Notes: a model not told the origin generated them from the sequence alone. Shown: positions 1 to 63,982, numbered from the whole stretch's first letter. The stretch: DNA of 63,982 bases, filler included, from an uncultured Clostridia bacterium (GCA_964482715.1; 4 parts of 4 records of this genome joined end to end with filler, not necessarily neighbours in it); one strand, 5' to 3'. Translations and numbers: made by a program.

Positions 1-414
1 TATATTATACTATCTGTAAAAGACTTTCCCCTGACAAAGGGGCCACTATTCCTCCTGGATAAGGACATTTCCCAAAGTGCATTTAAGGCTCATATAAAAG
101 TTATTTTTGATGTGATAGTAGATTTTTCTTGAGCTGGCCAGTTAAATCCTATGCGAGTCCTGTATTAATCCTTAAAATTAAGGACAATAATGGAATTTAG
201 CTTATTTTCCCCTGGTTTTTTGAAAGAGCAAAGGTAGTGAGGAGAATTTTTTTAAATTTTCTCCTCAAGTATATCTTCCTTATCTTGGAGGTAATTTACA
301 GAAAATTTTGGACTTGACAATAAATTTTTTATGGAAAGCTTATGAATAAAAGTTTAAAGAGAGATAATTTTGGAGAAATTAGGATTTTTTTGAGGAAACT
401 GGAAAGCATAAGAC

Positions 415-443
415 TTGACAGCAGGCTGAGTAACTGTTAAAAT
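415..443 (+). promoter_or_regulatory. sigma70-type promoter of the peptide ABC operon
   Basis: TTGACA(415-420)-17 bp-TAAAAT(438-443) with TG extended -10; SD AAGGAGG precedes ATG 478. Confidence 0.7.
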
Positions 444-477
444 TGCCCTCAAATCGATTTAATAAGGAGGTAGGAAA

Positions 478-2031
478 ATGAGGAAAAGAAGGAGGGGAGT
501 AAGAGGTATTACAGTTTTTTTATCGCTGGTTTTTCTCTTTCTAACCACAGGCACTCTTTTTGCTTCTCCTGCAAAACCCATAGTTCTGGGTACTACCGAT
601 AAAATCACAGTCCTCGATCCGGCTAAAACTTATGACTTTTACACCTGGGAGATCTTTCAGAATATTGGAGAGGGTCTCTTAAAGTATAAGCCAGGTACTA
701 CCCAGCTTATGCCAGGAATTGCCAAATCTTACGAGATAAGCTCAGATGGGCTTGAATACACTTTTAAATTGCGGGAAGGATTAAAATTTACCGATGGGCA
801 GCCTCTGGATGCTGCAGCAGTAAAATGGTCCATCGACAGGGTTATGAAATTAGACCTGGATCCATCATGGTTGGTTTCTGCTTTTGTAGATCGAGTGGAA
901 GTGGTAGATACCTATACGGTAAAGTTCATATTAAAAGAACCTGTTTCCTTTTTTCCCGCTCTGGTGGCAACCACACCTTATTTTCCAGTAAGTTCCAAGT
1001 CTTACCCTGAGGACAGGGTTGCTGAGCCAACTGCAGGACACTACGGGCCGTACAGAATTAAAAAATGGACAAGAGATGTGGAACTTGTTCTGGAGGCAAA
1101 TCCGGATTATTATGGCCCGGCACCAAAATCCGAGCTTTTTGTGGTGAAGTTTTATAAAAATGCTGCTACTATGAGACTTGCTGTGGAAACAGGAGAGATT
1201 GATGTTGCCTGGAAAAGTCTAAGACCTATTGACATAGTTGACCTCAAGAACAAAGGGAAACAGAAGATTTTGGAAGCACCAGGTCCTTACATCCGCTATA
1301 TTGTTTGCAGATGTAATAAGCCACCATTTGATGATGTTCGTCTGAGGAGAGCCGTTGCTGCTGCTGTTGATCGACAGAGAATATGTCAGGAAGCTTATAA
1401 GGGGATGGTTAAACCGCTTTACAGTATGGTTCCCATGGGAATGTGGAGTCATATAGACGCCTTTGAAGAAGAATATGGTGAGCGCAATCTTGATTTGGCT
1501 AAGAAGCTTTTAACTGAGGCGGGATTCAGTGAAGATAATCCTTTTGAGCTTGAACTCTGGTATACTCCAACCCATTATGGTGACCTGGAAGCCGATGTCG
1601 CAGCAATCATTAAAGAAAGTCTTGAAGAAACCGGGATGATGAAAGTTACACTTAAGAGTGCTGAGTGGGCCACCTATGCTGCCAAATACATAGCTGCCGG
1701 AACTATGCCCATTTTCCTTCTGGGCTGGTATCCAGATTATATAGATCCTGATGATTACACCAGCATATTTCTCCATTCCAAATGGTCACCAGACATGGGT
1801 GTATTTTACAGTAACCCGACAATGGATGAATTTCTTGACAGGGCAAGAACCGAAATCTCTCTGGAAAAGAGGACCGAGCTTTATGTAAAGATTCAGAAGC
1901 TTATGGCCAAGGAAGCCCCGGTTATACCTCTTTTTCAGGGTATCCTAACTGCGGCAACTCAGCCTGACATAAAGGGTGTGGTGTTAGATCCGGTTATGCT
2001 GCTCAAATACTATCTTATATACCGGGAATAG
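478..2031 (+). CDS. ABC transporter peptide-binding protein (family 5, DppA/OppA-like)
   Basis: Signal peptide; LDPA, YTFKLREGLKFTDG, GPYRI and DVRLRRAV motifs typical of SBP family 5. Confidence 0.9.
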   Translation: MRKRRRGVRGITVFLSLVFLFLTTGTLFASPAKPIVLGTTDKITVLDPAKTYDFYTWEIFQNIGEGLLKYKPGTTQLMPGIAKSYEISSDGLEYTFKLREGLKFTDGQPLDAAAVKWSIDRVMKLDLDPSWLVSAFVDRVEVVDTYTVKFILKEPVSFFPALVATTPYFPVSSKSYPEDRVAEPTAGHYGPYRIKKWTRDVELVLEANPDYYGPAPKSELFVVKFYKNAATMRLAVETGEIDVAWKSLRPIDIVDLKNKGKQKILEAPGPYIRYIVCRCNKPPFDDVRLRRAVAAAVDRQRICQEAYKGMVKPLYSMVPMGMWSHIDAFEEEYGERNLDLAKKLLTEAGFSEDNPFELELWYTPTHYGDLEADVAAIIKESLEETGMMKVTLKSAEWATYAAKYIAAGTMPIFLLGWYPDYIDPDDYTSIFLHSKWSPDMGVFYSNPTMDEFLDRARTEISLEKRTELYVKIQKLMAKEAPVIPLFQGILTAATQPDIKGVVLDPVMLLKYYLIYRE

Positions 2032-2047
2032 AAGGTTTATTTCAGGA

Positions 2048-2086
2048 AGTGAAATCCCCCCTCTTCTGAAGAGGGGGGATTTCACT
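2048..2086 (+). terminator. Perfect 19-bp inverted repeat between SBP and permease genes (mRNA stabiliser/partial terminator)
   Basis: AGTGAAATCCCCCCTCTTC-T-GAAGAGGGGGGATTTCACT. Confidence 0.7.
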
Positions 2087-2088
2087 AT

Positions 2089-3105
2089 GTGAGGATGGCA
2101 TCCCTTAAAGTTTACATTGTAAGAAGGATATTGCTTGCTATTCCCATGGTTTTTATACTTCTGGGAATAGTCTTTTTGATAATGAGGGTAGCTGGTGATC
2201 CGGTAAGTGCCATACTTGGTGGCCATGCCCCTCAAGAACAGATCCAACAGATAAAAGAACAGCTTGGTCTTAACAGGCCACTTCTGATTCAGTTTTTTGA
2301 TTATCTCGGTCAGCTCCTGAGAGGAAATCTGGGTCGATCTTTAATCTGGGGACAAAGGCCTGTAATAAACGAAATATGGGACCACTTTCCAGCAACACTT
2401 GAACTTTCTGTTTGTTCTTTTATCATAAGTGTAATTATTGGTATTTTTACCGGAATGATTGCCGCTACCCATCCAAACAAACCTCTGGATCATACCTTTC
2501 GACTTTATGGCATCATTACCTATGGACTTTTCATACCCTGGATTGGAATAATGTTTCAACTCCTTTTTGGAGTTTATCTTGGTCTTTTACCCATTGGTGG
2601 ACGAATAGGGACCCTTATGGAACCAAAGATTATTACCGGTCTGTATATTCTGGATGGTCTACTTACTCTTGATTTTGACAGTTTAGCAAGTGCTATAAAA
2701 CATTTAATTTTACCTTCCTTAACTTTAGGAATTTATCTTTCCGGTATCTATACGCGTCTTACTCGCACTCATTTAATGGAAATTCTGGAAAAGGACTTTA
2801 TAAAAGCTGCCAGAGCAAGAGGACTTCCTGAAAAAGTGGTCATCTATAGACACGGATTAAAAAACGCTTTTATTCCAATACTTACCATGATGGGACTGCA
2901 ATTTGCATTGCTTCTTGTAGGAGCAGTTCTCACTGAAATAACCTTTTCCTGGCCCGGGATGGGGAGTCTCCTGTTTGAAAGGATAACCTACCGGGATTTT
3001 ACCACCGTTCAGGGGACAGTTGTTTTTTTCGCCCTGATAGTAGTAACCGTAAATCTACTGGTTGATATTGTTTATGCTTATATTGATCCACGAATAAGGT
3101 ATTAA
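2089..3105 (+). CDS. dppB: Peptide ABC permease DppB/OppB-like
   Basis: GDP, LGLNRPL, FPATLEL, EAA loop ARARGL, C-terminal DPRIRY. Confidence 0.88.
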   Translation: MRMASLKVYIVRRILLAIPMVFILLGIVFLIMRVAGDPVSAILGGHAPQEQIQQIKEQLGLNRPLLIQFFDYLGQLLRGNLGRSLIWGQRPVINEIWDHFPATLELSVCSFIISVIIGIFTGMIAATHPNKPLDHTFRLYGIITYGLFIPWIGIMFQLLFGVYLGLLPIGGRIGTLMEPKIITGLYILDGLLTLDFDSLASAIKHLILPSLTLGIYLSGIYTRLTRTHLMEILEKDFIKAARARGLPEKVVIYRHGLKNAFIPILTMMGLQFALLLVGAVLTEITFSWPGMGSLLFERITYRDFTTVQGTVVFFALIVVTVNLLVDIVYAYIDPRIRY

Positions 3106-3113
3106 TTAAATCA

Positions 3114-3989
3114 ATGATAGACGTAAAATACTCTCTTTCAAAACATATTGTTTCTGGAATCAGAGCTATTTTTCCAAGGAGAACTGCTGAGTATTTCGCT
3201 CTTATTGGACTTATTCTGATTCTGTCTATTATTGTAATGGCTATTTTTGCTCCTCTTATTGCCCCTTATAATCCCATAAAAAAAGTGGGAGACATTCTTG
3301 AAAGACCCAGCAATAAGTTTATTCTGGGGACAGATGGTCTGGGTAGAGACATATTAAGCAGGATCATTTTTGGAGCAAGAACAGCCATTCTGGTAACTTT
3401 TCTTGCTATAAGCATTTCCCTTTCTGTTGGTGTTTTTCTGGGACTTCTGTCTGGTTACATCGGAGGTAAATTTGACAGTGTTTTCTCTTTGATTATGGAT
3501 GCAGTATATTCCTTCCCCGGCCTAATACTGGCTATAGTTCTTACTGCTATGTTAGGTCCGGGAATAGTGAATACCGCAATAGCCATAGCGGTTATTTATA
3601 CTCCCACTTATTTTAGAATGGTGAGAGGACTTGTTCTCTCCTTAAAGGAAAGCCTTTTTGTGGAAGCGGCAAGAGCTATAGGCGCCAGAGATAGAACCAT
3701 AGTTTTCAAATATATCTTTCCCAACGTTATCTCTTCTGTTCCTATAGTTCTCTCACTTAATGCCGCTGATGCTGTTCTTACCCTTGCTGCCTTGAGTTTT
3801 CTTGGACTTGGTCTCCCCGCTCCAACACCTGACTGGGGATTTGACCTTAAAGCGGGGCATGCCTATCTTGCGGCAAAAATCTGGTGGCCAAGTACATTCC
3901 CTGGTTTGATGATCGTGATTCTTACTCTGGGTTTCAGTTTGCTGGGAGAAGGTATAAACGAGTTGCTTAATCCTGAGTTAAGGAGATAA
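3114..3989 (+). CDS. dppC: Peptide ABC permease DppC/OppC-like
   Basis: LGTDGLGRDILSR, FVEAARAIGA, LSFLGLG..PDWG. Confidence 0.88.
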   Translation: MIDVKYSLSKHIVSGIRAIFPRRTAEYFALIGLILILSIIVMAIFAPLIAPYNPIKKVGDILERPSNKFILGTDGLGRDILSRIIFGARTAILVTFLAISISLSVGVFLGLLSGYIGGKFDSVFSLIMDAVYSFPGLILAIVLTAMLGPGIVNTAIAIAVIYTPTYFRMVRGLVLSLKESLFVEAARAIGARDRTIVFKYIFPNVISSVPIVLSLNAADAVLTLAALSFLGLGLPAPTPDWGFDLKAGHAYLAAKIWWPSTFPGLMIVILTLGFSLLGEGINELLNPELRR

Positions 3990-3992
3990 AGG

Positions 3993-4961
3993 GTGCAGAC
4001 CCTTCTTGAAGTCAGGAATTTGAAGGTCTACTATTACCTGGAAGACGGAATAGTCAAAGCCGTTGATGGGGTCAATTTTTTTATAAGAAAGGGGGAAACT
4101 GTAGGCCTGGTGGGAGAATCAGGTTCAGGAAAATCAACTTTTGGCCTGTCTTTATTGAGATTGGTTCCTACACCGGGTAAAATAGTTGGTGGACAAATAT
4201 TATTTAACGGAACAGATCTTGCACGAGTTGAGGAAAGAAGAATACGACTTCTTAGAGGGAAACGAATTTCGATGGTTTTTCAGGATCCCATGACTTCCTT
4301 AAATCCTCTCATGAGAATTGAGGAACACTTAATGGAGACAATAAGAATTCAGGAAAGGCTTACTCAGAAAGAGGCCGAACGAAGAGTAAAAACTCTTTTA
4401 AGTGAAGTTGGAATTCCGCCGGAAAGGGGTAAGGACTATCCACATCAGTTCAGTGGAGGTATGAGGCAGAGAGTGGGAATAGCGCTGGGAATCGCTCTAA
4501 ATCCGGATTTGCTTATAGCCGATGAGTTTACATCAGCTCTTGATGTAATAGTTCAATTTCAGATTTTGAGTCTTATGAAAAAACTGCGGGCTTCTCATAA
4601 TATGGCCATGATTTTTATTTCCCATGATATAAGTCTTGTGTCTGAGATTGCTGATAAAATTGCTCTCATGTACGCCGGTCAGATAGTTGAGTTTGCACCG
4701 GCAGTGGCCTTTTTTGAGGAACATCTTCATCCGTATTCCCGGGGACTTTTAGATTCGGTTCCCAATATTGAACTTTCTGATCAGACCTTAAGTTACATTC
4801 CCGGGATGCCTCCAGATCTTATCAATCCTCCATCTGGCTGTAGATTTTATCCCCGTTGTCCTGAAGCTGAAGATAAATGCAGGGAAAAAGATCCTCCTTT
4901 AATTGAGGTCAAACCGGAATACTGGGTAAAGTGTTTCAAATATGAAAGAAAAAGACGTTGA
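3993..4961 (+). CDS. dppD: Peptide ABC ATPase DppD/OppD
   Basis: [17 protein letters not shown]-terminal [11 protein letters not shown] oligopeptide-ABC domain. Confidence 0.9.
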
Positions 4962-5937
4962 GTTGGAAGTTGTCGGGTTAAAAAAATACTTCCCTGTACA
5001 AAAAAGTTTTCTGGAAAGGGTATTTTCAAGAAAGCTTGAGTACGTGCAGGCTGTTAATGGAGTGTCTTTCAGAGTAAAAAGAGGGCAAGTATTCTCTCTG
5101 GTGGGTGAAAGTGGCTGTGGAAAGACAACCACTGGACGGCTTATTGTTCGCCTTATCGATCCTACAGATGGAAGGATCTTTTTTAAAAATGAAGAAGTTA
5201 CCTCCTGGCAGGGAGAAAAATTGAGAGAATTTCGAAAGTTTGTGCAGATAATATTTCAAAATCCTTATGCTTCCTTGAATCCGAGAATGAAAATAGGCGA
5301 AGCTGTAGGACATCCTCTGGAAATTCACAGGCTGGCAACCGGGGAGCAGAAAAAAAGACTCGTCGTCCAAATACTGGAGAAGGTGGGTTTAGAACCGGCT
5401 GAGAAATTTTACAATCTTTACCCTTTTGAACTTAGCGGTGGCCAGAGACAGAGAGTAGCCATAGCTCGTGCCATGATATTAAACCCAGAGCTGGTTGTAG
5501 CTGATGAGCCTATTTCGATGATTGATGTATCACTTAGAGCAAAGATACTTGAGCTTATGCTTTCTCTAAAGAACGAGAGAAATTTAACTTATGTTTTTAT
5601 CACCCATGATCTGGCTGTGGCAAAATATATCTCTGACTGGATAGCCATCATGTATCTGGGTGAGATAGTTGAAATAGGAAGAAAGGAAGATATTTTTTCA
5701 AATCCCTGTCATCCTTACACAAAGGCATTGCTGGCAGCTATACCTGTGCCCGATCCAAAAAAAGCCAAAAAAGAGATTCAATTAAAGGGTGAGGTCCCAA
5801 GTTCTATCAATCCTCCCTCTGGATGTAAATTCCACCCTCGATGTAACTTTGCAATGAAAAAATGCCGCAGTCTTGTCCCTTTGCTTCATCCTTTGAATAA
5901 AGATGGAAACCACCAGGTTGCCTGTCATTTATTTTAG
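4942..5937 (+). CDS. dppF: Peptide ABC ATPase DppF/OppF
   Basis: GESGCGKT, LSGGQRQR, HPYT..GCKFHPRC..VACH. Confidence 0.9.
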   Translation: MKEKDVELEVVGLKKYFPVQKSFLERVFSRKLEYVQAVNGVSFRVKRGQVFSLVGESGCGKTTTGRLIVRLIDPTDGRIFFKNEEVTSWQGEKLREFRKFVQIIFQNPYASLNPRMKIGEAVGHPLEIHRLATGEQKKRLVVQILEKVGLEPAEKFYNLYPFELSGGQRQRVAIARAMILNPELVVADEPISMIDVSLRAKILELMLSLKNERNLTYVFITHDLAVAKYISDWIAIMYLGEIVEIGRKEDIFSNPCHPYTKALLAAIPVPDPKKAKKEIQLKGEVPSSINPPSGCKFHPRCNFAMKKCRSLVPLLHPLNKDGNHQVACHLF

Positions 5938-5974
5938 TTTTATTTTTCTGGACTGTCTCCACCTGAAAGCATTT

Positions 5975-6427
5975 CTATAGAGCCTTATCCCCTTTACTTT
6001 CCTGCCTCTGGCTGAAGATTTTAAGTTCTTCCTCTCGCTGTTTTTTTAAAGCCTGTACCCCGTAGTAGCATTCCTGGGCATGTCTCAGGGCAAGTTCCGC
6101 CTCCTCTCTTCTAAATAAATATTCTGCACCAATTCCCAATCTCTCATAACCATATTTGGCTACAGTATAGAAACTTGACCAGAACCTTGAAAGTAAAAAT
6201 ATCCGGGCAACATCCTTGGGTGCGTTACCAAAAACTTTTACAAATTCTCCCTCTTCAAAACGGTGTTTCTTTGAATATTCCACTCCATATAGTAAAAATA
6301 GTGATTTTACCGAGAATTCTATACTTTCCTGACTGGAAGAAATTGATTTTGGATAGCTTAATCTATTCAGATTGTATTCTGCCTCCTCTAATTTATTTTT
6401 TGCTCGTCTTAAGAAACTATCTATCAT
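5975..6427 (-). CDS. HEPN domain protein
   Basis: All-helical 150 aa with the HEPN pattern (RAKNKLEEA...SQESIEFSVKS...KKH...AKYG...EEAELAL). Confidence 0.7.
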   Translation of the reverse strand: MIDSFLRRAKNKLEEAEYNLNRLSYPKSISSSQESIEFSVKSLFLLYGVEYSKKHRFEEGEFVKVFGNAPKDVARIFLLSRFWSSFYTVAKYGYERLGIGAEYLFRREEAELALRHAQECYYGVQALKKQREEELKIFSQRQESKGDKAL

Positions 6428-6513
6428 TGGCGTTATAAAACCAATTCAATTTTAAAAATTTAAAAAAACTGGCATTTTCTTTGATATTAATGCTATAACA
6501 CTGTTAGTCTATG

Positions 6514-7692
6514 TCAATGATGTACCTTTATTCTTTTTAACAGGAAAAACAGTATTATGGCGAGAAAAAGGGGGAATGTACTGATTCTCAGGGCACTGGA
6601 GAGATTAAGTCTGTCAGCAATGATCCCGGTAATTCCCGGAGCTATTGCTCCCACAATATAAGAAACGCAAAAAATAACACCATAAGCTCCACCTCTTGTT
6701 TTCTGAGGGGTACTTTCCGCCATATAAGTCTGTTGGGCCGGATATATTCCAGCATAGGAAATTCCGAAAAGAACAAGCATTGTTATAAGTAACAGGTAAT
6801 TTTTGGCCAGGGTTAGAAAAATTATTATTGGACCACCAATTAAAACAAAGATTATCAAACTATCAAGAGAAGATAGAAGATCGACCATTTTTCCACTTAT
6901 CAGTGCCCCAAAAAGACCGCCACCCACTACAATCAAAAAAGAGTAACTGGCAAAAGTCACATTGAAAGACCTCTCTTCAACAAGGTAAGTAGGGATAAAA
7001 TTCGCGACGGAATAATAGGTAATGGTAAAAAGAGTGTTAGCAAGAATGAAAACAACAAAAGTCAAAAATCTAACCTTTTCACGCTTTTCTTCCAGAAAGT
7101 ATTGGGGGTCAGATTCACTTCGCTGTCTTTTTTCTGTAATTAAATTTTTTAGAAATCTAAAAGAAATAGGAGCAAAGATAAAACCCGGAATTGAAAGAAC
7201 AAGTAGTACGGTTCTCCAGCTGGAAAATACCTTTAACAGGAAAGATATAAGTAAAACGACACTTAAAGTTCCTATCCATCCCCAGAACTGGAAAATACCC
7301 AGAACTGCTCCTCTTTTTTGCATGAAACTATTGGAAATCACAGCGATCATTGATGGGTGAAAGGCGCTTATTCCCACACCAAGCAATATTAAAGAGAGAA
7401 AAACATACCAGTAATTACCGCTAAAAGCACATAAAACAAGGGCTAAAGATCCAAGGAAGAAACCCCAGCTCAATATAAATCTTCTTCCCTTTCTGTCTCC
7501 AAGGTAGCCGGTTATGAGAGAACCGAAGGCTCCCATTATAGTATAAGAAGAAAGAAGAAGACCTGATTGAGCATAATTTAAGCTGAATTCTTCTTTTATA
7601 ATCGGCAAAAGCAGAGGAATAATAAACCAGTACATATCGTTAAAAACATGTCCTATAAGAGAAATTCGAAGTAATCTTCGAGATTGTGACAT
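6514..7692 (-). CDS. MFS transporter
   Basis: About 12 hydrophobic segments; GYLGDRKGRR MFS motif A; FHP and RGGAYG motifs. Confidence 0.88.
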   Translation of the reverse strand: MSQSRRLLRISLIGHVFNDMYWFIIPLLLPIIKEEFSLNYAQSGLLLSSYTIMGAFGSLITGYLGDRKGRRFILSWGFFLGSLALVLCAFSGNYWYVFLSLILLGVGISAFHPSMIAVISNSFMQKRGAVLGIFQFWGWIGTLSVVLLISFLLKVFSSWRTVLLVLSIPGFIFAPISFRFLKNLITEKRQRSESDPQYFLEEKREKVRFLTFVVFILANTLFTITYYSVANFIPTYLVEERSFNVTFASYSFLIVVGGGLFGALISGKMVDLLSSLDSLIIFVLIGGPIIIFLTLAKNYLLLITMLVLFGISYAGIYPAQQTYMAESTPQKTRGGAYGVIFCVSYIVGAIAPGITGIIADRLNLSSALRISTFPLFLAIILFFLLKRIKVHH

Positions 7693-7784
7693 TACAAATT
7701 TCCTTATAGTAGGGACAATTTTTTAAAAAATCTTACCGATTATATAATAAGGAAGGAATCTGGCAAGCCTCTCACATTAAGCTA

Positions 7785-9569
7785 TCAAGGTGAAACAACA
7801 ATTGCTTCTCTGGGACAGACTTGAGCACAATAACCACATCCCCGGCACAAAGTGGCATCTATCAGGATCTTATCATCTGTATTTTTATAAATAGCCGGGC
7901 ATCCAACCTTAAGACATCTTTCACACTCAACACACTTTGTCTCAACTATTCTGTAAGGAGTTTTTCTCTCTTTGGTAAGTAAAGCACAGGGATGTCTTGC
8001 AACAATGAGAGATGGAGCTTCTTTCTGTATTTCCTCTTTTATGGCATTTAGAGTTTCCTTGAAATTCAAAGGATTTACCACTCTGACATTTTCAATTCCA
8101 AAAGCCCTGGCAACATCCTCCGGATAGGTGGTATGAGTTTTTTCTCCCATTAAGGTTTTTCCAGTGCCGGGATGGTCCTGGTGACCGGTCATAGCAGTAA
8201 TTCGGTTGTCAACAACTATTATGGTAGATATACCTTGATTGTAAGATAATTCCAAAAGACCGGTCATTCCAGAGTGAAAAAAGGTGGAGTCACCCACAAT
8301 TCCAATGATGGGCTTTTCTCTATATCCTGCTTTGTCTATGCCCTGAGCTACCGTTATTCCTCCACCCATACAAAGGATGGTATCCATTCTTTCATATGGA
8401 GGGAAAACACCCAGGCTGTAACATCCTATATCTCCCGTTACCACACAATCAATTTTGGATAAAGCGTAAAAAAGACCCCTGCTTGGACAGCCAGGACAAA
8501 AAACGGGAGGTCTGGCAGGAAGGGTATTTATCAGAGATTCAATTTCTTCTCCTTCTTTTTGTATATTCTGCAGTTCAGTTTTATTTCCTTCCATCTTCAA
8601 TTTTCCAAGATATACCTTATCGGGATTGAGTTCTCCAATCCCGGGGAAAAACTCCCTTCCTCTTACCTTTATTCCGAGGCTTCTTATATGCTCCTCCAGA
8701 AAATCGTCAAGTTCCTCCACAACTATAATTTCTTTAAATTGTGAGGCAAATCTTTTAATGAGTCCATCAGGAAAGGGATATGAAAGACCCAGTTTTAATA
8801 TAGAGGCATCTTCAAACACCTCAGCAGCATATTGAAAAGCAATGCTGGAGGTTATTATTCCCAGCTTATTTCCTCGAGTAATTATCCTGTTCTGAGGACA
8901 GTGGTTAACATATTCCCGCAATTTGACGAGTCTTTCTTCCAGTCTTACCCTCATCTTTCTTCCGTATCTTGGCACAGGGACATATCTTTGAGGATTCTTA
9001 ACAAATTTAGGGGGTCTGGGATTAAAACTTCGGGGAATTATATTTACCGGTGTTCTGCAGTGAGAAATGCGGGTAGTAGAACGTAGAATAACCGGGGTCT
9101 TAAACTTCTCCGAAAGTTCAAAAGCAGCCATAACAAATTCTTTAGCCTCTTGACTGTCAGAGGGCTCAAATAAAGGAACTTTGGCAAATCGAGCGTAATT
9201 TCGAGAATCCTGTTCATTTTGAGATGAATGCATCCCTGGATCATCAGCAACCACTATCACAAGTCCACCTTCCACTCCAATGTAGGATAAAGTCATAAGA
9301 GGATCAGCAGCAACATTTAGTCCCACATGTTTCATAGCTACCAGTGATCTTGCTCCAGCGAATGATGCTCCGGCAGCAATTTCCAGTGCTACCTTTTCGT
9401 TGGGAGCCCATTCACAATAAACCTCGGCTTTGTACTGAGAAAGAGACTCCAGTACCTCTGTACTCGGGGTTCCTGGATAGGCAGCAGCTACACTAACTCC
9501 AGCCTCATAGGCTCCCCGGGCAATTGCCTCATTTCCACTTAACATAGCCCATTTCGAGTTATTTTCCAT
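7785..9569 (-). CDS. iorA: Indolepyruvate:ferredoxin oxidoreductase alpha subunit
   Basis: SGNEAIARG, YPGTPSTE, MKHVGLNVAADP, HSSQNEQD, CPGCP, GDIGCY, TPP motif GDSTFFHSG, C-terminal 2x[4Fe-4S]. Confidence 0.93.
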   Translation of the reverse strand: MENNSKWAMLSGNEAIARGAYEAGVSVAAAYPGTPSTEVLESLSQYKAEVYCEWAPNEKVALEIAAGASFAGARSLVAMKHVGLNVAADPLMTLSYIGVEGGLVIVVADDPGMHSSQNEQDSRNYARFAKVPLFEPSDSQEAKEFVMAAFELSEKFKTPVILRSTTRISHCRTPVNIIPRSFNPRPPKFVKNPQRYVPVPRYGRKMRVRLEERLVKLREYVNHCPQNRIITRGNKLGIITSSIAFQYAAEVFEDASILKLGLSYPFPDGLIKRFASQFKEIIVVEELDDFLEEHIRSLGIKVRGREFFPGIGELNPDKVYLGKLKMEGNKTELQNIQKEGEEIESLINTLPARPPVFCPGCPSRGLFYALSKIDCVVTGDIGCYSLGVFPPYERMDTILCMGGGITVAQGIDKAGYREKPIIGIVGDSTFFHSGMTGLLELSYNQGISTIIVVDNRITAMTGHQDHPGTGKTLMGEKTHTTYPEDVARAFGIENVRVVNPLNFKETLNAIKEEIQKEAPSLIVARHPCALLTKERKTPYRIVETKCVECERCLKVGCPAIYKNTDDKILIDATLCRGCGYCAQVCPREAIVVSP

Positions 9570-9592
9570 AATTTATTTCCCCTCCAAGAAGT

Positions 9593-10297
9593 TCAAGTCA
9601 AAAGGATTTCTTTAATACCGCTTTGAGAAATAAAATCTTCAGGTTTTCCCTGAGCTACTATTTCCCCAACTCGCATGAAATAAACATAATCTGCGATTTC
9701 CAGAGCCTCGGTGTTCTGGTCTATAAGTAAAATGGCTTTTTCTTTTTGTTTAAGAAGCATAATCACCTCAAAGATTTTGTCAATGACTTTGGGAGCTATT
9801 CCGCTGCAGGGTTCATCCAGGATAAAGACATTTGTCTTTTCATTGACTAAAGCTCTTGCTATGGCAAGCATCTGTTGTTCTCCACCCGATAAAGTCTTCA
9901 CCCGCTGATTAGAGCGCTCCTCCAGGATGGGGAAAAGCTTATAAACTCTCTTAAGTGCTTTTTCAATCTGCTTTTTGTTAAGGGTTATTCCACCCATTAA
10001 AAGATTTTCTCTGACAGTCATATCCCAGAATAAATGTCTGTCCTCCGGAACATAAGATACACCGATTCTGGCTATTTTTTCAGCACTTAATCCATCTATA
10101 CGCGAGCCATTAAGCCAGATACTTCCTTTTTTGACGGGAAGGATGCCAACAGCCGCCTTTGCCAACGTGCTTTTACCTGAACCATTAGGACCTACCAGAA
10201 GGGTCACTTTCCCTGAAAGTATTTTAAGACTCAGATTTTCAATAACTCTTATTTTTCCATAGCCAGTAGTAATTTCTCTTATTTCTAAACAAGACAT
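9593..10297 (-). CDS. livF: Branched-chain amino acid-type ABC ATPase LivF
   Basis: GPNGSGKS, VPEDR, LSGGEQQMLAIARAL. Confidence 0.85.
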   Translation of the reverse strand: MSCLEIREITTGYGKIRVIENLSLKILSGKVTLLVGPNGSGKSTLAKAAVGILPVKKGSIWLNGSRIDGLSAEKIARIGVSYVPEDRHLFWDMTVRENLLMGGITLNKKQIEKALKRVYKLFPILEERSNQRVKTLSGGEQQMLAIARALVNEKTNVFILDEPCSGIAPKVIDKIFEVIMLLKQKEKAILLIDQNTEALEIADYVYFMRVGEIVAQGKPEDFISQSGIKEILLT

Positions 10298-11052
10298 TTT
10301 CTTCTTTCTCCAAAGTAAGCTTCAATTACAGTTTTTTCCTCTTTTATTTTTTCCGGAGACCCCTCGGTTATTTTTTTTCCTCTATCCAGAACGATTATTC
10401 TCTGGGCCAAGTCCATGAGCATAGATATATCATGTTCAATAATAAATATAGTTACTCCCTTTGAATGGATCTTTTTTATTATCTCAGAGAGAGCTTCAGT
10501 TTCTTTCCTGTTTAATCCAGCTGATGGCTCATCAAGAAGTAAAATTTCAGGTGCGAGAGCAATAGCACGTGCAATACCGAGAAGGCGTTGTTGCCCAAAA
10601 GTTAATGAATCAGCATTTCTTAAAGCAACCTGTGATAAACCCACCAGATGAACATATTCCAGAGCTTTCTCTTTTACAAGCTGCCTGATGGTTTTTGTCT
10701 TTGGTGTGGGAAACAATCCCCTTAAAAGACCGATCTCGTGGCTTTGAGGAATAGCTACTTCAACATTTTCAATAACGCTTAAATGCTTGAAAATCCTCAC
10801 ATTTTGAAATGTTCTCACCAGACCTTTCCTGGTGATAAGATGTGGTGGGAGGTAAGTTATCCTTTCGCCCTTCAGGTATATTTCTCCCTCTACAGGAGTA
10901 AGAAAACCACTTATTATGTTAAATAGAGTAGTTTTTCCTGCTCCATTGGGACCCATTAGTCCAACCAGCTCACCTTGATTTACCTCCAGAGTAACACGAT
11001 TAAGGACTTTCAATCCCCCGAATTGACAGGAGACACTTTTTACCTGTAACAT
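10285..11052 (-). CDS. livG: Branched-chain amino acid-type ABC ATPase LivG
   Basis: GPNGAGKT, RTFQ, LLLDEPSAG, IEHD, VIEAYFG. Confidence 0.87.
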   Translation of the reverse strand: MLQVKSVSCQFGGLKVLNRVTLEVNQGELVGLMGPNGAGKTTLFNIISGFLTPVEGEIYLKGERITYLPPHLITRKGLVRTFQNVRIFKHLSVIENVEVAIPQSHEIGLLRGLFPTPKTKTIRQLVKEKALEYVHLVGLSQVALRNADSLTFGQQRLLGIARAIALAPEILLLDEPSAGLNRKETEALSEIIKKIHSKGVTIFIIEHDISMLMDLAQRIIVLDRGKKITEGSPEKIKEEKTVIEAYFGERRKCLV

Positions 11053-12016
11053 CTGTTCTTTCCTTTCTTTGGCTTAAAATACCTTCCGGGCTAAATATAA
11101 TGAATATAACCAGTATAACTCCAAACAAAGCATCCTGAATATGGGTAATCTGGGTGAGGTCCATAGCGGCAAAGCTACCCAGATTTCTTATTATTTCAGG
11201 TAAAAGACCAATAATAACTGCTCCTGTAACTGCGCCATAGACCGAATACATTCCTCCCACAACTACCATGGTGATAACCTTAATTGAAAGAGTCACACTA
11301 AATTCCCCTGGCTCTATACTACCATAGGAACAGTGAGCAAATAAAGCTCCAGCAAAAGCGGCAATGGTTACAGAAAAAATAAATATTTTTAGTTTTGTTT
11401 TAAATACGTCAATTCCCACGCATTCTGCTGCTTGCTCATCAGAATGTATTGCTCTCAGTCTTTGACCAAAAGGTGAATGGGAGAGTCGATCACATAAGAA
11501 GATGATAAAAAGAGCGCAGGTCCATACGGTATAGTAACGTGTAAGGGGGGAGGCAATCTCCAGGTTACCGAGTCTTATATTGGGAAGATCGTATATTCCT
11601 ATTTCTCCACCCGTAAGGGGATCTGCAGCTTTAAAAAATTCGTAAACAGCAATCCCAATTACCAGTGTAGCCAGAGACAGATAAAAGCTTTTCAATTTCA
11701 GCACAGGATAGCCTACAAATAAACCTATTAGAGCACCAACCATGGTTCCAACCGGAATAGAGAGAAGGGGAGATAAGCCAAGCTTTGTAGCTACTATTGC
11801 AGCCGTGTAAGCACCTACACCAAAAAAAGCGGCATGACCAAGAGATATCTGTCCGGCAAATCCTACAAGAAGCACAAGACTTACCGAGAGCATTATAAAA
11901 AAACCTGTCTGCAACAGGGATTCAACCGAAATGGAAAGGATATGCTCAAAAATAAAAGGTAGAACTATTACACTTCCAATAAAAAATGTCCATCTGAGAA
12001 TAAAAGATTTTTTCAA
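11000..12016 (-). CDS. livM: LivM-type ABC permease
   Basis: GQISLGHAAFFGVGAY, YLSLATL, LTGG. Confidence 0.85.
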   Translation of the reverse strand: MKKSFILRWTFFIGSVIVLPFIFEHILSISVESLLQTGFFIMLSVSLVLLVGFAGQISLGHAAFFGVGAYTAAIVATKLGLSPLLSIPVGTMVGALIGLFVGYPVLKLKSFYLSLATLVIGIAVYEFFKAADPLTGGEIGIYDLPNIRLGNLEIASPLTRYYTVWTCALFIIFLCDRLSHSPFGQRLRAIHSDEQAAECVGIDVFKTKLKIFIFSVTIAAFAGALFAHCSYGSIEPGEFSVTLSIKVITMVVVGGMYSVYGAVTGAVIIGLLPEIIRNLGSFAAMDLTQITHIQDALFGVILVIFIIFSPEGILSQRKERTDVTGKKCLLSIRGIESP

Positions 12017-12870
12017 CTTCTTCCCCCAACAATTCCCTCAGGTCTAAAATAAAGAACCACTATCATAAGCACCGGAGCAATAACGTCTTTATAGGATGAA
12101 GCGACACTTGCCCCCATAGCTTCGGCCAGTCCAATTATAAAACCACCGGCAATAGCACCTGGCATACTTCCCATTCCACCCAGGACTGCTGCGCAGAAAC
12201 CTTTGAGTCCCAGATTAAGGCCACACTCAGAACTGGCATAAAATATAGGCGCGATTAAAGCTCCAATTAAACCTGCTAGTGCTCCTCCTGTAGCAAACGA
12301 GAGTGTCCGCATTTTTTCCGGAGAAATACCAACTATTCTTGCCCCCACAGGGTCCATTGAGCAGGCTCGAAGAGACCTACCCAGCTTTGTTTTCTTCAAA
12401 AAGAGGGTAAGACTCAAAATTGATGCTGCACAAATTACCATAATAAACAGGTATTGAGGATTTATAATGATCCCTGTTGAGATCATAAAAGTCCTGTTCT
12501 CAAAAAATCCGGGGATTCTGAAACTTGTAGGTCCCCACACAAGAGCAGCGATAGACTTGAGGATGATGGAAATAGCTATGGTTATTATGATAAGTGAGGT
12601 TGGAGAAGCGCCACTTGCTGGGGAAAGAGCCAGCTTATCCATGGTAATCCCCACAATAGCTACCAGGAGACCTGATAGAGGAGGAATAAAGAAAAGGGGT
12701 ATCTTTAACGAATAAAGCGTAAATCCGAAAAGGCCACCAAGCATTACAAATTCTCCCTGTGCAAGATTGATTATTCTACTTGCGCTAAAGATCAAAGAAA
12801 ATCCAATTGCAATAACCGCATAAATGCTTGCCCATCCAACTCCATGAATTAATATGTCCAGAATCACCAT
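12013..12870 (-). CDS. livH: LivH-type ABC permease
   Basis: IINLAQGEF, KTKLGRSLRA, AAVLGGMGS, RPEG. Confidence 0.85.
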   Translation of the reverse strand: MVILDILIHGVGWASIYAVIAIGFSLIFSASRIINLAQGEFVMLGGLFGFTLYSLKIPLFFIPPLSGLLVAIVGITMDKLALSPASGASPTSLIIITIAISIILKSIAALVWGPTSFRIPGFFENRTFMISTGIIINPQYLFIMVICAASILSLTLFLKKTKLGRSLRACSMDPVGARIVGISPEKMRTLSFATGGALAGLIGALIAPIFYASSECGLNLGLKGFCAAVLGGMGSMPGAIAGGFIIGLAEAMGASVASSYKDVIAPVLMIVVLYFRPEGIVGGRS

Positions 12871-12881
12871 GAAAAACCTTT

Positions 12882-14165
12882 TTATTCCTTTATGTAAATA
12901 ATTCTCTCTGCTTTACCTGGCTTTCTCTCCAACTGTCCTGGTTTGAAAAGGTTACTCTTAATTTTAACCCCAATGCTCTCCCCAATTTTTCTCTCTATTT
13001 CAATTGCGTTTACACCTTGTTCAGCTTCTACATTGAGAAATACGTTTTTGATTCCGTTTTTTTCCTTAACCACAATCTGGTAATGCTCCTTGACTCCGGG
13101 AATAGACATTAAAACTTCCTCTACCTGACTGGGAAAGAAATTGACCCCCTTGTAGATTAACATATCATCAACTCTTCCCTTAATATAATCAATTCGAAGG
13201 TGGGTTCTTCCACAATCGCATTTTTCTCGCGTATTTATCCGGGAGAGATCTCCACTGCGGAACCTCACAAGTGGCATGGCACTACGAGTAAGACAGGTAA
13301 AAACCAGTTCACCTTCTCTACCATCTGGAAGAAGCTCTTCCGTTTGTGGATCAATAACTTCTACAATATACTGATCCTCCCAAACGTGAATACCTGTATG
13401 AGAAGGGCAATCCATTCCTGTAGTTCCCACTCCACCTGTTTCAGTCATACCGTAAATGTCAAATACCTCAATCCCCAATCCCTGAGAAAGCCTTTTTTTC
13501 ATCTCCCGGGAGAAAATTTCGGCACCAAAAAGTCCCTTTTTTAAAGAAGGAATACTCAGATCGTTCTCTTTCATCACTTCCATGATTCTTATTCCATAAG
13601 AAACTACTCCTGTTATAACTTCAGTTTTAAGATCATTAGCTATTTTTATCTGTCTTAGAGTGTTACCGGGGCCTGTAGGAATTACAAATAACCCTGCCTT
13701 TCTTGCTCCATGATAAAATCCAAATCCTCCATTAAAGAGGCCAAAGGAAGGTGTAATTTGAATAACCGCTCCTTCCTGTATTCCAGCCATTCTGTAACAT
13801 CTGGCCATACAGGTAGCCCACTGATCAATGTCTTCCTCAGTATAAGCCATCATGACAGGTTTTCCGGTGAAACCTGAGGACATGTGAATTTCTCTTATCT
13901 TCTTTTTATCCACACACAAATACCCCAAGGGATAATTTTCCCTCAGGGTATTTTTATCCATGAATGGAAGTATCTTTATATCCTCAAGTTTTTTAATCTC
14001 TTCAGGATTTATTCCTTTTGCCTCAAGATTTTTTCTATATACAGGGTTTGACTCATAGAGATATTTGACCACCCTTTGCAGTCTTTTAAGCTGTATCTTC
14101 TCAATTTCCTCCCGGGATAGAGTTTCAATCTCCTTATCCCAGTAGATGTTCTTATCATGGCTCAT
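12882..14165 (-). CDS. paaK: Phenylacetate-CoA ligase family protein
   Basis: SSGxTGKP, YGMTE, RSGD, GRVDDM..KGVNFFPSQVE. Confidence 0.82.
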   Translation of the reverse strand: MSHDKNIYWDKEIETLSREEIEKIQLKRLQRVVKYLYESNPVYRKNLEAKGINPEEIKKLEDIKILPFMDKNTLRENYPLGYLCVDKKKIREIHMSSGFTGKPVMMAYTEEDIDQWATCMARCYRMAGIQEGAVIQITPSFGLFNGGFGFYHGARKAGLFVIPTGPGNTLRQIKIANDLKTEVITGVVSYGIRIMEVMKENDLSIPSLKKGLFGAEIFSREMKKRLSQGLGIEVFDIYGMTETGGVGTTGMDCPSHTGIHVWEDQYIVEVIDPQTEELLPDGREGELVFTCLTRSAMPLVRFRSGDLSRINTREKCDCGRTHLRIDYIKGRVDDMLIYKGVNFFPSQVEEVLMSIPGVKEHYQIVVKEKNGIKNVFLNVEAEQGVNAIEIERKIGESIGVKIKSNLFKPGQLERKPGKAERIIYIKE

Positions 14166-14197
14166 GGTTTGTCTCTCCCTTTAATGCTCATTAGTTT

Positions 14198-15349
14198 TTA
14201 ATACTCAATTAACTTCCATTTTCCATTTTCCACCGTGATCATGACCAGAGAATCCACCCCGAGGCCACAATGGTCATCTTCTGACATATTGTAAACTCCC
14301 GATACCCCAATGTAGCCCTTTGTTTGTTCAATAGCATCTCTTATTTTTGCCGGATCTGTACCGGCCTTTTTTATGGCATTTGCCACCAGCATAAAGGCAT
14401 CCCAGGCATATCCAGAATGGGTGCTTACGGGACCATACTCTTCCTCGTACATTTTAACAAAATTTTGAACTATTTCTCTTTGAAGGTCATCTTCTTTAAG
14501 CTGGTCAGCGACCATGGTTTTGGTTGAAGGCATAACAGTTCCATTAACAGCATCACCTCCCAATTCAAGATAAATGGGGTCTGGTTGACCATGACACTGG
14601 ATTAAGAGTTTATCCGATCCGAGAGATCGAAAGTTTCGAGCTACAGTTGCTCCAGCCGGTCCGATAGTCCAGCAGATTATAGCCCGGGCAGGAGTAGCTA
14701 TGAGTTTTCGCAGCTGGATGGTCATGTCTATATCCTGGGTCCCGAAAGATTCTTCGCCTACTATCTGAATATTTTCCCTCTGAGTCACCTTTTTCAAGTC
14801 ATTTCTTCCCTCTTCTCCAAAAGCATCATTAGAAGTTATTATCGCTACTTTGTCTATCCCTCGTTTTTTCAAATATTGACAGATCTTTTCAACAGCTGTT
14901 ACGGTTTTCTGAGGAGTTTTAAAAACCCACTTTCGAGGAGGCTCAACTGGTGGAGTTCCTCCAACGCAGGCTACAACAGGAACCTGAGCTTTTTCAATTG
15001 CCCTCATCAAAGCCATACAGGTTCCGGTTCGGGTAGGACCTATGACTGCAACTACATTCTCTCTATAGACAAGCCTCTCAAACTCTCTTATAGCAACTGA
15101 GTTTTCCCCCTTGGTATCTCCAAATACGAGCTGGATTTTTTTCCCTTTTATTCCCCCCTGTTTTTCAAAGTATTCTTTTGCCATCAGGGCTACATACTTT
15201 GAGGGAACTCCGATATGTCTTGCCGGACCACTTAGAGCAAAAAGACAGCCGATCTTTATAGACTCATCCTGACCTTCCTGTGACAGAGCCATACCAGAAA
15301 TTGTGCCCATAATAATTCCAAACATGACCAGAAATACTATTTTCTTCAT
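14198..15349 (-). CDS. LivJ/K-type ABC substrate-binding protein
   Basis: Signal peptide; IKIG..LSGPA, VVAVIGP, C-terminal IRDAIE..GVSGVYNMS..DH.GL. Confidence 0.85.
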   Translation of the reverse strand: MKKIVFLVMFGIIMGTISGMALSQEGQDESIKIGCLFALSGPARHIGVPSKYVALMAKEYFEKQGGIKGKKIQLVFGDTKGENSVAIREFERLVYRENVVAVIGPTRTGTCMALMRAIEKAQVPVVACVGGTPPVEPPRKWVFKTPQKTVTAVEKICQYLKKRGIDKVAIITSNDAFGEEGRNDLKKVTQRENIQIVGEESFGTQDIDMTIQLRKLIATPARAIICWTIGPAGATVARNFRSLGSDKLLIQCHGQPDPIYLELGGDAVNGTVMPSTKTMVADQLKEDDLQREIVQNFVKMYEEEYGPVSTHSGYAWDAFMLVANAIKKAGTDPAKIRDAIEQTKGYIGVSGVYNMSEDDHCGLGVDSLVMITVENGKWKLIEY

Positions 15350-15566
15350 ACCTGAATTCCTCCTTTTTTTATTTTTTTATGAGTCAGATTTAATAGAGGC
15401 AAGATCGAGGTGTAGATTAAGGTAAGGTAAAATTAAACAATATAATGTAAGTTTGTTTGAAAATTTAGGCTAAAAAGTTAAAAAATGGTGGGTTTGTGTA
15501 TCCTATACACCTCGACTTTCCTCATCTAATCTTCACTTTCTAAACTATCTCAAAGAACTATTTGTA

Positions 15567-15594
15567 ATTAAAGCATAATTTATCTTTTTGTCAA
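15567..15594 (-). promoter_or_regulatory. Putative sigma70 promoter of the ABC/paaK/iorA operon
   Basis: Minus strand TTGACA-16 bp-TTTAAT, about 215 nt upstream of the ATG at 15349. Confidence 0.45.
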
Positions 15595-15754
15595 GTTTTG
15601 CCGGAGGTATGTCAAAACCTGTGGCGAAAGTTCCATGGGGAAAGCTCCAGCATTATTTTCCTGGCAATAGGCTTCAGGATTTCTCATGCCAAAGCTTATT
15701 CTCTTTAGAAGTTTTACTACCACGTTGCAGCTTTCCACCTTACCATGTAAAACC

Positions 15755-15837
15755 TTCTGTTCGCCAAAAAGAGGCTTCCTTGGAAGGTATCTCGGAAGTC
15801 TAAAGAAAAAGGTACAGGTAAAAACTGTCCCAATGTC
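15755..15837. repeat. Partial, rearranged copy of the 23084-23279 element
   Basis: 15800-15837 is an exact 38-bp reverse complement of 23084-23121; 15755-15781 matches 23235-23261 at 26/27 in direct orientation. Confidence 0.85.
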
Positions 15838-16009
15838 GTCCCTTGATATTTGACACCGGGTAGAGTCTATGGTATCCTGTCCTCAAGCAGGCGTTACCTT
15901 TAAGAGTGTCTTTTGACAGGTCGTCTTTTATGTAAGTGATAAAGGGAGAAGCAATTAGAAAATAAATGTTAAGAACCGATCTTGTTAGTTTTCCTGTGAG
16001 GAAGAGAAA

Positions 16010-16639
16010 ATGTTAAGAAGGGCAACTTTATTGGCAATAATTGGCATTTTTTATTTATTTTTATTGAGAACGATGGGCACATTCCATCAACAGATTTTTC
16101 GTGAAAATTTACCTCTGGTTCAGATTACTAACGTGTTGGCATTTCTTGCTATTTTGACGCTGGTATTTTTCTTTGCTTCCTTTTTAAAAAACTGTCTTGA
16201 TAAAAGGGAGACAGAATTGAGAAATGCCACAGTATTTGTCCTTATAGGCTATATTTTAATGGTAGTTTTATATTTGAAAGAATTATTATTTGTTTTTAAT
16301 GTAGAGGGTATCCTTTACTCAAAACCCTATTTTTTTGAACTTCTTATTCCCCTGGTCAGTTCACTATCACTTTTAGTTTTCTTTATTGTTTTTTACAAAA
16401 ATCCTTTACCAAAAAATGGAAAAAGCATGGAAAAATTCCTTATTTTTCCTGTTGTAGGTGCAGCAATAGATTTGGTTATTCGTTCTTTTATCGTATTAAG
16501 ATACTTGTACCTCACAGATGTCAGATGGTTTACAGATCTACCTGAAAAATTTAAGACAATTGCAACTTTTTTGGCTTTTTTCAGCTTTATCACCATTCTT
16601 TATTTCTTTTCCTATTTTTATAAACATACAGAAAAGTAA
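16010..16639 (+). CDS. Hypothetical membrane protein (about 6 TM, three internal repeats)
   Basis: 209-aa ORF with GAGGA SD; six hydrophobic segments. Confidence 0.7.
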   Translation: MLRRATLLAIIGIFYLFLLRTMGTFHQQIFRENLPLVQITNVLAFLAILTLVFFFASFLKNCLDKRETELRNATVFVLIGYILMVVLYLKELLFVFNVEGILYSKPYFFELLIPLVSSLSLLVFFIVFYKNPLPKNGKSMEKFLIFPVVGAAIDLVIRSFIVLRYLYLTDVRWFTDLPEKFKTIATFLAFFSFITILYFFSYFYKHTEK

Positions 16640-16693
16640 AGAAGAGAAAAAGTCAGTTTTTCCAATTTATCGGAAGAAAGAAAGTAAGTAAAC

Positions 16694-17560
16694 ATAAAAA
16701 TTGTACTAATCGTTTTGGGAGCAATTGCCATTCTAACGGTATCCGTCATCGTCATCGGAACCTTATGTGCAAGAGAGGTTAAAAATGAAGTAGAGGAACT
16801 TTTTAAACAGAACAAAAAAACAAGAATAGCAGCAGAAACAGTTAATGAAGCAGATGTAGAAGGCTTACCCAGACCCCGTTCGGAGGTATTTGGAATACAC
16901 CCAGGTCATAGTTAAAGAGAAAATTAGAACTGTCAGGCTAAAACAGGATGGATATTTTCGAATGAAAAAAGATCAAAAATGGATGCCAATAAAAGCAGAA
17001 CAATATTTCAATGTGGATTCCACTGGGTTTATCTGGATAGCAAAGGTAAATTTTGCTTCTTTGCTGTCAATACACGCAAAAGATGAGTTTATTGATGGTA
17101 AAGGAAGTTTAATTGTAAAGCTGCTTGGATTTGTCAAAGTTGTTGATGCCAGGGGATATGAAGTTGATCAGGGGGAGATTATGAGGTTTCTTGCTGAGTG
17201 CATATGTTTCCTTCAGCATTTTTAAACGACTATATCAAATGGGAAGCTATTGATGACAACTCGGCAAAAGCAACGATTAGTTATAAAGGAACCACTGCTT
17301 CAGCCATTTTTCGTTTTAACCAGAAAGGGGAAATAATAAGAATTACCGCCAAACGATATAGAGAAGTGAATGGAAAGTTTGTGCTTGAAGACTGGGAAGG
17401 CCGGATTTTAGAATATAAGATGTTTAATGACATTATTATTCCAAACAAGGTCAATATTATCTGGAAGTTAGACACTGGAGATTTTTGTTATGACAAAGTT
17501 GAAATTATTGATATTGAATACAATAAATCCACTCTTACCAATTTTAAATCAATAAGATGA
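16694..17560 (+). pseudogene. Frameshifted DUF6544-like protein
   Basis: Three overlapping ORFs join into one plausible protein (LP.PVRRYL...W.PIKAEQYF...DQGEIMRFLAE..FPSA...WEAIDDNSA); frameshifts near 16870 and 17205; apparent start is ATA. Confidence 0.7.
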
Positions 17561-17648
17561 GCTTACCTTAAGGTATCCTGGAATTCTTCCCGAAACTGTA
17601 AAAGTAGACTCTGTCCATCCTGCACCCATATTCAGCTTCAGGATGAGG

Positions 17649-17748
17649 NNNNNNNNNNNNNNNNNNNNNNNNNNNNNNNNNNNNNNNNNNNNTTAATTAA
17701 TTAANNNNNNNNNNNNNNNNNNNNNNNNNNNNNNNNNNNNNNNNNNNN
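17649..17748. other. Artificial contig linker
   Basis: N44-TTAATTAATTAA-N44 (stops in all six frames). Confidence 0.97.
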
Positions 17749-17803
17749 TTAGCGCGCTTGGTTTGGGACCAAGAGGTCGTCGGTTCAAATCCGACCGCCC
17801 CGA
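17749..17803 (+). tRNA. tRNA-Pro(TGG), 5'-truncated by contig start
   Basis: Anticodon arm CTTGG-TTTGGGA-CCAAG; T arm GTCGG-TTCAAAT-CCGAC; 3' acceptor strand CGCCCCG-A. Confidence 0.9.
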
Positions 17804-18137
17804 TCAGATGCAACTTTCGTCAATTCAAGGAAACTTTGTTTATTCACCCCGCCTCGCGAGAGGTGTAAAACCCGCCAAATTGTAGAATTTTATTCAAAAT
17901 AGATTCAAGCAGAATTCAGTAACCCAACTTCCCGAATAGAGGAAGTTGGGTTGAAGAGGCAGATGAATTCGTTGTGCGGGTCAACAAAGGTGAAATAATT
18001 CTTCGGGCCTGGTTGGAAGAAGGTGTAATTTATTACGAACCAAAACTTTTGGAGGAAATAAACTTTAATTCCAAAAATCTGTTCGCATTGAACAACCTAT
18101 CAAATAAAAAAACAGGAAAAGATTAAAAAATCCAGTA

Positions 18138-18179
18138 AAAAATAAAAGGGCAGGATTTAAATCCTGCCCTTTTATTTTT
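18138..18179 (-). terminator. Intrinsic (probably bidirectional) terminator after groEL
   Basis: AAAAATAAAAGGGCAGGATTT/AAATCCTGCCCTTTTATTTTT palindrome about 10 bp after the groEL stop. Confidence 0.85.
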
Positions 18180-18189
18180 AATTTATCTA

Positions 18190-19842
<1,653 letters not shown>

Positions 19843-19863
19843 TTAAAATTTATTCTTCAAAAC

Positions 19864-20130
19864 TTATTCTTCCAAAACCGCTAAAACATCATCTTCACCC
19901 AGAACCAGATATTCCTCGCCGTCCAGTTTAACCTCGGTTCCACCATACTTGGCGAATATAACTATATCGCCTTTTTTTACTCCTTTAAAATCTGGACCAA
20001 CAGCAATAACTTCCCCACGCTGCGGCTTCTCTTTACTTGCCGTCTCGGGAAGGTAAATTCCACCCTCTGTTTTTTCTTCCTGTTTATCCGGTTTTACGAC
20101 AATCCTTTCGCCAAGAGGTTTTATAGTCAT
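19864..20130 (-). CDS. groS: Co-chaperonin GroES
   Basis: [37 protein letters not shown]; start reassigned to ATG 20130 after the GGAGG SD. Confidence 0.97.
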
Positions 20131-20187
20131 CCTATCTCCTCCTTTCATTTTTCAGTATTTCAATTGTGACTAATTAGTTTATTAAAA

Positions 20188-20215
20188 ATTATATTTGAAT
20201 AAAAGGAGGTGTCAA
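20188..20215 (-). promoter_or_regulatory. sigma70 promoter of groESL
   Basis: Minus strand TTGACA-16 bp-TATAAT. Confidence 0.7.
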
Positions 20216-20243
20216 GACCATTAAGGCTTACAGAAAGAGTATT

Positions 20244-20855
20244 TCAGGGCATTTCTTCGCCTATAACCTTCCTACCCCTCAGGGCATGAGTAAGAGTCAG
20301 CTCATCGGCAAATTCCAGATCTCCACCAGCTGGAAGCCCATGAGCAAGACGCGTAACTTTGATTTTAAAAGGCTGAATCAATTTAGAAATATAAATTGCA
20401 GTAGCTTCCCCTTCAGGGTTTGGGTCAGTGGCCAGGATAATCTCCCTGATATTTCCGTTTTTAATCCGGGAAAGGAGAGATTCAATGGATAGGTCTTCCG
20501 GGTTAATGCCCTTGAGGGGCGAAATCGCTCCTCCAAGAACATGGTAAAGACCCTGATATTCTCTAATCTTTTCAAAAAGAAAAACATCCTGAGGCTCCTC
20601 CACCACACATATAACAGATCTATCTCTTCTCTCATCAGAACAGATAGGACAGGGATCAACTTCAGACAAATTGTTACAAATGGAGCAGGATTTAACTTTT
20701 TCCTTAAGTAACCGGATACTCTCAGCAAGTTGCAAAGCTTCCTCCAGGGGCTGTTTTAATATATAAAAAGCCAGCCTTCGAGCACTTCTCTCACCAATAC
20801 CCGGAAGACGGGTGAAGCAATTTATGAGTCTATCCAGAGATTTAACGTGATACAT
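20244..20855 (-). CDS. recR: Recombination mediator RecR
   Basis: LPGIG.RSA.RLA, C4 zinc finger, YHVLGG.ISP, EGEATA. Confidence 0.97.
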   Translation of the reverse strand: MYHVKSLDRLINCFTRLPGIGERSARRLAFYILKQPLEEALQLAESIRLLKEKVKSCSICNNLSEVDPCPICSDERRDRSVICVVEEPQDVFLFEKIREYQGLYHVLGGAISPLKGINPEDLSIESLLSRIKNGNIREIILATDPNPEGEATAIYISKLIQPFKIKVTRLAHGLPAGGDLEFADELTLTHALRGRKVIGEEMP

Positions 20856-20858
20856 GGT

Positions 20859-21209
20859 TTATAGATTTTGATCAAGCATACCCGGGATACTAAGATCCGA
20901 TAGATCTAATCCCCCCGCTGCTTCCCGTAATTTCTCCCGGATCATCTCCTGCGCTTTTTTCAGAGCATCATTTACCGCTGAAATTAAGAGATCTTGAATT
21001 AGTCCAATATTTTTTTCCTCAAGTAAACTTTTCTCTATTTTTATGTCCACAACTTCCAACCTGCCATTAACCGTAACCTCCACCATCCCGGCACCACTTG
21101 AACCGGTAACTTCTTCTCTTACCAGTTCTTCCTGAACCTCTTTAATCTTTCCCTGAAGTTTTTGAAAATCTTTAAATAGTTTAAAAAAATTGGGAATCAT
21201 CGGTTTCAC
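20859..21209 (-). CDS. ybaB: YbaB/EbfC nucleoid-associated protein
   Basis: GSSGAGMVEVTVNG..QDLLISAVNDA; dnaX-ybaB-recR synteny. Confidence 0.93.
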   Translation of the reverse strand: MKPMIPNFFKLFKDFQKLQGKIKEVQEELVREEVTGSSGAGMVEVTVNGRLEVVDIKIEKSLLEEKNIGLIQDLLISAVNDALKKAQEMIREKLREAAGGLDLSDLSIPGMLDQNL

Positions 21210-22927
21210 CTCCTGGTGGTTACATTAACCACTTCGCCATCAAATATCTCTATTGCTCGGGCAACAGTTTCCCTTAACGAGGGGGAACTTTTCTTTTCAG
21301 GTTTTTTTCTACCAGAGATACGCTTAAACTTAAGGGAGAACTTTTCGGGGAAAAATTTTTTAAGTTCCTCCAGTATAATCTTCTGATTTTCTCTATTTTC
21401 AAGTATCTCTTTGTGGAAGGTTTTCTCAGACCCCAAAACTATTTTACCATCTTCAATGGATAAAATATGCATTTTTTCCAGAAAGCTCCCCAGAGTTTTC
21501 TTTTTCTCTTTGATTTGTAGCACCACCTTTTTCCACCTCTCGGGGCCTTCTTTTGCCAGGTCTTGAATGCTCTCAGCAGGAAAACTTTCCGGTGCTTTAG
21601 AAGCAGGTTCTAATTTTTGTTTAGACTCCTGGAGAGATTTAATCTGGGCTTCTTTTCTGATTTCCGGAAAAGAAAAGGATTCTTTCTTTTTCTCTGGTAA
21701 CTCTTCTGCGTCTTTCTTTCTATCTTCCCGGATAAAATCAAGCTGTTTTTTTATCTTTTCCTCAAGACTAACTATTTTATGGTAAACGGTGGATAGCTGA
21801 GGATCGGTCAGCTTTTCTTGAGGTTCGTTTTCTTCAATAGAAAGGCGGATAATTAAAACTTCAAGGTAAATTTGGGGATTCGGGGAGTAGTGTATTTTCT
21901 CTTCTGCCTGACTTAAGCTTTGCATCATATCAACCAGCTGATTTACGGTAAAAAAGGAACTTTGCTGCTGAATAATTTTTTTTATTTCTACCTCGTCCTT
22001 CTGTAACTGACCAAAAAGAAACTCTTCTGTTTCTCCCATCTTAAACATCAAAAGATCTCTCAGCCAGTTAAGCCACCCCCGTAGAATCCACCGGGGACTT
22101 TTCCCTTTATCAAGAAGCTCATGGATAAGCTTTATGTTGGAAAGGGCATCATGACAATAAAGATTTTCTGTCATTTTTATAAGGTAATCTGTCTCCACCA
22201 TTCCCATAAGTCCAATTACATCATCTTCTTTTATACCTTGAGGAGAATAAGAGGTCAGCTGATCAAGAATCTTCTCTGCATCTCTCATACTGTTTTCCGA
22301 AGCCTCGGCAATTAACCTGAGAGCGGGTAAAGAAACACGTATCTTTTCTTTTTCTGCAATTTGACTTAGACGACTGACAATATCCTTTAACCCTATCTTT
22401 CGGAAGTCAAATCTCTGGCATCGGGATAGAATTGTAGGAGGGACTTTTTCTGGCTCAGTGGTAGCAAAAATAAAAACCACATGAGAAGGAGGTTCTTCCA
22501 GAGTCTTTAAAAGAGCATTAAAGGCAGGATGGGTTAACATGTGAACTTCGTCAATTATATAAACCTTAAACCTACCTTTTATAGGTGAAAAATTAACCTG
22601 CTCTCTTAGTTCCCTTACCTCATCTATTCCTCTGTTGGATGCACCATCTATTTCCAGAACATCAAGAGACTCTCCACTGGCAATCTCAACACAGCTGGAA
22701 CATTGGTTACAGGGAGAAGGGGTAATACCCTTCTCACAATTTAAAGCTTTAGCCATAATTCGGGCTGTACTGGTTTTACCGGTACCCCTTGGCCCGGCAA
22801 AAAGATAAGCATGGGCAATTTTTCCAAGCGAAAGAGCATTTTTTAAAGTTCGGGTTACATGATGCTGACCGACTATCTCTTCAAAAAGCTGAGGCCTCCA
22901 TTTTCGGGCCAGTACCTGATAGGTCAC
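21206..22927 (-). CDS. dnaX: DNA polymerase III subunit gamma/tau
   Basis: YQVLARKWRPQ, GPRGTGKT, EIDGASNRG, IIDEVHML, SRCQRFDF. Confidence 0.97.
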   Translation of the reverse strand: MTYQVLARKWRPQLFEEIVGQHHVTRTLKNALSLGKIAHAYLFAGPRGTGKTSTARIMAKALNCEKGITPSPCNQCSSCVEIASGESLDVLEIDGASNRGIDEVRELREQVNFSPIKGRFKVYIIDEVHMLTHPAFNALLKTLEEPPSHVVFIFATTEPEKVPPTILSRCQRFDFRKIGLKDIVSRLSQIAEKEKIRVSLPALRLIAEASENSMRDAEKILDQLTSYSPQGIKEDDVIGLMGMVETDYLIKMTENLYCHDALSNIKLIHELLDKGKSPRWILRGWLNWLRDLLMFKMGETEEFLFGQLQKDEVEIKKIIQQQSSFFTVNQLVDMMQSLSQAEEKIHYSPNPQIYLEVLIIRLSIEENEPQEKLTDPQLSTVYHKIVSLEEKIKKQLDFIREDRKKDAEELPEKKKESFSFPEIRKEAQIKSLQESKQKLEPASKAPESFPAESIQDLAKEGPERWKKVVLQIKEKKKTLGSFLEKMHILSIEDGKIVLGSEKTFHKEILENRENQKIILEELKKFFPEKFSLKFKRISGRKKPEKKSSPSLRETVARAIEIFDGEVVNVTTRR

Positions 22928-22954
22928 ATTACTCTCCTCTTATGGTGGGAAAGA

Positions 22955-23030
22955 TGGTGGAGATGGGGGGAGTCGAACCCCCGACCTCTTGCGTGCAAAG
23001 CAAGCGCTCTCCCGGCTGAGCTACATCCCC
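22955..23030 (-). tRNA. tRNA-Ala(TGC) with encoded CCA
   Basis: GGGGATGTAGCTCAG...CTTGC-TTTGCAC-GCAAG...TTCGA...CATCTCCACCA; G3:U70. Confidence 0.97.
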
Positions 23031-23083
23031 GTTTAAAATATAATTTTAACAAATTAAATTGAAAACGCAACAGTGAAGGTGCT

Positions 23084-23279
23084 GACATTGGGACAGTTTT
23101 TACCTGTACCTTTTTCTTTAGGCTCCCGGGTATCTCACGGAAGACGGCCTCGCACAGGTTTATCTCACCTATTATTTTAGTGCAGCTCGGCCTCCGCTTT
23201 TTGGCTGTGCAAGAGTAGCTACTATGGCGAAGCTTTCTGCTCGCCAAAAAGAGGCTTCCTTTGAGATACCCGGGAGCCT
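23084..23279. repeat. About 160-nt element bounded by a perfect 18-bp inverted repeat, plus a conserved flank (MITE/REP-like or structured RNA)
   Basis: AGGCTCCCGGGTATCTCA (23120-23137) ... TGAGATACCCGGGAGCCT (23262-23279); internal hairpins; partial second copy at 15755-15837. Confidence 0.7.
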
Positions 23280-23312
23280 TTATCTTCATGAGAAAAAATC
23301 TACCAATTTCAG

Positions 23313-23385
23313 TGGAGATGAGGGGATTCGAACCCCCGACCTCTTGCGTGCGAAGCAAGCGCTCTCCCGGCTGAGCTACATCCCC
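23313..23385 (-). tRNA. tRNA-Ala(CGC), CCA not encoded
   Basis: Nearly the same body as the TGC copy, with anticodon loop TTCGCAC; G3:U70. Confidence 0.96.
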
Positions 23386-23506
23386 ACATTCAGTTACAAA
23401 TATATCAAATTTCCACCAAAAGACAACCGGGAGAACTTTGAAATTGACAAGTGGTTATATTTTTTTATTTTTAAACTATCAGTCCAAAATAAAAGGAGGG
23501 TGGAAA

Positions 23507-24022
23507 ATGACTGTAATGGAAGCCATCGAGAAGAGAAGAAGTGTGAGAGCTTACAAAAAAGATCCCATCCCGGAAGAGAAACTACTCAGGGTTCTGGATG
23601 CCGCACGTCTTGCTCCCTCAGCCAATAATCGCCAGGCCTGGAAATTTGTTGTGGTAAAGGATGAAGAAAAAAGAAAAAAACTTATAAAAGCAGCTGCAAA
23701 CCAGTCTTTTGTGGGAGAAGCCCCGGTGGTAATTGCCGCTGTAGCTTTAAATCCCACCCATGTCATGCGGTGTGAGGTTCCAAGTTATGCGGTAGACCTT
23801 GCCATTGCTGTTGACCACATGACTCTGGTTGCAGTAGAAGAAGGACTCGGGACCTGCTGGATTGGTGCATTTTACCAGGATGAGGTGCGAAAGATCTTAA
23901 ATATTCCTGAAAAATACAAAGTGGTAGCCCTTTTACCTCTTGGATTTCCAGCTGACAGTCCCGGCAAGAAATACAGAAAATCACTTGAAGAGATAGTCTG
24001 TTACGACACATTTACTGAATGA
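23507..24022 (+). CDS. Nitroreductase family protein
   Basis: RRSVRAY, ARLAPSANNRQAW, GLGTCWIG; start reassigned to ATG 23507 after AGGAGG. Confidence 0.92.
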   Translation: MTVMEAIEKRRSVRAYKKDPIPEEKLLRVLDAARLAPSANNRQAWKFVVVKDEEKRKKLIKAAANQSFVGEAPVVIAAVALNPTHVMRCEVPSYAVDLAIAVDHMTLVAVEEGLGTCWIGAFYQDEVRKILNIPEKYKVVALLPLGFPADSPGKKYRKSLEEIVCYDTFTE

Positions 24023-24036
24023 AAATTAAAAATTAA

Positions 24037-25053
24037 ATGAACATCACCCTGCGATGGAAGCTTACAATTACCCTGATGGTTGTAATGACTGTGTTTGTCA
24101 CCGGAACAGTGGGTTACCACTACATAGAGGGCTGGTCTTTATTTGATTCTCTTTATATGACCGCCATAACTTTGACTTCAGTGGGTTACCAGGAGGTGCA
24201 TCCTCTCTCCAGAGAGGGAAAGATCTTCACAATATTTCTTGTTGTATGCGGGTATGGAATTCTGGCAGTGACTATAGGACTTGTGAGCACCTTTCTCATT
24301 GAAGCCGAGTTCAAAGAAATAAGAAGGCTAAGAAAAATGGAAAAAAAGCTGGAGAAAATTGAGGGACATTACATAATCTGTGGGGGAGGAAGAATAGGAG
24401 AGAGAATAGTGGAGGAATTCATCAAAGCAAAAATTCCTTTTGTAGTTATAGAGAAAGAAGAGGAGAGGATAAACCTCCTGGTGGAAAAATATCCGGAACT
24501 TATTTACGTTAGAGGAGATGCTACCGATGAGGATATTCTACGGAAAGCCCGGATAGAAAAAGCTAAGGGCCTTCTTACCACTTTCCCTTCTGATGCTGAT
24601 AATCTCTTTGTGGTTATCTCAGCAAGGGCTATAAACCCCCGTTTGAGAATAATTTCTCGTGCTGCCCAGGAGGAAACTCAGGATAAGCTCGCGGCTGCTG
24701 GAGTGGATGCTGTTATACTGCCTGATCTTATCGGGGCTTTACGAATGGCTTCCCTGGTTATCCGACCCAATGTAGTCTCTTTCCTGGATATAATGACCGG
24801 TACAGGTGAGGTTACCCTGAATCTTGAGGAGGTTGAAATCCCTGCGGGTTCCTGGCTCATTGGAAAAACACTGGGTGATGCAAAAATACCGAGTAAGACG
24901 GGGTTAATAGTTATTGCTGTGAAAAAAGAGGGAGAAGATAAATTCAAATTTAATCCGCTCTCATCGGAGAAGATAAACTCCAACGATGTGCTGGTGGTTC
25001 TGGGAAATGATGAGCAGATAAGCAGGCTAAGAGAGTATGTCAGAGAAAGATAG
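24037..25053 (+). CDS. MthK-like potassium channel (pore + TrkA-N/TrkA-C RCK domains)
   Basis: 2 TM with pore TLTSVGY; Rossmann motif CGGGRIG; GDAT; TrkA-C domain. Confidence 0.88.
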   Translation: MNITLRWKLTITLMVVMTVFVTGTVGYHYIEGWSLFDSLYMTAITLTSVGYQEVHPLSREGKIFTIFLVVCGYGILAVTIGLVSTFLIEAEFKEIRRLRKMEKKLEKIEGHYIICGGGRIGERIVEEFIKAKIPFVVIEKEEERINLLVEKYPELIYVRGDATDEDILRKARIEKAKGLLTTFPSDADNLFVVISARAINPRLRIISRAAQEETQDKLAAAGVDAVILPDLIGALRMASLVIRPNVVSFLDIMTGTGEVTLNLEEVEIPAGSWLIGKTLGDAKIPSKTGLIVIAVKKEGEDKFKFNPLSSEKINSNDVLVVLGNDEQISRLREYVRER

Positions 25054-25057
25054 AGGT

Positions 25058-26062
25058 TTACAGATTGTCAAGGTACCCTTCTTCCATGAATTTTTTAAAA
25101 TGAGGAATCACAAGATCCACAAGTGAAGGATCAAATTGTATACCTTTTTTTCTTACTATTTCCTCGAGGGCTTGTCGGGGGGTTAATTTGTTACGGTAGC
25201 ACCTGTCCGTGGTCATGGCATCGTAAGCATCTATTATACTGAAAAGCCTTGCCGGGAAAGGAATTTCTTTACCCTTTCTGCCTTCAGGGTATCCAGTTCC
25301 ATCCCAGCTCTCATGATGATAAAGAACTATATCAAGTCCCTCCTTGAGAAAGGTGGTGGGGCGGAGTATATGAAAACCAATGACCGGATGTTGTTTTATT
25401 TTTTGGTATTCTTCAGGGGTGAGGGATTCCCTCTTTCTTAAGATACTTTCTTCAATCCCGATCTTTCCTATATCGTGAAGTTCGGCTACTTTTTTGTAAA
25501 TATTTAGTCTGGAAGGAGAAATACCAATTCTCTCTCCAATTCTTAAAAGAAGCTGGGAGGTTCTCCGTGAATGTTCAGCTGTATAAGAATCCTTTGCATC
25601 TACAGCCAGGACAAGTGCCCTGGTAGTAGCCTCATAGTTATCTTCAATTGCTTTCTGCAGGTCTTTTATCATTCTGGTGTTTTCCATAACCTGGTTTCTT
25701 TTCTGAAGAGCTTTTTCTGCAGCCTCCAGAACCTCATCCTGACCAAAAGGCTTAACGATATAATCAAAAGCCCCCAGACGAAAAGCCCTTAGGCTTGAAG
25801 AAAAGTCCGGGTAAGCTGTAATCATGATCACCTCTACCTGGGGTTTGGTTTCCTTTATCTTTTCCAGAAATTCAAGTCCATTCATGCTAACCATTCTTAT
25901 ATCAGTAAATATAAGGTCCGGCTCAAGTGAAGGTTTAGCAAGGACTTCTTCCGGGGAACTGAAAGTAAAGACACAATATTTATCCTTCAAGATCATGCGT
26001 AAAGATTCCTGCACACTGATTTCATCATCCACCACAAAAATGGTTGCCTTTTTATCTTCCAA
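25058..26062 (-). CDS. Response regulator with HD-GYP domain (RpfG-like c-di-GMP phosphodiesterase)
   Basis: REC (VVDD, DIRM, ITA, YIVKP) plus YTAEHS, LHDIGKIG, HHESWDGTGYP, DAYDAM. Confidence 0.92.
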   Translation of the reverse strand: MEDKKATIFVVDDEISVQESLRMILKDKYCVFTFSSPEEVLAKPSLEPDLIFTDIRMVSMNGLEFLEKIKETKPQVEVIMITAYPDFSSSLRAFRLGAFDYIVKPFGQDEVLEAAEKALQKRNQVMENTRMIKDLQKAIEDNYEATTRALVLAVDAKDSYTAEHSRRTSQLLLRIGERIGISPSRLNIYKKVAELHDIGKIGIEESILRKRESLTPEEYQKIKQHPVIGFHILRPTTFLKEGLDIVLYHHESWDGTGYPEGRKGKEIPFPARLFSIIDAYDAMTTDRCYRNKLTPRQALEEIVRKKGIQFDPSLVDLVIPHFKKFMEEGYLDNL

Positions 26063-26079
26063 TTAAAAACTCCTTACTT

Positions 26080-28131
26080 TTATTCGGGAATCTGGTATAG
26101 AGGTAAATAAACTAACATGGTGGTTCCTTTTCCTTTCTCGCTCCTGGCAACTATAAAACCCCCATGTTCCTCAATAATACTCTGAGAAATGGTAAGCCCA
26201 AGACCTATACCCCTGTTTTTGGTGGTGAAAAAGGGGTCAAATATCTTATTTTCCTTTCCCTCAGGTAGACCGGGACCGGTATCTTTAATCTCAATCTTTA
26301 CAAACTTTTCTAATCCGGTAAGAAGCTTTTTATCCTTTTTCTTTATACTATTAAGAAAATTTTCAGGCACAGATTTTAAGATCTCAAAGCTTATATTCAC
26401 CTTTACCATATTTTTATCAGGCAAAGCTTCAACAGAATTTACAAGGATGTGGTTAAGTGCCTGGATCATATAACTTCTGTCCACATAAACCATAAGATTC
26501 TCTTTGGGTGGATAAACATTTATCTTGATTTTTTCACTCTCAGCCACTTTCTCCTTAACCCTGGCAATTGCCTGTTCCACCAGTTGGCTAACCGATTGAG
26601 CAGTTCTGTCAAGCTTCAAGGGCTGACTGAAGAAAAGTAATCTCTCAATAAGATCGTCTATACGCTCAATTTCTCTTTTTACCACTGAAAAGAAATCCTT
26701 CTGGAATTCCTTATCAAGGTATCTGGCAGGTAAAAGTTCGGCAACTGATTTAATAGGAACAAAACTGTTTCGAAGTTCGTGAGAAAGACGTGCAGCAACC
26801 CGGGACAGAAAATCCATCTTCTGAATTTTTTTTCTCTCCTCCTCCAGGATCTTTATTGGGGTGAGGTCGGTAAAAATCATCAGGCTCCCGGTGACGTTTC
26901 CCTGAGCATCTTTCATTTGATTTGTGCTTATTCCCATCCAGCGCTTTACTGCTGGAACGTAAACCTCTTCCCGGATATGGGAAACTCCATCGGTCAGGGT
27001 TTCGTATAAAAGATCCCCTAAGGGGGAAGGAAGTCTCCTTATATCCTGACCTTTTAAGTCCTCCAAATCAAGATTTAAAAGCTTCCTGGCTCGAGGATTA
27101 CAGGTTGTGATTTTTTTTTCAACATCTACACTTATTACCCCGCTTGATGCATCTTTAAGAATATTTTCAATATAATTTTTCTGATAAGACATCTCCTCAT
27201 AATAAAGCAGGTTCTGAATAGCAATTCCCGCTTGATTGGAAAACAAAAAGATTTGCTTAATCTCTTCGGAGGGCATTTCTTCTCCTGTTATTCTGGGACC
27301 AAGACCGAGGATTCCTATTAGTTCTCCCTGGGGAGAAAGAGGAATAACAACATTGGACTGGATAAGTTTCATCTCCTGTTTTATTTCGTAGGCAGTTTTA
27401 AGGTCAATATTGAGAGTACTTTCTCTGGTAACTACTGTTCCTTCTCGAGTTAGCCATCTGGCCAGTCCTCTTTCGGGATGGAGCTGGACGTACTTTTTTA
27501 TATGATCAGCCAACCCCAGACAGGCCTTAATCCTGTAAATATTATTCACCCTATCTTTTAAAAGAAGACAGAGACGAGTAATTCCAAATTTTCTGGCTAT
27601 AAGGTTTAAAAAGAAGTTAGTAAGCTCATCTAAGTTATATCCACAGGTTAAAAAACTGGACATTTGCTCGAGAAATTCCCGCTCTGCGGAAGTTACAATC
27701 TTTCTTTCTGATTTTGGAGACAAAGCAGGCTGTCCTTTAAAAAGTTTTTTCTCCTCCTCAAAGCGGCTAAGAAACATATCCCTTTCAATTTTCTCTCTTA
27801 CCAGTCTTGGAAGAAGAGTAAGATTCCTATCCACATCCACATACTCATAAAGACCTCTCTTTCTTGCTGCTTTAACAATCTCCTCTTTCACCTCTCTTCC
27901 TATTCCGATGATGGTTGCTGAATCGCTGTATCTTTTAATCCGGGAAATCATATCCAGACCCTCCCAGCTAAGTGAAGAAAAATCAATAATTACAAGTTCA
28001 ACCAGGGGAATGAGACTTTCTATTCGCTCTTTGTTGCCATTTCCTGTTATAATGAAATATCTTGAACCTAAAACTTGAGCTAAAAAATCTTTTCTTTTCT
28101 CCTCACGGGTTATAAATAATATGCTGGCCAT
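26080..28131 (-). CDS. Soluble histidine kinase: degenerate REC-GAF-PAS-HisKA-HATPase
   Basis: H-box HELRNS, N-box NSVEA, DTGPG, FFTTK, GIGLGL; GAF (GELIGILGLG), PAS (SGVISVD..CNPRA). Confidence 0.87.
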   Translation of the reverse strand: MASILFITREEKRKDFLAQVLGSRYFIITGNGNKERIESLIPLVELVIIDFSSLSWEGLDMISRIKRYSDSATIIGIGREVKEEIVKAARKRGLYEYVDVDRNLTLLPRLVREKIERDMFLSRFEEEKKLFKGQPALSPKSERKIVTSAEREFLEQMSSFLTCGYNLDELTNFFLNLIARKFGITRLCLLLKDRVNNIYRIKACLGLADHIKKYVQLHPERGLARWLTREGTVVTRESTLNIDLKTAYEIKQEMKLIQSNVVIPLSPQGELIGILGLGPRITGEEMPSEEIKQIFLFSNQAGIAIQNLLYYEEMSYQKNYIENILKDASSGVISVDVEKKITTCNPRARKLLNLDLEDLKGQDIRRLPSPLGDLLYETLTDGVSHIREEVYVPAVKRWMGISTNQMKDAQGNVTGSLMIFTDLTPIKILEEERKKIQKMDFLSRVAARLSHELRNSFVPIKSVAELLPARYLDKEFQKDFFSVVKREIERIDDLIERLLFFSQPLKLDRTAQSVSQLVEQAIARVKEKVAESEKIKINVYPPKENLMVYVDRSYMIQALNHILVNSVEALPDKNMVKVNISFEILKSVPENFLNSIKKKDKKLLTGLEKFVKIEIKDTGPGLPEGKENKIFDPFFTTKNRGIGLGLTISQSIIEEHGGFIVARSEKGKGTTMLVYLPLYQIPE

Positions 28132-28157
28132 TGCAGTTTTCTCTTTTTTCTTGTCTT

Positions 28158-30641
28158 CTATAGAATTTGCCCATCTTTTCCATCAGTCTGCTGGTTCTCT
28201 TTTAAAAGGGGTAGTTCAACTGTTACCTCAGCCCCCTTTTCCCAATTCCTCACCTTTATTCTTCCTTGATGGCTTTGAACAACGCGATAGGCAAGAAAGA
28301 GCCCCAATCCTGAGCCTTTCTTTTTGGTGGTGTAAAAAACATCCAGGGCTTTCTCCAGAGATTCTTCGGAAAACCCAGGACCTGTATCTCTGAAAATTAC
28401 ACAAACAGGTAGCGGGCTGTTTTTTCTCTCTTCAACATTGACCAGAATATGCCCTTCCTCGTCAACTGCTTCAATACTGTTTATGATAATATTAGAGAAA
28501 GCCTTCTTTAACTCAGATTTATCAGCAAGAATGAGAGGCTTAAAGGTATAGTTCTTAAATACTTTAATCTTTCTGGCTGCAAGTTGAATGCTAAGGTCTT
28601 CCAGGGTTTCTTCCAGAAGGTCTTTGATATTAACTCTGGAGTGCCTTTTATTTTCATTTCTTATGGAAAGGTTCAAAAGTTTATTAACCCTCTCATTTAT
28701 TCTATCCACTTCTTTTAAAGCTACATTCATAAATTTTACCCGAAATTCCTGATCATTATATTTACTGGGAAGAAGCTGAGCCAGTGTCTTTATGGAAACA
28801 AGAGGGTTCTTTATTTCATGAGCAAGCTCCCCTGCTATAGTCCCCATGGTGGCGAGTTTTTCAGCTCTTCTTACCTCTTTCTCCAGCTCTTTAACTCTGG
28901 TAAGATCAGTCAAAACAGAGATAACCTGCTTTATCTGGCTACCATTCATCTCGTCATAAAGAAGAGTTGTATTTATCATTACCGGAATCTTCCTTTTCTT
29001 TTTCCCGTTAAGATCAAGCTGGAATTCAAGATCATTATAGCTTACTTTTTCTTTATACACATTTTTGAACAATTTATCAAGTGGAGAGGGGAGAACCGAA
29101 TATCTTTTGCCCATCACGTATTCTCGGGAAAGTCCGGTGATTTTCTCTGCCTGCAGATTAAAAGCAGAAATTTTACCACTCTCATCAAGACTTATAACCC
29201 CGCTACGCATGCCCTGAAGAATCACCTCATTGTAATGGCTCATATTTTTCACCTGCTGGAAAAGCTTTGCATTCTCAAGTGCAATAGACGCTTCATCGAG
29301 AAAGAGGGAAAGAAGATGGATATCTAAACTGGTGTATATGTCTCCTGATAGCTTTCCTCCCAGACAGAGAAATCCCACCATTTGATCTCTAAATATCATG
29401 GGTAGAACAAGCTTTATCTGAAGCTGGTTAAAAAAGTCATGCAATTTCTCCCTGAGTCCTGAAGGTATGATAGCAAGATCTTCCTCCAGCAATACATCCT
29501 TTCTCTCCTTCAGTAAAGTTACAAGGATGTGGTCAGTATTTAAAGTGCTTTGGGGACAGTTTATTTTTTCAGGAAGTTTCGCTTTACACTCATAAATCCC
29601 TTTATCTTCTTTTAAAATATAAAGGTAACCAAGTGAAGCAGCCAGACTCTGGACAGCCTTTTCAATGATAAAATTTAGTAAAACATCAACTTCCAGTATG
29701 GTGGCAAGCTCTCGTGAGTACCTGGTTAATTCTCGATAATGGGTCTCCCCCTGGGGATAAAATAGTTTTACAAATATATCTTCAATTCTCTTTCGCAAGG
29801 GGTTAAAAACAAGGGCAAAGCAAAAAGAGATAAGAAGTATTATCAGAAAAGATGCAGCCTGATTGATGGAGCCAAAGAGCCGGGCAGGAGGATAAATTGC
29901 TATGAGGAAAAAAAGGGCAACAAAAGCTGTCATTACCGAATAAGTGAGCACAGTTCTGAAGACTATCCTTATATCCATCAATCTGTATTTAACAATGGTG
30001 TAAGCGTTGGTAAAGACAAAGGCTATGAGGAAAAAATCATGGGGGAAATACTCTTTAATCCCGTAAACGTTGGCAAAATGCATAAGTCCACCTGCATAAG
30101 CCAGAAAACAGCTAAGGAAAAGATACTTATACTGATTTCTCTGGAACCCGGAGGAGAACCTGTACCTGTTTGCCAGTAAAAAGAATCCATAGATACATAT
30201 AACTCCAAATCCACCTACAAATACATTATAAAGAAATCCCGGGACTATCCCGTATCTATAAGTATTAGATGGACAGAGACCTTTCATAAAGAAGCTGGAA
30301 AAACAGAGAAAGCTAAAAACAAGAGAAAACAGGTAGCTAAGGTAAAGTGCAAGTTTTTGTTTTTTTACTTCGTTCAGCATTTCTATGACAAAATGAAGGT
30401 AAAGTGTGGGTCCAAAGGAGGCAAAAACATATATTATTCGAGAAAAAAGAAGCTTGGTGGATAAGTCAAGATAGGAATTCATCGTAGCAGGATAAAGACA
30501 CCATACTCCAATGGAAAGACAGAGCAGGGCAAAAAGTTTATTTCTCGCCCTTTCTCTATTCTTCAAGTAAACAAAAACAGCCATTACTATATTAACTAAA
30601 AAAGCGGAAAGACCTGCTACCACAAAAGTTGTTATCTCCAT
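28158..30641 (-). CDS. Membrane histidine kinase: multi-TM (HisKA_7TM-like) sensor-GAF-PAS-HisKA-HATPase
   Basis: Hydrophobic N-terminal ~280 aa with YTIVKYRLMDI; H-box HEIKNP; DTGPG; GSGLGL. Confidence 0.88.
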   Translation of the reverse strand: MEITTFVVAGLSAFLVNIVMAVFVYLKNRERARNKLFALLCLSIGVWCLYPATMNSYLDLSTKLLFSRIIYVFASFGPTLYLHFVIEMLNEVKKQKLALYLSYLFSLVFSFLCFSSFFMKGLCPSNTYRYGIVPGFLYNVFVGGFGVICIYGFFLLANRYRFSSGFQRNQYKYLFLSCFLAYAGGLMHFANVYGIKEYFPHDFFLIAFVFTNAYTIVKYRLMDIRIVFRTVLTYSVMTAFVALFFLIAIYPPARLFGSINQAASFLIILLISFCFALVFNPLRKRIEDIFVKLFYPQGETHYRELTRYSRELATILEVDVLLNFIIEKAVQSLAASLGYLYILKEDKGIYECKAKLPEKINCPQSTLNTDHILVTLLKERKDVLLEEDLAIIPSGLREKLHDFFNQLQIKLVLPMIFRDQMVGFLCLGGKLSGDIYTSLDIHLLSLFLDEASIALENAKLFQQVKNMSHYNEVILQGMRSGVISLDESGKISAFNLQAEKITGLSREYVMGKRYSVLPSPLDKLFKNVYKEKVSYNDLEFQLDLNGKKKRKIPVMINTTLLYDEMNGSQIKQVISVLTDLTRVKELEKEVRRAEKLATMGTIAGELAHEIKNPLVSIKTLAQLLPSKYNDQEFRVKFMNVALKEVDRINERVNKLLNLSIRNENKRHSRVNIKDLLEETLEDLSIQLAARKIKVFKNYTFKPLILADKSELKKAFSNIIINSIEAVDEEGHILVNVEERKNSPLPVCVIFRDTGPGFSEESLEKALDVFYTTKKKGSGLGLFLAYRVVQSHQGRIKVRNWEKGAEVTVELPLLKENQQTDGKDGQIL

Positions 30642-31609
30642 TAAATTATCCCTCTTTCTTTAAACCAACTTATGGTTTTTTTTATACCTTCCTCTGGAGT
30701 ATAAGGTGGAGAATAACCAAGCTCTTTCCTTACTCTGGTAATATCACAGGCCCAGTTTGACCTCATCTGATTTATTATCTTTCTAATCCCATGTGGTCCA
30801 ATTTTAGAAAAAATATCGGCTAAGAATTCAGGAATGCCAATGAAAGGAAAACTAACTCCTTGAGCTCTGGCTATTATTTCAATCCATCTTTCTAAGGGAT
30901 AAGGATCATCGTCAGCAACAAAATAGATATTACCAGGGATTTTTTTTAAATTCTTGATCTTTTCCAGGACAAAAATCAGGTTTTCCACATAACACAGACT
31001 AACCAGATTTTTCCCTCCTCCCACTGGTTTTATTCTCCTTTTTACCATTTTAAAAAGTAAAAAGGCTCCCGAAAAAAAGTTATCTTCAGGCCCGTAAACA
31101 AGTGGTGCCCTAACTATGATTACTGGAAGACCGTATCTTCTTTTGAAGTCAAGAAGTATATTTTCAGCTTCCAGCTTACTCTTGCCATATCTTGTTACCG
31201 GGTCAGGAGGGGTGTTTTCATTAACCACCCCGCAGTTTCTCCCCACCACTGCAGCAATACTACTCAAAAATACAAATCGAGAATAAATTCGGGAAGATTG
31301 CATTACCGCCTGAGCCAAAAATCTTGTCCCTTCAGTATTCAACTCGTAGTAGGGGTTACCCTTTTTCTCTTTGCTGTGAACCTTCCCCGCCAGATGATAC
31401 ACCAGATCCACTTCAGGAAGAGATTCTAAACTCGTGCTATCTAAAATATCACCTTTTATAAGCTCAACATTATCATACTTTTTAAATTTTTCCCGGGCCT
31501 GAGCCGGGCGTCTAACAAGACAGAAAATCTGAGCATCTCTTCCTTTAGCTAATTTTCTTACCAGGAATCTTCCAATGAACCCTGTTCCCCCTGTTATAAG
31601 AATCCTCAT
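30641..31609 (-). CDS. NAD-dependent epimerase/dehydratase (extended SDR)
   Basis: TGGTGFIG, HLAG, SS, YGKSK, VYGP. Confidence 0.9.
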   Translation of the reverse strand: MRILITGGTGFIGRFLVRKLAKGRDAQIFCLVRRPAQAREKFKKYDNVELIKGDILDSTSLESLPEVDLVYHLAGKVHSKEKKGNPYYELNTEGTRFLAQAVMQSSRIYSRFVFLSSIAAVVGRNCGVVNENTPPDPVTRYGKSKLEAENILLDFKRRYGLPVIIVRAPLVYGPEDNFFSGAFLLFKMVKRRIKPVGGGKNLVSLCYVENLIFVLEKIKNLKKIPGNIYFVADDDPYPLERWIEIIARAQGVSFPFIGIPEFLADIFSKIGPHGIRKIINQMRSNWACDITRVRKELGYSPPYTPEEGIKKTISWFKERGII

Positions 31610-31638
31610 AAAAAATCCTTGATTTAAACATCCACTAT

Positions 31639-32892
31639 TTAATCATGGATAGATCCCATATTTTTTAAGATTAAAACACCATTTTTACCCCCAAAACCAA
31701 AGCTGTTAGCCATAAAATAGTCAACCCTGGCTCTTCTTGGTCTATTGGGAACATAGTCAAGGTCACAATCAGGATCCCTGAACTCGTAATTGATGGTAGG
31801 AGGAACAAATCCCTCAGAAAGACACACAAGACTTGCACAAAGCTCCACAGCTCCACCTGCTCCCATGAGATGCCCGAGCATTGATTTCAGGGCACTTATC
31901 TTTAACCTGTAGGCACACTCTCCAAAAAATTCCTTGATAGCCCTGGTCTCCAGCATATCACCCAGTTTTGTCCCTGTTCCATGAGCCTGGATGTAATCAA
32001 TCTTTTCCGGGCTAACCTCGCTGTTTAAAAAAGCTTTTTCTATAGCCTGATATATTCCTCTGGCTTCTGGATGAGGTGCCTTTACCCTGTAGGCATCGCA
32101 GGTAAATCCATAACCAAGTATCTCAGCATAAATTCTGGCATCTCTTGCTCTGGCCTGGTTAAAATCTTCCAGAATCAATACTCCCGCTCCCTCGCCTAAT
32201 ATGGTTCCATCCCTTCTGAGATCAAAGGGGCGAGGCGTTTTACCCGCATTTTTTTGCTCGGACAATATTCCAGAAAGATGAAGGGAGCTGAAAAACATGG
32301 GAAAAAGGGGAGCTTCTGATCCCCCGGCAATCACAAGATCCACCTTGCCCGTTTTTATAAGTTCAAATCCGTAAGCGATGGCATCAAAGGAAGAAGTACA
32401 GGCTGAGGAAAAAGTCTTGCTTGGACCCTGTGCCTTCCAGGAAATAGCCACATTACTGGAAATAGCGTTGGGGTAGGTTATGGAGGAGGTATAAGGACTA
32501 ATTTTCAGAGGCCCCTTTTTTAGAAAATCAATATGCTGCTGGAAGGAAAAACCCACTCCCCCCATGGTGGTTCCAAAAGAAGTAGCGGTTTTTTCAGGAA
32601 CAATATTATCTCTTGATATTCCCGCATCTTTCATAGCCATCTGGGTAGCAACAAGGGCAAACTGGCTGCATCTTTCAGTCCTCTGGACTTCCTTTTCAGA
32701 AAGGTAATTCAATGGATCAAAGTCGCTCACCTCACCTGCCAGTTTGCAGGCATAGGGGGAACTATCAAAGAGAGTGACGGATCTAATTCCTGATCTTCCG
32801 GCTAAAAGGTTTCTTTTAAACTCCTCCTTTTCTTTACCAAGTGGACAAAGAACTCCGATCCCAGTAATTACCACTCTTCTTCTGGGATTCAT
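31639..32892 (-). CDS. Beta-ketoacyl-ACP synthase (FabF/KAS II-like ketosynthase)
   Basis: RRVVITGIG; Cys-His-His triad SACTSS/HGTGT/LGHLMGA; NSFGFGG. Confidence 0.92.
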   Translation of the reverse strand: MNPRRRVVITGIGVLCPLGKEKEEFKRNLLAGRSGIRSVTLFDSSPYACKLAGEVSDFDPLNYLSEKEVQRTERCSQFALVATQMAMKDAGISRDNIVPEKTATSFGTTMGGVGFSFQQHIDFLKKGPLKISPYTSSITYPNAISSNVAISWKAQGPSKTFSSACTSSFDAIAYGFELIKTGKVDLVIAGGSEAPLFPMFFSSLHLSGILSEQKNAGKTPRPFDLRRDGTILGEGAGVLILEDFNQARARDARIYAEILGYGFTCDAYRVKAPHPEARGIYQAIEKAFLNSEVSPEKIDYIQAHGTGTKLGDMLETRAIKEFFGECAYRLKISALKSMLGHLMGAGGAVELCASLVCLSEGFVPPTINYEFRDPDCDLDYVPNRPRRARVDYFMANSFGFGGKNGVLILKNMGSIHD

Positions 32893-32899
32893 AATTAAA

Positions 32900-33283
32900 T
32901 TACCACTTTTTCTTTATCTCTTCTAAGACTCTCTGAACAATCATCTCGGCAATCTCTTCGGCAACCTTTGAATTCATCAATTTTCTGGCAAAGGAATTCT
33001 GGGTTTCTAATTGTTCTTCCCTTTTACCGGACCTGGTTAGAGAAATAAGATGCTGTAAAAGTTCATTTTGCTGTCGCTGAATTAAGGCTTCGGCACTTGT
33101 CTGCCTTTCCTCCCTGACCTTCAAGGAAGTCTCCTTTAAACTATCAATACTTTCTGCCAGGTATTTTTTAATTTCTTCCAGATTCTTTCTTAGAAACCTG
33201 CGGTTTGCCAGAGCTAAAACTATTGCCAGAACCGCAACAACTAAAACTATAACCATCAGCGTTAGTTGCCATTCTGGTGACAC
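32900..33283 (-). CDS. Hypothetical protein, single N-terminal TM plus coiled coil
   Basis: Hydrophobic LTLMVIVLVVAVLAIVLAL then a helical charged region; GTG 33283 follows GGAGGA (ATG 33313 lies too close to the -10 box). Confidence 0.6.
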   Translation of the reverse strand: MSPEWQLTLMVIVLVVAVLAIVLALANRRFLRKNLEEIKKYLAESIDSLKETSLKVREERQTSAEALIQRQQNELLQHLISLTRSGKREEQLETQNSFARKLMNSKVAEEIAEMIVQRVLEEIKKKW

Positions 33284-33316
33284 TTTCCAAGCTTCCTCCT
33301 GGAAAAATACCATACA

Positions 33317-33375
33317 ATTATACCTTCCCCTTTCAAACTGTCAAATTGACTTCACACTAACCTGTGGTATATATT
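33317..33375. promoter_or_regulatory. Back-to-back divergent sigma70 promoters
   Basis: Minus: TTGACA(33344-33339)-16-TATAAT; plus: TTGACT(33346-33351)-18-TATATT; the -35 boxes are 1 bp apart. Confidence 0.65.
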
Positions 33376-33383
33376 AAAGAACA

Positions 33384-34850
33384 ATGAAGGTAAGGCTAAT
33401 TTCACCAGCAAGAAAGCCTGAATGGAGGGAAAGCTTCTGGGATTTGAAAACCCTCTGTAAACTTGCGGGACGCAAAGCCGGGGGTGCCCCCTTAGCTCTG
33501 CCCACGTTAGCCGCTCTTACCCCACCTGATGTAGAGGTGATCTTAACCGACGAAAATGTGGAGATTGTTAATTTTGATGAAGAAGTTGATCTTGTAGGAA
33601 TTACAGGATTAACTTCGGTTATTCCCCGAGCTTATGAAATTGCCGATGAATACAGAAAAAGGGGTATTCCAGTGGTGATGGGAGGAATTCACGTTTCCGT
33701 CTTTCCTCAGGAAGCTATCAAGCACTGCGATTCAGTGGTAATAGGTGAGGCTGAGCAGGTTTGGGAAAGAGTAATAAGAGATGCAAAAAAAGGAGAACTT
33801 CAAAAATTTTACCATGCTCCAGGATTTCCAGATTTAACCTACTCTCCTGTTCCAAGGTGGGATCTTCTTAAAAACGAAAGCTACTCATACTTTACCATCC
33901 AGACCGGGAGAGGCTGTCCCTATGACTGTGATTTCTGTGCTGTTAGAGTCTTTAACGGTAGAAAATACCGGCACAAAAAGATCCAGCAGGTCGTTGAGGA
34001 GATAAAATTTCTTCAATCAATAGACGATAAAAAGTCAATATTCTTTGTTGATGATAATTTACTTGCAGTCCCGGACTATGCGGAAAAACTTCTCAGAGCA
34101 ATAATACCTCTCGAGATTAAGAGCTGGTGGTGTCAGGCATCAATGAACAGATTAAAAGATGAGCGAATACTGGATTTAATGTATAATGCAGGTTGCCGGG
34201 TTATCTTTGTGGGATTTGAATCTGTATCCGCAAAATCACTTGAGATGATGAATAAAAACAGGATTAACAAAATAGATGAGTATAAAAAGGTAGTAGATAT
34301 GGTTCACTCTCACAAAATTGCCGTATTTGGTTCCTTTATTATAAATGGTGATAGCGACGATGAAAGAGTTTTTGAAGGTACGGTAAGATTTATTGAAGAA
34401 GCAGATATTGCCTTTTCCATGATTAATATTCTTACACCAATTCCGGGAAGCAATCTATACCGCAGACTCAAAGAAGAAGGTAGAATTACAGATACCGGGT
34501 GGGAAAATTACGATGCCGGCTCAGTTTGTTTTAAACCTAAAAACTTTGAACCGAAAGAACTTTATCAAAAATACAAAGAGATGTATCAAAAAATCTACAA
34601 TTATGAGTCAATCTACAGAAGACTTAAAAGGCTCTGGGAAAAGAAAGTTCTGGTAAAGTCTCGGAATAACTTCTTCGGTAGGTTCAGCAAGGGTAGAATT
34701 CTTTTCTCACTTCACACTCTTTTTTACATTAAAGAAAGAGAAAGAAAATCATTTATTCTGAAGAGTCTCTGGGATCCCAATGTCCCTTCGGTCACTAACT
34801 GTATCCTCCTTGCCCTATCTTTCCATGATTTCGCCTATAGAAGTCTTTAA
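33384..34850 (+). CDS. Cobalamin-binding radical SAM protein
   Basis: N-terminal B12-binding domain (PLAL.TLAALTP, DLVGIT, VVMGGIH, GEAE); CPYDCDFC motif; FVDDN. Confidence 0.9.
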   Translation: MKVRLISPARKPEWRESFWDLKTLCKLAGRKAGGAPLALPTLAALTPPDVEVILTDENVEIVNFDEEVDLVGITGLTSVIPRAYEIADEYRKRGIPVVMGGIHVSVFPQEAIKHCDSVVIGEAEQVWERVIRDAKKGELQKFYHAPGFPDLTYSPVPRWDLLKNESYSYFTIQTGRGCPYDCDFCAVRVFNGRKYRHKKIQQVVEEIKFLQSIDDKKSIFFVDDNLLAVPDYAEKLLRAIIPLEIKSWWCQASMNRLKDERILDLMYNAGCRVIFVGFESVSAKSLEMMNKNRINKIDEYKKVVDMVHSHKIAVFGSFIINGDSDDERVFEGTVRFIEEADIAFSMINILTPIPGSNLYRRLKEEGRITDTGWENYDAGSVCFKPKNFEPKELYQKYKEMYQKIYNYESIYRRLKRLWEKKVLVKSRNNFFGRFSKGRILFSLHTLFYIKERERKSFILKSLWDPNVPSVTNCILLALSFHDFAYRSL

Positions 34851-35259
34851 TTTTTCTGAATGGCTATTTTGTGGGTTTTTATTATTCTGTCTTTTTCATT
34901 TGTGGCTCTAATAAGTAAGATATACACTCCTGAGGCAACCTTCTCACCTTTTTCATTGCAACCATCCCACATTATATCATAGGAGCCTGCTTGAAATAAT
35001 TTACGGTAAGCCAGAGTTTTAACCAGCTCGCCACTTAAAGTGTATATCTTTATGCTGAGTAGAGCTTTAGTCTCCAGATTAAAATGAATATTTATTTTTC
35101 CTGTAGCAGGATTGGGATAGGTGTAAAGACCGGTCAGGGAGAGAGGTTTATCTGGAGAAAGAGGCTCAGAGATAGCCAGAATCTTAAACCTCTCTTTCTC
35201 ACCTTGCATGGCATATGAGTAAGAGGAAACCTCTCTCATATTGGCAAGGATATTTTCAT
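34847..35259 (-). CDS. C-terminal fragment of a secreted protein with a FlgD-Ig/T9SS-CTD-like domain (truncated by contig end)
   Basis: YTYPNP...IKIYTLSGELVKTL...WDG.NE.GE.VASGVYIL. Confidence 0.75.
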
Positions 35260-35359
35260 NNNNNNNNNNNNNNNNNNNNNNNNNNNNNNNNNNNNNNNNN
35301 NNNTTAATTAATTAANNNNNNNNNNNNNNNNNNNNNNNNNNNNNNNNNNNNNNNNNNNN
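35260..35359. other. Artificial contig linker
   Basis: N44-TTAATTAATTAA-N44. Confidence 0.97.
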
Positions 35360-35805
35360 TTCACCACCAGATAAAAAGAGGAACCAAAGGGAACTTCCAG
35401 CTTCAAACCAGGATTAGAGGCTATATTTGGTGCACCATCAATAGCACCATCTAGACCATAGGCATAGATATCAAATATCCCGTTGTCAATTCCTGTAGGA
35501 TCAAGAGTCAGAGTGAAAGCTTCTCCACTGTAAGTGATGTAGGCATCACATTCGGCAAGTGCTTCTCCACCAATATCAAACTCAGGAGATACAACCGCTG
35601 TCCAGGGACCCGAGGTAAGGGTAACATTGTAGTCTATCAGCACATCTCCTGCACCAAAAAGCCCACTTGCCTCTCCTTCTGCACTTGTTCCTTTCAATGT
35701 GAATTCAATGGCACCACTGGTGCTTATCTCTGGCTGTGCCATAGCTCCAGCGGTTAAACCCAAAGTAAGGCAAGTAATAACCGTCGCTACCAATACTTTC
35801 CTCAT
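35360..35805 (-). CDS. Secreted, beta-rich (possibly porin-like) protein; 3' end truncated by contig end
   Basis: SD GGAGGAGG; Sec signal MRKVLVATVITCLTLGLTAGAMA; alternating beta-strand pattern. Confidence 0.6.
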
Positions 35806-36076
35806 CCTTCCTCCTCCTTTCCAAAATTATTTATTTGAACTCTCTCCCCATTACTCTTCTGTTACACTTTTTTCCGCCACCTCTGATTGGCTTCAGGGAT
35901 TTAAAACCCTTTACTTCCCCTTTTTTTACCACCTCCTTTCATTACAAAAGCTCACCAATTGGTAAAAATATACCCTGCTTTTCTGTTTTTGTCAACTACT
36001 CCTACCCTGCCATCTTGGTTATATTACCAGCCCTTCAGAAATAGTCAATAATAACATATTCCAATTCTTAAATTTG

Positions 36077-36565
36077 TCAACCAATCTCTACTATATCAAC
36101 CTGCATGTTTATTAAATCAACGAGTCCCACACTGGATTTACCCGTGAGCCAGCCTCCGCATTCCCCGGGATTTACCAGTAAGGTATTTTTTTCTTTTCTG
36201 ATTTCCTCTTTATGAGTGTGTCCATAAACTATGAGGTCAAAATCTGAAATCTTTGTGCATTTAAGTTTTGCCGGATCGTGAAGAAGAAGTATATTTTTCC
36301 CCTTGAAATTAAAGGAAAAAGGGGGAGGGTGAATTTCCCCTCCAAAAGTGTTAATTTTAGCTTTCAAACCTTCTTTCTCTCCATCATTATTTCCAAAAAC
36401 CCCGATAAAGGGAGCTTTAAGATTCTTTAATTTTTCACCAGCAAAGGGAGCAATAAAATCTCCTGCATGTAATACGAGTTCCACTTTTTGCTGGTTAAAG
36501 AAGTTAATGGCCTCCTCAATCTTTGGGAGATTGTCATGTGAATCAGCCATTATCCCTATAAGCAT
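36077..36565 (-). CDS. YfcE/MJ0936-family metallophosphoesterase
   Basis: DSH, HAGD, GNND, YGHTH, NPG motifs. Confidence 0.92.
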   Translation of the reverse strand: MLIGIMADSHDNLPKIEEAINFFNQQKVELVLHAGDFIAPFAGEKLKNLKAPFIGVFGNNDGEKEGLKAKINTFGGEIHPPPFSFNFKGKNILLLHDPAKLKCTKISDFDLIVYGHTHKEEIRKEKNTLLVNPGECGGWLTGKSSVGLVDLINMQVDIVEIG

Positions 36566-37780
36566 TTATATTTCCTCCTGCTTTATTCGCAAAAATCTTC
36601 TCTTTCCTACCTGAAGAATATGTTCCTTATTAACAGAAAGCATGGCATCTACACTTTTTATTTTCTCCCCATCCCATCTTACTCCTCCTTGCTGAATTAA
36701 TCTTCTCGCCTCAGAGCCGCTTTTAGCTAATCCCGTTAACTTCAAAAGTTCCACCACCCACATTTTACCATCAGCTATTTTTTCTGGATTTATCTGGTAA
36801 GAAGGTATTTCCGAAGGAATCTCCTTTCTGGAAAAAACCGTTTCAAATGTCTCGGCCTCTTTTTTAGCTTCCTCCTCTCCATGGTAAAACTTAACCAGCT
36901 CAAAAGCAAGTCTTGCCTTAGCTTCTTTGGGATGCAGTTTTCCCTTTCTAAATTGATTTTCCAGCGTGTTTATTTTAGTTTCCGGGAAAGTGGTAAGAAG
37001 GCGAAAATACCGAAAAATGAGTTCATCAGGGATAGACATTATTTTCCCGTACATTTCTCTTGCTGGTTCGGTGATGCCTATGTAATTTCCAAGAGATTTG
37101 CTCATTTTTTCTTTTCCATCAAGCCCTTCCAGAATGGGCATAGTGATGATTACCTGGGGTGATTGCCTGTAGGATTTTTGAATATGTCTTCCAAGAAGTA
37201 AGTTAAATTTCTGGTCAGTTCCTCCTATTTCCACATCAGCTTTAAGAGCCACAGAATCATATGCTTGCATTAAAGGATATAAAAATTCATGAAGTCCAAT
37301 GGGCAGGTTTTGTTTGTACCTGAGATAAAAATCATCTCGTTCCAGCATTCTGGCCACGGTATAACGTGAAGCCAGTTTTAACACTCTGGAAAAATTCATC
37401 TTGCTCAGCCACTCGGAATTATACATAATTTCAGTTTTACGAGGATCAAGTATCTTAAAGGCCTGTTCTTTATAGGTTCTGGCATTTATTCTTATTTTTT
37501 CCGCTGAAAGAGATGGCCTTGTTTTGATTCTACCACTTGGGTCTCCTATACGGGCAGTAAAATCTCCAATAAGTAGAATAACCTTATGCCCCAGATCCTG
37601 GAAAGTGCGGAGCTTCAGGAGAATCACAGAGTGACCAAGATGAATATCTGGAGTGGTTGGGTCAACTCCAAATTTTACTTTCAATGAGCCTTTTTGCTTT
37701 ATCTTTCTTGCAAGCTCGTGTTTATGAATTATCTCCACTGTATTCCTTTCTATAAGAGAAATCTGCCTTTGTACATCCAT
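36566..37780 (-). CDS. tyrS: Tyrosine--tRNA ligase
   Basis: GVDPT..HLGH, YPLMQAYD, GGTDQ, KMSKS, C-terminal S4 domain. Confidence 0.97.
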   Translation of the reverse strand: MDVQRQISLIERNTVEIIHKHELARKIKQKGSLKVKFGVDPTTPDIHLGHSVILLKLRTFQDLGHKVILLIGDFTARIGDPSGRIKTRPSLSAEKIRINARTYKEQAFKILDPRKTEIMYNSEWLSKMNFSRVLKLASRYTVARMLERDDFYLRYKQNLPIGLHEFLYPLMQAYDSVALKADVEIGGTDQKFNLLLGRHIQKSYRQSPQVIITMPILEGLDGKEKMSKSLGNYIGITEPAREMYGKIMSIPDELIFRYFRLLTTFPETKINTLENQFRKGKLHPKEAKARLAFELVKFYHGEEEAKKEAETFETVFSRKEIPSEIPSYQINPEKIADGKMWVVELLKLTGLAKSGSEARRLIQQGGVRWDGEKIKSVDAMLSVNKEHILQVGKRRFLRIKQEEI

Positions 37781-37784
37781 TTAA

Positions 37785-38741
37785 TCACCTTTTTAGGATC
37801 TTTTGAGTTTGAGGAATTTCTTTCAATAGAATCTCAATTATCTTATCTGCACATTTTTCAGAAGAGGGAAAATCCTCTCTCTGAAGCCAGATTATTCTCC
37901 TTTCTTTCTTGAACCAGGTGAGCTGACGTTTGGAAAATCTTCGAGTATCTCTCTTTATCAGTTGTATGGCCTCATCCAGCGAAATTTCACCTTTAAGGTA
38001 ACGCAAAATCTGACGATATCCCAGACCTTGCATGGAGGGAAGGCTATCATCACAGCCTCGCTCTGTCAGGGCTTTCACCTCCTCAACCAGGCCCTTTTCT
38101 ATCATTCTGTCCACTCTTTCCTCGATAATCCGGTACAGGGTGGGCCTTTTCCATTTCAGTCCCACCATTACCATTTTACCTTTGTATCCAAAAGTTTTAT
38201 CTCGCTGATGCCAGGAGATAGGAACTCTCGTAAGTTTGTAGACCTCCAGTGCTCTTATTATTCTTCTCTCATCGTGGGGATGAATACGAGAAGCTGCCTC
38301 CGGGTCAACTTGCCTTAATTCTCTGTAAAGGACATCAATTCCCTCAATTTTTGCTTGCTGTAAAAGCTCCTGACGTAATTTCCAGTTGGCTGAAGGTCCA
38401 GGGAAGATTCCATCAACTATGGCCTTAATGTAAAGACCCGTACCTCCAACCACAACTGGAAGCAGGTTTTCTCTCTGTAAATCTCTTATTATCTTTTCTG
38501 CCTTTTTTTTAAAATCAAAGACGGTGAAGACTTGCTCTGGATCTGCCACATCGATAAGATGATGGGGGACTTCCTTCCTTATCTCGGCAGATACTTTGTC
38601 CGTGCCAATATCCATTCCCCTGTAAATCTGACGTGAGTCAGCGGAAATGATCTCACCTTTTATGCTGTTTACCAGTTTAAGAGCAACTTCTGTTTTTCCT
38701 GATCCCGTAGGACCAACAATGATTAAGAGGGCATCTAACAC
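37785..38741 (-). CDS. miaA: tRNA dimethylallyltransferase
   Basis: GPTGSGKT, SADSRQIYRGMDIGT, GGTGLY, KRQLTWF. Confidence 0.96.
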   Translation of the reverse strand: MLDALLIIVGPTGSGKTEVALKLVNSIKGEIISADSRQIYRGMDIGTDKVSAEIRKEVPHHLIDVADPEQVFTVFDFKKKAEKIIRDLQRENLLPVVVGGTGLYIKAIVDGIFPGPSANWKLRQELLQQAKIEGIDVLYRELRQVDPEAASRIHPHDERRIIRALEVYKLTRVPISWHQRDKTFGYKGKMVMVGLKWKRPTLYRIIEERVDRMIEKGLVEEVKALTERGCDDSLPSMQGLGYRQILRYLKGEISLDEAIQLIKRDTRRFSKRQLTWFKKERRIIWLQREDFPSSEKCADKIIEILLKEIPQTQKILKR

Positions 38742-40048
38742 TTGATGATCTCACCCCTCAGAGCCCAGCAACCGGTTTTTTTAATTCTAACCCGAACGAA
38801 CTCCCCGATTAAATTTTTTTCAGCAGGAAATACCACTATTTTATTTTCTCGTGTTCTTCCCTGCAATTCATCAGGATTTTTCTCTGATGGTCCTTCAACT
38901 AAAACCTCAACCTCCTTTCCCATCCAGTAAAGATTTCTTTCTTCAGTGATTTTAAGCTGAAGTTCTATTAAGCGGCGAAGTCTTTTTTTCTTTATCACTT
39001 CGGGAATCTGACCATCTAACTTGGCTGCACGGGTGCCCGGCAGAGGAGAAAAGGCAAAGGTAAAAGCACCGTCAAATCTAACAAGCTCAAGCATCTTGAG
39101 AGTTTGCTCAAAATCTTCCTCTGTTTCTCCAGGGAATCCAACTATGATGTCGGTGGTCAAGCTTATTTCTGGAACTACTTCCCTCACCTTCGAAACAAGT
39201 TCCAGGTACTTTTCTCTGGTATATCCTCTTCTCATTCTTTCCAGCACTTTATTAGAACCGGCCTGCAAAGGAAGGTGTAAATGCTCACACACTTTATCCA
39301 ATCTGGACATAGCCAAAATTAATTTTTCACTCAGATCCTTGGGGTGAGAAGTAGTAAATCTTATACGTTTAACCTCCTTTATTTCATTTATCTTTTCAAG
39401 AAGGTCAGCAAAATCAAAAGACAGGGGTAAGTCCTTTCCGTAAGAATTTACGTTCTGTCCTAACAGAATAACCTCCTTATAGCCCTGTTCTACAGCCTGT
39501 TTTATTTCTTGCAAAATAGAATTAACCGGCCTGCTCCTTTCTCTCCCTCTCACATAGGGAACCATGCAATAGGAGCAAAAATTATTACAACCTCTCATTA
39601 CCGGGATGTATGCACTAACTTTACTTTTCCTCACTACAGGAAGTCCTTCAGGAATCTGGCCATCTGGTTCTACTTTAACTAAAGGTATTTTTTTTCGCTC
39701 AAAATCAGCGAGAAATTCGGGTAGATTGTGCAGATTAAAAGCCCCCCAGACTATGTCTACATGAGGAGCTTTTTCTCTTATTCTCCCACCCTCTTTCTGC
39801 GCTAAACAGCCTCCAACGCCTATGATAAGCCGGGGGTTTTTTCTTTTGAATTTTTTGAGCTCCCCAAGAAAGGAGTAAACCTTGTTTTTTACTTTTTCCC
39901 TTACATAACAGGTATTAACTACAACAAAATCTGCTTCTCCCGGTTCGGAGGTTAAGGTGAATCCCTCTCTTTGAAGAAGCCCTGCTATAACCTCCGAATC
40001 ATATTCGTTCATCTGACAACCATAAGTTTTAATATATACTCTGGACAC
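38735..40048 (-). CDS. miaB: tRNA methylthiotransferase MiaB
   Basis: TYGCQMNEYDSE, NTC, CNNFCSYC, RFTTSHP, TRAM domain. Confidence 0.95.
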   Translation of the reverse strand: MSRVYIKTYGCQMNEYDSEVIAGLLQREGFTLTSEPGEADFVVVNTCYVREKVKNKVYSFLGELKKFKRKNPRLIIGVGGCLAQKEGGRIREKAPHVDIVWGAFNLHNLPEFLADFERKKIPLVKVEPDGQIPEGLPVVRKSKVSAYIPVMRGCNNFCSYCMVPYVRGRERSRPVNSILQEIKQAVEQGYKEVILLGQNVNSYGKDLPLSFDFADLLEKINEIKEVKRIRFTTSHPKDLSEKLILAMSRLDKVCEHLHLPLQAGSNKVLERMRRGYTREKYLELVSKVREVVPEISLTTDIIVGFPGETEEDFEQTLKMLELVRFDGAFTFAFSPLPGTRAAKLDGQIPEVIKKKRLRRLIELQLKITEERNLYWMGKEVEVLVEGPSEKNPDELQGRTRENKIVVFPAEKNLIGEFVRVRIKKTGCWALRGEIIKC

Positions 40049-40055
40049 TTCTAAC

Positions 40056-40898
40056 TCAGGTATCTCTTATTCTCTCCAATTTTTTTTCTTTAAACTTTTT
40101 TAATTCCCGGAGAACGGTTTCAGGAACATAAACTTTTCCAATTAAAACTTCATCTTTTGCCTCTCCATGACAATCAGAACCACCTGTTACTATAAGATCG
40201 TATTTGTGGGCAATTTCAATATAATGCCGGGTAATCTTTACATCATGAGTGCTGTGGTAAGCCTCAATGCCCTCAAGTCCTGCCTCTACCAGCCGTGGAA
40301 TAAGATCATCTCTCCTGGAAAGAAAAGGGTGAGCCAGAACAGGAATTCCTCCAGCTTCAAGAATTAAACCTATAACCTCAAAAGGTGAAATTTTAATTCT
40401 TTCTATATAAGCTGGTTTTCCCGGATTTAGCCACTCTTCAAAAGCTTCATCAATTGATCGCACATACCCTTTTTCTACCATACAACGAGCAATGTGCAGT
40501 CTGCTTACAACCCCCTTAGGAGCGAGCCTATCAAGCTCTCTTGGATCTATCCACATTCCCAGCTCTTTTAATCTTTTAAGTAATTTTTCATTTCTCTTTA
40601 TTCGAACTTCCTGCAAAAAATCAAGTTTATCCAGGAACTCTTTATGTTTCCAGTCCAGGTAATAACCCAAGATGTGAATCTCATCTTCCCCGACATCGGT
40701 GCTCATCTCCACTCCGGGGACAACCTCCAATTCCCATCTTTCTCCTGCTTTTAAAGCCTCCTCTATTCCTGCAACCGAGTCATGGTCAGTTATTGAGATA
40801 GCTATCAGACCTTTCTCCTTAGCCAGTTTTACCACTTCTTCAGGAGTAAAGGTTCCATCAGAATAAACAGTATGAATGTGAAGATCAACTCCAGCCAA
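40056..40898 (-). CDS. PHP-domain phosphoesterase (TrpH/YciV-like)
   Basis: DLHIHT..SDG, ITDHD, HILG, LAHP, GGSDCHG. Confidence 0.9.
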   Translation of the reverse strand: MAGVDLHIHTVYSDGTFTPEEVVKLAKEKGLIAISITDHDSVAGIEEALKAGERWELEVVPGVEMSTDVGEDEIHILGYYLDWKHKEFLDKLDFLQEVRIKRNEKLLKRLKELGMWIDPRELDRLAPKGVVSRLHIARCMVEKGYVRSIDEAFEEWLNPGKPAYIERIKISPFEVIGLILEAGGIPVLAHPFLSRRDDLIPRLVEAGLEGIEAYHSTHDVKITRHYIEIAHKYDLIVTGGSDCHGEAKDEVLIGKVYVPETVLRELKKFKEKKLERIRDT

Positions 40899-41065
40899 CC
40901 TTTTCTCCTTGTTTTATTTTTTAGAACACCTTTTTGTCTTCATCCAGTGAGAGATCTCTCACCAAAGCTATCCTGTCTCTCCTTTCCTGTAGGGATGAGA
41001 TTAAATTCTGGTTATAATACAAAACCTCAAGAAATTGTCAACCGGCATCTGTTCTCTGTTTACTC

Positions 41066-41094
41066 TTGACGGATTTTTAAGAGTGTGGTATATT
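41066..41094 (+). promoter_or_regulatory. sigma70 promoter of HU gene
   Basis: TTGACG-17 bp-TATATT with TG extension. Confidence 0.6.
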
Positions 41095-41135
41095 CAGAAT
41101 TTGAACTAAAATAGCGAGAAAGGGGGTGAGAGACT

Positions 41136-41408
41136 TTGAACAAGGCCGAACTTGTGGAACAGGTAGCCGGAGAAGTGGGATTAACTAAAAAAGATGTAAA
41201 TAACGTTATCGATGCGATGACGTCAGCTATCACCGATGCTCTTGCCAAAAGAGACAAGGTAACGTTGGTGGGATTTGGAACTTTTCTGGTCCAGAAAAGA
41301 AAGGCCCGTCAGGGAGTAAATCCTCAAACTGGTGCCAAAATAAACATTCCCGAAAAAGAAGTCCCCAAGTTTCGCCCTGGTAGAGCCTTAAGAGAAGCAA
41401 TAGGTTAA
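41136..41408 (+). CDS. hup: DNA-binding protein HU
   Basis: MNKAELV...VTLVGFGTF...RQGVNPQTG...PKFRPG. Confidence 0.96.
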   Translation: MNKAELVEQVAGEVGLTKKDVNNVIDAMTSAITDALAKRDKVTLVGFGTFLVQKRKARQGVNPQTGAKINIPEKEVPKFRPGRALREAIG

Positions 41409-41416
41409 TTGTGGCT

Positions 41417-41442
41417 CAGGGGGGAAATATATTGCCCCCCTG
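41417..41442 (+). terminator. Hairpin after HU
   Basis: CAGGGGGG...CCCCCCTG; weak U-tract. Confidence 0.5.
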
Positions 41443-41476
41443 GTGTCCTTAAAAAATATATAAAAATCTGGTGGCA

Positions 41477-41818
41477 ATGATTGATCGTTATGATTTTGGA
41501 AAGATTACCATAGGAGGAAAAAACTATAGTAGCGATGTTATTATATTCCCTGATAAGATAAAAGACAACTGGTGGAGGAAACAAGGACATTTATTACTTC
41601 CAGAAGATCTTGGAGAGGTAGTTAAAGAAAAGCCCGACATTTTAGTTGTGGGTACGGGGTATTCTGGATTGATGCAGGTTCCCGAGTCAACCGTAAAATG
41701 GCTTAAAGAGCAAGGAATAAAAGTAGAAATAAAACCCACCCGTGAGGCCTGCAGCATTTTCAACAGACTTTTATCGTCCAATAAAAAAGTAATAGCCGTC
41801 CTTCACCTTACCTGTTAA
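41477..41818 (+). CDS. Mth938-like (DUF498) protein
   Basis: IDRYDFG.I.IGG..Y.SD, WWR..GH, VVGTG, C-terminal HLTC. Confidence 0.88.
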   Translation: MIDRYDFGKITIGGKNYSSDVIIFPDKIKDNWWRKQGHLLLPEDLGEVVKEKPDILVVGTGYSGLMQVPESTVKWLKEQGIKVEIKPTREACSIFNRLLSSNKKVIAVLHLTC

Positions 41819-41905
41819 AAGACAGAGAAATTTTAACTTCCAGGGTCCAAATTGACAAAGAGCTTTTATTTGCTAATAATTTGGAACTAAAAGGGGGGTT
41901 CACTG

Positions 41906-42989
41906 ATGCTTGATGAGATTAAATTAACCGTGGCAAAGAAGAAATTAGAGGAAATAAGAGGCTTTCTTTGAGATTGAAAAGATAAACAATAAAATAAAGA
42001 AGCTTGAAAAACAGCTCTCCAGTCCGGACTTCTGGAAAGAAAATGACCGCACAAATGTGTTGCAAAGGCTAAGTTTTCTTAAAGAACAGGTCAGCAAATG
42101 GCAGAAACTCTTTAATTTGTATGAGGAAGTTGTAACTTTAAACGATCTTTTAAAAGAAGAAAAAGATTTAGAGCTGGAGAAGGAACTGAATAAGAAGTTT
42201 TTTCTCTTGCAAGATTTGCTGGAGAAACTGCATATTCAGTCTTTACTCCGTGGAAAACACGATCAGGCAAACGCTATATTATCCATTCATCCAGGTGCCG
42301 GGGGGACTGATTCCTGCGATTGGGCTCAGATTCTTCTCCGCATGTATATTAACTGGGCAACCGATAAAGGATACAGGATAAGAGAAGTAGAATGTATACC
42401 CGGAGAAGAGGCAGGAATTAAAAGTGCTACCTTAATTATAGAGGGAAGTTTCGCCTATGGTTATCTTAAAGAAGAGGTAGGTATTCATCGATTGGTCAGA
42501 ATCTCTCCTTTTGATGCATCTCACCGGCGTCATACTTCCTTTGCCGCGGTGGATGTTATCCCGGAAACTGAGGAAGAGGAAATAGAACTAAAAGAAGGCG
42601 ATCTAAAAATTGAAACCTTTAGAGCTGGAGGACCAGGTGGTCAGCACGTCAATGTTACCGATTCAGCAGTCAGGATTACCCATTTACCCACGGGTATAGT
42701 GGTTCAATGTCAGGATCAGAGATCCCAGCATAAAAATAAAGCACTGGCTCTTAGAATTTTAAGATCCCGACTCTATAATCTAAAAGAGATTGAGAAGAGG
42801 AAAAAACTGCAGGAAAGATACCAGGAGAAGGCAAGAATTGAATGGGGAAACCAGGTCAGATCCTACATTCTTCATCCTTATAAATTGGTCAAGGATCACA
42901 GAACAGGTCTGGAAACTGCAGATGTTGAATCTGTTTTTGCCGGAAAATTAGATTCTTTTATCCTGGCTTCTTTAAAACAAAAAGACTAA
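41906..42989 (+). CDS. prfB: Peptide chain release factor 2 (programmed +1 frameshift at CTT-TGA 41966-41971)
   Basis: 21-codon first segment MLDEIK...IRGFL ends at TGA; the +1 frame continues EIEK...PDFW into the ORF with SPF and GGQ motifs. Confidence 0.95.
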
Positions 42990-43027
42990 TTTTATTCAAG
43001 TCAACTTAGCTTACAACGGAGGAAAGC

Positions 43028-44197
43028 ATGGGATACTATATAGGAAGGGAACGTAAGGCAAGAAAGGCCTACGGATTTGATGAGGTTGCTCTTGTTCCAG
43101 GAAATAAGACAATTGATCCAGAAGATGTCGACATTAGCTGGAAAATAGGAGATTTCACTTTTTCCATTCCTATCCTGGCTTCAGCTATGGATGGAGTGGT
43201 AGACGTAGGGTTCGCAATTAAAATGGGAAAACTGGGAGGACTTGCCGTTTTAAATCTGGGAGGAATCCAGACTCGCTATGAAAATCCACAAAAGGTAATC
43301 GAAGAGATAATCCATTCTTCACCCAAAGAAGCGGTGGAAATAATTCAGAAGATATACAAAGAACCCATTAAAGATGAACTAATTGAGAAAAGGGTCAAAG
43401 AAATCAAGAAAGAAAATGTGCCGGTTGCTGTATCCTGCATTCCTCAAGAAGCAGAAAGACTTGGACCCTTAGCCCAGAAAGCTGGAGCCGATATCTTTGT
43501 GGTTCAGGCTACCGTAGCTACAGCTCGATATATATCCTCACGAAAAAAGGCCCTTGATTTTAAGACTTTTTGTCAAAAAATGTCCATCCCGGTAATTGCA
43601 GGAAACTGTGTGACCTATGAAGCTGCCTATGAACTTATGGAGACGGGAGTTGATGCTATTCTGGTAGGTGTGGGACCTGGAGCGGCCTGCACTACAAGGG
43701 AAGTTCTTGGTGTAGGTGTCCCCCAGGTAACGGCTACCATTGATGTGGCAGTTGCTCGCGATGACTATTTAAAACAATCCGGGCGTTACGTCTCCATAAT
43801 AACCGATGGAGGAATGAGAACAGGGGGTGACATATGTAAAGCTCTTGCCTCTGGGGCAGATGCGGTAATGATTGGTTCAGCCTTTGCCCGGGCTAAAGAG
43901 GCACCTGGAAAAGGCTACCACTGGGGAATGGCTACCTCAGACGAGAACCTCCCGCGCGGAGCAAGAGTTTGGGTTGGAACCACCGGGACTCTAAAAGAGA
44001 TCCTTTACGGTCCGGCTCGTCTGGACGATGGCTCCCAGAACCTTGCCTGGGCTATAAAAACAAGCATGGGTTACTGTGGGGTTTCCAATATTAGAGAAAT
44101 GCACAAGGTGGAAATGGTCATAGCTCCTTCTATTAAAAGTGAAGGCAAATTCTTCCAGGAAACACAACGTTTAATAACAAGAAAAAGGGAAGGCTAA
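43028..44197 (+). CDS. GuaB3-family IMP dehydrogenase-related protein (no CBS domains)
   Basis: [36 protein letters not shown]. Confidence 0.85.
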
Positions 44198-44382
44198 CTA
44201 AATCGCACCCGACCCGCTTTGATGCAGGAGGTGCAAACATAAGCACGAATAAAACTGCCATTAATTTTAATTCTTTTTCTCTGCAAATTGGGCAGCCACC
44301 TTCTCTTCGTCCTGTGTCCGGACCTGCTTACCTTGTGGCCAACAGAGGGGGCTTTTCCACATATATAGCATTTTCGAGCCAT
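44194..44382 (-). CDS. rpmB: 50S ribosomal protein L28
   Basis: [15 protein letters not shown]...[17 protein letters not shown]. Confidence 0.96.
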
Positions 44383-44481
44383 CTTTACTCCTTTTATCTT
44401 TTTTGTTGTATTAAAATAGCAAATTTTTATCCCATGACAAGGGTGCTACATCTAAAGTAAAAATTCCCGGAGTGATAAAAA

Positions 44482-45888
44482 ATGGATTATCAAAAAATAT
44501 CTGATAAAATTCTAAGACGAATTGAAGCTGTAGCCGGAAAACAGCAAGTTTTAACTGAACCTGAAGACCTCGAGGCTTACTCTCACGATGAAACTCCCGG
44601 AATTAGCTTTCTTCCCGAAGTTGTGGTTAAAGTGAAAGAAAAACAGCAGATTGCTGAACTTCTTGACCTTTGCAACAGGGAAAGGATACCTCTGACACCC
44701 AGAGGCGGAGGAACAGGATTAACCGGAGGTGCTATTCCTTTAAAAGGTGGCTTAGTAATAAGCTTTGAGCGAATGGCTGAAATCAAAGATATAGATCCCC
44801 AAAACTCTATGGTTGTGGTGGAGCCAGGAGTTATCACCGGGAATTTACAAAGAGAGCTTGCCCGATATGATTTATTTTACCCGGTAAATCCGGCCAGTCT
44901 TGACAGCTGCACCATAGGTGGTAACGTTGCCGAATCTTCTTCGGGAGCAAATGCTGTAAAGTATGGAGGGACAAGAGACTACGTGTGCGGATTAGAGGCT
45001 ATTTTACCGGGAGGAGGAAAGATAAAAGCTGGAGGTAAACTGGTAAAAAATGTAACAGATCACAGATTTATTCAGGTTTTACTTGGTTCCGAAGGAATTC
45101 TGGCAGTCTTTACGGAAATTACCCTCAGAGTTATTCCTCTTCCGGCAGTCAAAATTGATCTTATTATACCCTTAAAAAAAATATTACATATCCAAAATAT
45201 CGTTACCAAAATCTGGGAAAAGAAAATTCTGCCAACAAGCATCGAATATATTGATAAAACAACCCATCAAATTACAAAAGGCTACGTTGAACATCCTCCT
45301 TCTTTTCCTCAGGCTACCTGTTATCTTCTTGTTGGACTGGATGGAAAAGAGGAAAATGAAGTTATGCAAGATGCAGAGAAAATAGGTAACTTATGTATGG
45401 AAGAGGGAGTAGAAGATATTTTGATAGCCCAGGAGCGGTCAGAGCAGGAAAAACTCTGGAAATTCAGACAGTCAATTAGAGATGCCCTTTTATCGATAAG
45501 TCCCTTAATGATAGAGGAAGATATAGTTGTTCCTCGTAGCAGAATAACAGAGTTTTTGGAATATGTTCATAATTTATGTAAGGAGAGAGAAATTAATGCT
45601 GGAATATTTGGTCATTTGGGAGATGGAAATGTGCACATTAATTTTCTAAATCAGGATTTTGAAGAAAAGGTAAGGTGGGAAGCAAAAATAGAAAAGGTTC
45701 TTCAGAAATTATTTAAAAGGGCTATCTTTATGGGAGGTAAAATCTCTGGTGAACACGGCATCGGGCTGGTCAAAAAGGCCTATCTTCCTCTTGTATTAAG
45801 CCAACAAGAAATAGATATAATGAAGAAATTAAAACTCACTTTTGATCCCAAAAACATATTAAACCCGGGAAAGATATTTGACCTTTAG
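44482..45888 (+). CDS. FAD-linked oxidase, GlcD/D-lactate dehydrogenase-like
   Basis: PRGGGTGLTGG, TIGGNVA, KYG.TRDYV, GHLGDGNVH, SGEHGIG, DPKNILNPGK. Confidence 0.9.
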   Translation: MDYQKISDKILRRIEAVAGKQQVLTEPEDLEAYSHDETPGISFLPEVVVKVKEKQQIAELLDLCNRERIPLTPRGGGTGLTGGAIPLKGGLVISFERMAEIKDIDPQNSMVVVEPGVITGNLQRELARYDLFYPVNPASLDSCTIGGNVAESSSGANAVKYGGTRDYVCGLEAILPGGGKIKAGGKLVKNVTDHRFIQVLLGSEGILAVFTEITLRVIPLPAVKIDLIIPLKKILHIQNIVTKIWEKKILPTSIEYIDKTTHQITKGYVEHPPSFPQATCYLLVGLDGKEENEVMQDAEKIGNLCMEEGVEDILIAQERSEQEKLWKFRQSIRDALLSISPLMIEEDIVVPRSRITEFLEYVHNLCKEREINAGIFGHLGDGNVHINFLNQDFEEKVRWEAKIEKVLQKLFKRAIFMGGKISGEHGIGLVKKAYLPLVLSQQEIDIMKKLKLTFDPKNILNPGKIFDL

Positions 45889-45918
45889 ACAAAGAGAAGG
45901 GGCAGGGAGATTAAAAAA

Positions 45919-46731
45919 TTGGCTCTCTGGAGTCAAAAAATAGCCGAGATAGAAATTGATGGTTTTGTGGTGCCAGCAGTAAACTCAAGCTGGCACCATG
46001 GTGGAGCGTGGGCATTTTACCTGGAACTAAACCCCCATGAGCTGGGTGCTAAAATTCCTGCCGGTCACTTTTATAATTTAAAAATCAACGTTTATGCCCC
46101 CAGAGTAAAATTTGGTCTTTCTCCTGGTGAAATAGAAAAGATAGGAATAGAAACAGAGAAAATTCTTGATGGTTATACTTACGAGCTTGATCGTGCAGAA
46201 ATTGTGGGAAAAAATTACCGAAAAATGTTTACAGGAACTCTTATTGCCTATATTATTGCTCTTCTTACTGCATATGGCTGGTGGTTCATCTGGTTTAGAC
46301 AGCCTTTTCATGCCTTTGTAGGAATAGACAACTGGTGGAAAAACCTGAAAGCCAGAAGACTTTCTCGTTATCATGTAAGAGAGGTCACGTTAGGAAAAGA
46401 TGAAGCAAAAATTGAAGCTGTAAATGAGGTATATCGTTACTATAAGGGCTTAAGAGGAAGATATCTTGAAGTATGCCAGAAAATGAGGGATTATTGCAAA
46501 TCAAGAGCCAGGACAAATCCTGTATTTAAAAAAATGGAAAGGGCTTATCGAGAAATAATCCTTTCAGAGCTGGAAGATAGTTACCTGGTAAAAATGGTGG
46601 CTCACACACTTCCTCAAAAGGTAGTTCGCTTCTTCCTTGGTGATATGGTTTTAATCCCCAAAATACCTGTACCTCGTGTTTTAATTCCGGTTAGAGATCT
46701 TGATTTTGACTTATCCGAGTATCTGGAGTAA
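45919..46731 (+). CDS. Hypothetical protein with one central TM helix
   Basis: 270-aa ORF, TTG start after GGGAG; TM segment MFTGTLIAYIIALLTAYGWWFIWF. Confidence 0.75.
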   Translation: MALWSQKIAEIEIDGFVVPAVNSSWHHGGAWAFYLELNPHELGAKIPAGHFYNLKINVYAPRVKFGLSPGEIEKIGIETEKILDGYTYELDRAEIVGKNYRKMFTGTLIAYIIALLTAYGWWFIWFRQPFHAFVGIDNWWKNLKARRLSRYHVREVTLGKDEAKIEAVNEVYRYYKGLRGRYLEVCQKMRDYCKSRARTNPVFKKMERAYREIILSELEDSYLVKMVAHTLPQKVVRFFLGDMVLIPKIPVPRVLIPVRDLDFDLSEYLE

Positions 46732-46736
46732 TAAAA

Positions 46737-47555
46737 ATGGCCAAAATAGATCTTTACCAGGTATGGCAAAAGGATGGATATACTCTGGTTACCCATTCTG
46801 ATCCTGTATTTTTCACTGACAGGCTGATAAGAAACCAAAAGGTTTTTCGGAGAAAGCAGACTCTGGAAATAATACTTAACGTGGAAAGAACAGATGAAGA
46901 ACTTGTTAGAGTAGCAGAAAATTCTCCTTATCTTAAGGTAGTAGAAGAAAGGGGGGAACTTAAAATTGTTCCCCAACAAGAAATATCACCTGAACTGGAA
47001 AAGACTCTTCTTTGTGCTTTTCGAGATACTTTATTTCAAGAAGAAGCCATGATTAACCAGTACCTTCTATACAGAGATGTCTTTCTGTATCATGGAAGAT
47101 ACAATTACGGAGGATTCTACGGAATCATTCATCGTCTGTTTCCGCTGGTTTTTATCATGCGGGTGGTCAAAGGCTATCAACCAATGGTCTGGCAAATGCT
47201 TCTTTTAGATCCCTATTTTCTAAATCGAGTAAAAGAAAAACTTATCCTCCACTACCAGGAAATAGAAGAAGGGATAAATCGGGCTTTTGAAAATATTACA
47301 TTGATCCAGAAAGAGAACATAGCTCTTCGCGTTCTGAACAACATAGTGAGGAAAAATGAACAAAATGAGGGTTTTAATAAAGCTGCAAAATTATGTGACA
47401 GATTGGGTCTTGGATTTTTAAAGGATTTTTACTGGGTTGCCACACAAGCTACTGAAGATACCGAATGGGATATCTACAAAAAGGCCCCTATTCCATTTAC
47501 ACCCTGGCCTGAAAGTTTAAAAAAGAGGGGAGAGAACCGAAGCTATGAAATTTAA
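46737..47555 (+). CDS. Hypothetical protein
   Basis: 272-aa ORF 5 bp after the previous stop; overlaps the next gene. Confidence 0.78.
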   Translation: MAKIDLYQVWQKDGYTLVTHSDPVFFTDRLIRNQKVFRRKQTLEIILNVERTDEELVRVAENSPYLKVVEERGELKIVPQQEISPELEKTLLCAFRDTLFQEEAMINQYLLYRDVFLYHGRYNYGGFYGIIHRLFPLVFIMRVVKGYQPMVWQMLLLDPYFLNRVKEKLILHYQEIEEGINRAFENITLIQKENIALRVLNNIVRKNEQNEGFNKAAKLCDRLGLGFLKDFYWVATQATEDTEWDIYKKAPIPFTPWPESLKKRGENRSYEI

Positions 47556-48771
47556 AAACTGGTTTAGCAGAAAAGTTGACAAAAAGGTGGATCAGGTCAT
47601 CAACCGCTTTAACATATACCTTTCCGCCTATGACAGTGGTGTGATTGACTATAGCTTAATAAATCAAAAGGAAATTGTTTCTCTGGCCGGACTTAGTTAT
47701 CCTCAGTTTATGGAAAGGGTTTACAGCATTGTGGAGAAAAATAAATTGCCAATAAAATTTGTCCCTGTTAAAGATTTTAGAAATCCGGAACAGGACTTCA
47801 AAACTGAACCACTGGAGTACAAAATATATACACTGGAACTGGGTAACCCTTCCGCTTCCCACAAGATAGTTATTGAAGGAACATGTCATGGAGGAGAACG
47901 AATCCATTCTCTTACCTGTGTGGTTGTTGCCCTTTCTCTGACAAAAGAGGGTCCCTTAAGAGACAAAATTTTAGAAAACTCACACATTTCCATTCTACCT
48001 GCAGCTGATCCTCTTGGCTGGCATAAAAAAACCAGAGCCTATGTAAATATGCGAGGGGAGGAAACGAGAAATCCTGTAGTAGTTCACATGAACCATATTA
48101 GAAATCTTTTTGGATGGAGTGATACAAACAGTGTATTTGGCAGGAGTCTGGAAGAGGCAAAAAGTCCAAGAGTAAGATCCATAGAGAAACATTTCCTCGA
48201 AGTCTTTGGTCCACCTACACTTTACAACAGTTTACATGAAACAGTTATGTTTGGTTCTCACCTCTTTTACGGAAACGCAGGAGTTATGATTCTTCTACAT
48301 TATTACTTCCCTGAAGAGATAAGAGAAACTATTTTTTCTCTTCATTATGCTTTAACTTCAACCGAAAAAATAGATCGCAAATTAAGAAGGTTTAATCCAC
48401 TGGCAGAGATAAAATATACAGAAGATTATCTGGAGTATCACCCCGCTTTTGAAAAGGCAAAATCTATCAGGAACTACATAAAAAGATTGGGAATAAGAAC
48501 ATTTGAGGATAAGTTTTTCCGGGTTGAAAGGGAACTACCTTATCTTGGTCCCAAATCTGAAGTGAGTATAGCTGAGAGCTTGCTTATCATGGGACCTTTA
48601 TTTGTAAAAGCGGGAATCGTTCTGGCTCCTGACTATTACGAGAAGATGAGTGGTACTGTGAGTCAAACCATAGAGACTTTTTCCCAGTCAGAAAGCGAGA
48701 GAGTCCTTCAGGGGGCGGCTTTTATTGATGGTACTTTAAGATGTGAAGTTTTAGGAGAATATTATCCATGA
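47545..48771 (+). CDS. M14-family zinc carboxypeptidase/deacylase-like protein
   Basis: HGGE (HxxE), ILPAADPLG (~PxxNPDG), DTNSVF (~DLNRNF), SLHE, C-terminal TIET. Confidence 0.72.
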   Translation: MKFKNWFSRKVDKKVDQVINRFNIYLSAYDSGVIDYSLINQKEIVSLAGLSYPQFMERVYSIVEKNKLPIKFVPVKDFRNPEQDFKTEPLEYKIYTLELGNPSASHKIVIEGTCHGGERIHSLTCVVVALSLTKEGPLRDKILENSHISILPAADPLGWHKKTRAYVNMRGEETRNPVVVHMNHIRNLFGWSDTNSVFGRSLEEAKSPRVRSIEKHFLEVFGPPTLYNSLHETVMFGSHLFYGNAGVMILLHYYFPEEIRETIFSLHYALTSTEKIDRKLRRFNPLAEIKYTEDYLEYHPAFEKAKSIRNYIKRLGIRTFEDKFFRVERELPYLGPKSEVSIAESLLIMGPLFVKAGIVLAPDYYEKMSGTVSQTIETFSQSESERVLQGAAFIDGTLRCEVLGEYYP

Positions 48772-51110
48772 ATAACCTTGTTTATAACATTGAATATCTT
48801 AAGATTCCTCATCCACTGGAATCTGGAAAATACATAATTAAAAGTCACGATTATCAATTTGAGCGTTTGATGCAGGAGATATACCCTCTCTATACCAACC
48901 CCCTTCATAATTTCCCCCGAATTCAACGAAAAGTCTATGACCCCTTCAATTCAGACCAAAATGAACTTAAAGAAAAGGTGAAGAATTATGACAGGAACCT
49001 CTGGAGAAAGATAAGAGGTGAAATTGGTATAAAAATTGTAAAAGGTTGGGCCAGACTGGGAGTTTGTTTTGCTATCTCCTATATAATCTGGACTCTTTTG
49101 TGGAGTTTTCCCTGGCTTTATGCTTCAATTGATGCAGCATTTAGAGCAATTGGTGATTTTTTAAGCCCCTACGCTATCGGAGTCATGATACTTGCCCCTT
49201 CTATTGCTGGCTTTTATTTTACCCTAACAGGCAAAAATTCTCTCTTCAAGCTTTACAAAAAATTAAAACCTCTCGAATTTTACCCTAAACTGGGGGAGGA
49301 TCATACTATCCGCTTTATAGAAGATCTTAAAATTTTAAATAAAAACATCAGGAAAAAAGCAGGTAGATCTCACCCAGTAGTTAAGGAGATAGAAACTCTG
49401 ATAAAATATATCCAGGAAAAAAACTGGGACAAAATAAAAGGTGCCCTGGATAATATTTTAAATTACATAAATGAAGATCCTCACTTCCCCTGGAGTGAAA
49501 AAGAAAATGTTATAGCAATGACAGAAGATCTCCTTTATCACCTATCAGGAAAGTTTACATTTGCCCCTTTAAAGGTTATATCTTCAAACCATAACAATAA
49601 GATTATCTCACCAAAAGAAAAAGAAAAATTGGCGGGTCTATCTCATCTCTTTGCCTCCCGTGAATTTGTCCTTCTGCGGGAAAAAATCCTGAGCAAATTT
49701 GACTCTCTCACAAGAGCATCCTCGACCAGGGAAAGGATGCGCATCTGTCAAGAAATTTCTTTTCTTTTTAACAAGATGGTATTTTTATGCTCAAGCTACC
49801 ATCTTGGCGATTCTTATCTTCCTTATGAGAAAGGCAGGATTTTAAAAGATTTTTACTATCATCTTTTTGTCACTTTCGGGAAGATGAGCTTTTTCTTGCG
49901 AAAGAAAAAGCCCGGCAACTTTAAATCTTCATTGTTAATAAGAAAGATGATCCATCAACTAAAGAGATCCCTGAATCAGGAAGTAAAAAACAACAAATTA
50001 TTACAATTTTTCAGCACTCACACAGGTGGTGTTATTCTATCAATTGGTATATTAGCCGGTGTTATGCTCTTAACTGGTCTTCATTTTCTAACCTACAACG
50101 ATTTTTCGGTAGTTCATTGGTACAGATTTTCCTACCAGGGATTCTTAGGTGAAGAAGTTTTAACTAAAGATTTTTCTGCTCCTGCTTTGATCAACTGGGG
50201 AAAGGTTAAGATCTTCTGGTATCCACCCAAACCATTCACTTTTGTCCACAATGTAAGTCTGAAAAAGATATATTATGTAAATATCTTTATGGTTTTAAAA
50301 GAAACCGAGCCTTCAGGATTAATCGATCGATTCTTTCATTTTTTCCGGGAAGAATGGGGAAGAGGTTATTCAGGAGTTGAGCTTCGTTTTTCCTACAAGG
50401 TGGTACAGCCAGAGCTATGGTCAGAATACGATTATGATGGTAGAGGGAGTGAACGTCTTGCTCGGGACCTTGAGTCTTATATTTTACAGTATACAGAGAA
50501 AAAGAGACAGGAATTTAGAAGAAAGCTGTACCAAGAAGAGATGGATAAAATTGAATCCCATTTTAGAAAATGCCTGACTCAGGGAAAAATAAGCGAGTGG
50601 ATCCGCAGATTTCTTTATCCATCTCTCTTTGATGTCTATCGTACAGGCTCTATGTATGAACGATATGTCAGTGGACTTAGATGGCTACAGGAGCATCCTC
50701 GAATGGCCACCCAGCCTGAGTGGAAAGAATTTGTAGAACATGAAATCAAAAATATAGAAAAACTCATGCAACAGGAAAATGAAACGCTTATCTCCCGTCC
50801 TCTTAAAGTTAAAAAGCTAATTAAAAGACCTTCTGTATCCGAGCTGCAACGACACCCCAATCTCTATCAAACACTTTCATACCTGGTGGTTGACGATCTT
50901 ATTAATGGAAAAATCCTGGAGGATGTTGAAAAATCAGCAATTACTGGTAGTCCAGATCCTGTAACAGAGGGTCTCATTGACTGGTTGAAAAAAAACTGCA
51001 GGTTACAGGAACTTGTCGGTATTAAATTGATAGATGTTGAGCGTCATGTTCGCAAGGTGAGTGCTCTTGGATGGCAAAATAAACTTAGAAAAAGAGAAAA
51101 TTTAATTTGA
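48768..51110 (+). CDS. Large membrane protein with a putative C-terminal divergent SPFH/band-7 domain
   Basis: 2 TMs, helical region, third TM, then SVV..WYPPKPF..V..V..VELRFSYKVVQP..GIKLIDVE resembling the SPFH pattern. Confidence 0.55.
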   Translation: MNNLVYNIEYLKIPHPLESGKYIIKSHDYQFERLMQEIYPLYTNPLHNFPRIQRKVYDPFNSDQNELKEKVKNYDRNLWRKIRGEIGIKIVKGWARLGVCFAISYIIWTLLWSFPWLYASIDAAFRAIGDFLSPYAIGVMILAPSIAGFYFTLTGKNSLFKLYKKLKPLEFYPKLGEDHTIRFIEDLKILNKNIRKKAGRSHPVVKEIETLIKYIQEKNWDKIKGALDNILNYINEDPHFPWSEKENVIAMTEDLLYHLSGKFTFAPLKVISSNHNNKIISPKEKEKLAGLSHLFASREFVLLREKILSKFDSLTRASSTRERMRICQEISFLFNKMVFLCSSYHLGDSYLPYEKGRILKDFYYHLFVTFGKMSFFLRKKKPGNFKSSLLIRKMIHQLKRSLNQEVKNNKLLQFFSTHTGGVILSIGILAGVMLLTGLHFLTYNDFSVVHWYRFSYQGFLGEEVLTKDFSAPALINWGKVKIFWYPPKPFTFVHNVSLKKIYYVNIFMVLKETEPSGLIDRFFHFFREEWGRGYSGVELRFSYKVVQPELWSEYDYDGRGSERLARDLESYILQYTEKKRQEFRRKLYQEEMDKIESHFRKCLTQGKISEWIRRFLYPSLFDVYRTGSMYERYVSGLRWLQEHPRMATQPEWKEFVEHEIKNIEKLMQQENETLISRPLKVKKLIKRPSVSELQRHPNLYQTLSYLVVDDLINGKILEDVEKSAITGSPDPVTEGLIDWLKKNCRLQELVGIKLIDVERHVRKVSALGWQNKLRKRENLI

Positions 51111-51122
51111 GGATAAGAAAAA

Positions 51123-52247
51123 TTGAAAAGTACAGGCTTTCAAATAGCTGCGGGGATGCTGGGAACCTTAATATTCATCTTTCTGGTTGGTTTTGTCGAT
51201 TGGTGGTTAACTTCAAGACAACCACTCGAGCCCGGGGAAAGGGCTATAATAAGGGAAGTGTGGAAAAAACAGGGACCTTTGCTCGGACCCTCCGCCCCCC
51301 CTTATGAAGTGAGAGTGGTGGAAAATAACTCATCCAGCCGGATTACCTTTTTCATCCAGCCATATCCTTTTGGCTGTGTTGAAGAAATAATAAAAAGAGA
51401 TGAGGTAAAAAATTTTTCCTTTAAACTTCCTCTCTGGACCAAGGACACAATCACTCAAGACCCCAATGACTCCAGTATTACCCGAATTCTTTTGATTAAA
51501 GGTGAATACAAAATTGAGAACGTCAATTTATACGCCAGAAACTTAGATTATCGTGAGCTTCCATATACCAGGAAAGGAGACCTTCTTTATCCGGTAAAAG
51601 CTTTTCTGATTCAGCAAGGAAGAGACCCAGAGATGGCCAGCAGAGAGGAGCTTTTTTCCGAAGTAATTTACTTTGAGTTTTCTCATTTTTTATCTGACAG
51701 AATAAACGAGATGGGAGAGAGTATAGCCCAGAAATATGCTGTCCTGGCAAAAGCAATAAGAGAAAATAAGATCACTTCTTCGTCAGAAAAGGACAAGTTT
51801 GTTGCCGACTTCTTAAAAAAATACCCCTGGTACAAGCTGGAACCCCGCTCCCTGGAAAAACTACGGGAAAATCCTGAGGTTCAGGAACTTTTTCAAAAGT
51901 ATTTTGAAGCTGTAAGAAAGGAAGATCCTCAACTTATGACTTCCTTTTTAGGAGAGATAGAAGAATTTTTTGAAAGATACGTCCGGGAAAATCCAGAGGC
52001 TTATGACCGGGAAAAATGGGACTATGTCAGGTCCCTACTTTTGAAACCAGATGTTCTTCCGCCTGAATATAAGCCGGAATTTGTTTATCCCTTTGTAGAA
52101 AAAAAATTGCAGAAGATCAGGGAAAATTATATTGAAAACATGCAAGAGAAAATTCTGAAAAATTACGGAGTTAAATTACTGACTCTTAAGTTAGAGATGC
52201 AGGAAGATCTGACAGCAAGATATCCTTACATCCTCATGCAAAGATAA
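51123..52247 (+). CDS. Membrane-anchored divergent SPFH/band-7 (HflC/HflK-like) protein
   Basis: N-terminal TM then LEPGERAII, FFIQPYPFGCVE, LWTKD, YKIEN, YGVKLLTLKL. Confidence 0.62.
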   Translation: MKSTGFQIAAGMLGTLIFIFLVGFVDWWLTSRQPLEPGERAIIREVWKKQGPLLGPSAPPYEVRVVENNSSSRITFFIQPYPFGCVEEIIKRDEVKNFSFKLPLWTKDTITQDPNDSSITRILLIKGEYKIENVNLYARNLDYRELPYTRKGDLLYPVKAFLIQQGRDPEMASREELFSEVIYFEFSHFLSDRINEMGESIAQKYAVLAKAIRENKITSSSEKDKFVADFLKKYPWYKLEPRSLEKLRENPEVQELFQKYFEAVRKEDPQLMTSFLGEIEEFFERYVRENPEAYDREKWDYVRSLLLKPDVLPPEYKPEFVYPFVEKKLQKIRENYIENMQEKILKNYGVKLLTLKLEMQEDLTARYPYILMQR

Positions 52248-52267
52248 CCTTTCTCTATTTTTCCTGT

Positions 52268-52367
52268 NNNNNNNNNNNNNNNNNNNNNNNNNNNNNNNNN
52301 NNNNNNNNNNNTTAATTAATTAANNNNNNNNNNNNNNNNNNNNNNNNNNNNNNNNNNNNNNNNNNNN
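52268..52367. other. Artificial contig linker
   Basis: N44-TTAATTAATTAA-N44. Confidence 0.97.
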
Positions 52368-52485
52368 TACGGGTTCCAGAGGTTAAAATGGCCATTTTTG
52401 GCCTTTTACTGTCAAAGTTGAGCCAGATACTTTACGGTTTAAATTCTAATTTCCTTAAATCCTGTCTGGAAGAGTATTTTCCAAC

Positions 52486-52580
<95 letters not shown>

Positions 52581-52598
52581 GACCCAAAATCAATCTTT

Positions 52599-52919
52599 TT
52601 AACTTTTCCCCCATTCAATAGACTCTATTTTCAGGCGGGTGAAATACTGACGATGGCCGTATTTACGATGGTAGTTTTTTCGCCGTTTGAATTTGTACAC
52701 GATAACTTTTCTATTTTTACCCTGCTCCACAACTGTAGCTTTCACTTTGACCTTATCAAGTACAGGATTGCCAACTTCAAGTTCACCGTCTTTTTTAGCC
52801 ATAAGTACTTTATCCAGCACAACCGTATCCCCCACGTTAAAAGGAAGCTTTTCCACTTTAATACTTTCACCTGGTGCTACCTGATACTGTTTTCCTCCTA
52901 TCTCAACAATTGCCATCAT
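52599..52919 (-). CDS. rplU: 50S ribosomal protein L21
   Basis: AIVEIGGKQY.V..G..I.VEKL...KFKRRKNY.RK.GHRQ. Confidence 0.97.
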   Translation of the reverse strand: MMAIVEIGGKQYQVAPGESIKVEKLPFNVGDTVVLDKVLMAKKDGELEVGNPVLDKVKVKATVVEQGKNRKVIVYKFKRRKNYHRKYGHRQYFTRLKIESIEWGKS

Positions 52920-52936
52920 TATTAATCTCCTTATTT

Positions 52937-54193
52937 TTATGTCCCCTCTTGCCAGGAAGTTAGGTATTTTTCCTGTTCCGGGGTTAATTTGTCTATTTTA
53001 ATTCCCATACTATTTAATTTTAAATATGCAACTTCTCTGTCAATCTCCTCCGGGACCCTGTAAACTTGTTTATTTAGATTTTTTCCCTCTTTTACCAGAT
53101 ACTCACAGGAAAGTGCCTGATTGGCAAAACTCATATCCATGACCATAGAAGGGTGCCCTTCGGCTGCTGCCAGATTAACCAGCCTCCCTTGAGCAAGTAA
53201 ATTTATTCTCCTTCCATCCTTCAGCTTAAATTCTTCAACATTTTTTCGTGTTTTTCTTCTGCTTACAGCTATTTGGGAAAGATCATCTAAATTTACCTCT
53301 ACATTGAAATGACCTGCATTAGCTACAATTGCACCATCTTTCATTAAAAGAAAGTGCTCCTTTTTAATTACGTCTTTATCACCCGTACTGGTGACAAATA
53401 TATCTCCCCGGGGACATGCTTCTGTCAAAGGCATCACCCAGAAACCATCCATTACCGCTTCCAGAGCTTTTAGGGGATCTATCTCGCAGATTATCACCCT
53501 TGCCCCCATTCCGCGTGCACGCATAGCAATGCCTCTCCCACACCAGCCATAACCACAAACCACAAAAGTTGAACCAGCCAGAAGAAAATTTGTAGCTCTC
53601 AATATCCCATCAATGGTGGATTGTCCTGTGCCATACCGGTTATCAAATAAATGCTTGGTTAGGGCATCATTTACCGCTATAATAGGATATTTTAGTTTTC
53701 CCTCTCTGGCCAAACTTTTAAGTCTTATAACTCCGGTTGTTGTTTCCTCGGTACCGCCTAAAATTTTATCGGTAAAACCAAATTCCCCGGAGTGAATAGT
53801 GGAAACAAGATCTGCCCCGTCATCCATGGTTATATTCGGTTCTATCTCCAGAGTTTTATGAATGTGCTGGTAATAGGTATCTCGGTCTTCTCCCCGTATG
53901 GCAAAAACTTCTATCTCGAAATCCCTCACCAGAGAAGCTGCCACATCATCCTGAGTAGAAAGAGGATTAGAAGCACAAAGTCTAACATGAGCTCCACCAG
54001 CTTTTAGTGTATTCACGAGATTGGCTGTCTCTGATGTGACATGTAAGCAGGCAGCAATTTTGATACCATTTAGCGGTTTTTCTTGAGAAAATCTTTCTCT
54101 TATTTTCTCCAAAACCTTCATTTTGGAGCCTGCCCACTCTATCTTTACTTTACCCTCTGCAGAAAATCTTGCATCTCTGATATCTGATTCCAT
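52937..54193 (-). CDS. ahcY: Adenosylhomocysteinase
   Basis: [49 protein letters not shown]. Confidence 0.97.
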
Positions 54194-54391
54194 TTTACCC
54201 CCCGTAAGAGTAGGTTAAATTATACCAAAATATGTCCCTCTGACAAGCCAGAGTTTTCCAGTCTGGAAAAAAAATCCAGGATGTTTTAAAAGGCCCAATA
54301 TTATCAACTTGAAAATAGACTTAAGGGACTTTTTATCCATCCCAGAACTTGACCTAAAGGATTTTTTGTTTAACCTGAAAAAAGATAGAAA

Positions 54392-55474
54392 ATGAAGAGG
54401 ATAGAAAGCTCTATTTTACAAAAAAGAATCCTGGAGATCTTAAAAAAACTGGTGGAGACTCCTACTCCAACAGGAGAGGAGCACAAACTCCACGATTTCC
54501 TGACTTCGTTTCTAAGAGAAAAAGGGTTTGATGTGAAAAAGCAGGATGTGCCCGAGTCCTGTCCCAATTTGATAGGAAGAAGAAAAGGCGGTGGATTACT
54601 CTTATGTGCTCATATAGACACTTTTCCAGCTTTTGACCATCCTGATCCCTACAAACTTAAATTGGAAGGGGAAAATCTTGTAGGAAGAGGTGTTATTGAT
54701 CCTAAAGGACAAATAGCTTCTTTACTGGTAGCCATTGAGTATACAGATAGTCCCTGCGAGATAGCCTTTACCTCTGGAGAGGAGGAGAAGGCTCTGGGTT
54801 CAAAGTTTTTAAAGGCTACTTCTCCCCAGGGAATAGTCCTTGAGCCAACTGATTTTGTCATATGTCTTTCCCAGGCTGGAGCAATAGAAATAGAAGTTAA
54901 AGTTGAAGGAACATCTGCCCATGGATCCTTACCTCAAGAGGGTGAAAATGCCGTTTTAAAAGCCTTTGAGATTTACCGGCGCTTAACAAAAATGCCATTT
55001 CTAAAGCAAACTCATCCACATTTCCCCTCAGGGGGATGGGTAAACCTGGGAAAAATTCAGGGAGGAAAAGATGTAATGGTAGTTCCCTATCAATGTAGTT
55101 TTCAGGCTGATATTAGTGTGATCCCGGGTGTAAATATTGACCAGGCAGTGCAGGAAGTGAAAAATACAGTAGCAAAAAGTGGAGGATATATTTATTTTAG
55201 AGATATCTCACCTCCTATCCAGATAGAAAGCAAACTAAAAGTTGTTAAGCTACTGAAAGAGTCTTTTGAAGCCATAACAGGGAAAAAGGCAAAAATTGGA
55301 GGCATACCGAGCTGGACTGATGCAGAGAATCTCTACCAAAAAGGAATTTTCTGCCCGGTTTTTGGAGCTGGTAAGCTTTCCCGAGCTCATTCTAACTATG
55401 AATGGGTTTCTCTACGAGAATTAGAGCTTCTCTCCCTTATTTTTATCCACTTCCTTGATCACTGGAACCCATAG
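54392..55474 (+). CDS. M20-family metallopeptidase/deacylase (ArgE/DapE-like)
   Basis: AHIDT, GRG..DPKG, GEE, EPT, AHGS, TDA, AHS.E. Confidence 0.87.
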   Translation: MKRIESSILQKRILEILKKLVETPTPTGEEHKLHDFLTSFLREKGFDVKKQDVPESCPNLIGRRKGGGLLLCAHIDTFPAFDHPDPYKLKLEGENLVGRGVIDPKGQIASLLVAIEYTDSPCEIAFTSGEEEKALGSKFLKATSPQGIVLEPTDFVICLSQAGAIEIEVKVEGTSAHGSLPQEGENAVLKAFEIYRRLTKMPFLKQTHPHFPSGGWVNLGKIQGGKDVMVVPYQCSFQADISVIPGVNIDQAVQEVKNTVAKSGGYIYFRDISPPIQIESKLKVVKLLKESFEAITGKKAKIGGIPSWTDAENLYQKGIFCPVFGAGKLSRAHSNYEWVSLRELELLSLIFIHFLDHWNP

Positions 55475-55942
55475 ATCTTTTTTCATCCTGATCCACTCAC
55501 CCCAGTTTCCTTTTTCCTGGAAACCGAGTTTTAGATACCAGCTACGGGCAAGCCAGTTATCTTCACCAACCCAAAGAGAAACACTCTTGCACCCTTTCTC
55601 TCTTACATATTCCAGGGCCTTATTCAACAGTTTTTTCCCGATACCCTGTCCTTGAAAATCTTTATGAACAACAAGTTCGTGCAATTCACCAGTACTACCC
55701 CACTTCCAGTCCTCCCACTCACTATGAAGACAAACAAATCCAACAGGTCTTCCTTTCTTTTCAGCTATCCAGAAACCTCCGGGATCCCCTTCGTAAAGCC
55801 ACCTCAAGTAATTTCTTATTTTTCTTTCCGAAGTGTAGGCATACTTTACCATCTGATGGTAAGCCGATTTATACACCTGCACTAACTCCGGGAGTTCCTC
55901 TTCTTTCACCCTTCTTATTCGTAGGTCGTCTTCCTCATCCAT
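55421..55942 (-). CDS. GNAT acetyltransferase
   Basis: VHKDFQGQGIGKKL acetyl-CoA motif; N..A..WY.KLGF. Confidence 0.9.
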   Translation of the reverse strand: MDEEDDLRIRRVKEEELPELVQVYKSAYHQMVKYAYTSERKIRNYLRWLYEGDPGGFWIAEKKGRPVGFVCLHSEWEDWKWGSTGELHELVVHKDFQGQGIGKKLLNKALEYVREKGCKSVSLWVGEDNWLARSWYLKLGFQEKGNWGEWIRMKKDLWVPVIKEVDKNKGEKL

Positions 55943-55981
55943 TTTTGAATTTATTCTTATCTTTGAAAAAGATTCTCTAAG

Positions 55982-57649
55982 TTACATTCTTTCGGGAGCC
56001 GAAATACCCAGAATCCCCAGGAGATCCAAAATTGCCAGCTTCACAGCCTGAACAAGGAAAAGCCTTGCCGAAGTCAATTCTCTGTCTTCACCTATAACCT
56101 GATGGCGAGTGTAAAAGTAGTGAAAAGAAGAAGCTAACTCTTGCAGGTAAACTGTAAGGTGGTGAGGTTCTAATCTTTCTCCGGCTTCCCGTACTTGATC
56201 GGGAAGATAGCTAATCAACCACATAAGTTCTCTTTCCTCAGGTGAAGTTAAAAGATCAAGATTTACCTTTTCATAATTTACAGGAAAAACCCTCTTTTCT
56301 TCTGCTTTTTTTAATATACTACAGATCCTGGCATGAGCATACTGAATGTAAAAAACTGGATTTTCGGGAGTTTGTTTTTTGGCAAGTTCCAGATCAAATT
56401 CCAGATGGGAATCAGCACTACGAGAAAGGAAAAAAAAGCGAGCCGCATCTTTTCCTACTTCTTCCAGAAGTTCCCTCAGGGAAATAAATTTTCCCTCTCG
56501 AGTAGAAGCAGGAACTCTCTTACCTTCTCTTTTTAGACTCACAAGCTGGTAAATTACTATTTTGAGAGCCTCTTCTGGATAACCCAAAGCTCTCACAGCT
56601 GAAACAAGCCTCGGCAAATATCCTATGTGGTCAGCTCCCCAAATATCTATAATCTTAAAAAATCCTCTCTTAAATTTATCCTGATGATAGGCAATATCAC
56701 TTGCAAAATAGGTGTATTCTCCATTCTTTCTTCTTAAAACTCTATCCTCTTTATCTTTTATAATTGCCGAAGTTTTAAACCAGAGGGCACCATCTTTTTC
56801 ATAGATCAGATTTTTACCTTCAAGTATTGATAAGACTTCAGCCAATTTATTATTTTTATAAAGTTCTGATTCAAAAAACCAGTGGTCAAAACTAACACCG
56901 AATTTTTCAAGATCCTCTCTTATCTGACTCAGTATTTCCTCAACAGCAAACCCCGATAATTCCAGGATAATCTTGTCTTCCTCCTCTTGCTGGATAATTC
57001 CTCTTTTTTCTTTAAAGATTCTGGCAAGATCGATCAGGTATTCTCCTTTGTAACCATCGTCAGGTATGGCTATTTGCTCTCCCTCCAGTTGTCTAATTCT
57101 AATCCAGAGGGATTTAGCTAACTTCTTTATCTGTCCTCCTACATCATTCACATAATACTCTCTTTCAACTTTATAGTTCAGCTTACCAAGATTGTTAGCC
57201 AGTGCATCACCCAAAGCCGCTGCACGACCATGTCCTACATGAAGGGGACCGGTGGGATTGGCCGATACGAACTCTACCTGTACTTTCCTTTCCTCTCCCA
57301 GAGAAAATCTTGTATAATCTTCTTTTTCTTGAATGATTCTTTTCAAACTTTCTTTCAAGTAGGAAAAGGAGAGAGAAAAATTTATAAAACCGGGTGGAGC
57401 GTACTCCACCCGGGAAAATAAATCCTCTTCAGAAAGAGAAGAAATAAGTTCTTCACTTATTTTGGCTGGTGAAGTTTGGCTGACACTGGAAAGTAAAAAA
57501 GGAAGGTTGGTTGATAAATCTCCCCATTCTTTTTTCTTTGATCTTTCAATGGAAAAAGAGGAAATTTTTTTTGATAAATCCTCTCCACCAATTTTTTTAA
57601 CCGTTCTTAAAATTGAATCTCTCACCAGCCATTTTACAGAATTATCCAT
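55982..57649 (-). CDS. argS: Arginine--tRNA ligase
   Basis: EFVSANPTGPLHVGHGR, Y.ASDIAYH, GADH, YIQYAHARI, SAPERM. Confidence 0.97.
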   Translation of the reverse strand: MDNSVKWLVRDSILRTVKKIGGEDLSKKISSFSIERSKKKEWGDLSTNLPFLLSSVSQTSPAKISEELISSLSEEDLFSRVEYAPPGFINFSLSFSYLKESLKRIIQEKEDYTRFSLGEERKVQVEFVSANPTGPLHVGHGRAAALGDALANNLGKLNYKVEREYYVNDVGGQIKKLAKSLWIRIRQLEGEQIAIPDDGYKGEYLIDLARIFKEKRGIIQQEEEDKIILELSGFAVEEILSQIREDLEKFGVSFDHWFFESELYKNNKLAEVLSILEGKNLIYEKDGALWFKTSAIIKDKEDRVLRRKNGEYTYFASDIAYHQDKFKRGFFKIIDIWGADHIGYLPRLVSAVRALGYPEEALKIVIYQLVSLKREGKRVPASTREGKFISLRELLEEVGKDAARFFFLSRSADSHLEFDLELAKKQTPENPVFYIQYAHARICSILKKAEEKRVFPVNYEKVNLDLLTSPEERELMWLISYLPDQVREAGERLEPHHLTVYLQELASSFHYFYTRHQVIGEDRELTSARLFLVQAVKLAILDLLGILGISAPERM

Positions 57650-57651
57650 TT

Positions 57652-59184
57652 TTAACTCCGCGTTCTAATGGTAACAAACATACTCCACAGACCGTGACGG
57701 AGCCTGAGAAGAACAGTCTCTCCTGGTTCAACTTTACTCATGGCAGATTCAAAGTCACTCAAATTTTCAATTCTTTCTCTATTTACTCCTTTTATCACAT
57801 CTCCCGGAGTTATTCCAACACGGTCTGCAGGACCTCCAGACTCCACTTCAACTATAACAACTCCTTTTTCTTCTTTACCAATTTTATATCGCTCACGAAG
57901 TTCCGGAGTGATTTCAGCAACTCTTATCCCGAGAAGCTTTTCTTCAATTTCACCTTTAGCCTCAATTATCTTCTCTGGTTTAGGAGCTGTAACAAGCTCA
58001 ACTTCTATTCGTTTACCCTCTCTGACCAGAACAATCTTTATTTTTTCACCAATTTCTGTTTTTAAGACAGCTTCTTTTAAGTCAAGAGGTGTCTCAACTG
58101 GCTGTCCGTTAACTTCCTGAATAACATCACCTGGTTTTATCCCTGCCTTCTCTGCCGGAGAATCAGAAACAACATCAGCAACCAGCACTCCCTTTTCAAC
58201 TTCAAACTTCTCTGCCAGTTCTGGAGTTAGCTCCTGCATGTAAATCCCTATCCAGGGCCACTTTATCTCTCCATACTTAACCAGACTCTGAAGGAGTCTT
58301 TTAGCCTTGTTTATGGGAATAGCAAAACCTATTCCAATGGAACCTCCTGTGGGAGTTAAAATTGCCGTATTAATACCTATAACTTCCCCATAAATGTTGA
58401 CAAGAGGTCCACCACTGTTTCCCGGATTGATAGAAGCATCGGTCTGAATCAGATCTGTGTATACCCTGTTTTCTCCTCTTTCTCCTGCCCTTATTGCTCT
58501 ACCTGTGGCACTTATTACCCCAACAGTTACTGTGGGCTCATACTTTTTATTAAGTTCCGATAGAGCAAATCCAAATGGATTACCCACTGCAATCACCCAT
58601 TGTCCTACCTGAATGCTATCAGAATCGCCAAGAACAACAGTGGGAAGGCCATTTCCGTCTATCTTTAAAACAGCGATATCGGATTCTGTATCAACCTCAA
58701 CAATTTTTGCTTTGTAACTTTTGTTGTTGGGAAGAGTCACTATAATTTTATCTCTATTCACGCCATGAATCACATGTTCATTGGTAAGTATATAACCATC
58801 TTCATTAATTATCATTCCGGAGCCAAGTCCCCTCTGTTTAAATTCTCTTTGCGGATACTGTTCAAAGAACCTGCGGAAGAACTCGTCAAAATCTTCAAAG
58901 GGTGGACCAAAGAACCTTTCGCTGCCAAACCCGGGGACACTTACGGTTCGCTCGGTGCTTATACTTACCACAGCCGGGCTTACTTTTTTAATGGCGTTTA
59001 TTATTTTACCTTCCAGACTTTCTGGATCTACAGGATGAGGCTTAAGACTTTCCTGAAAGAGGGGGCCTTTTAGTTTAATCTCTGTTATTCCAGGTAAAGA
59101 ATAAAAGTTCAGTCCAGCTACTATAACAGCTATCCCAAGTATAATAGATAGAAGATAAAATATTCTTTTTGATAATTTTCTCAT
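57652..59184 (-). CDS. degP: HtrA/DegP serine protease with two PDZ domains
   Basis: TNEHV, DIAVLK, QTDASINPGNSGGPL; two PDZ domains; N-terminal anchor. Confidence 0.93.
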   Translation of the reverse strand: MRKLSKRIFYLLSIILGIAVIVAGLNFYSLPGITEIKLKGPLFQESLKPHPVDPESLEGKIINAIKKVSPAVVSISTERTVSVPGFGSERFFGPPFEDFDEFFRRFFEQYPQREFKQRGLGSGMIINEDGYILTNEHVIHGVNRDKIIVTLPNNKSYKAKIVEVDTESDIAVLKIDGNGLPTVVLGDSDSIQVGQWVIAVGNPFGFALSELNKKYEPTVTVGVISATGRAIRAGERGENRVYTDLIQTDASINPGNSGGPLVNIYGEVIGINTAILTPTGGSIGIGFAIPINKAKRLLQSLVKYGEIKWPWIGIYMQELTPELAEKFEVEKGVLVADVVSDSPAEKAGIKPGDVIQEVNGQPVETPLDLKEAVLKTEIGEKIKIVLVREGKRIEVELVTAPKPEKIIEAKGEIEEKLLGIRVAEITPELRERYKIGKEEKGVVIVEVESGGPADRVGITPGDVIKGVNRERIENLSDFESAMSKVEPGETVLLRLRHGLWSMFVTIRTRS

Positions 59185-59209
59185 TTCAATCCTCCGTTTT
59201 TCTTATTTT

Positions 59210-60034
59210 TTATTTTTGACAGTTTTCACAGAAATATGTTCCCCTGCCTCCAATTTTCTTCTTCCTTATTATTGAACCACATCGGGGACAGGTTTGCCCT
59301 TCTCTTCCATAAACCTGAAGATGGGGGACAAAGTTTCCTTCCTTTCCATTTAGATCAACATAAGCATCAACGGACGAGCCCCTGTAACGTATGGCTTCCT
59401 CCAGTAGTTTCAGTAATTCTCTGTAGACGCTCTCCAATTCTTCATCATTTAACCGGGAAACTTCACGTTCTGGATGAATTTTTGCTCTATAAAGAGCTTC
59501 CTGGGAATAAATGTTCCCCACACCCGCTATAACATTTTGATCCATAAGAAGAGGTTTTATCTTACCTCTTTTCCTTTTTAAAATGTCTTTAAACTTTTCT
59601 ACGGTGAATTCAGGAGAAAGAGGCTCCGGACCCATGTTTTTTATTGCTGGTATCTGGTTTATCTCATCCTGAGAAACAAGATATATGTCAGCAAATCCCC
59701 TTATATCAGCAAAAAAGAGAGTACTTCCGTCTTCAAAAATAAAGGCTATACGGGAATATTCAGGCTCTACATCTCTGCTGGAAGAGAAAATCAACCTGCC
59801 AGTGAGTTTAAGATGAAAAAGAAGTACATCTGAGGAGTCAAGGTATAACATCAAAAATTTTCCTCTTCTTTGAATATCCTTTATGGTTTTGCCTTCCAGT
59901 TTCTTTTTGAATTCTAAAGGTGATACAATTCTGATGTTTTTCTCGTTTTTTATCTCAACTTTCTTTATGCTTTTACCTTTTATTTTTTTTATCATATCCT
60001 GCTTTATGGTCTCTACTTCGGGAAGTTCAGGCAT
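59210..60034 (-). CDS. mutM: Formamidopyrimidine-DNA glycosylase
   Basis: MPELPEVE, RRGK, GVGNIY, C-terminal CPRC..FCENCQ zinc finger. Confidence 0.96.
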   Translation of the reverse strand: MPELPEVETIKQDMIKKIKGKSIKKVEIKNEKNIRIVSPLEFKKKLEGKTIKDIQRRGKFLMLYLDSSDVLLFHLKLTGRLIFSSSRDVEPEYSRIAFIFEDGSTLFFADIRGFADIYLVSQDEINQIPAIKNMGPEPLSPEFTVEKFKDILKRKRGKIKPLLMDQNVIAGVGNIYSQEALYRAKIHPEREVSRLNDEELESVYRELLKLLEEAIRYRGSSVDAYVDLNGKEGNFVPHLQVYGREGQTCPRCGSIIRKKKIGGRGTYFCENCQK

Positions 60035-60674
60035 CACTTTCTCCTTGTAAGTTAAATAAGGTTTAAATAACCCTTGATCCCTGAGTTTCCTGGGAATCTT
60101 TATTTCGTATTATATAAGATGAGGGAAAAAAGGCAACTTCACACTTCATCGCTGTTTAAGTTGTTGCATTTTATTTAGCTTTTTACATTAAAACTGTATT
60201 TTAAACTTTTCCTTACGTAACAAGCCAGAAAGAATAAAAGCCCTTCTGGTTCTTCATGTTTTCCAAGTTGGTCTTGGTTTCAGAGTTTTCATTGTTGACT
60301 TTTAAAAAAGCTTAATTTTGATAATCTCTGGAAACTCGCTTGACAAAAAAACAACAATGTTAACAATTAATGATGGGTCAAGTCCTCTTTAAAGGAAAAC
60401 TAACACAGGCTGGGAAGAAGCTAATAGTATAGCATTGCCAAGAGAAAAAGTCGGTTTTGTTTCCACGCATCTTAGACAGCTGTAATCATAAAAACATCCC
60501 TTATTTTCAGGAACTTGCAGAGCAAAACCGGTAGGAGTGGCAAATCAGAAAACAAATAGATCTAAAGATAAAGCAAGGAAGGTTCTTTAGAGGAGAAGTA
60601 TTAAAAGAATTTATCTCAGGAAGTATCTATATATAAAAGTTTGAATCTTATAACTTAATAGAGGAGGTAGGCTG

Positions 60675-61988
60675 ATGGGTGCTAAAAAAATACTGGCGGC
60701 AATGGGTGTAACTGTCATACTTTTGTTAGGCGTAAGTATGGCAGTAGCAGGCACAGTAAAAATTAACTGTCTTTCTTCTCCTGATAATGCTGATGCACTA
60801 ACTGATTTTGCACAGGAATTTATGAAAAAATATCCTGATATTCAAGTTGAGGTAATTCCTCTGTCCTGGGAAGTTCTTTATCCAAGAATTTTAGCCGATT
60901 TTGCTTCTCACGCAGGTGCTTACGATACGATGACATGGGATCTTATGACTGGCGGTGCCTGCTCTCAGGGCTTAGCTGATCTGGAAAAGATAAGAAAGCA
61001 ATATCCCGAAGTTGTTGACCCAGATTACGATATTGAAGATTTTATTCCCACTGCCTGGCATGTATATGGAATGTGGGGTGAGAAAAATATTGGACTTCCA
61101 TTCTATGGAGCCACGATGTTTTTCTTTTATCGAAAGGATTACTTTCAACAATTGGGACTACAGGTTCCCACAACATGGGATGAAGTCTTAAAGGCGGCTC
61201 GTCTTCTCACCAAAGAATACAATCCTGATTCTCCCAGCAAATACGGAATATCCCTCATGTTCCCTAGAACACATACTTTGTTTTACATGTATCTTAATTG
61301 GTTTGGACCTTTAAGAAGAAGCCCCAGTGGTATAGCTAAATTCGGGAAAGTAGACCTTGACTGGGGAGATTATTTCACCCAAGATAAGAAACCTGCTTTT
61401 AACTCTCTGGAAGGTGCAAGAGCTCTGGAACTCATGGAAGAACTCATGCGTTATAGCCCTGATCCTTTAGGTTCTGACTATGGCGAGACATTAGAATATT
61501 TTGGAAAGGGTCTTGTAGCAATGGTGCCTCAATGGACAGCCTGTATTGCGTCTTGGAAGGGATCTCCTGCTCTTTCTCCTTATTCTGAAAAGGTAGGAGT
61601 AACTATTATGCCGGGAGGTCATCCAGTAAGTGGTGGTTGGGGACTTGGAATAAACAACGATACTCCACATAAGAAGGAAGCCTACATGTGGATTCAATTT
61701 GCAACGAATAAAAGGCATGATAAACTCCATTGGTTAAAATATAACGTGGGTCCCACTCGCTATTCTACCTGTCAAGACCCTGAAGTTCTAAAAGAGTACC
61801 CATGGCTGAAGGATGTGTATATTCCATCTTTGGAACAAGCTTCTCACCGTCCCAGAATACCTGAAGAACCAAAGCTCGAGGATGTCGCAGTAGGAACTCT
61901 TTCAGAAATTTTGATGGGACGAAAGCCTGATAAGTTAAAAACTCTTGATGAACTTGCTTCTGAATGGATGAGAATACTTAAAAAATAA
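60675..61988 (+). CDS. Carbohydrate ABC substrate-binding protein (family 1)
   Basis: Signal peptide; LPF..FFYRKD, VPTTWDE, GGWGLGIN. Confidence 0.87.
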   Translation: MGAKKILAAMGVTVILLLGVSMAVAGTVKINCLSSPDNADALTDFAQEFMKKYPDIQVEVIPLSWEVLYPRILADFASHAGAYDTMTWDLMTGGACSQGLADLEKIRKQYPEVVDPDYDIEDFIPTAWHVYGMWGEKNIGLPFYGATMFFFYRKDYFQQLGLQVPTTWDEVLKAARLLTKEYNPDSPSKYGISLMFPRTHTLFYMYLNWFGPLRRSPSGIAKFGKVDLDWGDYFTQDKKPAFNSLEGARALELMEELMRYSPDPLGSDYGETLEYFGKGLVAMVPQWTACIASWKGSPALSPYSEKVGVTIMPGGHPVSGGWGLGINNDTPHKKEAYMWIQFATNKRHDKLHWLKYNVGPTRYSTCQDPEVLKEYPWLKDVYIPSLEQASHRPRIPEEPKLEDVAVGTLSEILMGRKPDKLKTLDELASEWMRILKK

Positions 61989-61996
61989 AGATCACA

Positions 61997-62028
61997 AGAC
62001 CTCCAGGATAGCCATATCCTGGAGGTCT
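61997..62028 (+). terminator. 14-bp stem-loop between SBP and permease
   Basis: AGACCTCCAGGATA-GCCA-TATCCTGGAGGTCT. Confidence 0.7.
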
Positions 62029-62063
62029 CCAAAAATTAAAAGGTCGACAGTTAGAGGACTTAC

Positions 62064-62951
62064 ATGTATACCCGTTTAACTGCTAAAGCTGTTCCTTTTT
62101 TTATGGTGCTTCCTCTAATCCTTCTTTTTCTCAGTCTCGCCATGTTTCCGTTTGGTTACATGATTTACATTTCGTTTCATGATTATAATTTAGCAGAAGG
62201 TGGCTCTCCAACCTTTATCGGTGTTCAAAATTATCTCGCCATGTTTAGAGATAATGTAGCTCTATCTTCAATTAGGTTTACTCTTCTTCTTGTTTGTACA
62301 GCTGTACCCATAGAGCTTGGTCTCGGAATTGCAATAGCACTTTTTATCAGGGGTATAACAGGAGAAAAAGTTATACGGAGTTCCTTACTTCTTCCCATGA
62401 TGATTCCCTCTGTAGTAGCCGGGATTGCTTGGAAAATGCTCTACAACTATGAGTATGGCCCTATGAATTATTTTTTGTCCTTTTTTGGAATACCTCGAAT
62501 TTCATGGTTAGGGAACTATACGTTTGCTCAAATTGGCATAATATTGGCTGATGTTTGGCAGTGGACTCCTTTTATCTTTTTAATTCTGTATGCAGGTCTT
62601 CAGTCCATTCCCAGGGAACTGGCAGAAGCAGCTAAGGTAGATGGAGCCTCAGAATTTGAGATTACGAGATTTATAGAACTTCCCTTACTTGGTCCACTCA
62701 TCGGTGTATCTTTAATTATAAGGATCATTGATGTACTTAAAGTATTTGACATAATCTATATGGTTACATGGGGAGGACCAGGTTCTGCTACTCATTCTTT
62801 AAGCTACTATATCTACAAAGTAGGGGTATCTTTTGGGTGGGATATTGGCTACGCGGCAGCAATTAGTTTGGTACTCCTGGGTAGCATTGTAGCTTTAACT
62901 ACATTTTTGATTCGTATGCTTAGGTTGAAAAAATCTTTAGGTTTTGAGTAA
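62064..62951 (+). CDS. Carbohydrate ABC permease (MalF-like)
   Basis: FIGVQNY, WQWTPF, EAAKVDGA, T.GGPG. Confidence 0.9.
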   Translation: MYTRLTAKAVPFFMVLPLILLFLSLAMFPFGYMIYISFHDYNLAEGGSPTFIGVQNYLAMFRDNVALSSIRFTLLLVCTAVPIELGLGIAIALFIRGITGEKVIRSSLLLPMMIPSVVAGIAWKMLYNYEYGPMNYFLSFFGIPRISWLGNYTFAQIGIILADVWQWTPFIFLILYAGLQSIPRELAEAAKVDGASEFEITRFIELPLLGPLIGVSLIIRIIDVLKVFDIIYMVTWGGPGSATHSLSYYIYKVGVSFGWDIGYAAAISLVLLGSIVALTTFLIRMLRLKKSLGFE

Positions 62952-62972
62952 TAAAATAAAAGAAGTATCAAG

Positions 62973-63824
62973 ATGAGGCAAACAATAAAGAAAGTTGTCA
63001 AATACACGGGAGTAGCAGTAATTGCTTTCTTCTTTCTCTTTCCAGTATACTGGCTGGTAATTACCGCTTTCAAATATCCCGAGGAATGGTTTCAGTGGCC
63101 ACCAATAATAATTCCCATTAATTTGACTTTAGACAACTTTTTTGGTTTAAAAGGAGGCGTGTATGGACATCTTACTACCTCAGTAGCCAATATTACGCCT
63201 TACCTTATAAATTCAACCGTGGTCGGAGTGGTTACCGCTTTGGTATCCACAGCAATTGCCGCTTCAGCGGCGTATGCTATATCCAGGTACAAGATAGGAG
63301 GTATGAGGTTTGTTTCCTGGATAATATCCATTAGAATGCTTCCACCCATCGCCGCAGCACTTCCTCTTTATATCATATTTATGCGTCTTCATCTTCTCAA
63401 TACTTGGTGGGCGCTAATTCTATCTTACCTTTTATTGACCACCCCTCTTAGCTGCTGGATTTTACTGACCTTCTTTAACGAAATCCCCAGAGAAATGGAT
63501 GAAGTTGCCCAGGTAGATGGATGTAGTCCTTTTAAAGCGTTTGTCTATGTCATTTTGCCTTTATCTGCTCCCGGTCTCGCTGCAGTAGCAACTCTTTCCT
63601 TTATTGCGTGCTGGGGTGAATTTTTACTTGCTCTTATTCTTACCAGTAATCAGCAAGCCCAGACTCTGCCCATTTTTTTAGGCCGATACATAACAGGATG
63701 GCGAATTGCATGGGGTCCGTTATCTGCAGCAGGAATAATTAATATGGTTCCGGTTATTATCTTTAGTTTAATTATGCAACGCTACCTTATTAGAGGTCTT
63801 ACTTTCGGTGCTGTTAAAGGGTGA
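62973..63824 (+). CDS. Carbohydrate ABC permease (MalG-like)
   Basis: NS, EVAQVDG, WGEFL, QRYLIRGLTFGAVKG. Confidence 0.9.
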   Translation: MRQTIKKVVKYTGVAVIAFFFLFPVYWLVITAFKYPEEWFQWPPIIIPINLTLDNFFGLKGGVYGHLTTSVANITPYLINSTVVGVVTALVSTAIAASAAYAISRYKIGGMRFVSWIISIRMLPPIAAALPLYIIFMRLHLLNTWWALILSYLLLTTPLSCWILLTFFNEIPREMDEVAQVDGCSPFKAFVYVILPLSAPGLAAVATLSFIACWGEFLLALILTSNQQAQTLPIFLGRYITGWRIAWGPLSAAGIINMVPVIIFSLIMQRYLIRGLTFGAVKG

Positions 63825-63911
63825 AATATTTTCTTAATGGACGAATGCTTTTAAAAATAAAAAAACTTACTGAACATCCTTGCTTACATAACAGGAATGA
63901 ATTAAGCTTTT

Positions 63912-63982
63912 TTAACCTTCAACAAGTCTTCTTGCAGTCCTTACAATGTCCTCATCACCGGGCAGAAAAGCTTTTTCCAGAA
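63912..63982 (-). CDS. C-terminal end of a gene entering from the right, resembling a 2-oxoacid/acetoin dehydrogenase E1 beta subunit
   Basis: Minus frame reads LEKAFLPGDEDIVRTARRLVEG*, like the E1-beta C-terminus; only 22 residues visible. Confidence 0.5.
   Translation of the reverse strand, partial: LEKAFLPGDEDIVRTARRLVEG

Follow-up and report, generated by a model that had tools for sequence, protein, structure and literature searches.

A five-gene cluster of deep-subsurface bacteria and archaea that probably encodes an undescribed membrane protease complex with SPFH-like proteins and an M14-type zinc hydrolase

The products of five adjacent genes, O1 to O5, probably represent an undescribed membrane protease complex. 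The genes occupied positions 45,919–52,247 of the analysed window, a stretch of 63,982 nt composed of four contigs with N spacers between them. They encoded a divergent zinc hydrolase (O3), two membrane proteins with an SPFH-like fold in structure models (O4 and O5) and two accessory membrane proteins (O1 and O2). Traced by homology, the gene set recurs in several bacterial and archaeal lineages of the deep subsurface.

Gene layout, the M14-type hydrolase O3 and its membrane partners

The locus was situated on a contig covering window positions 35,360–52,267 (G000:C37). All five ORFs were co-oriented on the plus strand and tightly packed: O1 (45,919–46,731, 270 aa, TTG start), O2 (46,737–47,555, 272 aa), O3 (47,545–48,771, 408 aa), O4 (48,768–51,110, 780 aa) and O5 (51,123–52,247, 374 aa, TTG start). 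Adjacent genes were separated by 5 nt (O1–O2) or 12 nt (O4–O5) or overlapped by 11 nt (O2–O3) or 4 nt (O3–O4, ATGA), in full agreement with the first-pass annotation. GGAG-type ribosome-binding sites were located 8–12 nt upstream of every start. Since homologues with 22–82% identity were found elsewhere in conserved order, O1 to O5 are genuine genes rather than chance reading frames. As had also been stated, the contig stopped 20 nt after the stop codon of O5 (52,248–52,267; N spacers from 52,268). A longer operon had been considered possible, but in same-family relatives the operon ended at O5 and was followed by the NAD-synthesis genes nadX and nadC. Promoter-like sites were present at the level of shuffled sequence (15 found, 11.6 expected). 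Terminator-like sites numbered 13, with 4.8 expected; all of them were inside genes and marked no operon boundary. The Rfam scan revealed no regulatory RNA on the locus contig, the sole match being a tRNA on the next contig. Searches against Pfam, NCBIfam, PADLOC and PHROGs yielded no match for O1 and no convincing family for any of the five proteins, none of which is covered by a curated family.

Its sequence marks O3 as a divergent zinc hydrolase of the M14 family in the wide sense. The zinc-site motifs reported for the third ORF were present as HGGE (H115/E118), H231-E-T and T-x-E377-T-F. Putative zinc ligands were H115, E118 and H231, R164 was the putative substrate-binding arginine and E377 the putative general base, which we take to be the counterpart of E270 of carboxypeptidase A. 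The three zinc ligands were invariant in 13/13 family members as well as in a 15-sequence alignment including Pfam-validated M14 proteins. T375-x-E377-x-F379 was invariant in the O3 family, E377 aligned with 'TLE' of P0069 (126.6 bits on M14) and P0062 (72.3 bits), and the active-site residues were also invariant in the four fusion proteins. O3 itself reached 15.3 bits against Pfam Peptidase_M14 (PF00246; E 0.015, residues 93–163), which is below the gathering score of 21.6 bits. This cut-off was exceeded by 25 of the 38 distant relatives scanned. Homologues scored 24.9 bits (P0028), 28.1 bits (P0029), 24.6 bits (the orthologue in genome G192) and 27.5 bits (the L070 fusion), and those with 43–44% identity to O3 passed the cut-off and carried the NCBI name 'M14 family zinc carboxypeptidase'. 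With the O3-family profile, 5/5 matches listed from the PDB, the best at E 0.004, were M14-type proteins, and HGGE was aligned with H-A-R-E of carboxypeptidase B; a single-sequence search of the PDB with O3 gave nothing meaningful. The top match in the ESM Atlas was an M14 cluster with a score of 0.97. PDB profile matches, Atlas match and Pfam-passing relatives thus agree with the earlier M14 assignment in its wide sense. The family is tiny: a search of 1.84 billion proteins gave 49 representatives at E ≤ 0.001.

In M14 enzymes and their kin, AstE/AspA and DUF2817, HxxE is followed by a second His and then by a late Glu, as in O3. The distance from the second His to the Glu was about 146 residues, unlike classical carboxypeptidase A, which has about 74. 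D193-x-N195...G199-R200 was conserved within the O3 family, and MAFFT placed the canonical 'DLNRNFP' opposite O3 residues 172–178, away from D193–R200. The Asn-Arg dyad (N144/R145) that binds the C-terminal carboxylate of the substrate in classical M14 enzymes was thus not confidently placed, and for this reason deacylase or amidase activity may be the true function of O3 in place of carboxypeptidase activity.

O3 showed neither a signal peptide nor a transmembrane (TM) helix. Hydropathy divided O1 into an N-terminal soluble domain of about 100 aa, a hydrophobic segment at 103–126 and a C-terminal part of about 145 aa. Gene 1 of the archaeal-type cluster was homologous to O1 (hhalign Prob 98.5%, E 2.9e-15). 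O1 and O2 formed a single fusion protein of 565–572 aa in other Aerophobota families, in which O2 was the C-terminal part. In other lineages, O2 constituted the N-terminal part of 618–670-aa fusions with an M14-like domain. It matched one of these, P0031, in BLASTP (E 4.4e-10, 49-sequence set), and a profile search also matched the fusion proteins. By these homologies, O2 is the link between O1 and the predicted peptidase O3. Its central stretch (about 126–144) was weakly hydrophobic; relatives showed a clear double hydrophobic hairpin. PDB searches with the O1/O2 profile returned nothing at E < 0.09 and the ESM Atlas held no usable match for the O1+O2 fusion. A difference from the M14 family at large is proposed here: O3 would be tethered to the membrane via O2, either by fusion or as an operon partner.

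The same data were weighed for a small-molecule or lipid-linked module. O3 would then be a membrane-tethered AstE/AspA-like deacylase or amidase acting on an acyl-amino acid, a lipopeptide or a lipid head group, and the membrane proteins would deliver or sense this substrate without forming a scaffold for proteolysis. The uncertain conservation of the Asn-Arg dyad, the hydrophobic hairpin that tethers the enzyme in the fusion forms and the matches of O3 relatives to the AstE_AspA catalytic-domain (PF24827) and DUF2817 (PF10994) models are all consistent with such a role. In G192 and G345, moreover, the cluster was followed by co-oriented genes for a HAD phosphatase and an Fe-ADH_2 protein of the glycerol-1-phosphate-dehydrogenase type. 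However, the Aerophobota and archaeal loci lacked these neighbours, the O3 family matched peptidases of M14 proper best in Pfam and the PDB, and O1, O2 and O4 gave no sign of a transporter-like fold. A small-molecule function is considered rather unlikely.

The SPFH-like membrane proteins O4 and O5

In the AlphaFold model of O5 (pLDDT 89), a TM anchor was followed by an SPFH-like domain. The anchor spanned about residues 2–31, strands covered 32–131, a helical insert 134–348 and a closing strand 350–363. O4 (m8313d78ec4f7, pLDDT 84.1) was predicted to consist of two modules. The C-terminal module (residues 416–780; 50,013–51,110) comprised a TM anchor (418–435), strands (438–545), a helical insert (548–750) and a closing strand (752–765), an order of secondary-structure elements identical to that of O5. 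It contained the invariant motif W551..YDYDG..RL.RD567. The N-terminal module (residues 1–415; 48,768–50,012) held a small beta/alpha domain (1–58), TM helices at about 93–113 and 133–153, and two four-helix bundles at about 178–264 and 289–404 that were predicted to be cytoplasmic. Structural matches of this module were generic helical bundles only. A wide search with the full O4 model likewise gave generic four-helix-bundle matches over residues 178–404 and barely covered the N-terminal domain. In the archaeal-type cluster, this module was the product of a separate gene (277–285 aa; hhalign Prob 96.2%, E 2.3e-9). The expected succession of a TM helix and an SPFH-like domain therefore applied to O5, but in O4 the domain lay behind the third TM helix and was preceded by 415 residues of the N-terminal module. 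In both proteins, the membrane anchor was immediately N-terminal to the SPFH-like domain, which is the canonical architecture.

SPFH proteins occupied the top 9/9 rows for the O5 model in a structural search of the whole PDB (48,161 chains). A whole isolated SPFH domain was superposed on O5 over 101 of 106 residues at an rmsd of 3.1. Foldseek results were led by SPFH proteins for O4 as well as O5, every E value being above 1e-3. The best structural matches of the two proteins were HflK/C, stomatin, flotillin, prohibitin and erlin, with modest Z scores of 7–8.3. The band-7 fold had been singled out beforehand in the first-pass annotation as the point to be checked, and a band-7/SPFH-like fold was recovered in both models with SPFH proteins ranked first.

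The modelled fold agreed with membership of the SPFH/Band 7 group, but membership was not supported at the sequence level or by a canonical coiled coil. Scanned directly with the Band_7 HMM (PF01145), O4 and O5 gave no match at E ≤ 1, nor did their G192 orthologues match Band_7. Three canonical Band_7 genes were detected elsewhere in the genome by a whole-genome family search and none at the locus. Alignment of O5 and the O4 C-terminal module with 33 canonical Aerophobota SPFH proteins in hhalign resulted in Prob 2–13% and P 0.002–0.04; the short matches were in the expected register, on the post-anchor strand and the closing 'YGV/GIK..V' strand. No canonical SPFH protein was recruited by jackhmmer starting from O5, the O4 C-terminal module or the archaeal form, and the search from O5 did not recruit the O4 C-terminal module. 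O4 and O5 had no similarity to each other in BLASTP (best E 1.1), and PDB searches with their profiles returned nothing at E < 0.09. The C-terminal coiled coil of canonical SPFH proteins was absent from both models because the chain ended 11–15 residues past the closing strand. In published SPFH cages, CC1/CC2 coiled-coil helices and an oligomerisation region follow the domain C-terminally, and the coiled coil forms the wall. The long O5 homologue of other Aerophobota carried a weak LysM-like motif (Pfam E 0.005–0.04, below the cut-off; PHROG lysM 9e-5), which was not found in the O5 of the window.

These values leave some room for a common alpha/beta arrangement that only resembles SPFH. O4 and O5 would then belong to a new, unrelated fold class and the analogy would mislead, with the cluster itself being real. 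The Foldseek E values, the lack of a significant sequence or profile link to SPFH proteins and the missing coiled coil point this way. A chance resemblance is nevertheless unlikely, as two independently built models returned the same superfamily first, the superposition of the isolated domain was nearly complete with SPFH proteins in every top row for O5, the weak profile matches fell on two hallmark positions in the right register and the anchor preceded the domain as in canonical members. The two proteins are accordingly treated below as very divergent SPFH-fold candidates.

Distribution, gene order and fusions

The five-gene co-occurrence predicted for other genomes was found, with homologues clustered in other genomes and other phyla. 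O1 to O5 were present in the same order in three same-family genomes. This order was also kept outside the phylum in G192 and G345, two of the three matches among 370 other bacterial genomes, G192 being an Atribacterota-type complete genome with the full five-gene set. In other Aerophobota, the order was long O5, O3, O4 and the O1+O2 fusion. Metagenome contigs with proteins assigned by NCBI to Bathyarchaeia and Hydrothermarchaeales showed the order O1, O2+O3 fusion, O4 N-terminal module and O4 C-terminal module, the fourth gene being seen in 8/8 loci long enough to include it. The cluster was also present in archaea that NCBI calls Aenigmatarchaeota. Paired SPFH proteins, as first proposed, were a feature of the locus in the window but not of all relatives: the archaeal form had a single SPFH-like protein, and a bacterial variant in G269 combined an O1/O2-like protein and an M14-like enzyme with no SPFH-like gene adjoining. 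Within the phylum, O3 was present in 17 of 31 genomes, O4 in 16 and both in 15. Two copies were present in G021.

Flanking genes varied by lineage and included glcD and nadX/nadC, aminotransferase and radical-SAM genes, glyQS, pgk/gap, and HAD and Fe-ADH genes. Because the flanks differed between lineages, it is the module and not its neighbourhood that is conserved. Three pairs of parts, namely O1-O2, O2-O3 and the two O4 modules, occurred both as fused and as separate genes. As far as homology can tell, conservation of the set extends over phyla and domains, and its fusions are an argument for a single physical complex. The presence of the full set in G192, together with the O3 orthologue of this genome belonging to a protein cluster assigned by NCBI to the cultured Thermatribacter velox, makes the module bench-testable.

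The patchy distribution within the phylum and among other bacteria (3/370), the occurrence in bacteria and archaea, the duplication in G021 and the shuffled gene order would also be expected of a horizontally spread conflict or defence module, for instance a membrane-acting system of the abortive-infection type. This is improbable given that PADLOC provided no convincing match (best E 0.0073 and 0.078, on short stretches), that usual effectors or sensors such as a nuclease or an NTPase are missing, and that the position between glcD and nadX was stable within the family. The flanks scanned were housekeeping genes, with no integrase, transposase or other defence genes. A part in remodelling cell-wall peptides, with O3 as a murein-peptide carboxypeptidase or amidase of the MpaA/Csd4 type positioned by the membrane proteins, is very improbable: peptidoglycan peptidases are known among M14-type enzymes, an extracytoplasmic location is predicted for the SPFH-like domains and the long O5 homologue has its LysM-like motif, but that motif is missing from the O5 of the window, and a peptidoglycan role as the general function was rejected because the module is also found in archaeal MAGs (Bathyarchaeia, Hydrothermarchaeales and Aenigmatarchaeota, to our knowledge without murein) and because O3 and all its relatives lack a signal peptide or outward-facing anchor.

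Proposed complex and comparison with known SPFH–protease systems

The preferred reading, to which we give an even chance, is a variant of the SPFH–protease theme in which an M14 peptidase is tethered to a membrane scaffold. The products of O1 to O5 would form one membrane-embedded complex. O4 and O5 would be held in the cytoplasmic membrane by their anchors, each with a very divergent SPFH-fold domain. By the positive-inside rule, these domains would be on the outer face, as in HflK/HflC: charge bias assigned the N-terminus and helical bundles of O4 to the inside and its C-terminal domain to the outside, and basic N-termini preceded the anchor in the long O5 homologue and in the archaeal proteins resembling the O4 C-terminal module. 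The outer domains may assemble into an oligomeric scaffold, possibly a ring. On the inner membrane face, the cytoplasmic four-helix bundles of O4, together with O1 and O2, would hold the signal-less O3. O3 is predicted to be catalytically competent, with an intact zinc site, and would trim or process membrane-proximal peptide substrates. The complex would thereby be an ATP-independent analogue of HflK/C-FtsH and stomatin-NfeD.

One of the closest known systems is HflK/HflC-FtsH of E. coli (PDB 7vhp/7vhq, 7wi3, 9cz2), whose HflK/HflC entries gave the best matches in structural searches with the O4 and O5 models. Both systems contain two distinct, N-terminally anchored SPFH-fold proteins encoded by adjacent genes. 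In HflK/C, the SPFH domain is on the outer face; the same location, with a cytoplasmic zinc hydrolase at the membrane, is predicted here. FtsH is an M41 AAA protease, whereas the partner here is an M14-type hydrolase without an AAA+ module, and neither an AAA nor an M41 domain was detected in O1 to O5 or their relatives. Unlike HflK/C, O4 and O5 have no Band_7 sequence signature and no C-terminal coiled coil or cap, and carry a 200-residue helical insert within the domain. O1, O2 and the N-terminal module of O4 would be additional subunits or parts. A separate canonical tandem Band_7 pair was present in the same genome.

In stomatin-NfeD systems (Pyrococcus horikoshii PH1511/PH1510; E. coli QmcA-YbbJ, PDB 8z5g), an operon likewise couples an SPFH protein with a membrane-bound peptidase or partner, and stomatin and QmcA were among the top structural matches. 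NfeD differs in combining a ClpP-type serine protease with an OB-fold partner domain; none of O1 to O5 matched NfeD models, and a canonical NfeD1b-stomatin (Band_7) pair was located on another contig of the same genome. SPFH scaffolds also organise membrane proteases in mitochondria, as in prohibitin-m-AAA and SLP2-PARL-YME1L. Prohibitin was among the structural matches, but these systems are eukaryotic, their proteases are ATP-dependent or of the rhomboid type, and their SPFH domains are canonical and have coiled coils. The operon pairing of SPFH and NfeD genes is documented in an SPFH survey (PMC2636767). In line with the first-pass annotation, which knew of no described system with this gene set, no SPFH-M14 gene set was found in the literature searched, including this survey, the text of which contains the words 'peptidase' and 'carboxypeptidase' 0 times.

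More tentatively, and at somewhat less than even confidence, the cluster may define an unrecognised SPFH branch. It would form an ATP-independent scaffold round a tethered M14 carboxypeptidase, a fourth kind of SPFH–protease system beside FtsH, NfeD/ClpP-like and rhomboid/AAA, and would have spread by horizontal transfer among slow-growing subsurface Aerophobota, Atribacterota, Bathyarchaeia, Hydrothermarchaeales and Aenigmatarchaeota.

The enclosure or regulation of membrane proteases by SPFH scaffolds is a design that recurs from bacteria to mitochondria. All protease partners of SPFH proteins known to us are of the AAA, ClpP-like or rhomboid type. If the proposed complex holds true, a pairing of SPFH proteins with an M14-type zinc hydrolase without an ATPase would extend this design, and the SPFH fold would reach well past the detection of the Band 7 model. 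Five families of 'hypothetical' proteins would gain a working hypothesis, in host lineages dominant in energy-starved sediments and vents and biochemically almost unstudied.

Gene layout and conservation of the cluster

The window joins four contigs, and no feature is to be read across its joints (17649–17748, 35260–35359 and 52268–52367), which are paired N runs around a 12-nt 'ttaattaattaa' linker. Five open reading frames on the plus strand, O1 (45919–46731, 270 aa), O2 (46737–47555, 272 aa), O3 (47545–48771, 408 aa), O4 (48768–51110, 780 aa) and O5 (51123–52247, 374 aa), were located on contig C37 (window 35360–52267) of the window's genome, G000, a 1.57 Mb assembly of 94.7% completeness. 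O1 and O2 stand 5 nt apart, O2 and O3 overlap by 11 nt, O3 and O4 share an ATGA, and 12 nt separate O4 from O5; a GGAG-type ribosome-binding site lies upstream of all five starts. Positions and spacing given in the first-pass annotation were reproduced, as was the contig end 20 nt after the O5 stop. The operon had been considered possibly longer; in three genomes of the same family (G001, G004 and G005) the order is glcD-O1-O2-O3-O4-O5 with nadX and nadC coming next, which puts the end of the operon at O5. In the window, a co-oriented GlcD-type FAD oxidase gene (44482–45888) adjoins the cluster with a 30-nt gap. Such a gene stands beside the cluster in a distant family too, there divergent (L025, 14736–16085), which is probably residual synteny. 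The next contig begins with a tRNA gene (52490–52580, minus strand; Rfam RF00005, 59.6 bits) upstream of a gene for S-adenosylhomocysteine hydrolase (52937–54193, minus strand).

Other families of the phylum showed the order long O5 (570–778 aa), O3, O4 and an O1+O2 fusion (565–572 aa), with different flanks. Among 31 genomes of the phylum, O3 was present in 17, O4 in 16 and both in 15. Exceptions to this are one genome of 57% completeness, one fragment, and G013. The last encodes, one after another, an O2-like protein (224 aa), O3 (383 aa) and a divergent, compact O4-like protein of 580 aa finishing in the shared 'FGVRISQIKVEI' closing strand (L026, contig G013:C122, 7852–11498). G021 has two full O3-O4 copies on contigs C33 and C92, one O3 copy showing, in a short piece, an in-frame TAG.

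Outside the phylum, 370 bacterial genomes were searched by profile, and three gave matches. G192 (complete, 2,269,744 bases) and G345 had the complete five-gene set, arranged as in the window. In the 5.1-Mb genome G269, an M14 protein of 399 aa that passes Pfam with 43.8 bits comes right after an O1/O2-like protein of 459 aa (L092, contig G269:C133, 3–2578), and no SPFH-like gene adjoins this pair. Metagenome contigs located through fusion proteins presented an O1-like gene, an O2+O3 fusion (618–635 aa, Pfam M14 pass) and separate genes for the O4 N-module (residues 1–415) and C-module (residues 416–780); hhalign matched the first gene with a probability of 98.5%, the third with 96.2% and the fourth with 97.2%. 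The fourth gene was found in all eight loci of sufficient length, which represent just two or three lineages. By source names, the fusion-form protein clusters have members from Candidatus Bathyarchaeia, Hydrothermarchaeales and Aenigmatarchaeota, one O3 orthologue cluster includes Thermatribacter velox, and an O5 homologue occurs in Caldatribacteriaceae. The neighbourhood search proposed in the first-pass annotation hence found the homologues together within and outside the phylum. Judged from sequence, this conserved set with its gene fusions is the strongest evidence for O1–O5 working together.

In the Atribacterota-type genomes G192 and G345, the cluster is followed by co-oriented, tightly spaced genes for a HAD phosphatase and a glycerol-1-phosphate-dehydrogenase-type Fe-ADH_2 protein (L090, 3920–6221; L091, 6853–8950). 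Divergent HD_5 (HD-GYP-like) genes lie upstream in both of them. These neighbours may indicate a link to lipids or signalling.

The M14-type protein O3

The sequence evidence places O3 among the M14-type zinc hydrolases, as a divergent member. Its Pfam M14 match was sub-threshold (E 0.015, 15.3 bits; cut-off 21.6). When 13 members of the family were aligned, little or no variation was seen at H115-G-x-E118, D155-P-x-G158, T163(-R164), N195, H231-E-T and T375-x-E377-x-F379. All five proteins listed for the family profile against PDB sequences were M14-type (best E 0.004): carboxypeptidase B twice, Francisella REP34, the uncharacterised 2qvp and carboxypeptidase D, with HGGE aligned onto the H-A-R-E zinc motif. 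In the ESM Atlas, the first match was an M14 cluster (score 0.97, 210 shared features), and the ten best named matches all belonged to the M14 family or clan. An exhaustive search of 1.84 billion representatives with the O3 profile returned just 49 proteins at E ≤ 0.001. Pfam scanning covered 38 of these, leaving out two that represent the O3 family itself and nine short fragments; 25 passed the M14 gathering score, one fell below it and 12 had no match. P0028 and P0029, with 43–44% identity to O3, were above that score. H115, E118 and H231 stayed invariant in a joint alignment with M14 relatives, and the M14 zinc-site motifs first read from the third frame are therefore borne out.

In the same alignment, E377 occupied the column in which strong M14 members have their 'TLE' glutamate, and no secure position was found for the classical carboxypeptidase Asn-Arg dyad, so the chemistry could be that of a peptidase or a deacylase. 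That O3 is instead a deacylase tethered to the membrane, with a small or lipid-linked compound as its substrate, is unlikely, though it is the likeliest of the alternatives.

Structure models of O4 and O5

The O5 model, built from an 18-sequence alignment (pLDDT 89.1, pTM 0.82), comprises an N-terminal helix (2–31), a beta region (32–131), a long helical region (134–348) and a closing strand (350–363). Foldseek against PDB gave nothing at E ≤ 1e-3. Ranks 1–10 were SPFH proteins throughout, HflK/C (E 1.8e-3) followed by prohibitin, stomatin (probability up to 0.99) and QmcA, with erlin, flotillin and major vault protein at lower ranks. In the O4 model (pLDDT 84.1), the 415-residue N-module contains a small beta/alpha domain, two transmembrane helices and two four-helix bundles, and its structural matches were generic helical bundles only. 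The C-terminal part has a third transmembrane helix (418–435), strands (438–545), helices (548–750) and a closing strand (752–765), an order of elements after the helix identical to that of O5. HflK/C was again the top match (E 5.7e-3, probability 0.95). The motif W..YDYDG.G..RL.RD (window 50418–50468, O4 residues 551–567), located where the SPFH-like sheet meets the helical insert, was invariant in 18 of 18 aligned O4 homologues.

Of the earlier reading of both proteins as a transmembrane segment followed by SPFH-like motifs, the fold stood in both models, while the Band_7 model detected neither sequence. O4 and O5 showed no mutual similarity by BLASTP. O5 and the O4 C-module reached hhalign probabilities of only 2–13% against 33 canonical Aerophobota SPFH proteins, with short, weak matches in the right register at the strand right after the anchor and the closing 'YGV/GIK..V' strand. 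Jackhmmer recruited no canonical member, and the models place helices inside the domain, with no canonical coiled coil after it. The fold is therefore termed SPFH-like and the proteins are not filed as Band 7. Resemblance without homology, which partly overlaps the other alternatives, is somewhat more doubtful than the deacylase. When the whole of G000 was searched for the family, three canonical Band_7 genes came up at other loci, one in an operon of NfeD1b (ClpP-like) with a stomatin-type protein (contig C28, L042 1300–3400, minus strand) and a tandem pair of HflK/C type (contig C4, L043 1384–3293, plus strand); the cluster is thus an addition, not a replacement.

Long O5 homologues of other Aerophobota (L017, 6319–8652; L019, 8182–9906) carry a 200–400-residue insert with a weak LysM-like motif (Pfam E 0.005–0.04, below cut-off; PHROG lysM family 9e-5), which is missing from the window's O5.

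Topology and the proposed membrane complex

Around the three O4 transmembrane helices, 4–5 Lys/Arg lie on the near sides (N-terminus and bundles) versus 0–1 on the far sides. This charge bias would place the bundles in the cytoplasm and the SPFH-like domain outside. Basic N-termini ahead of the anchor were also seen in a long O5 homologue and archaeal O4C-like proteins; in O5 itself the bias is ambiguous. The LysM-like motif of long O5 would fit an extracytoplasmic location. The O2 part of the fusion proteins has two short hydrophobic segments with a turn between them, suggesting a hairpin by which the M14 domain stays on the cytoplasmic side.

Family searches gave little: no credible Pfam match for O1, O2 and O5, a sub-threshold DUF2207_C match for O4, no NCBIfam match for any of the five and no convincing match for O1–O5 from PADLOC or PHROGs. 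Among 5.8 billion proteins, the families of O5, O4 and archaeal O4C-like proteins numbered just 12, 10 and 22. A mobile conflict module is improbable. Cell-wall peptide remodelling is very improbable, as the cluster has archaeal members and O3, in which neither signal peptide nor membrane anchor was found, lacks an export signal.

O1–O5 may well form one membrane complex, an SPFH-fold scaffold with a membrane-held M14-type hydrolase. O4 and O5 would build the scaffold on the outer face of the membrane; the O4 bundles, O1 and O2 would form a cytoplasmic platform holding O3 at the membrane, and O3, putatively active, would process membrane-proximal substrates. The layout would be analogous to HflK/C-FtsH, unlike which the set has no ATPase. 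An SPFH-M14 pairing was not found in the literature searched, nor in a survey of prokaryotic SPFH subfamilies (PMC2636767), whose supplementary tables could list further operon partners; to this extent, the first-pass view that no system with this gene set has been described holds. We rate the cluster as a new form of an already known design, the SPFH scaffold with a membrane protease.
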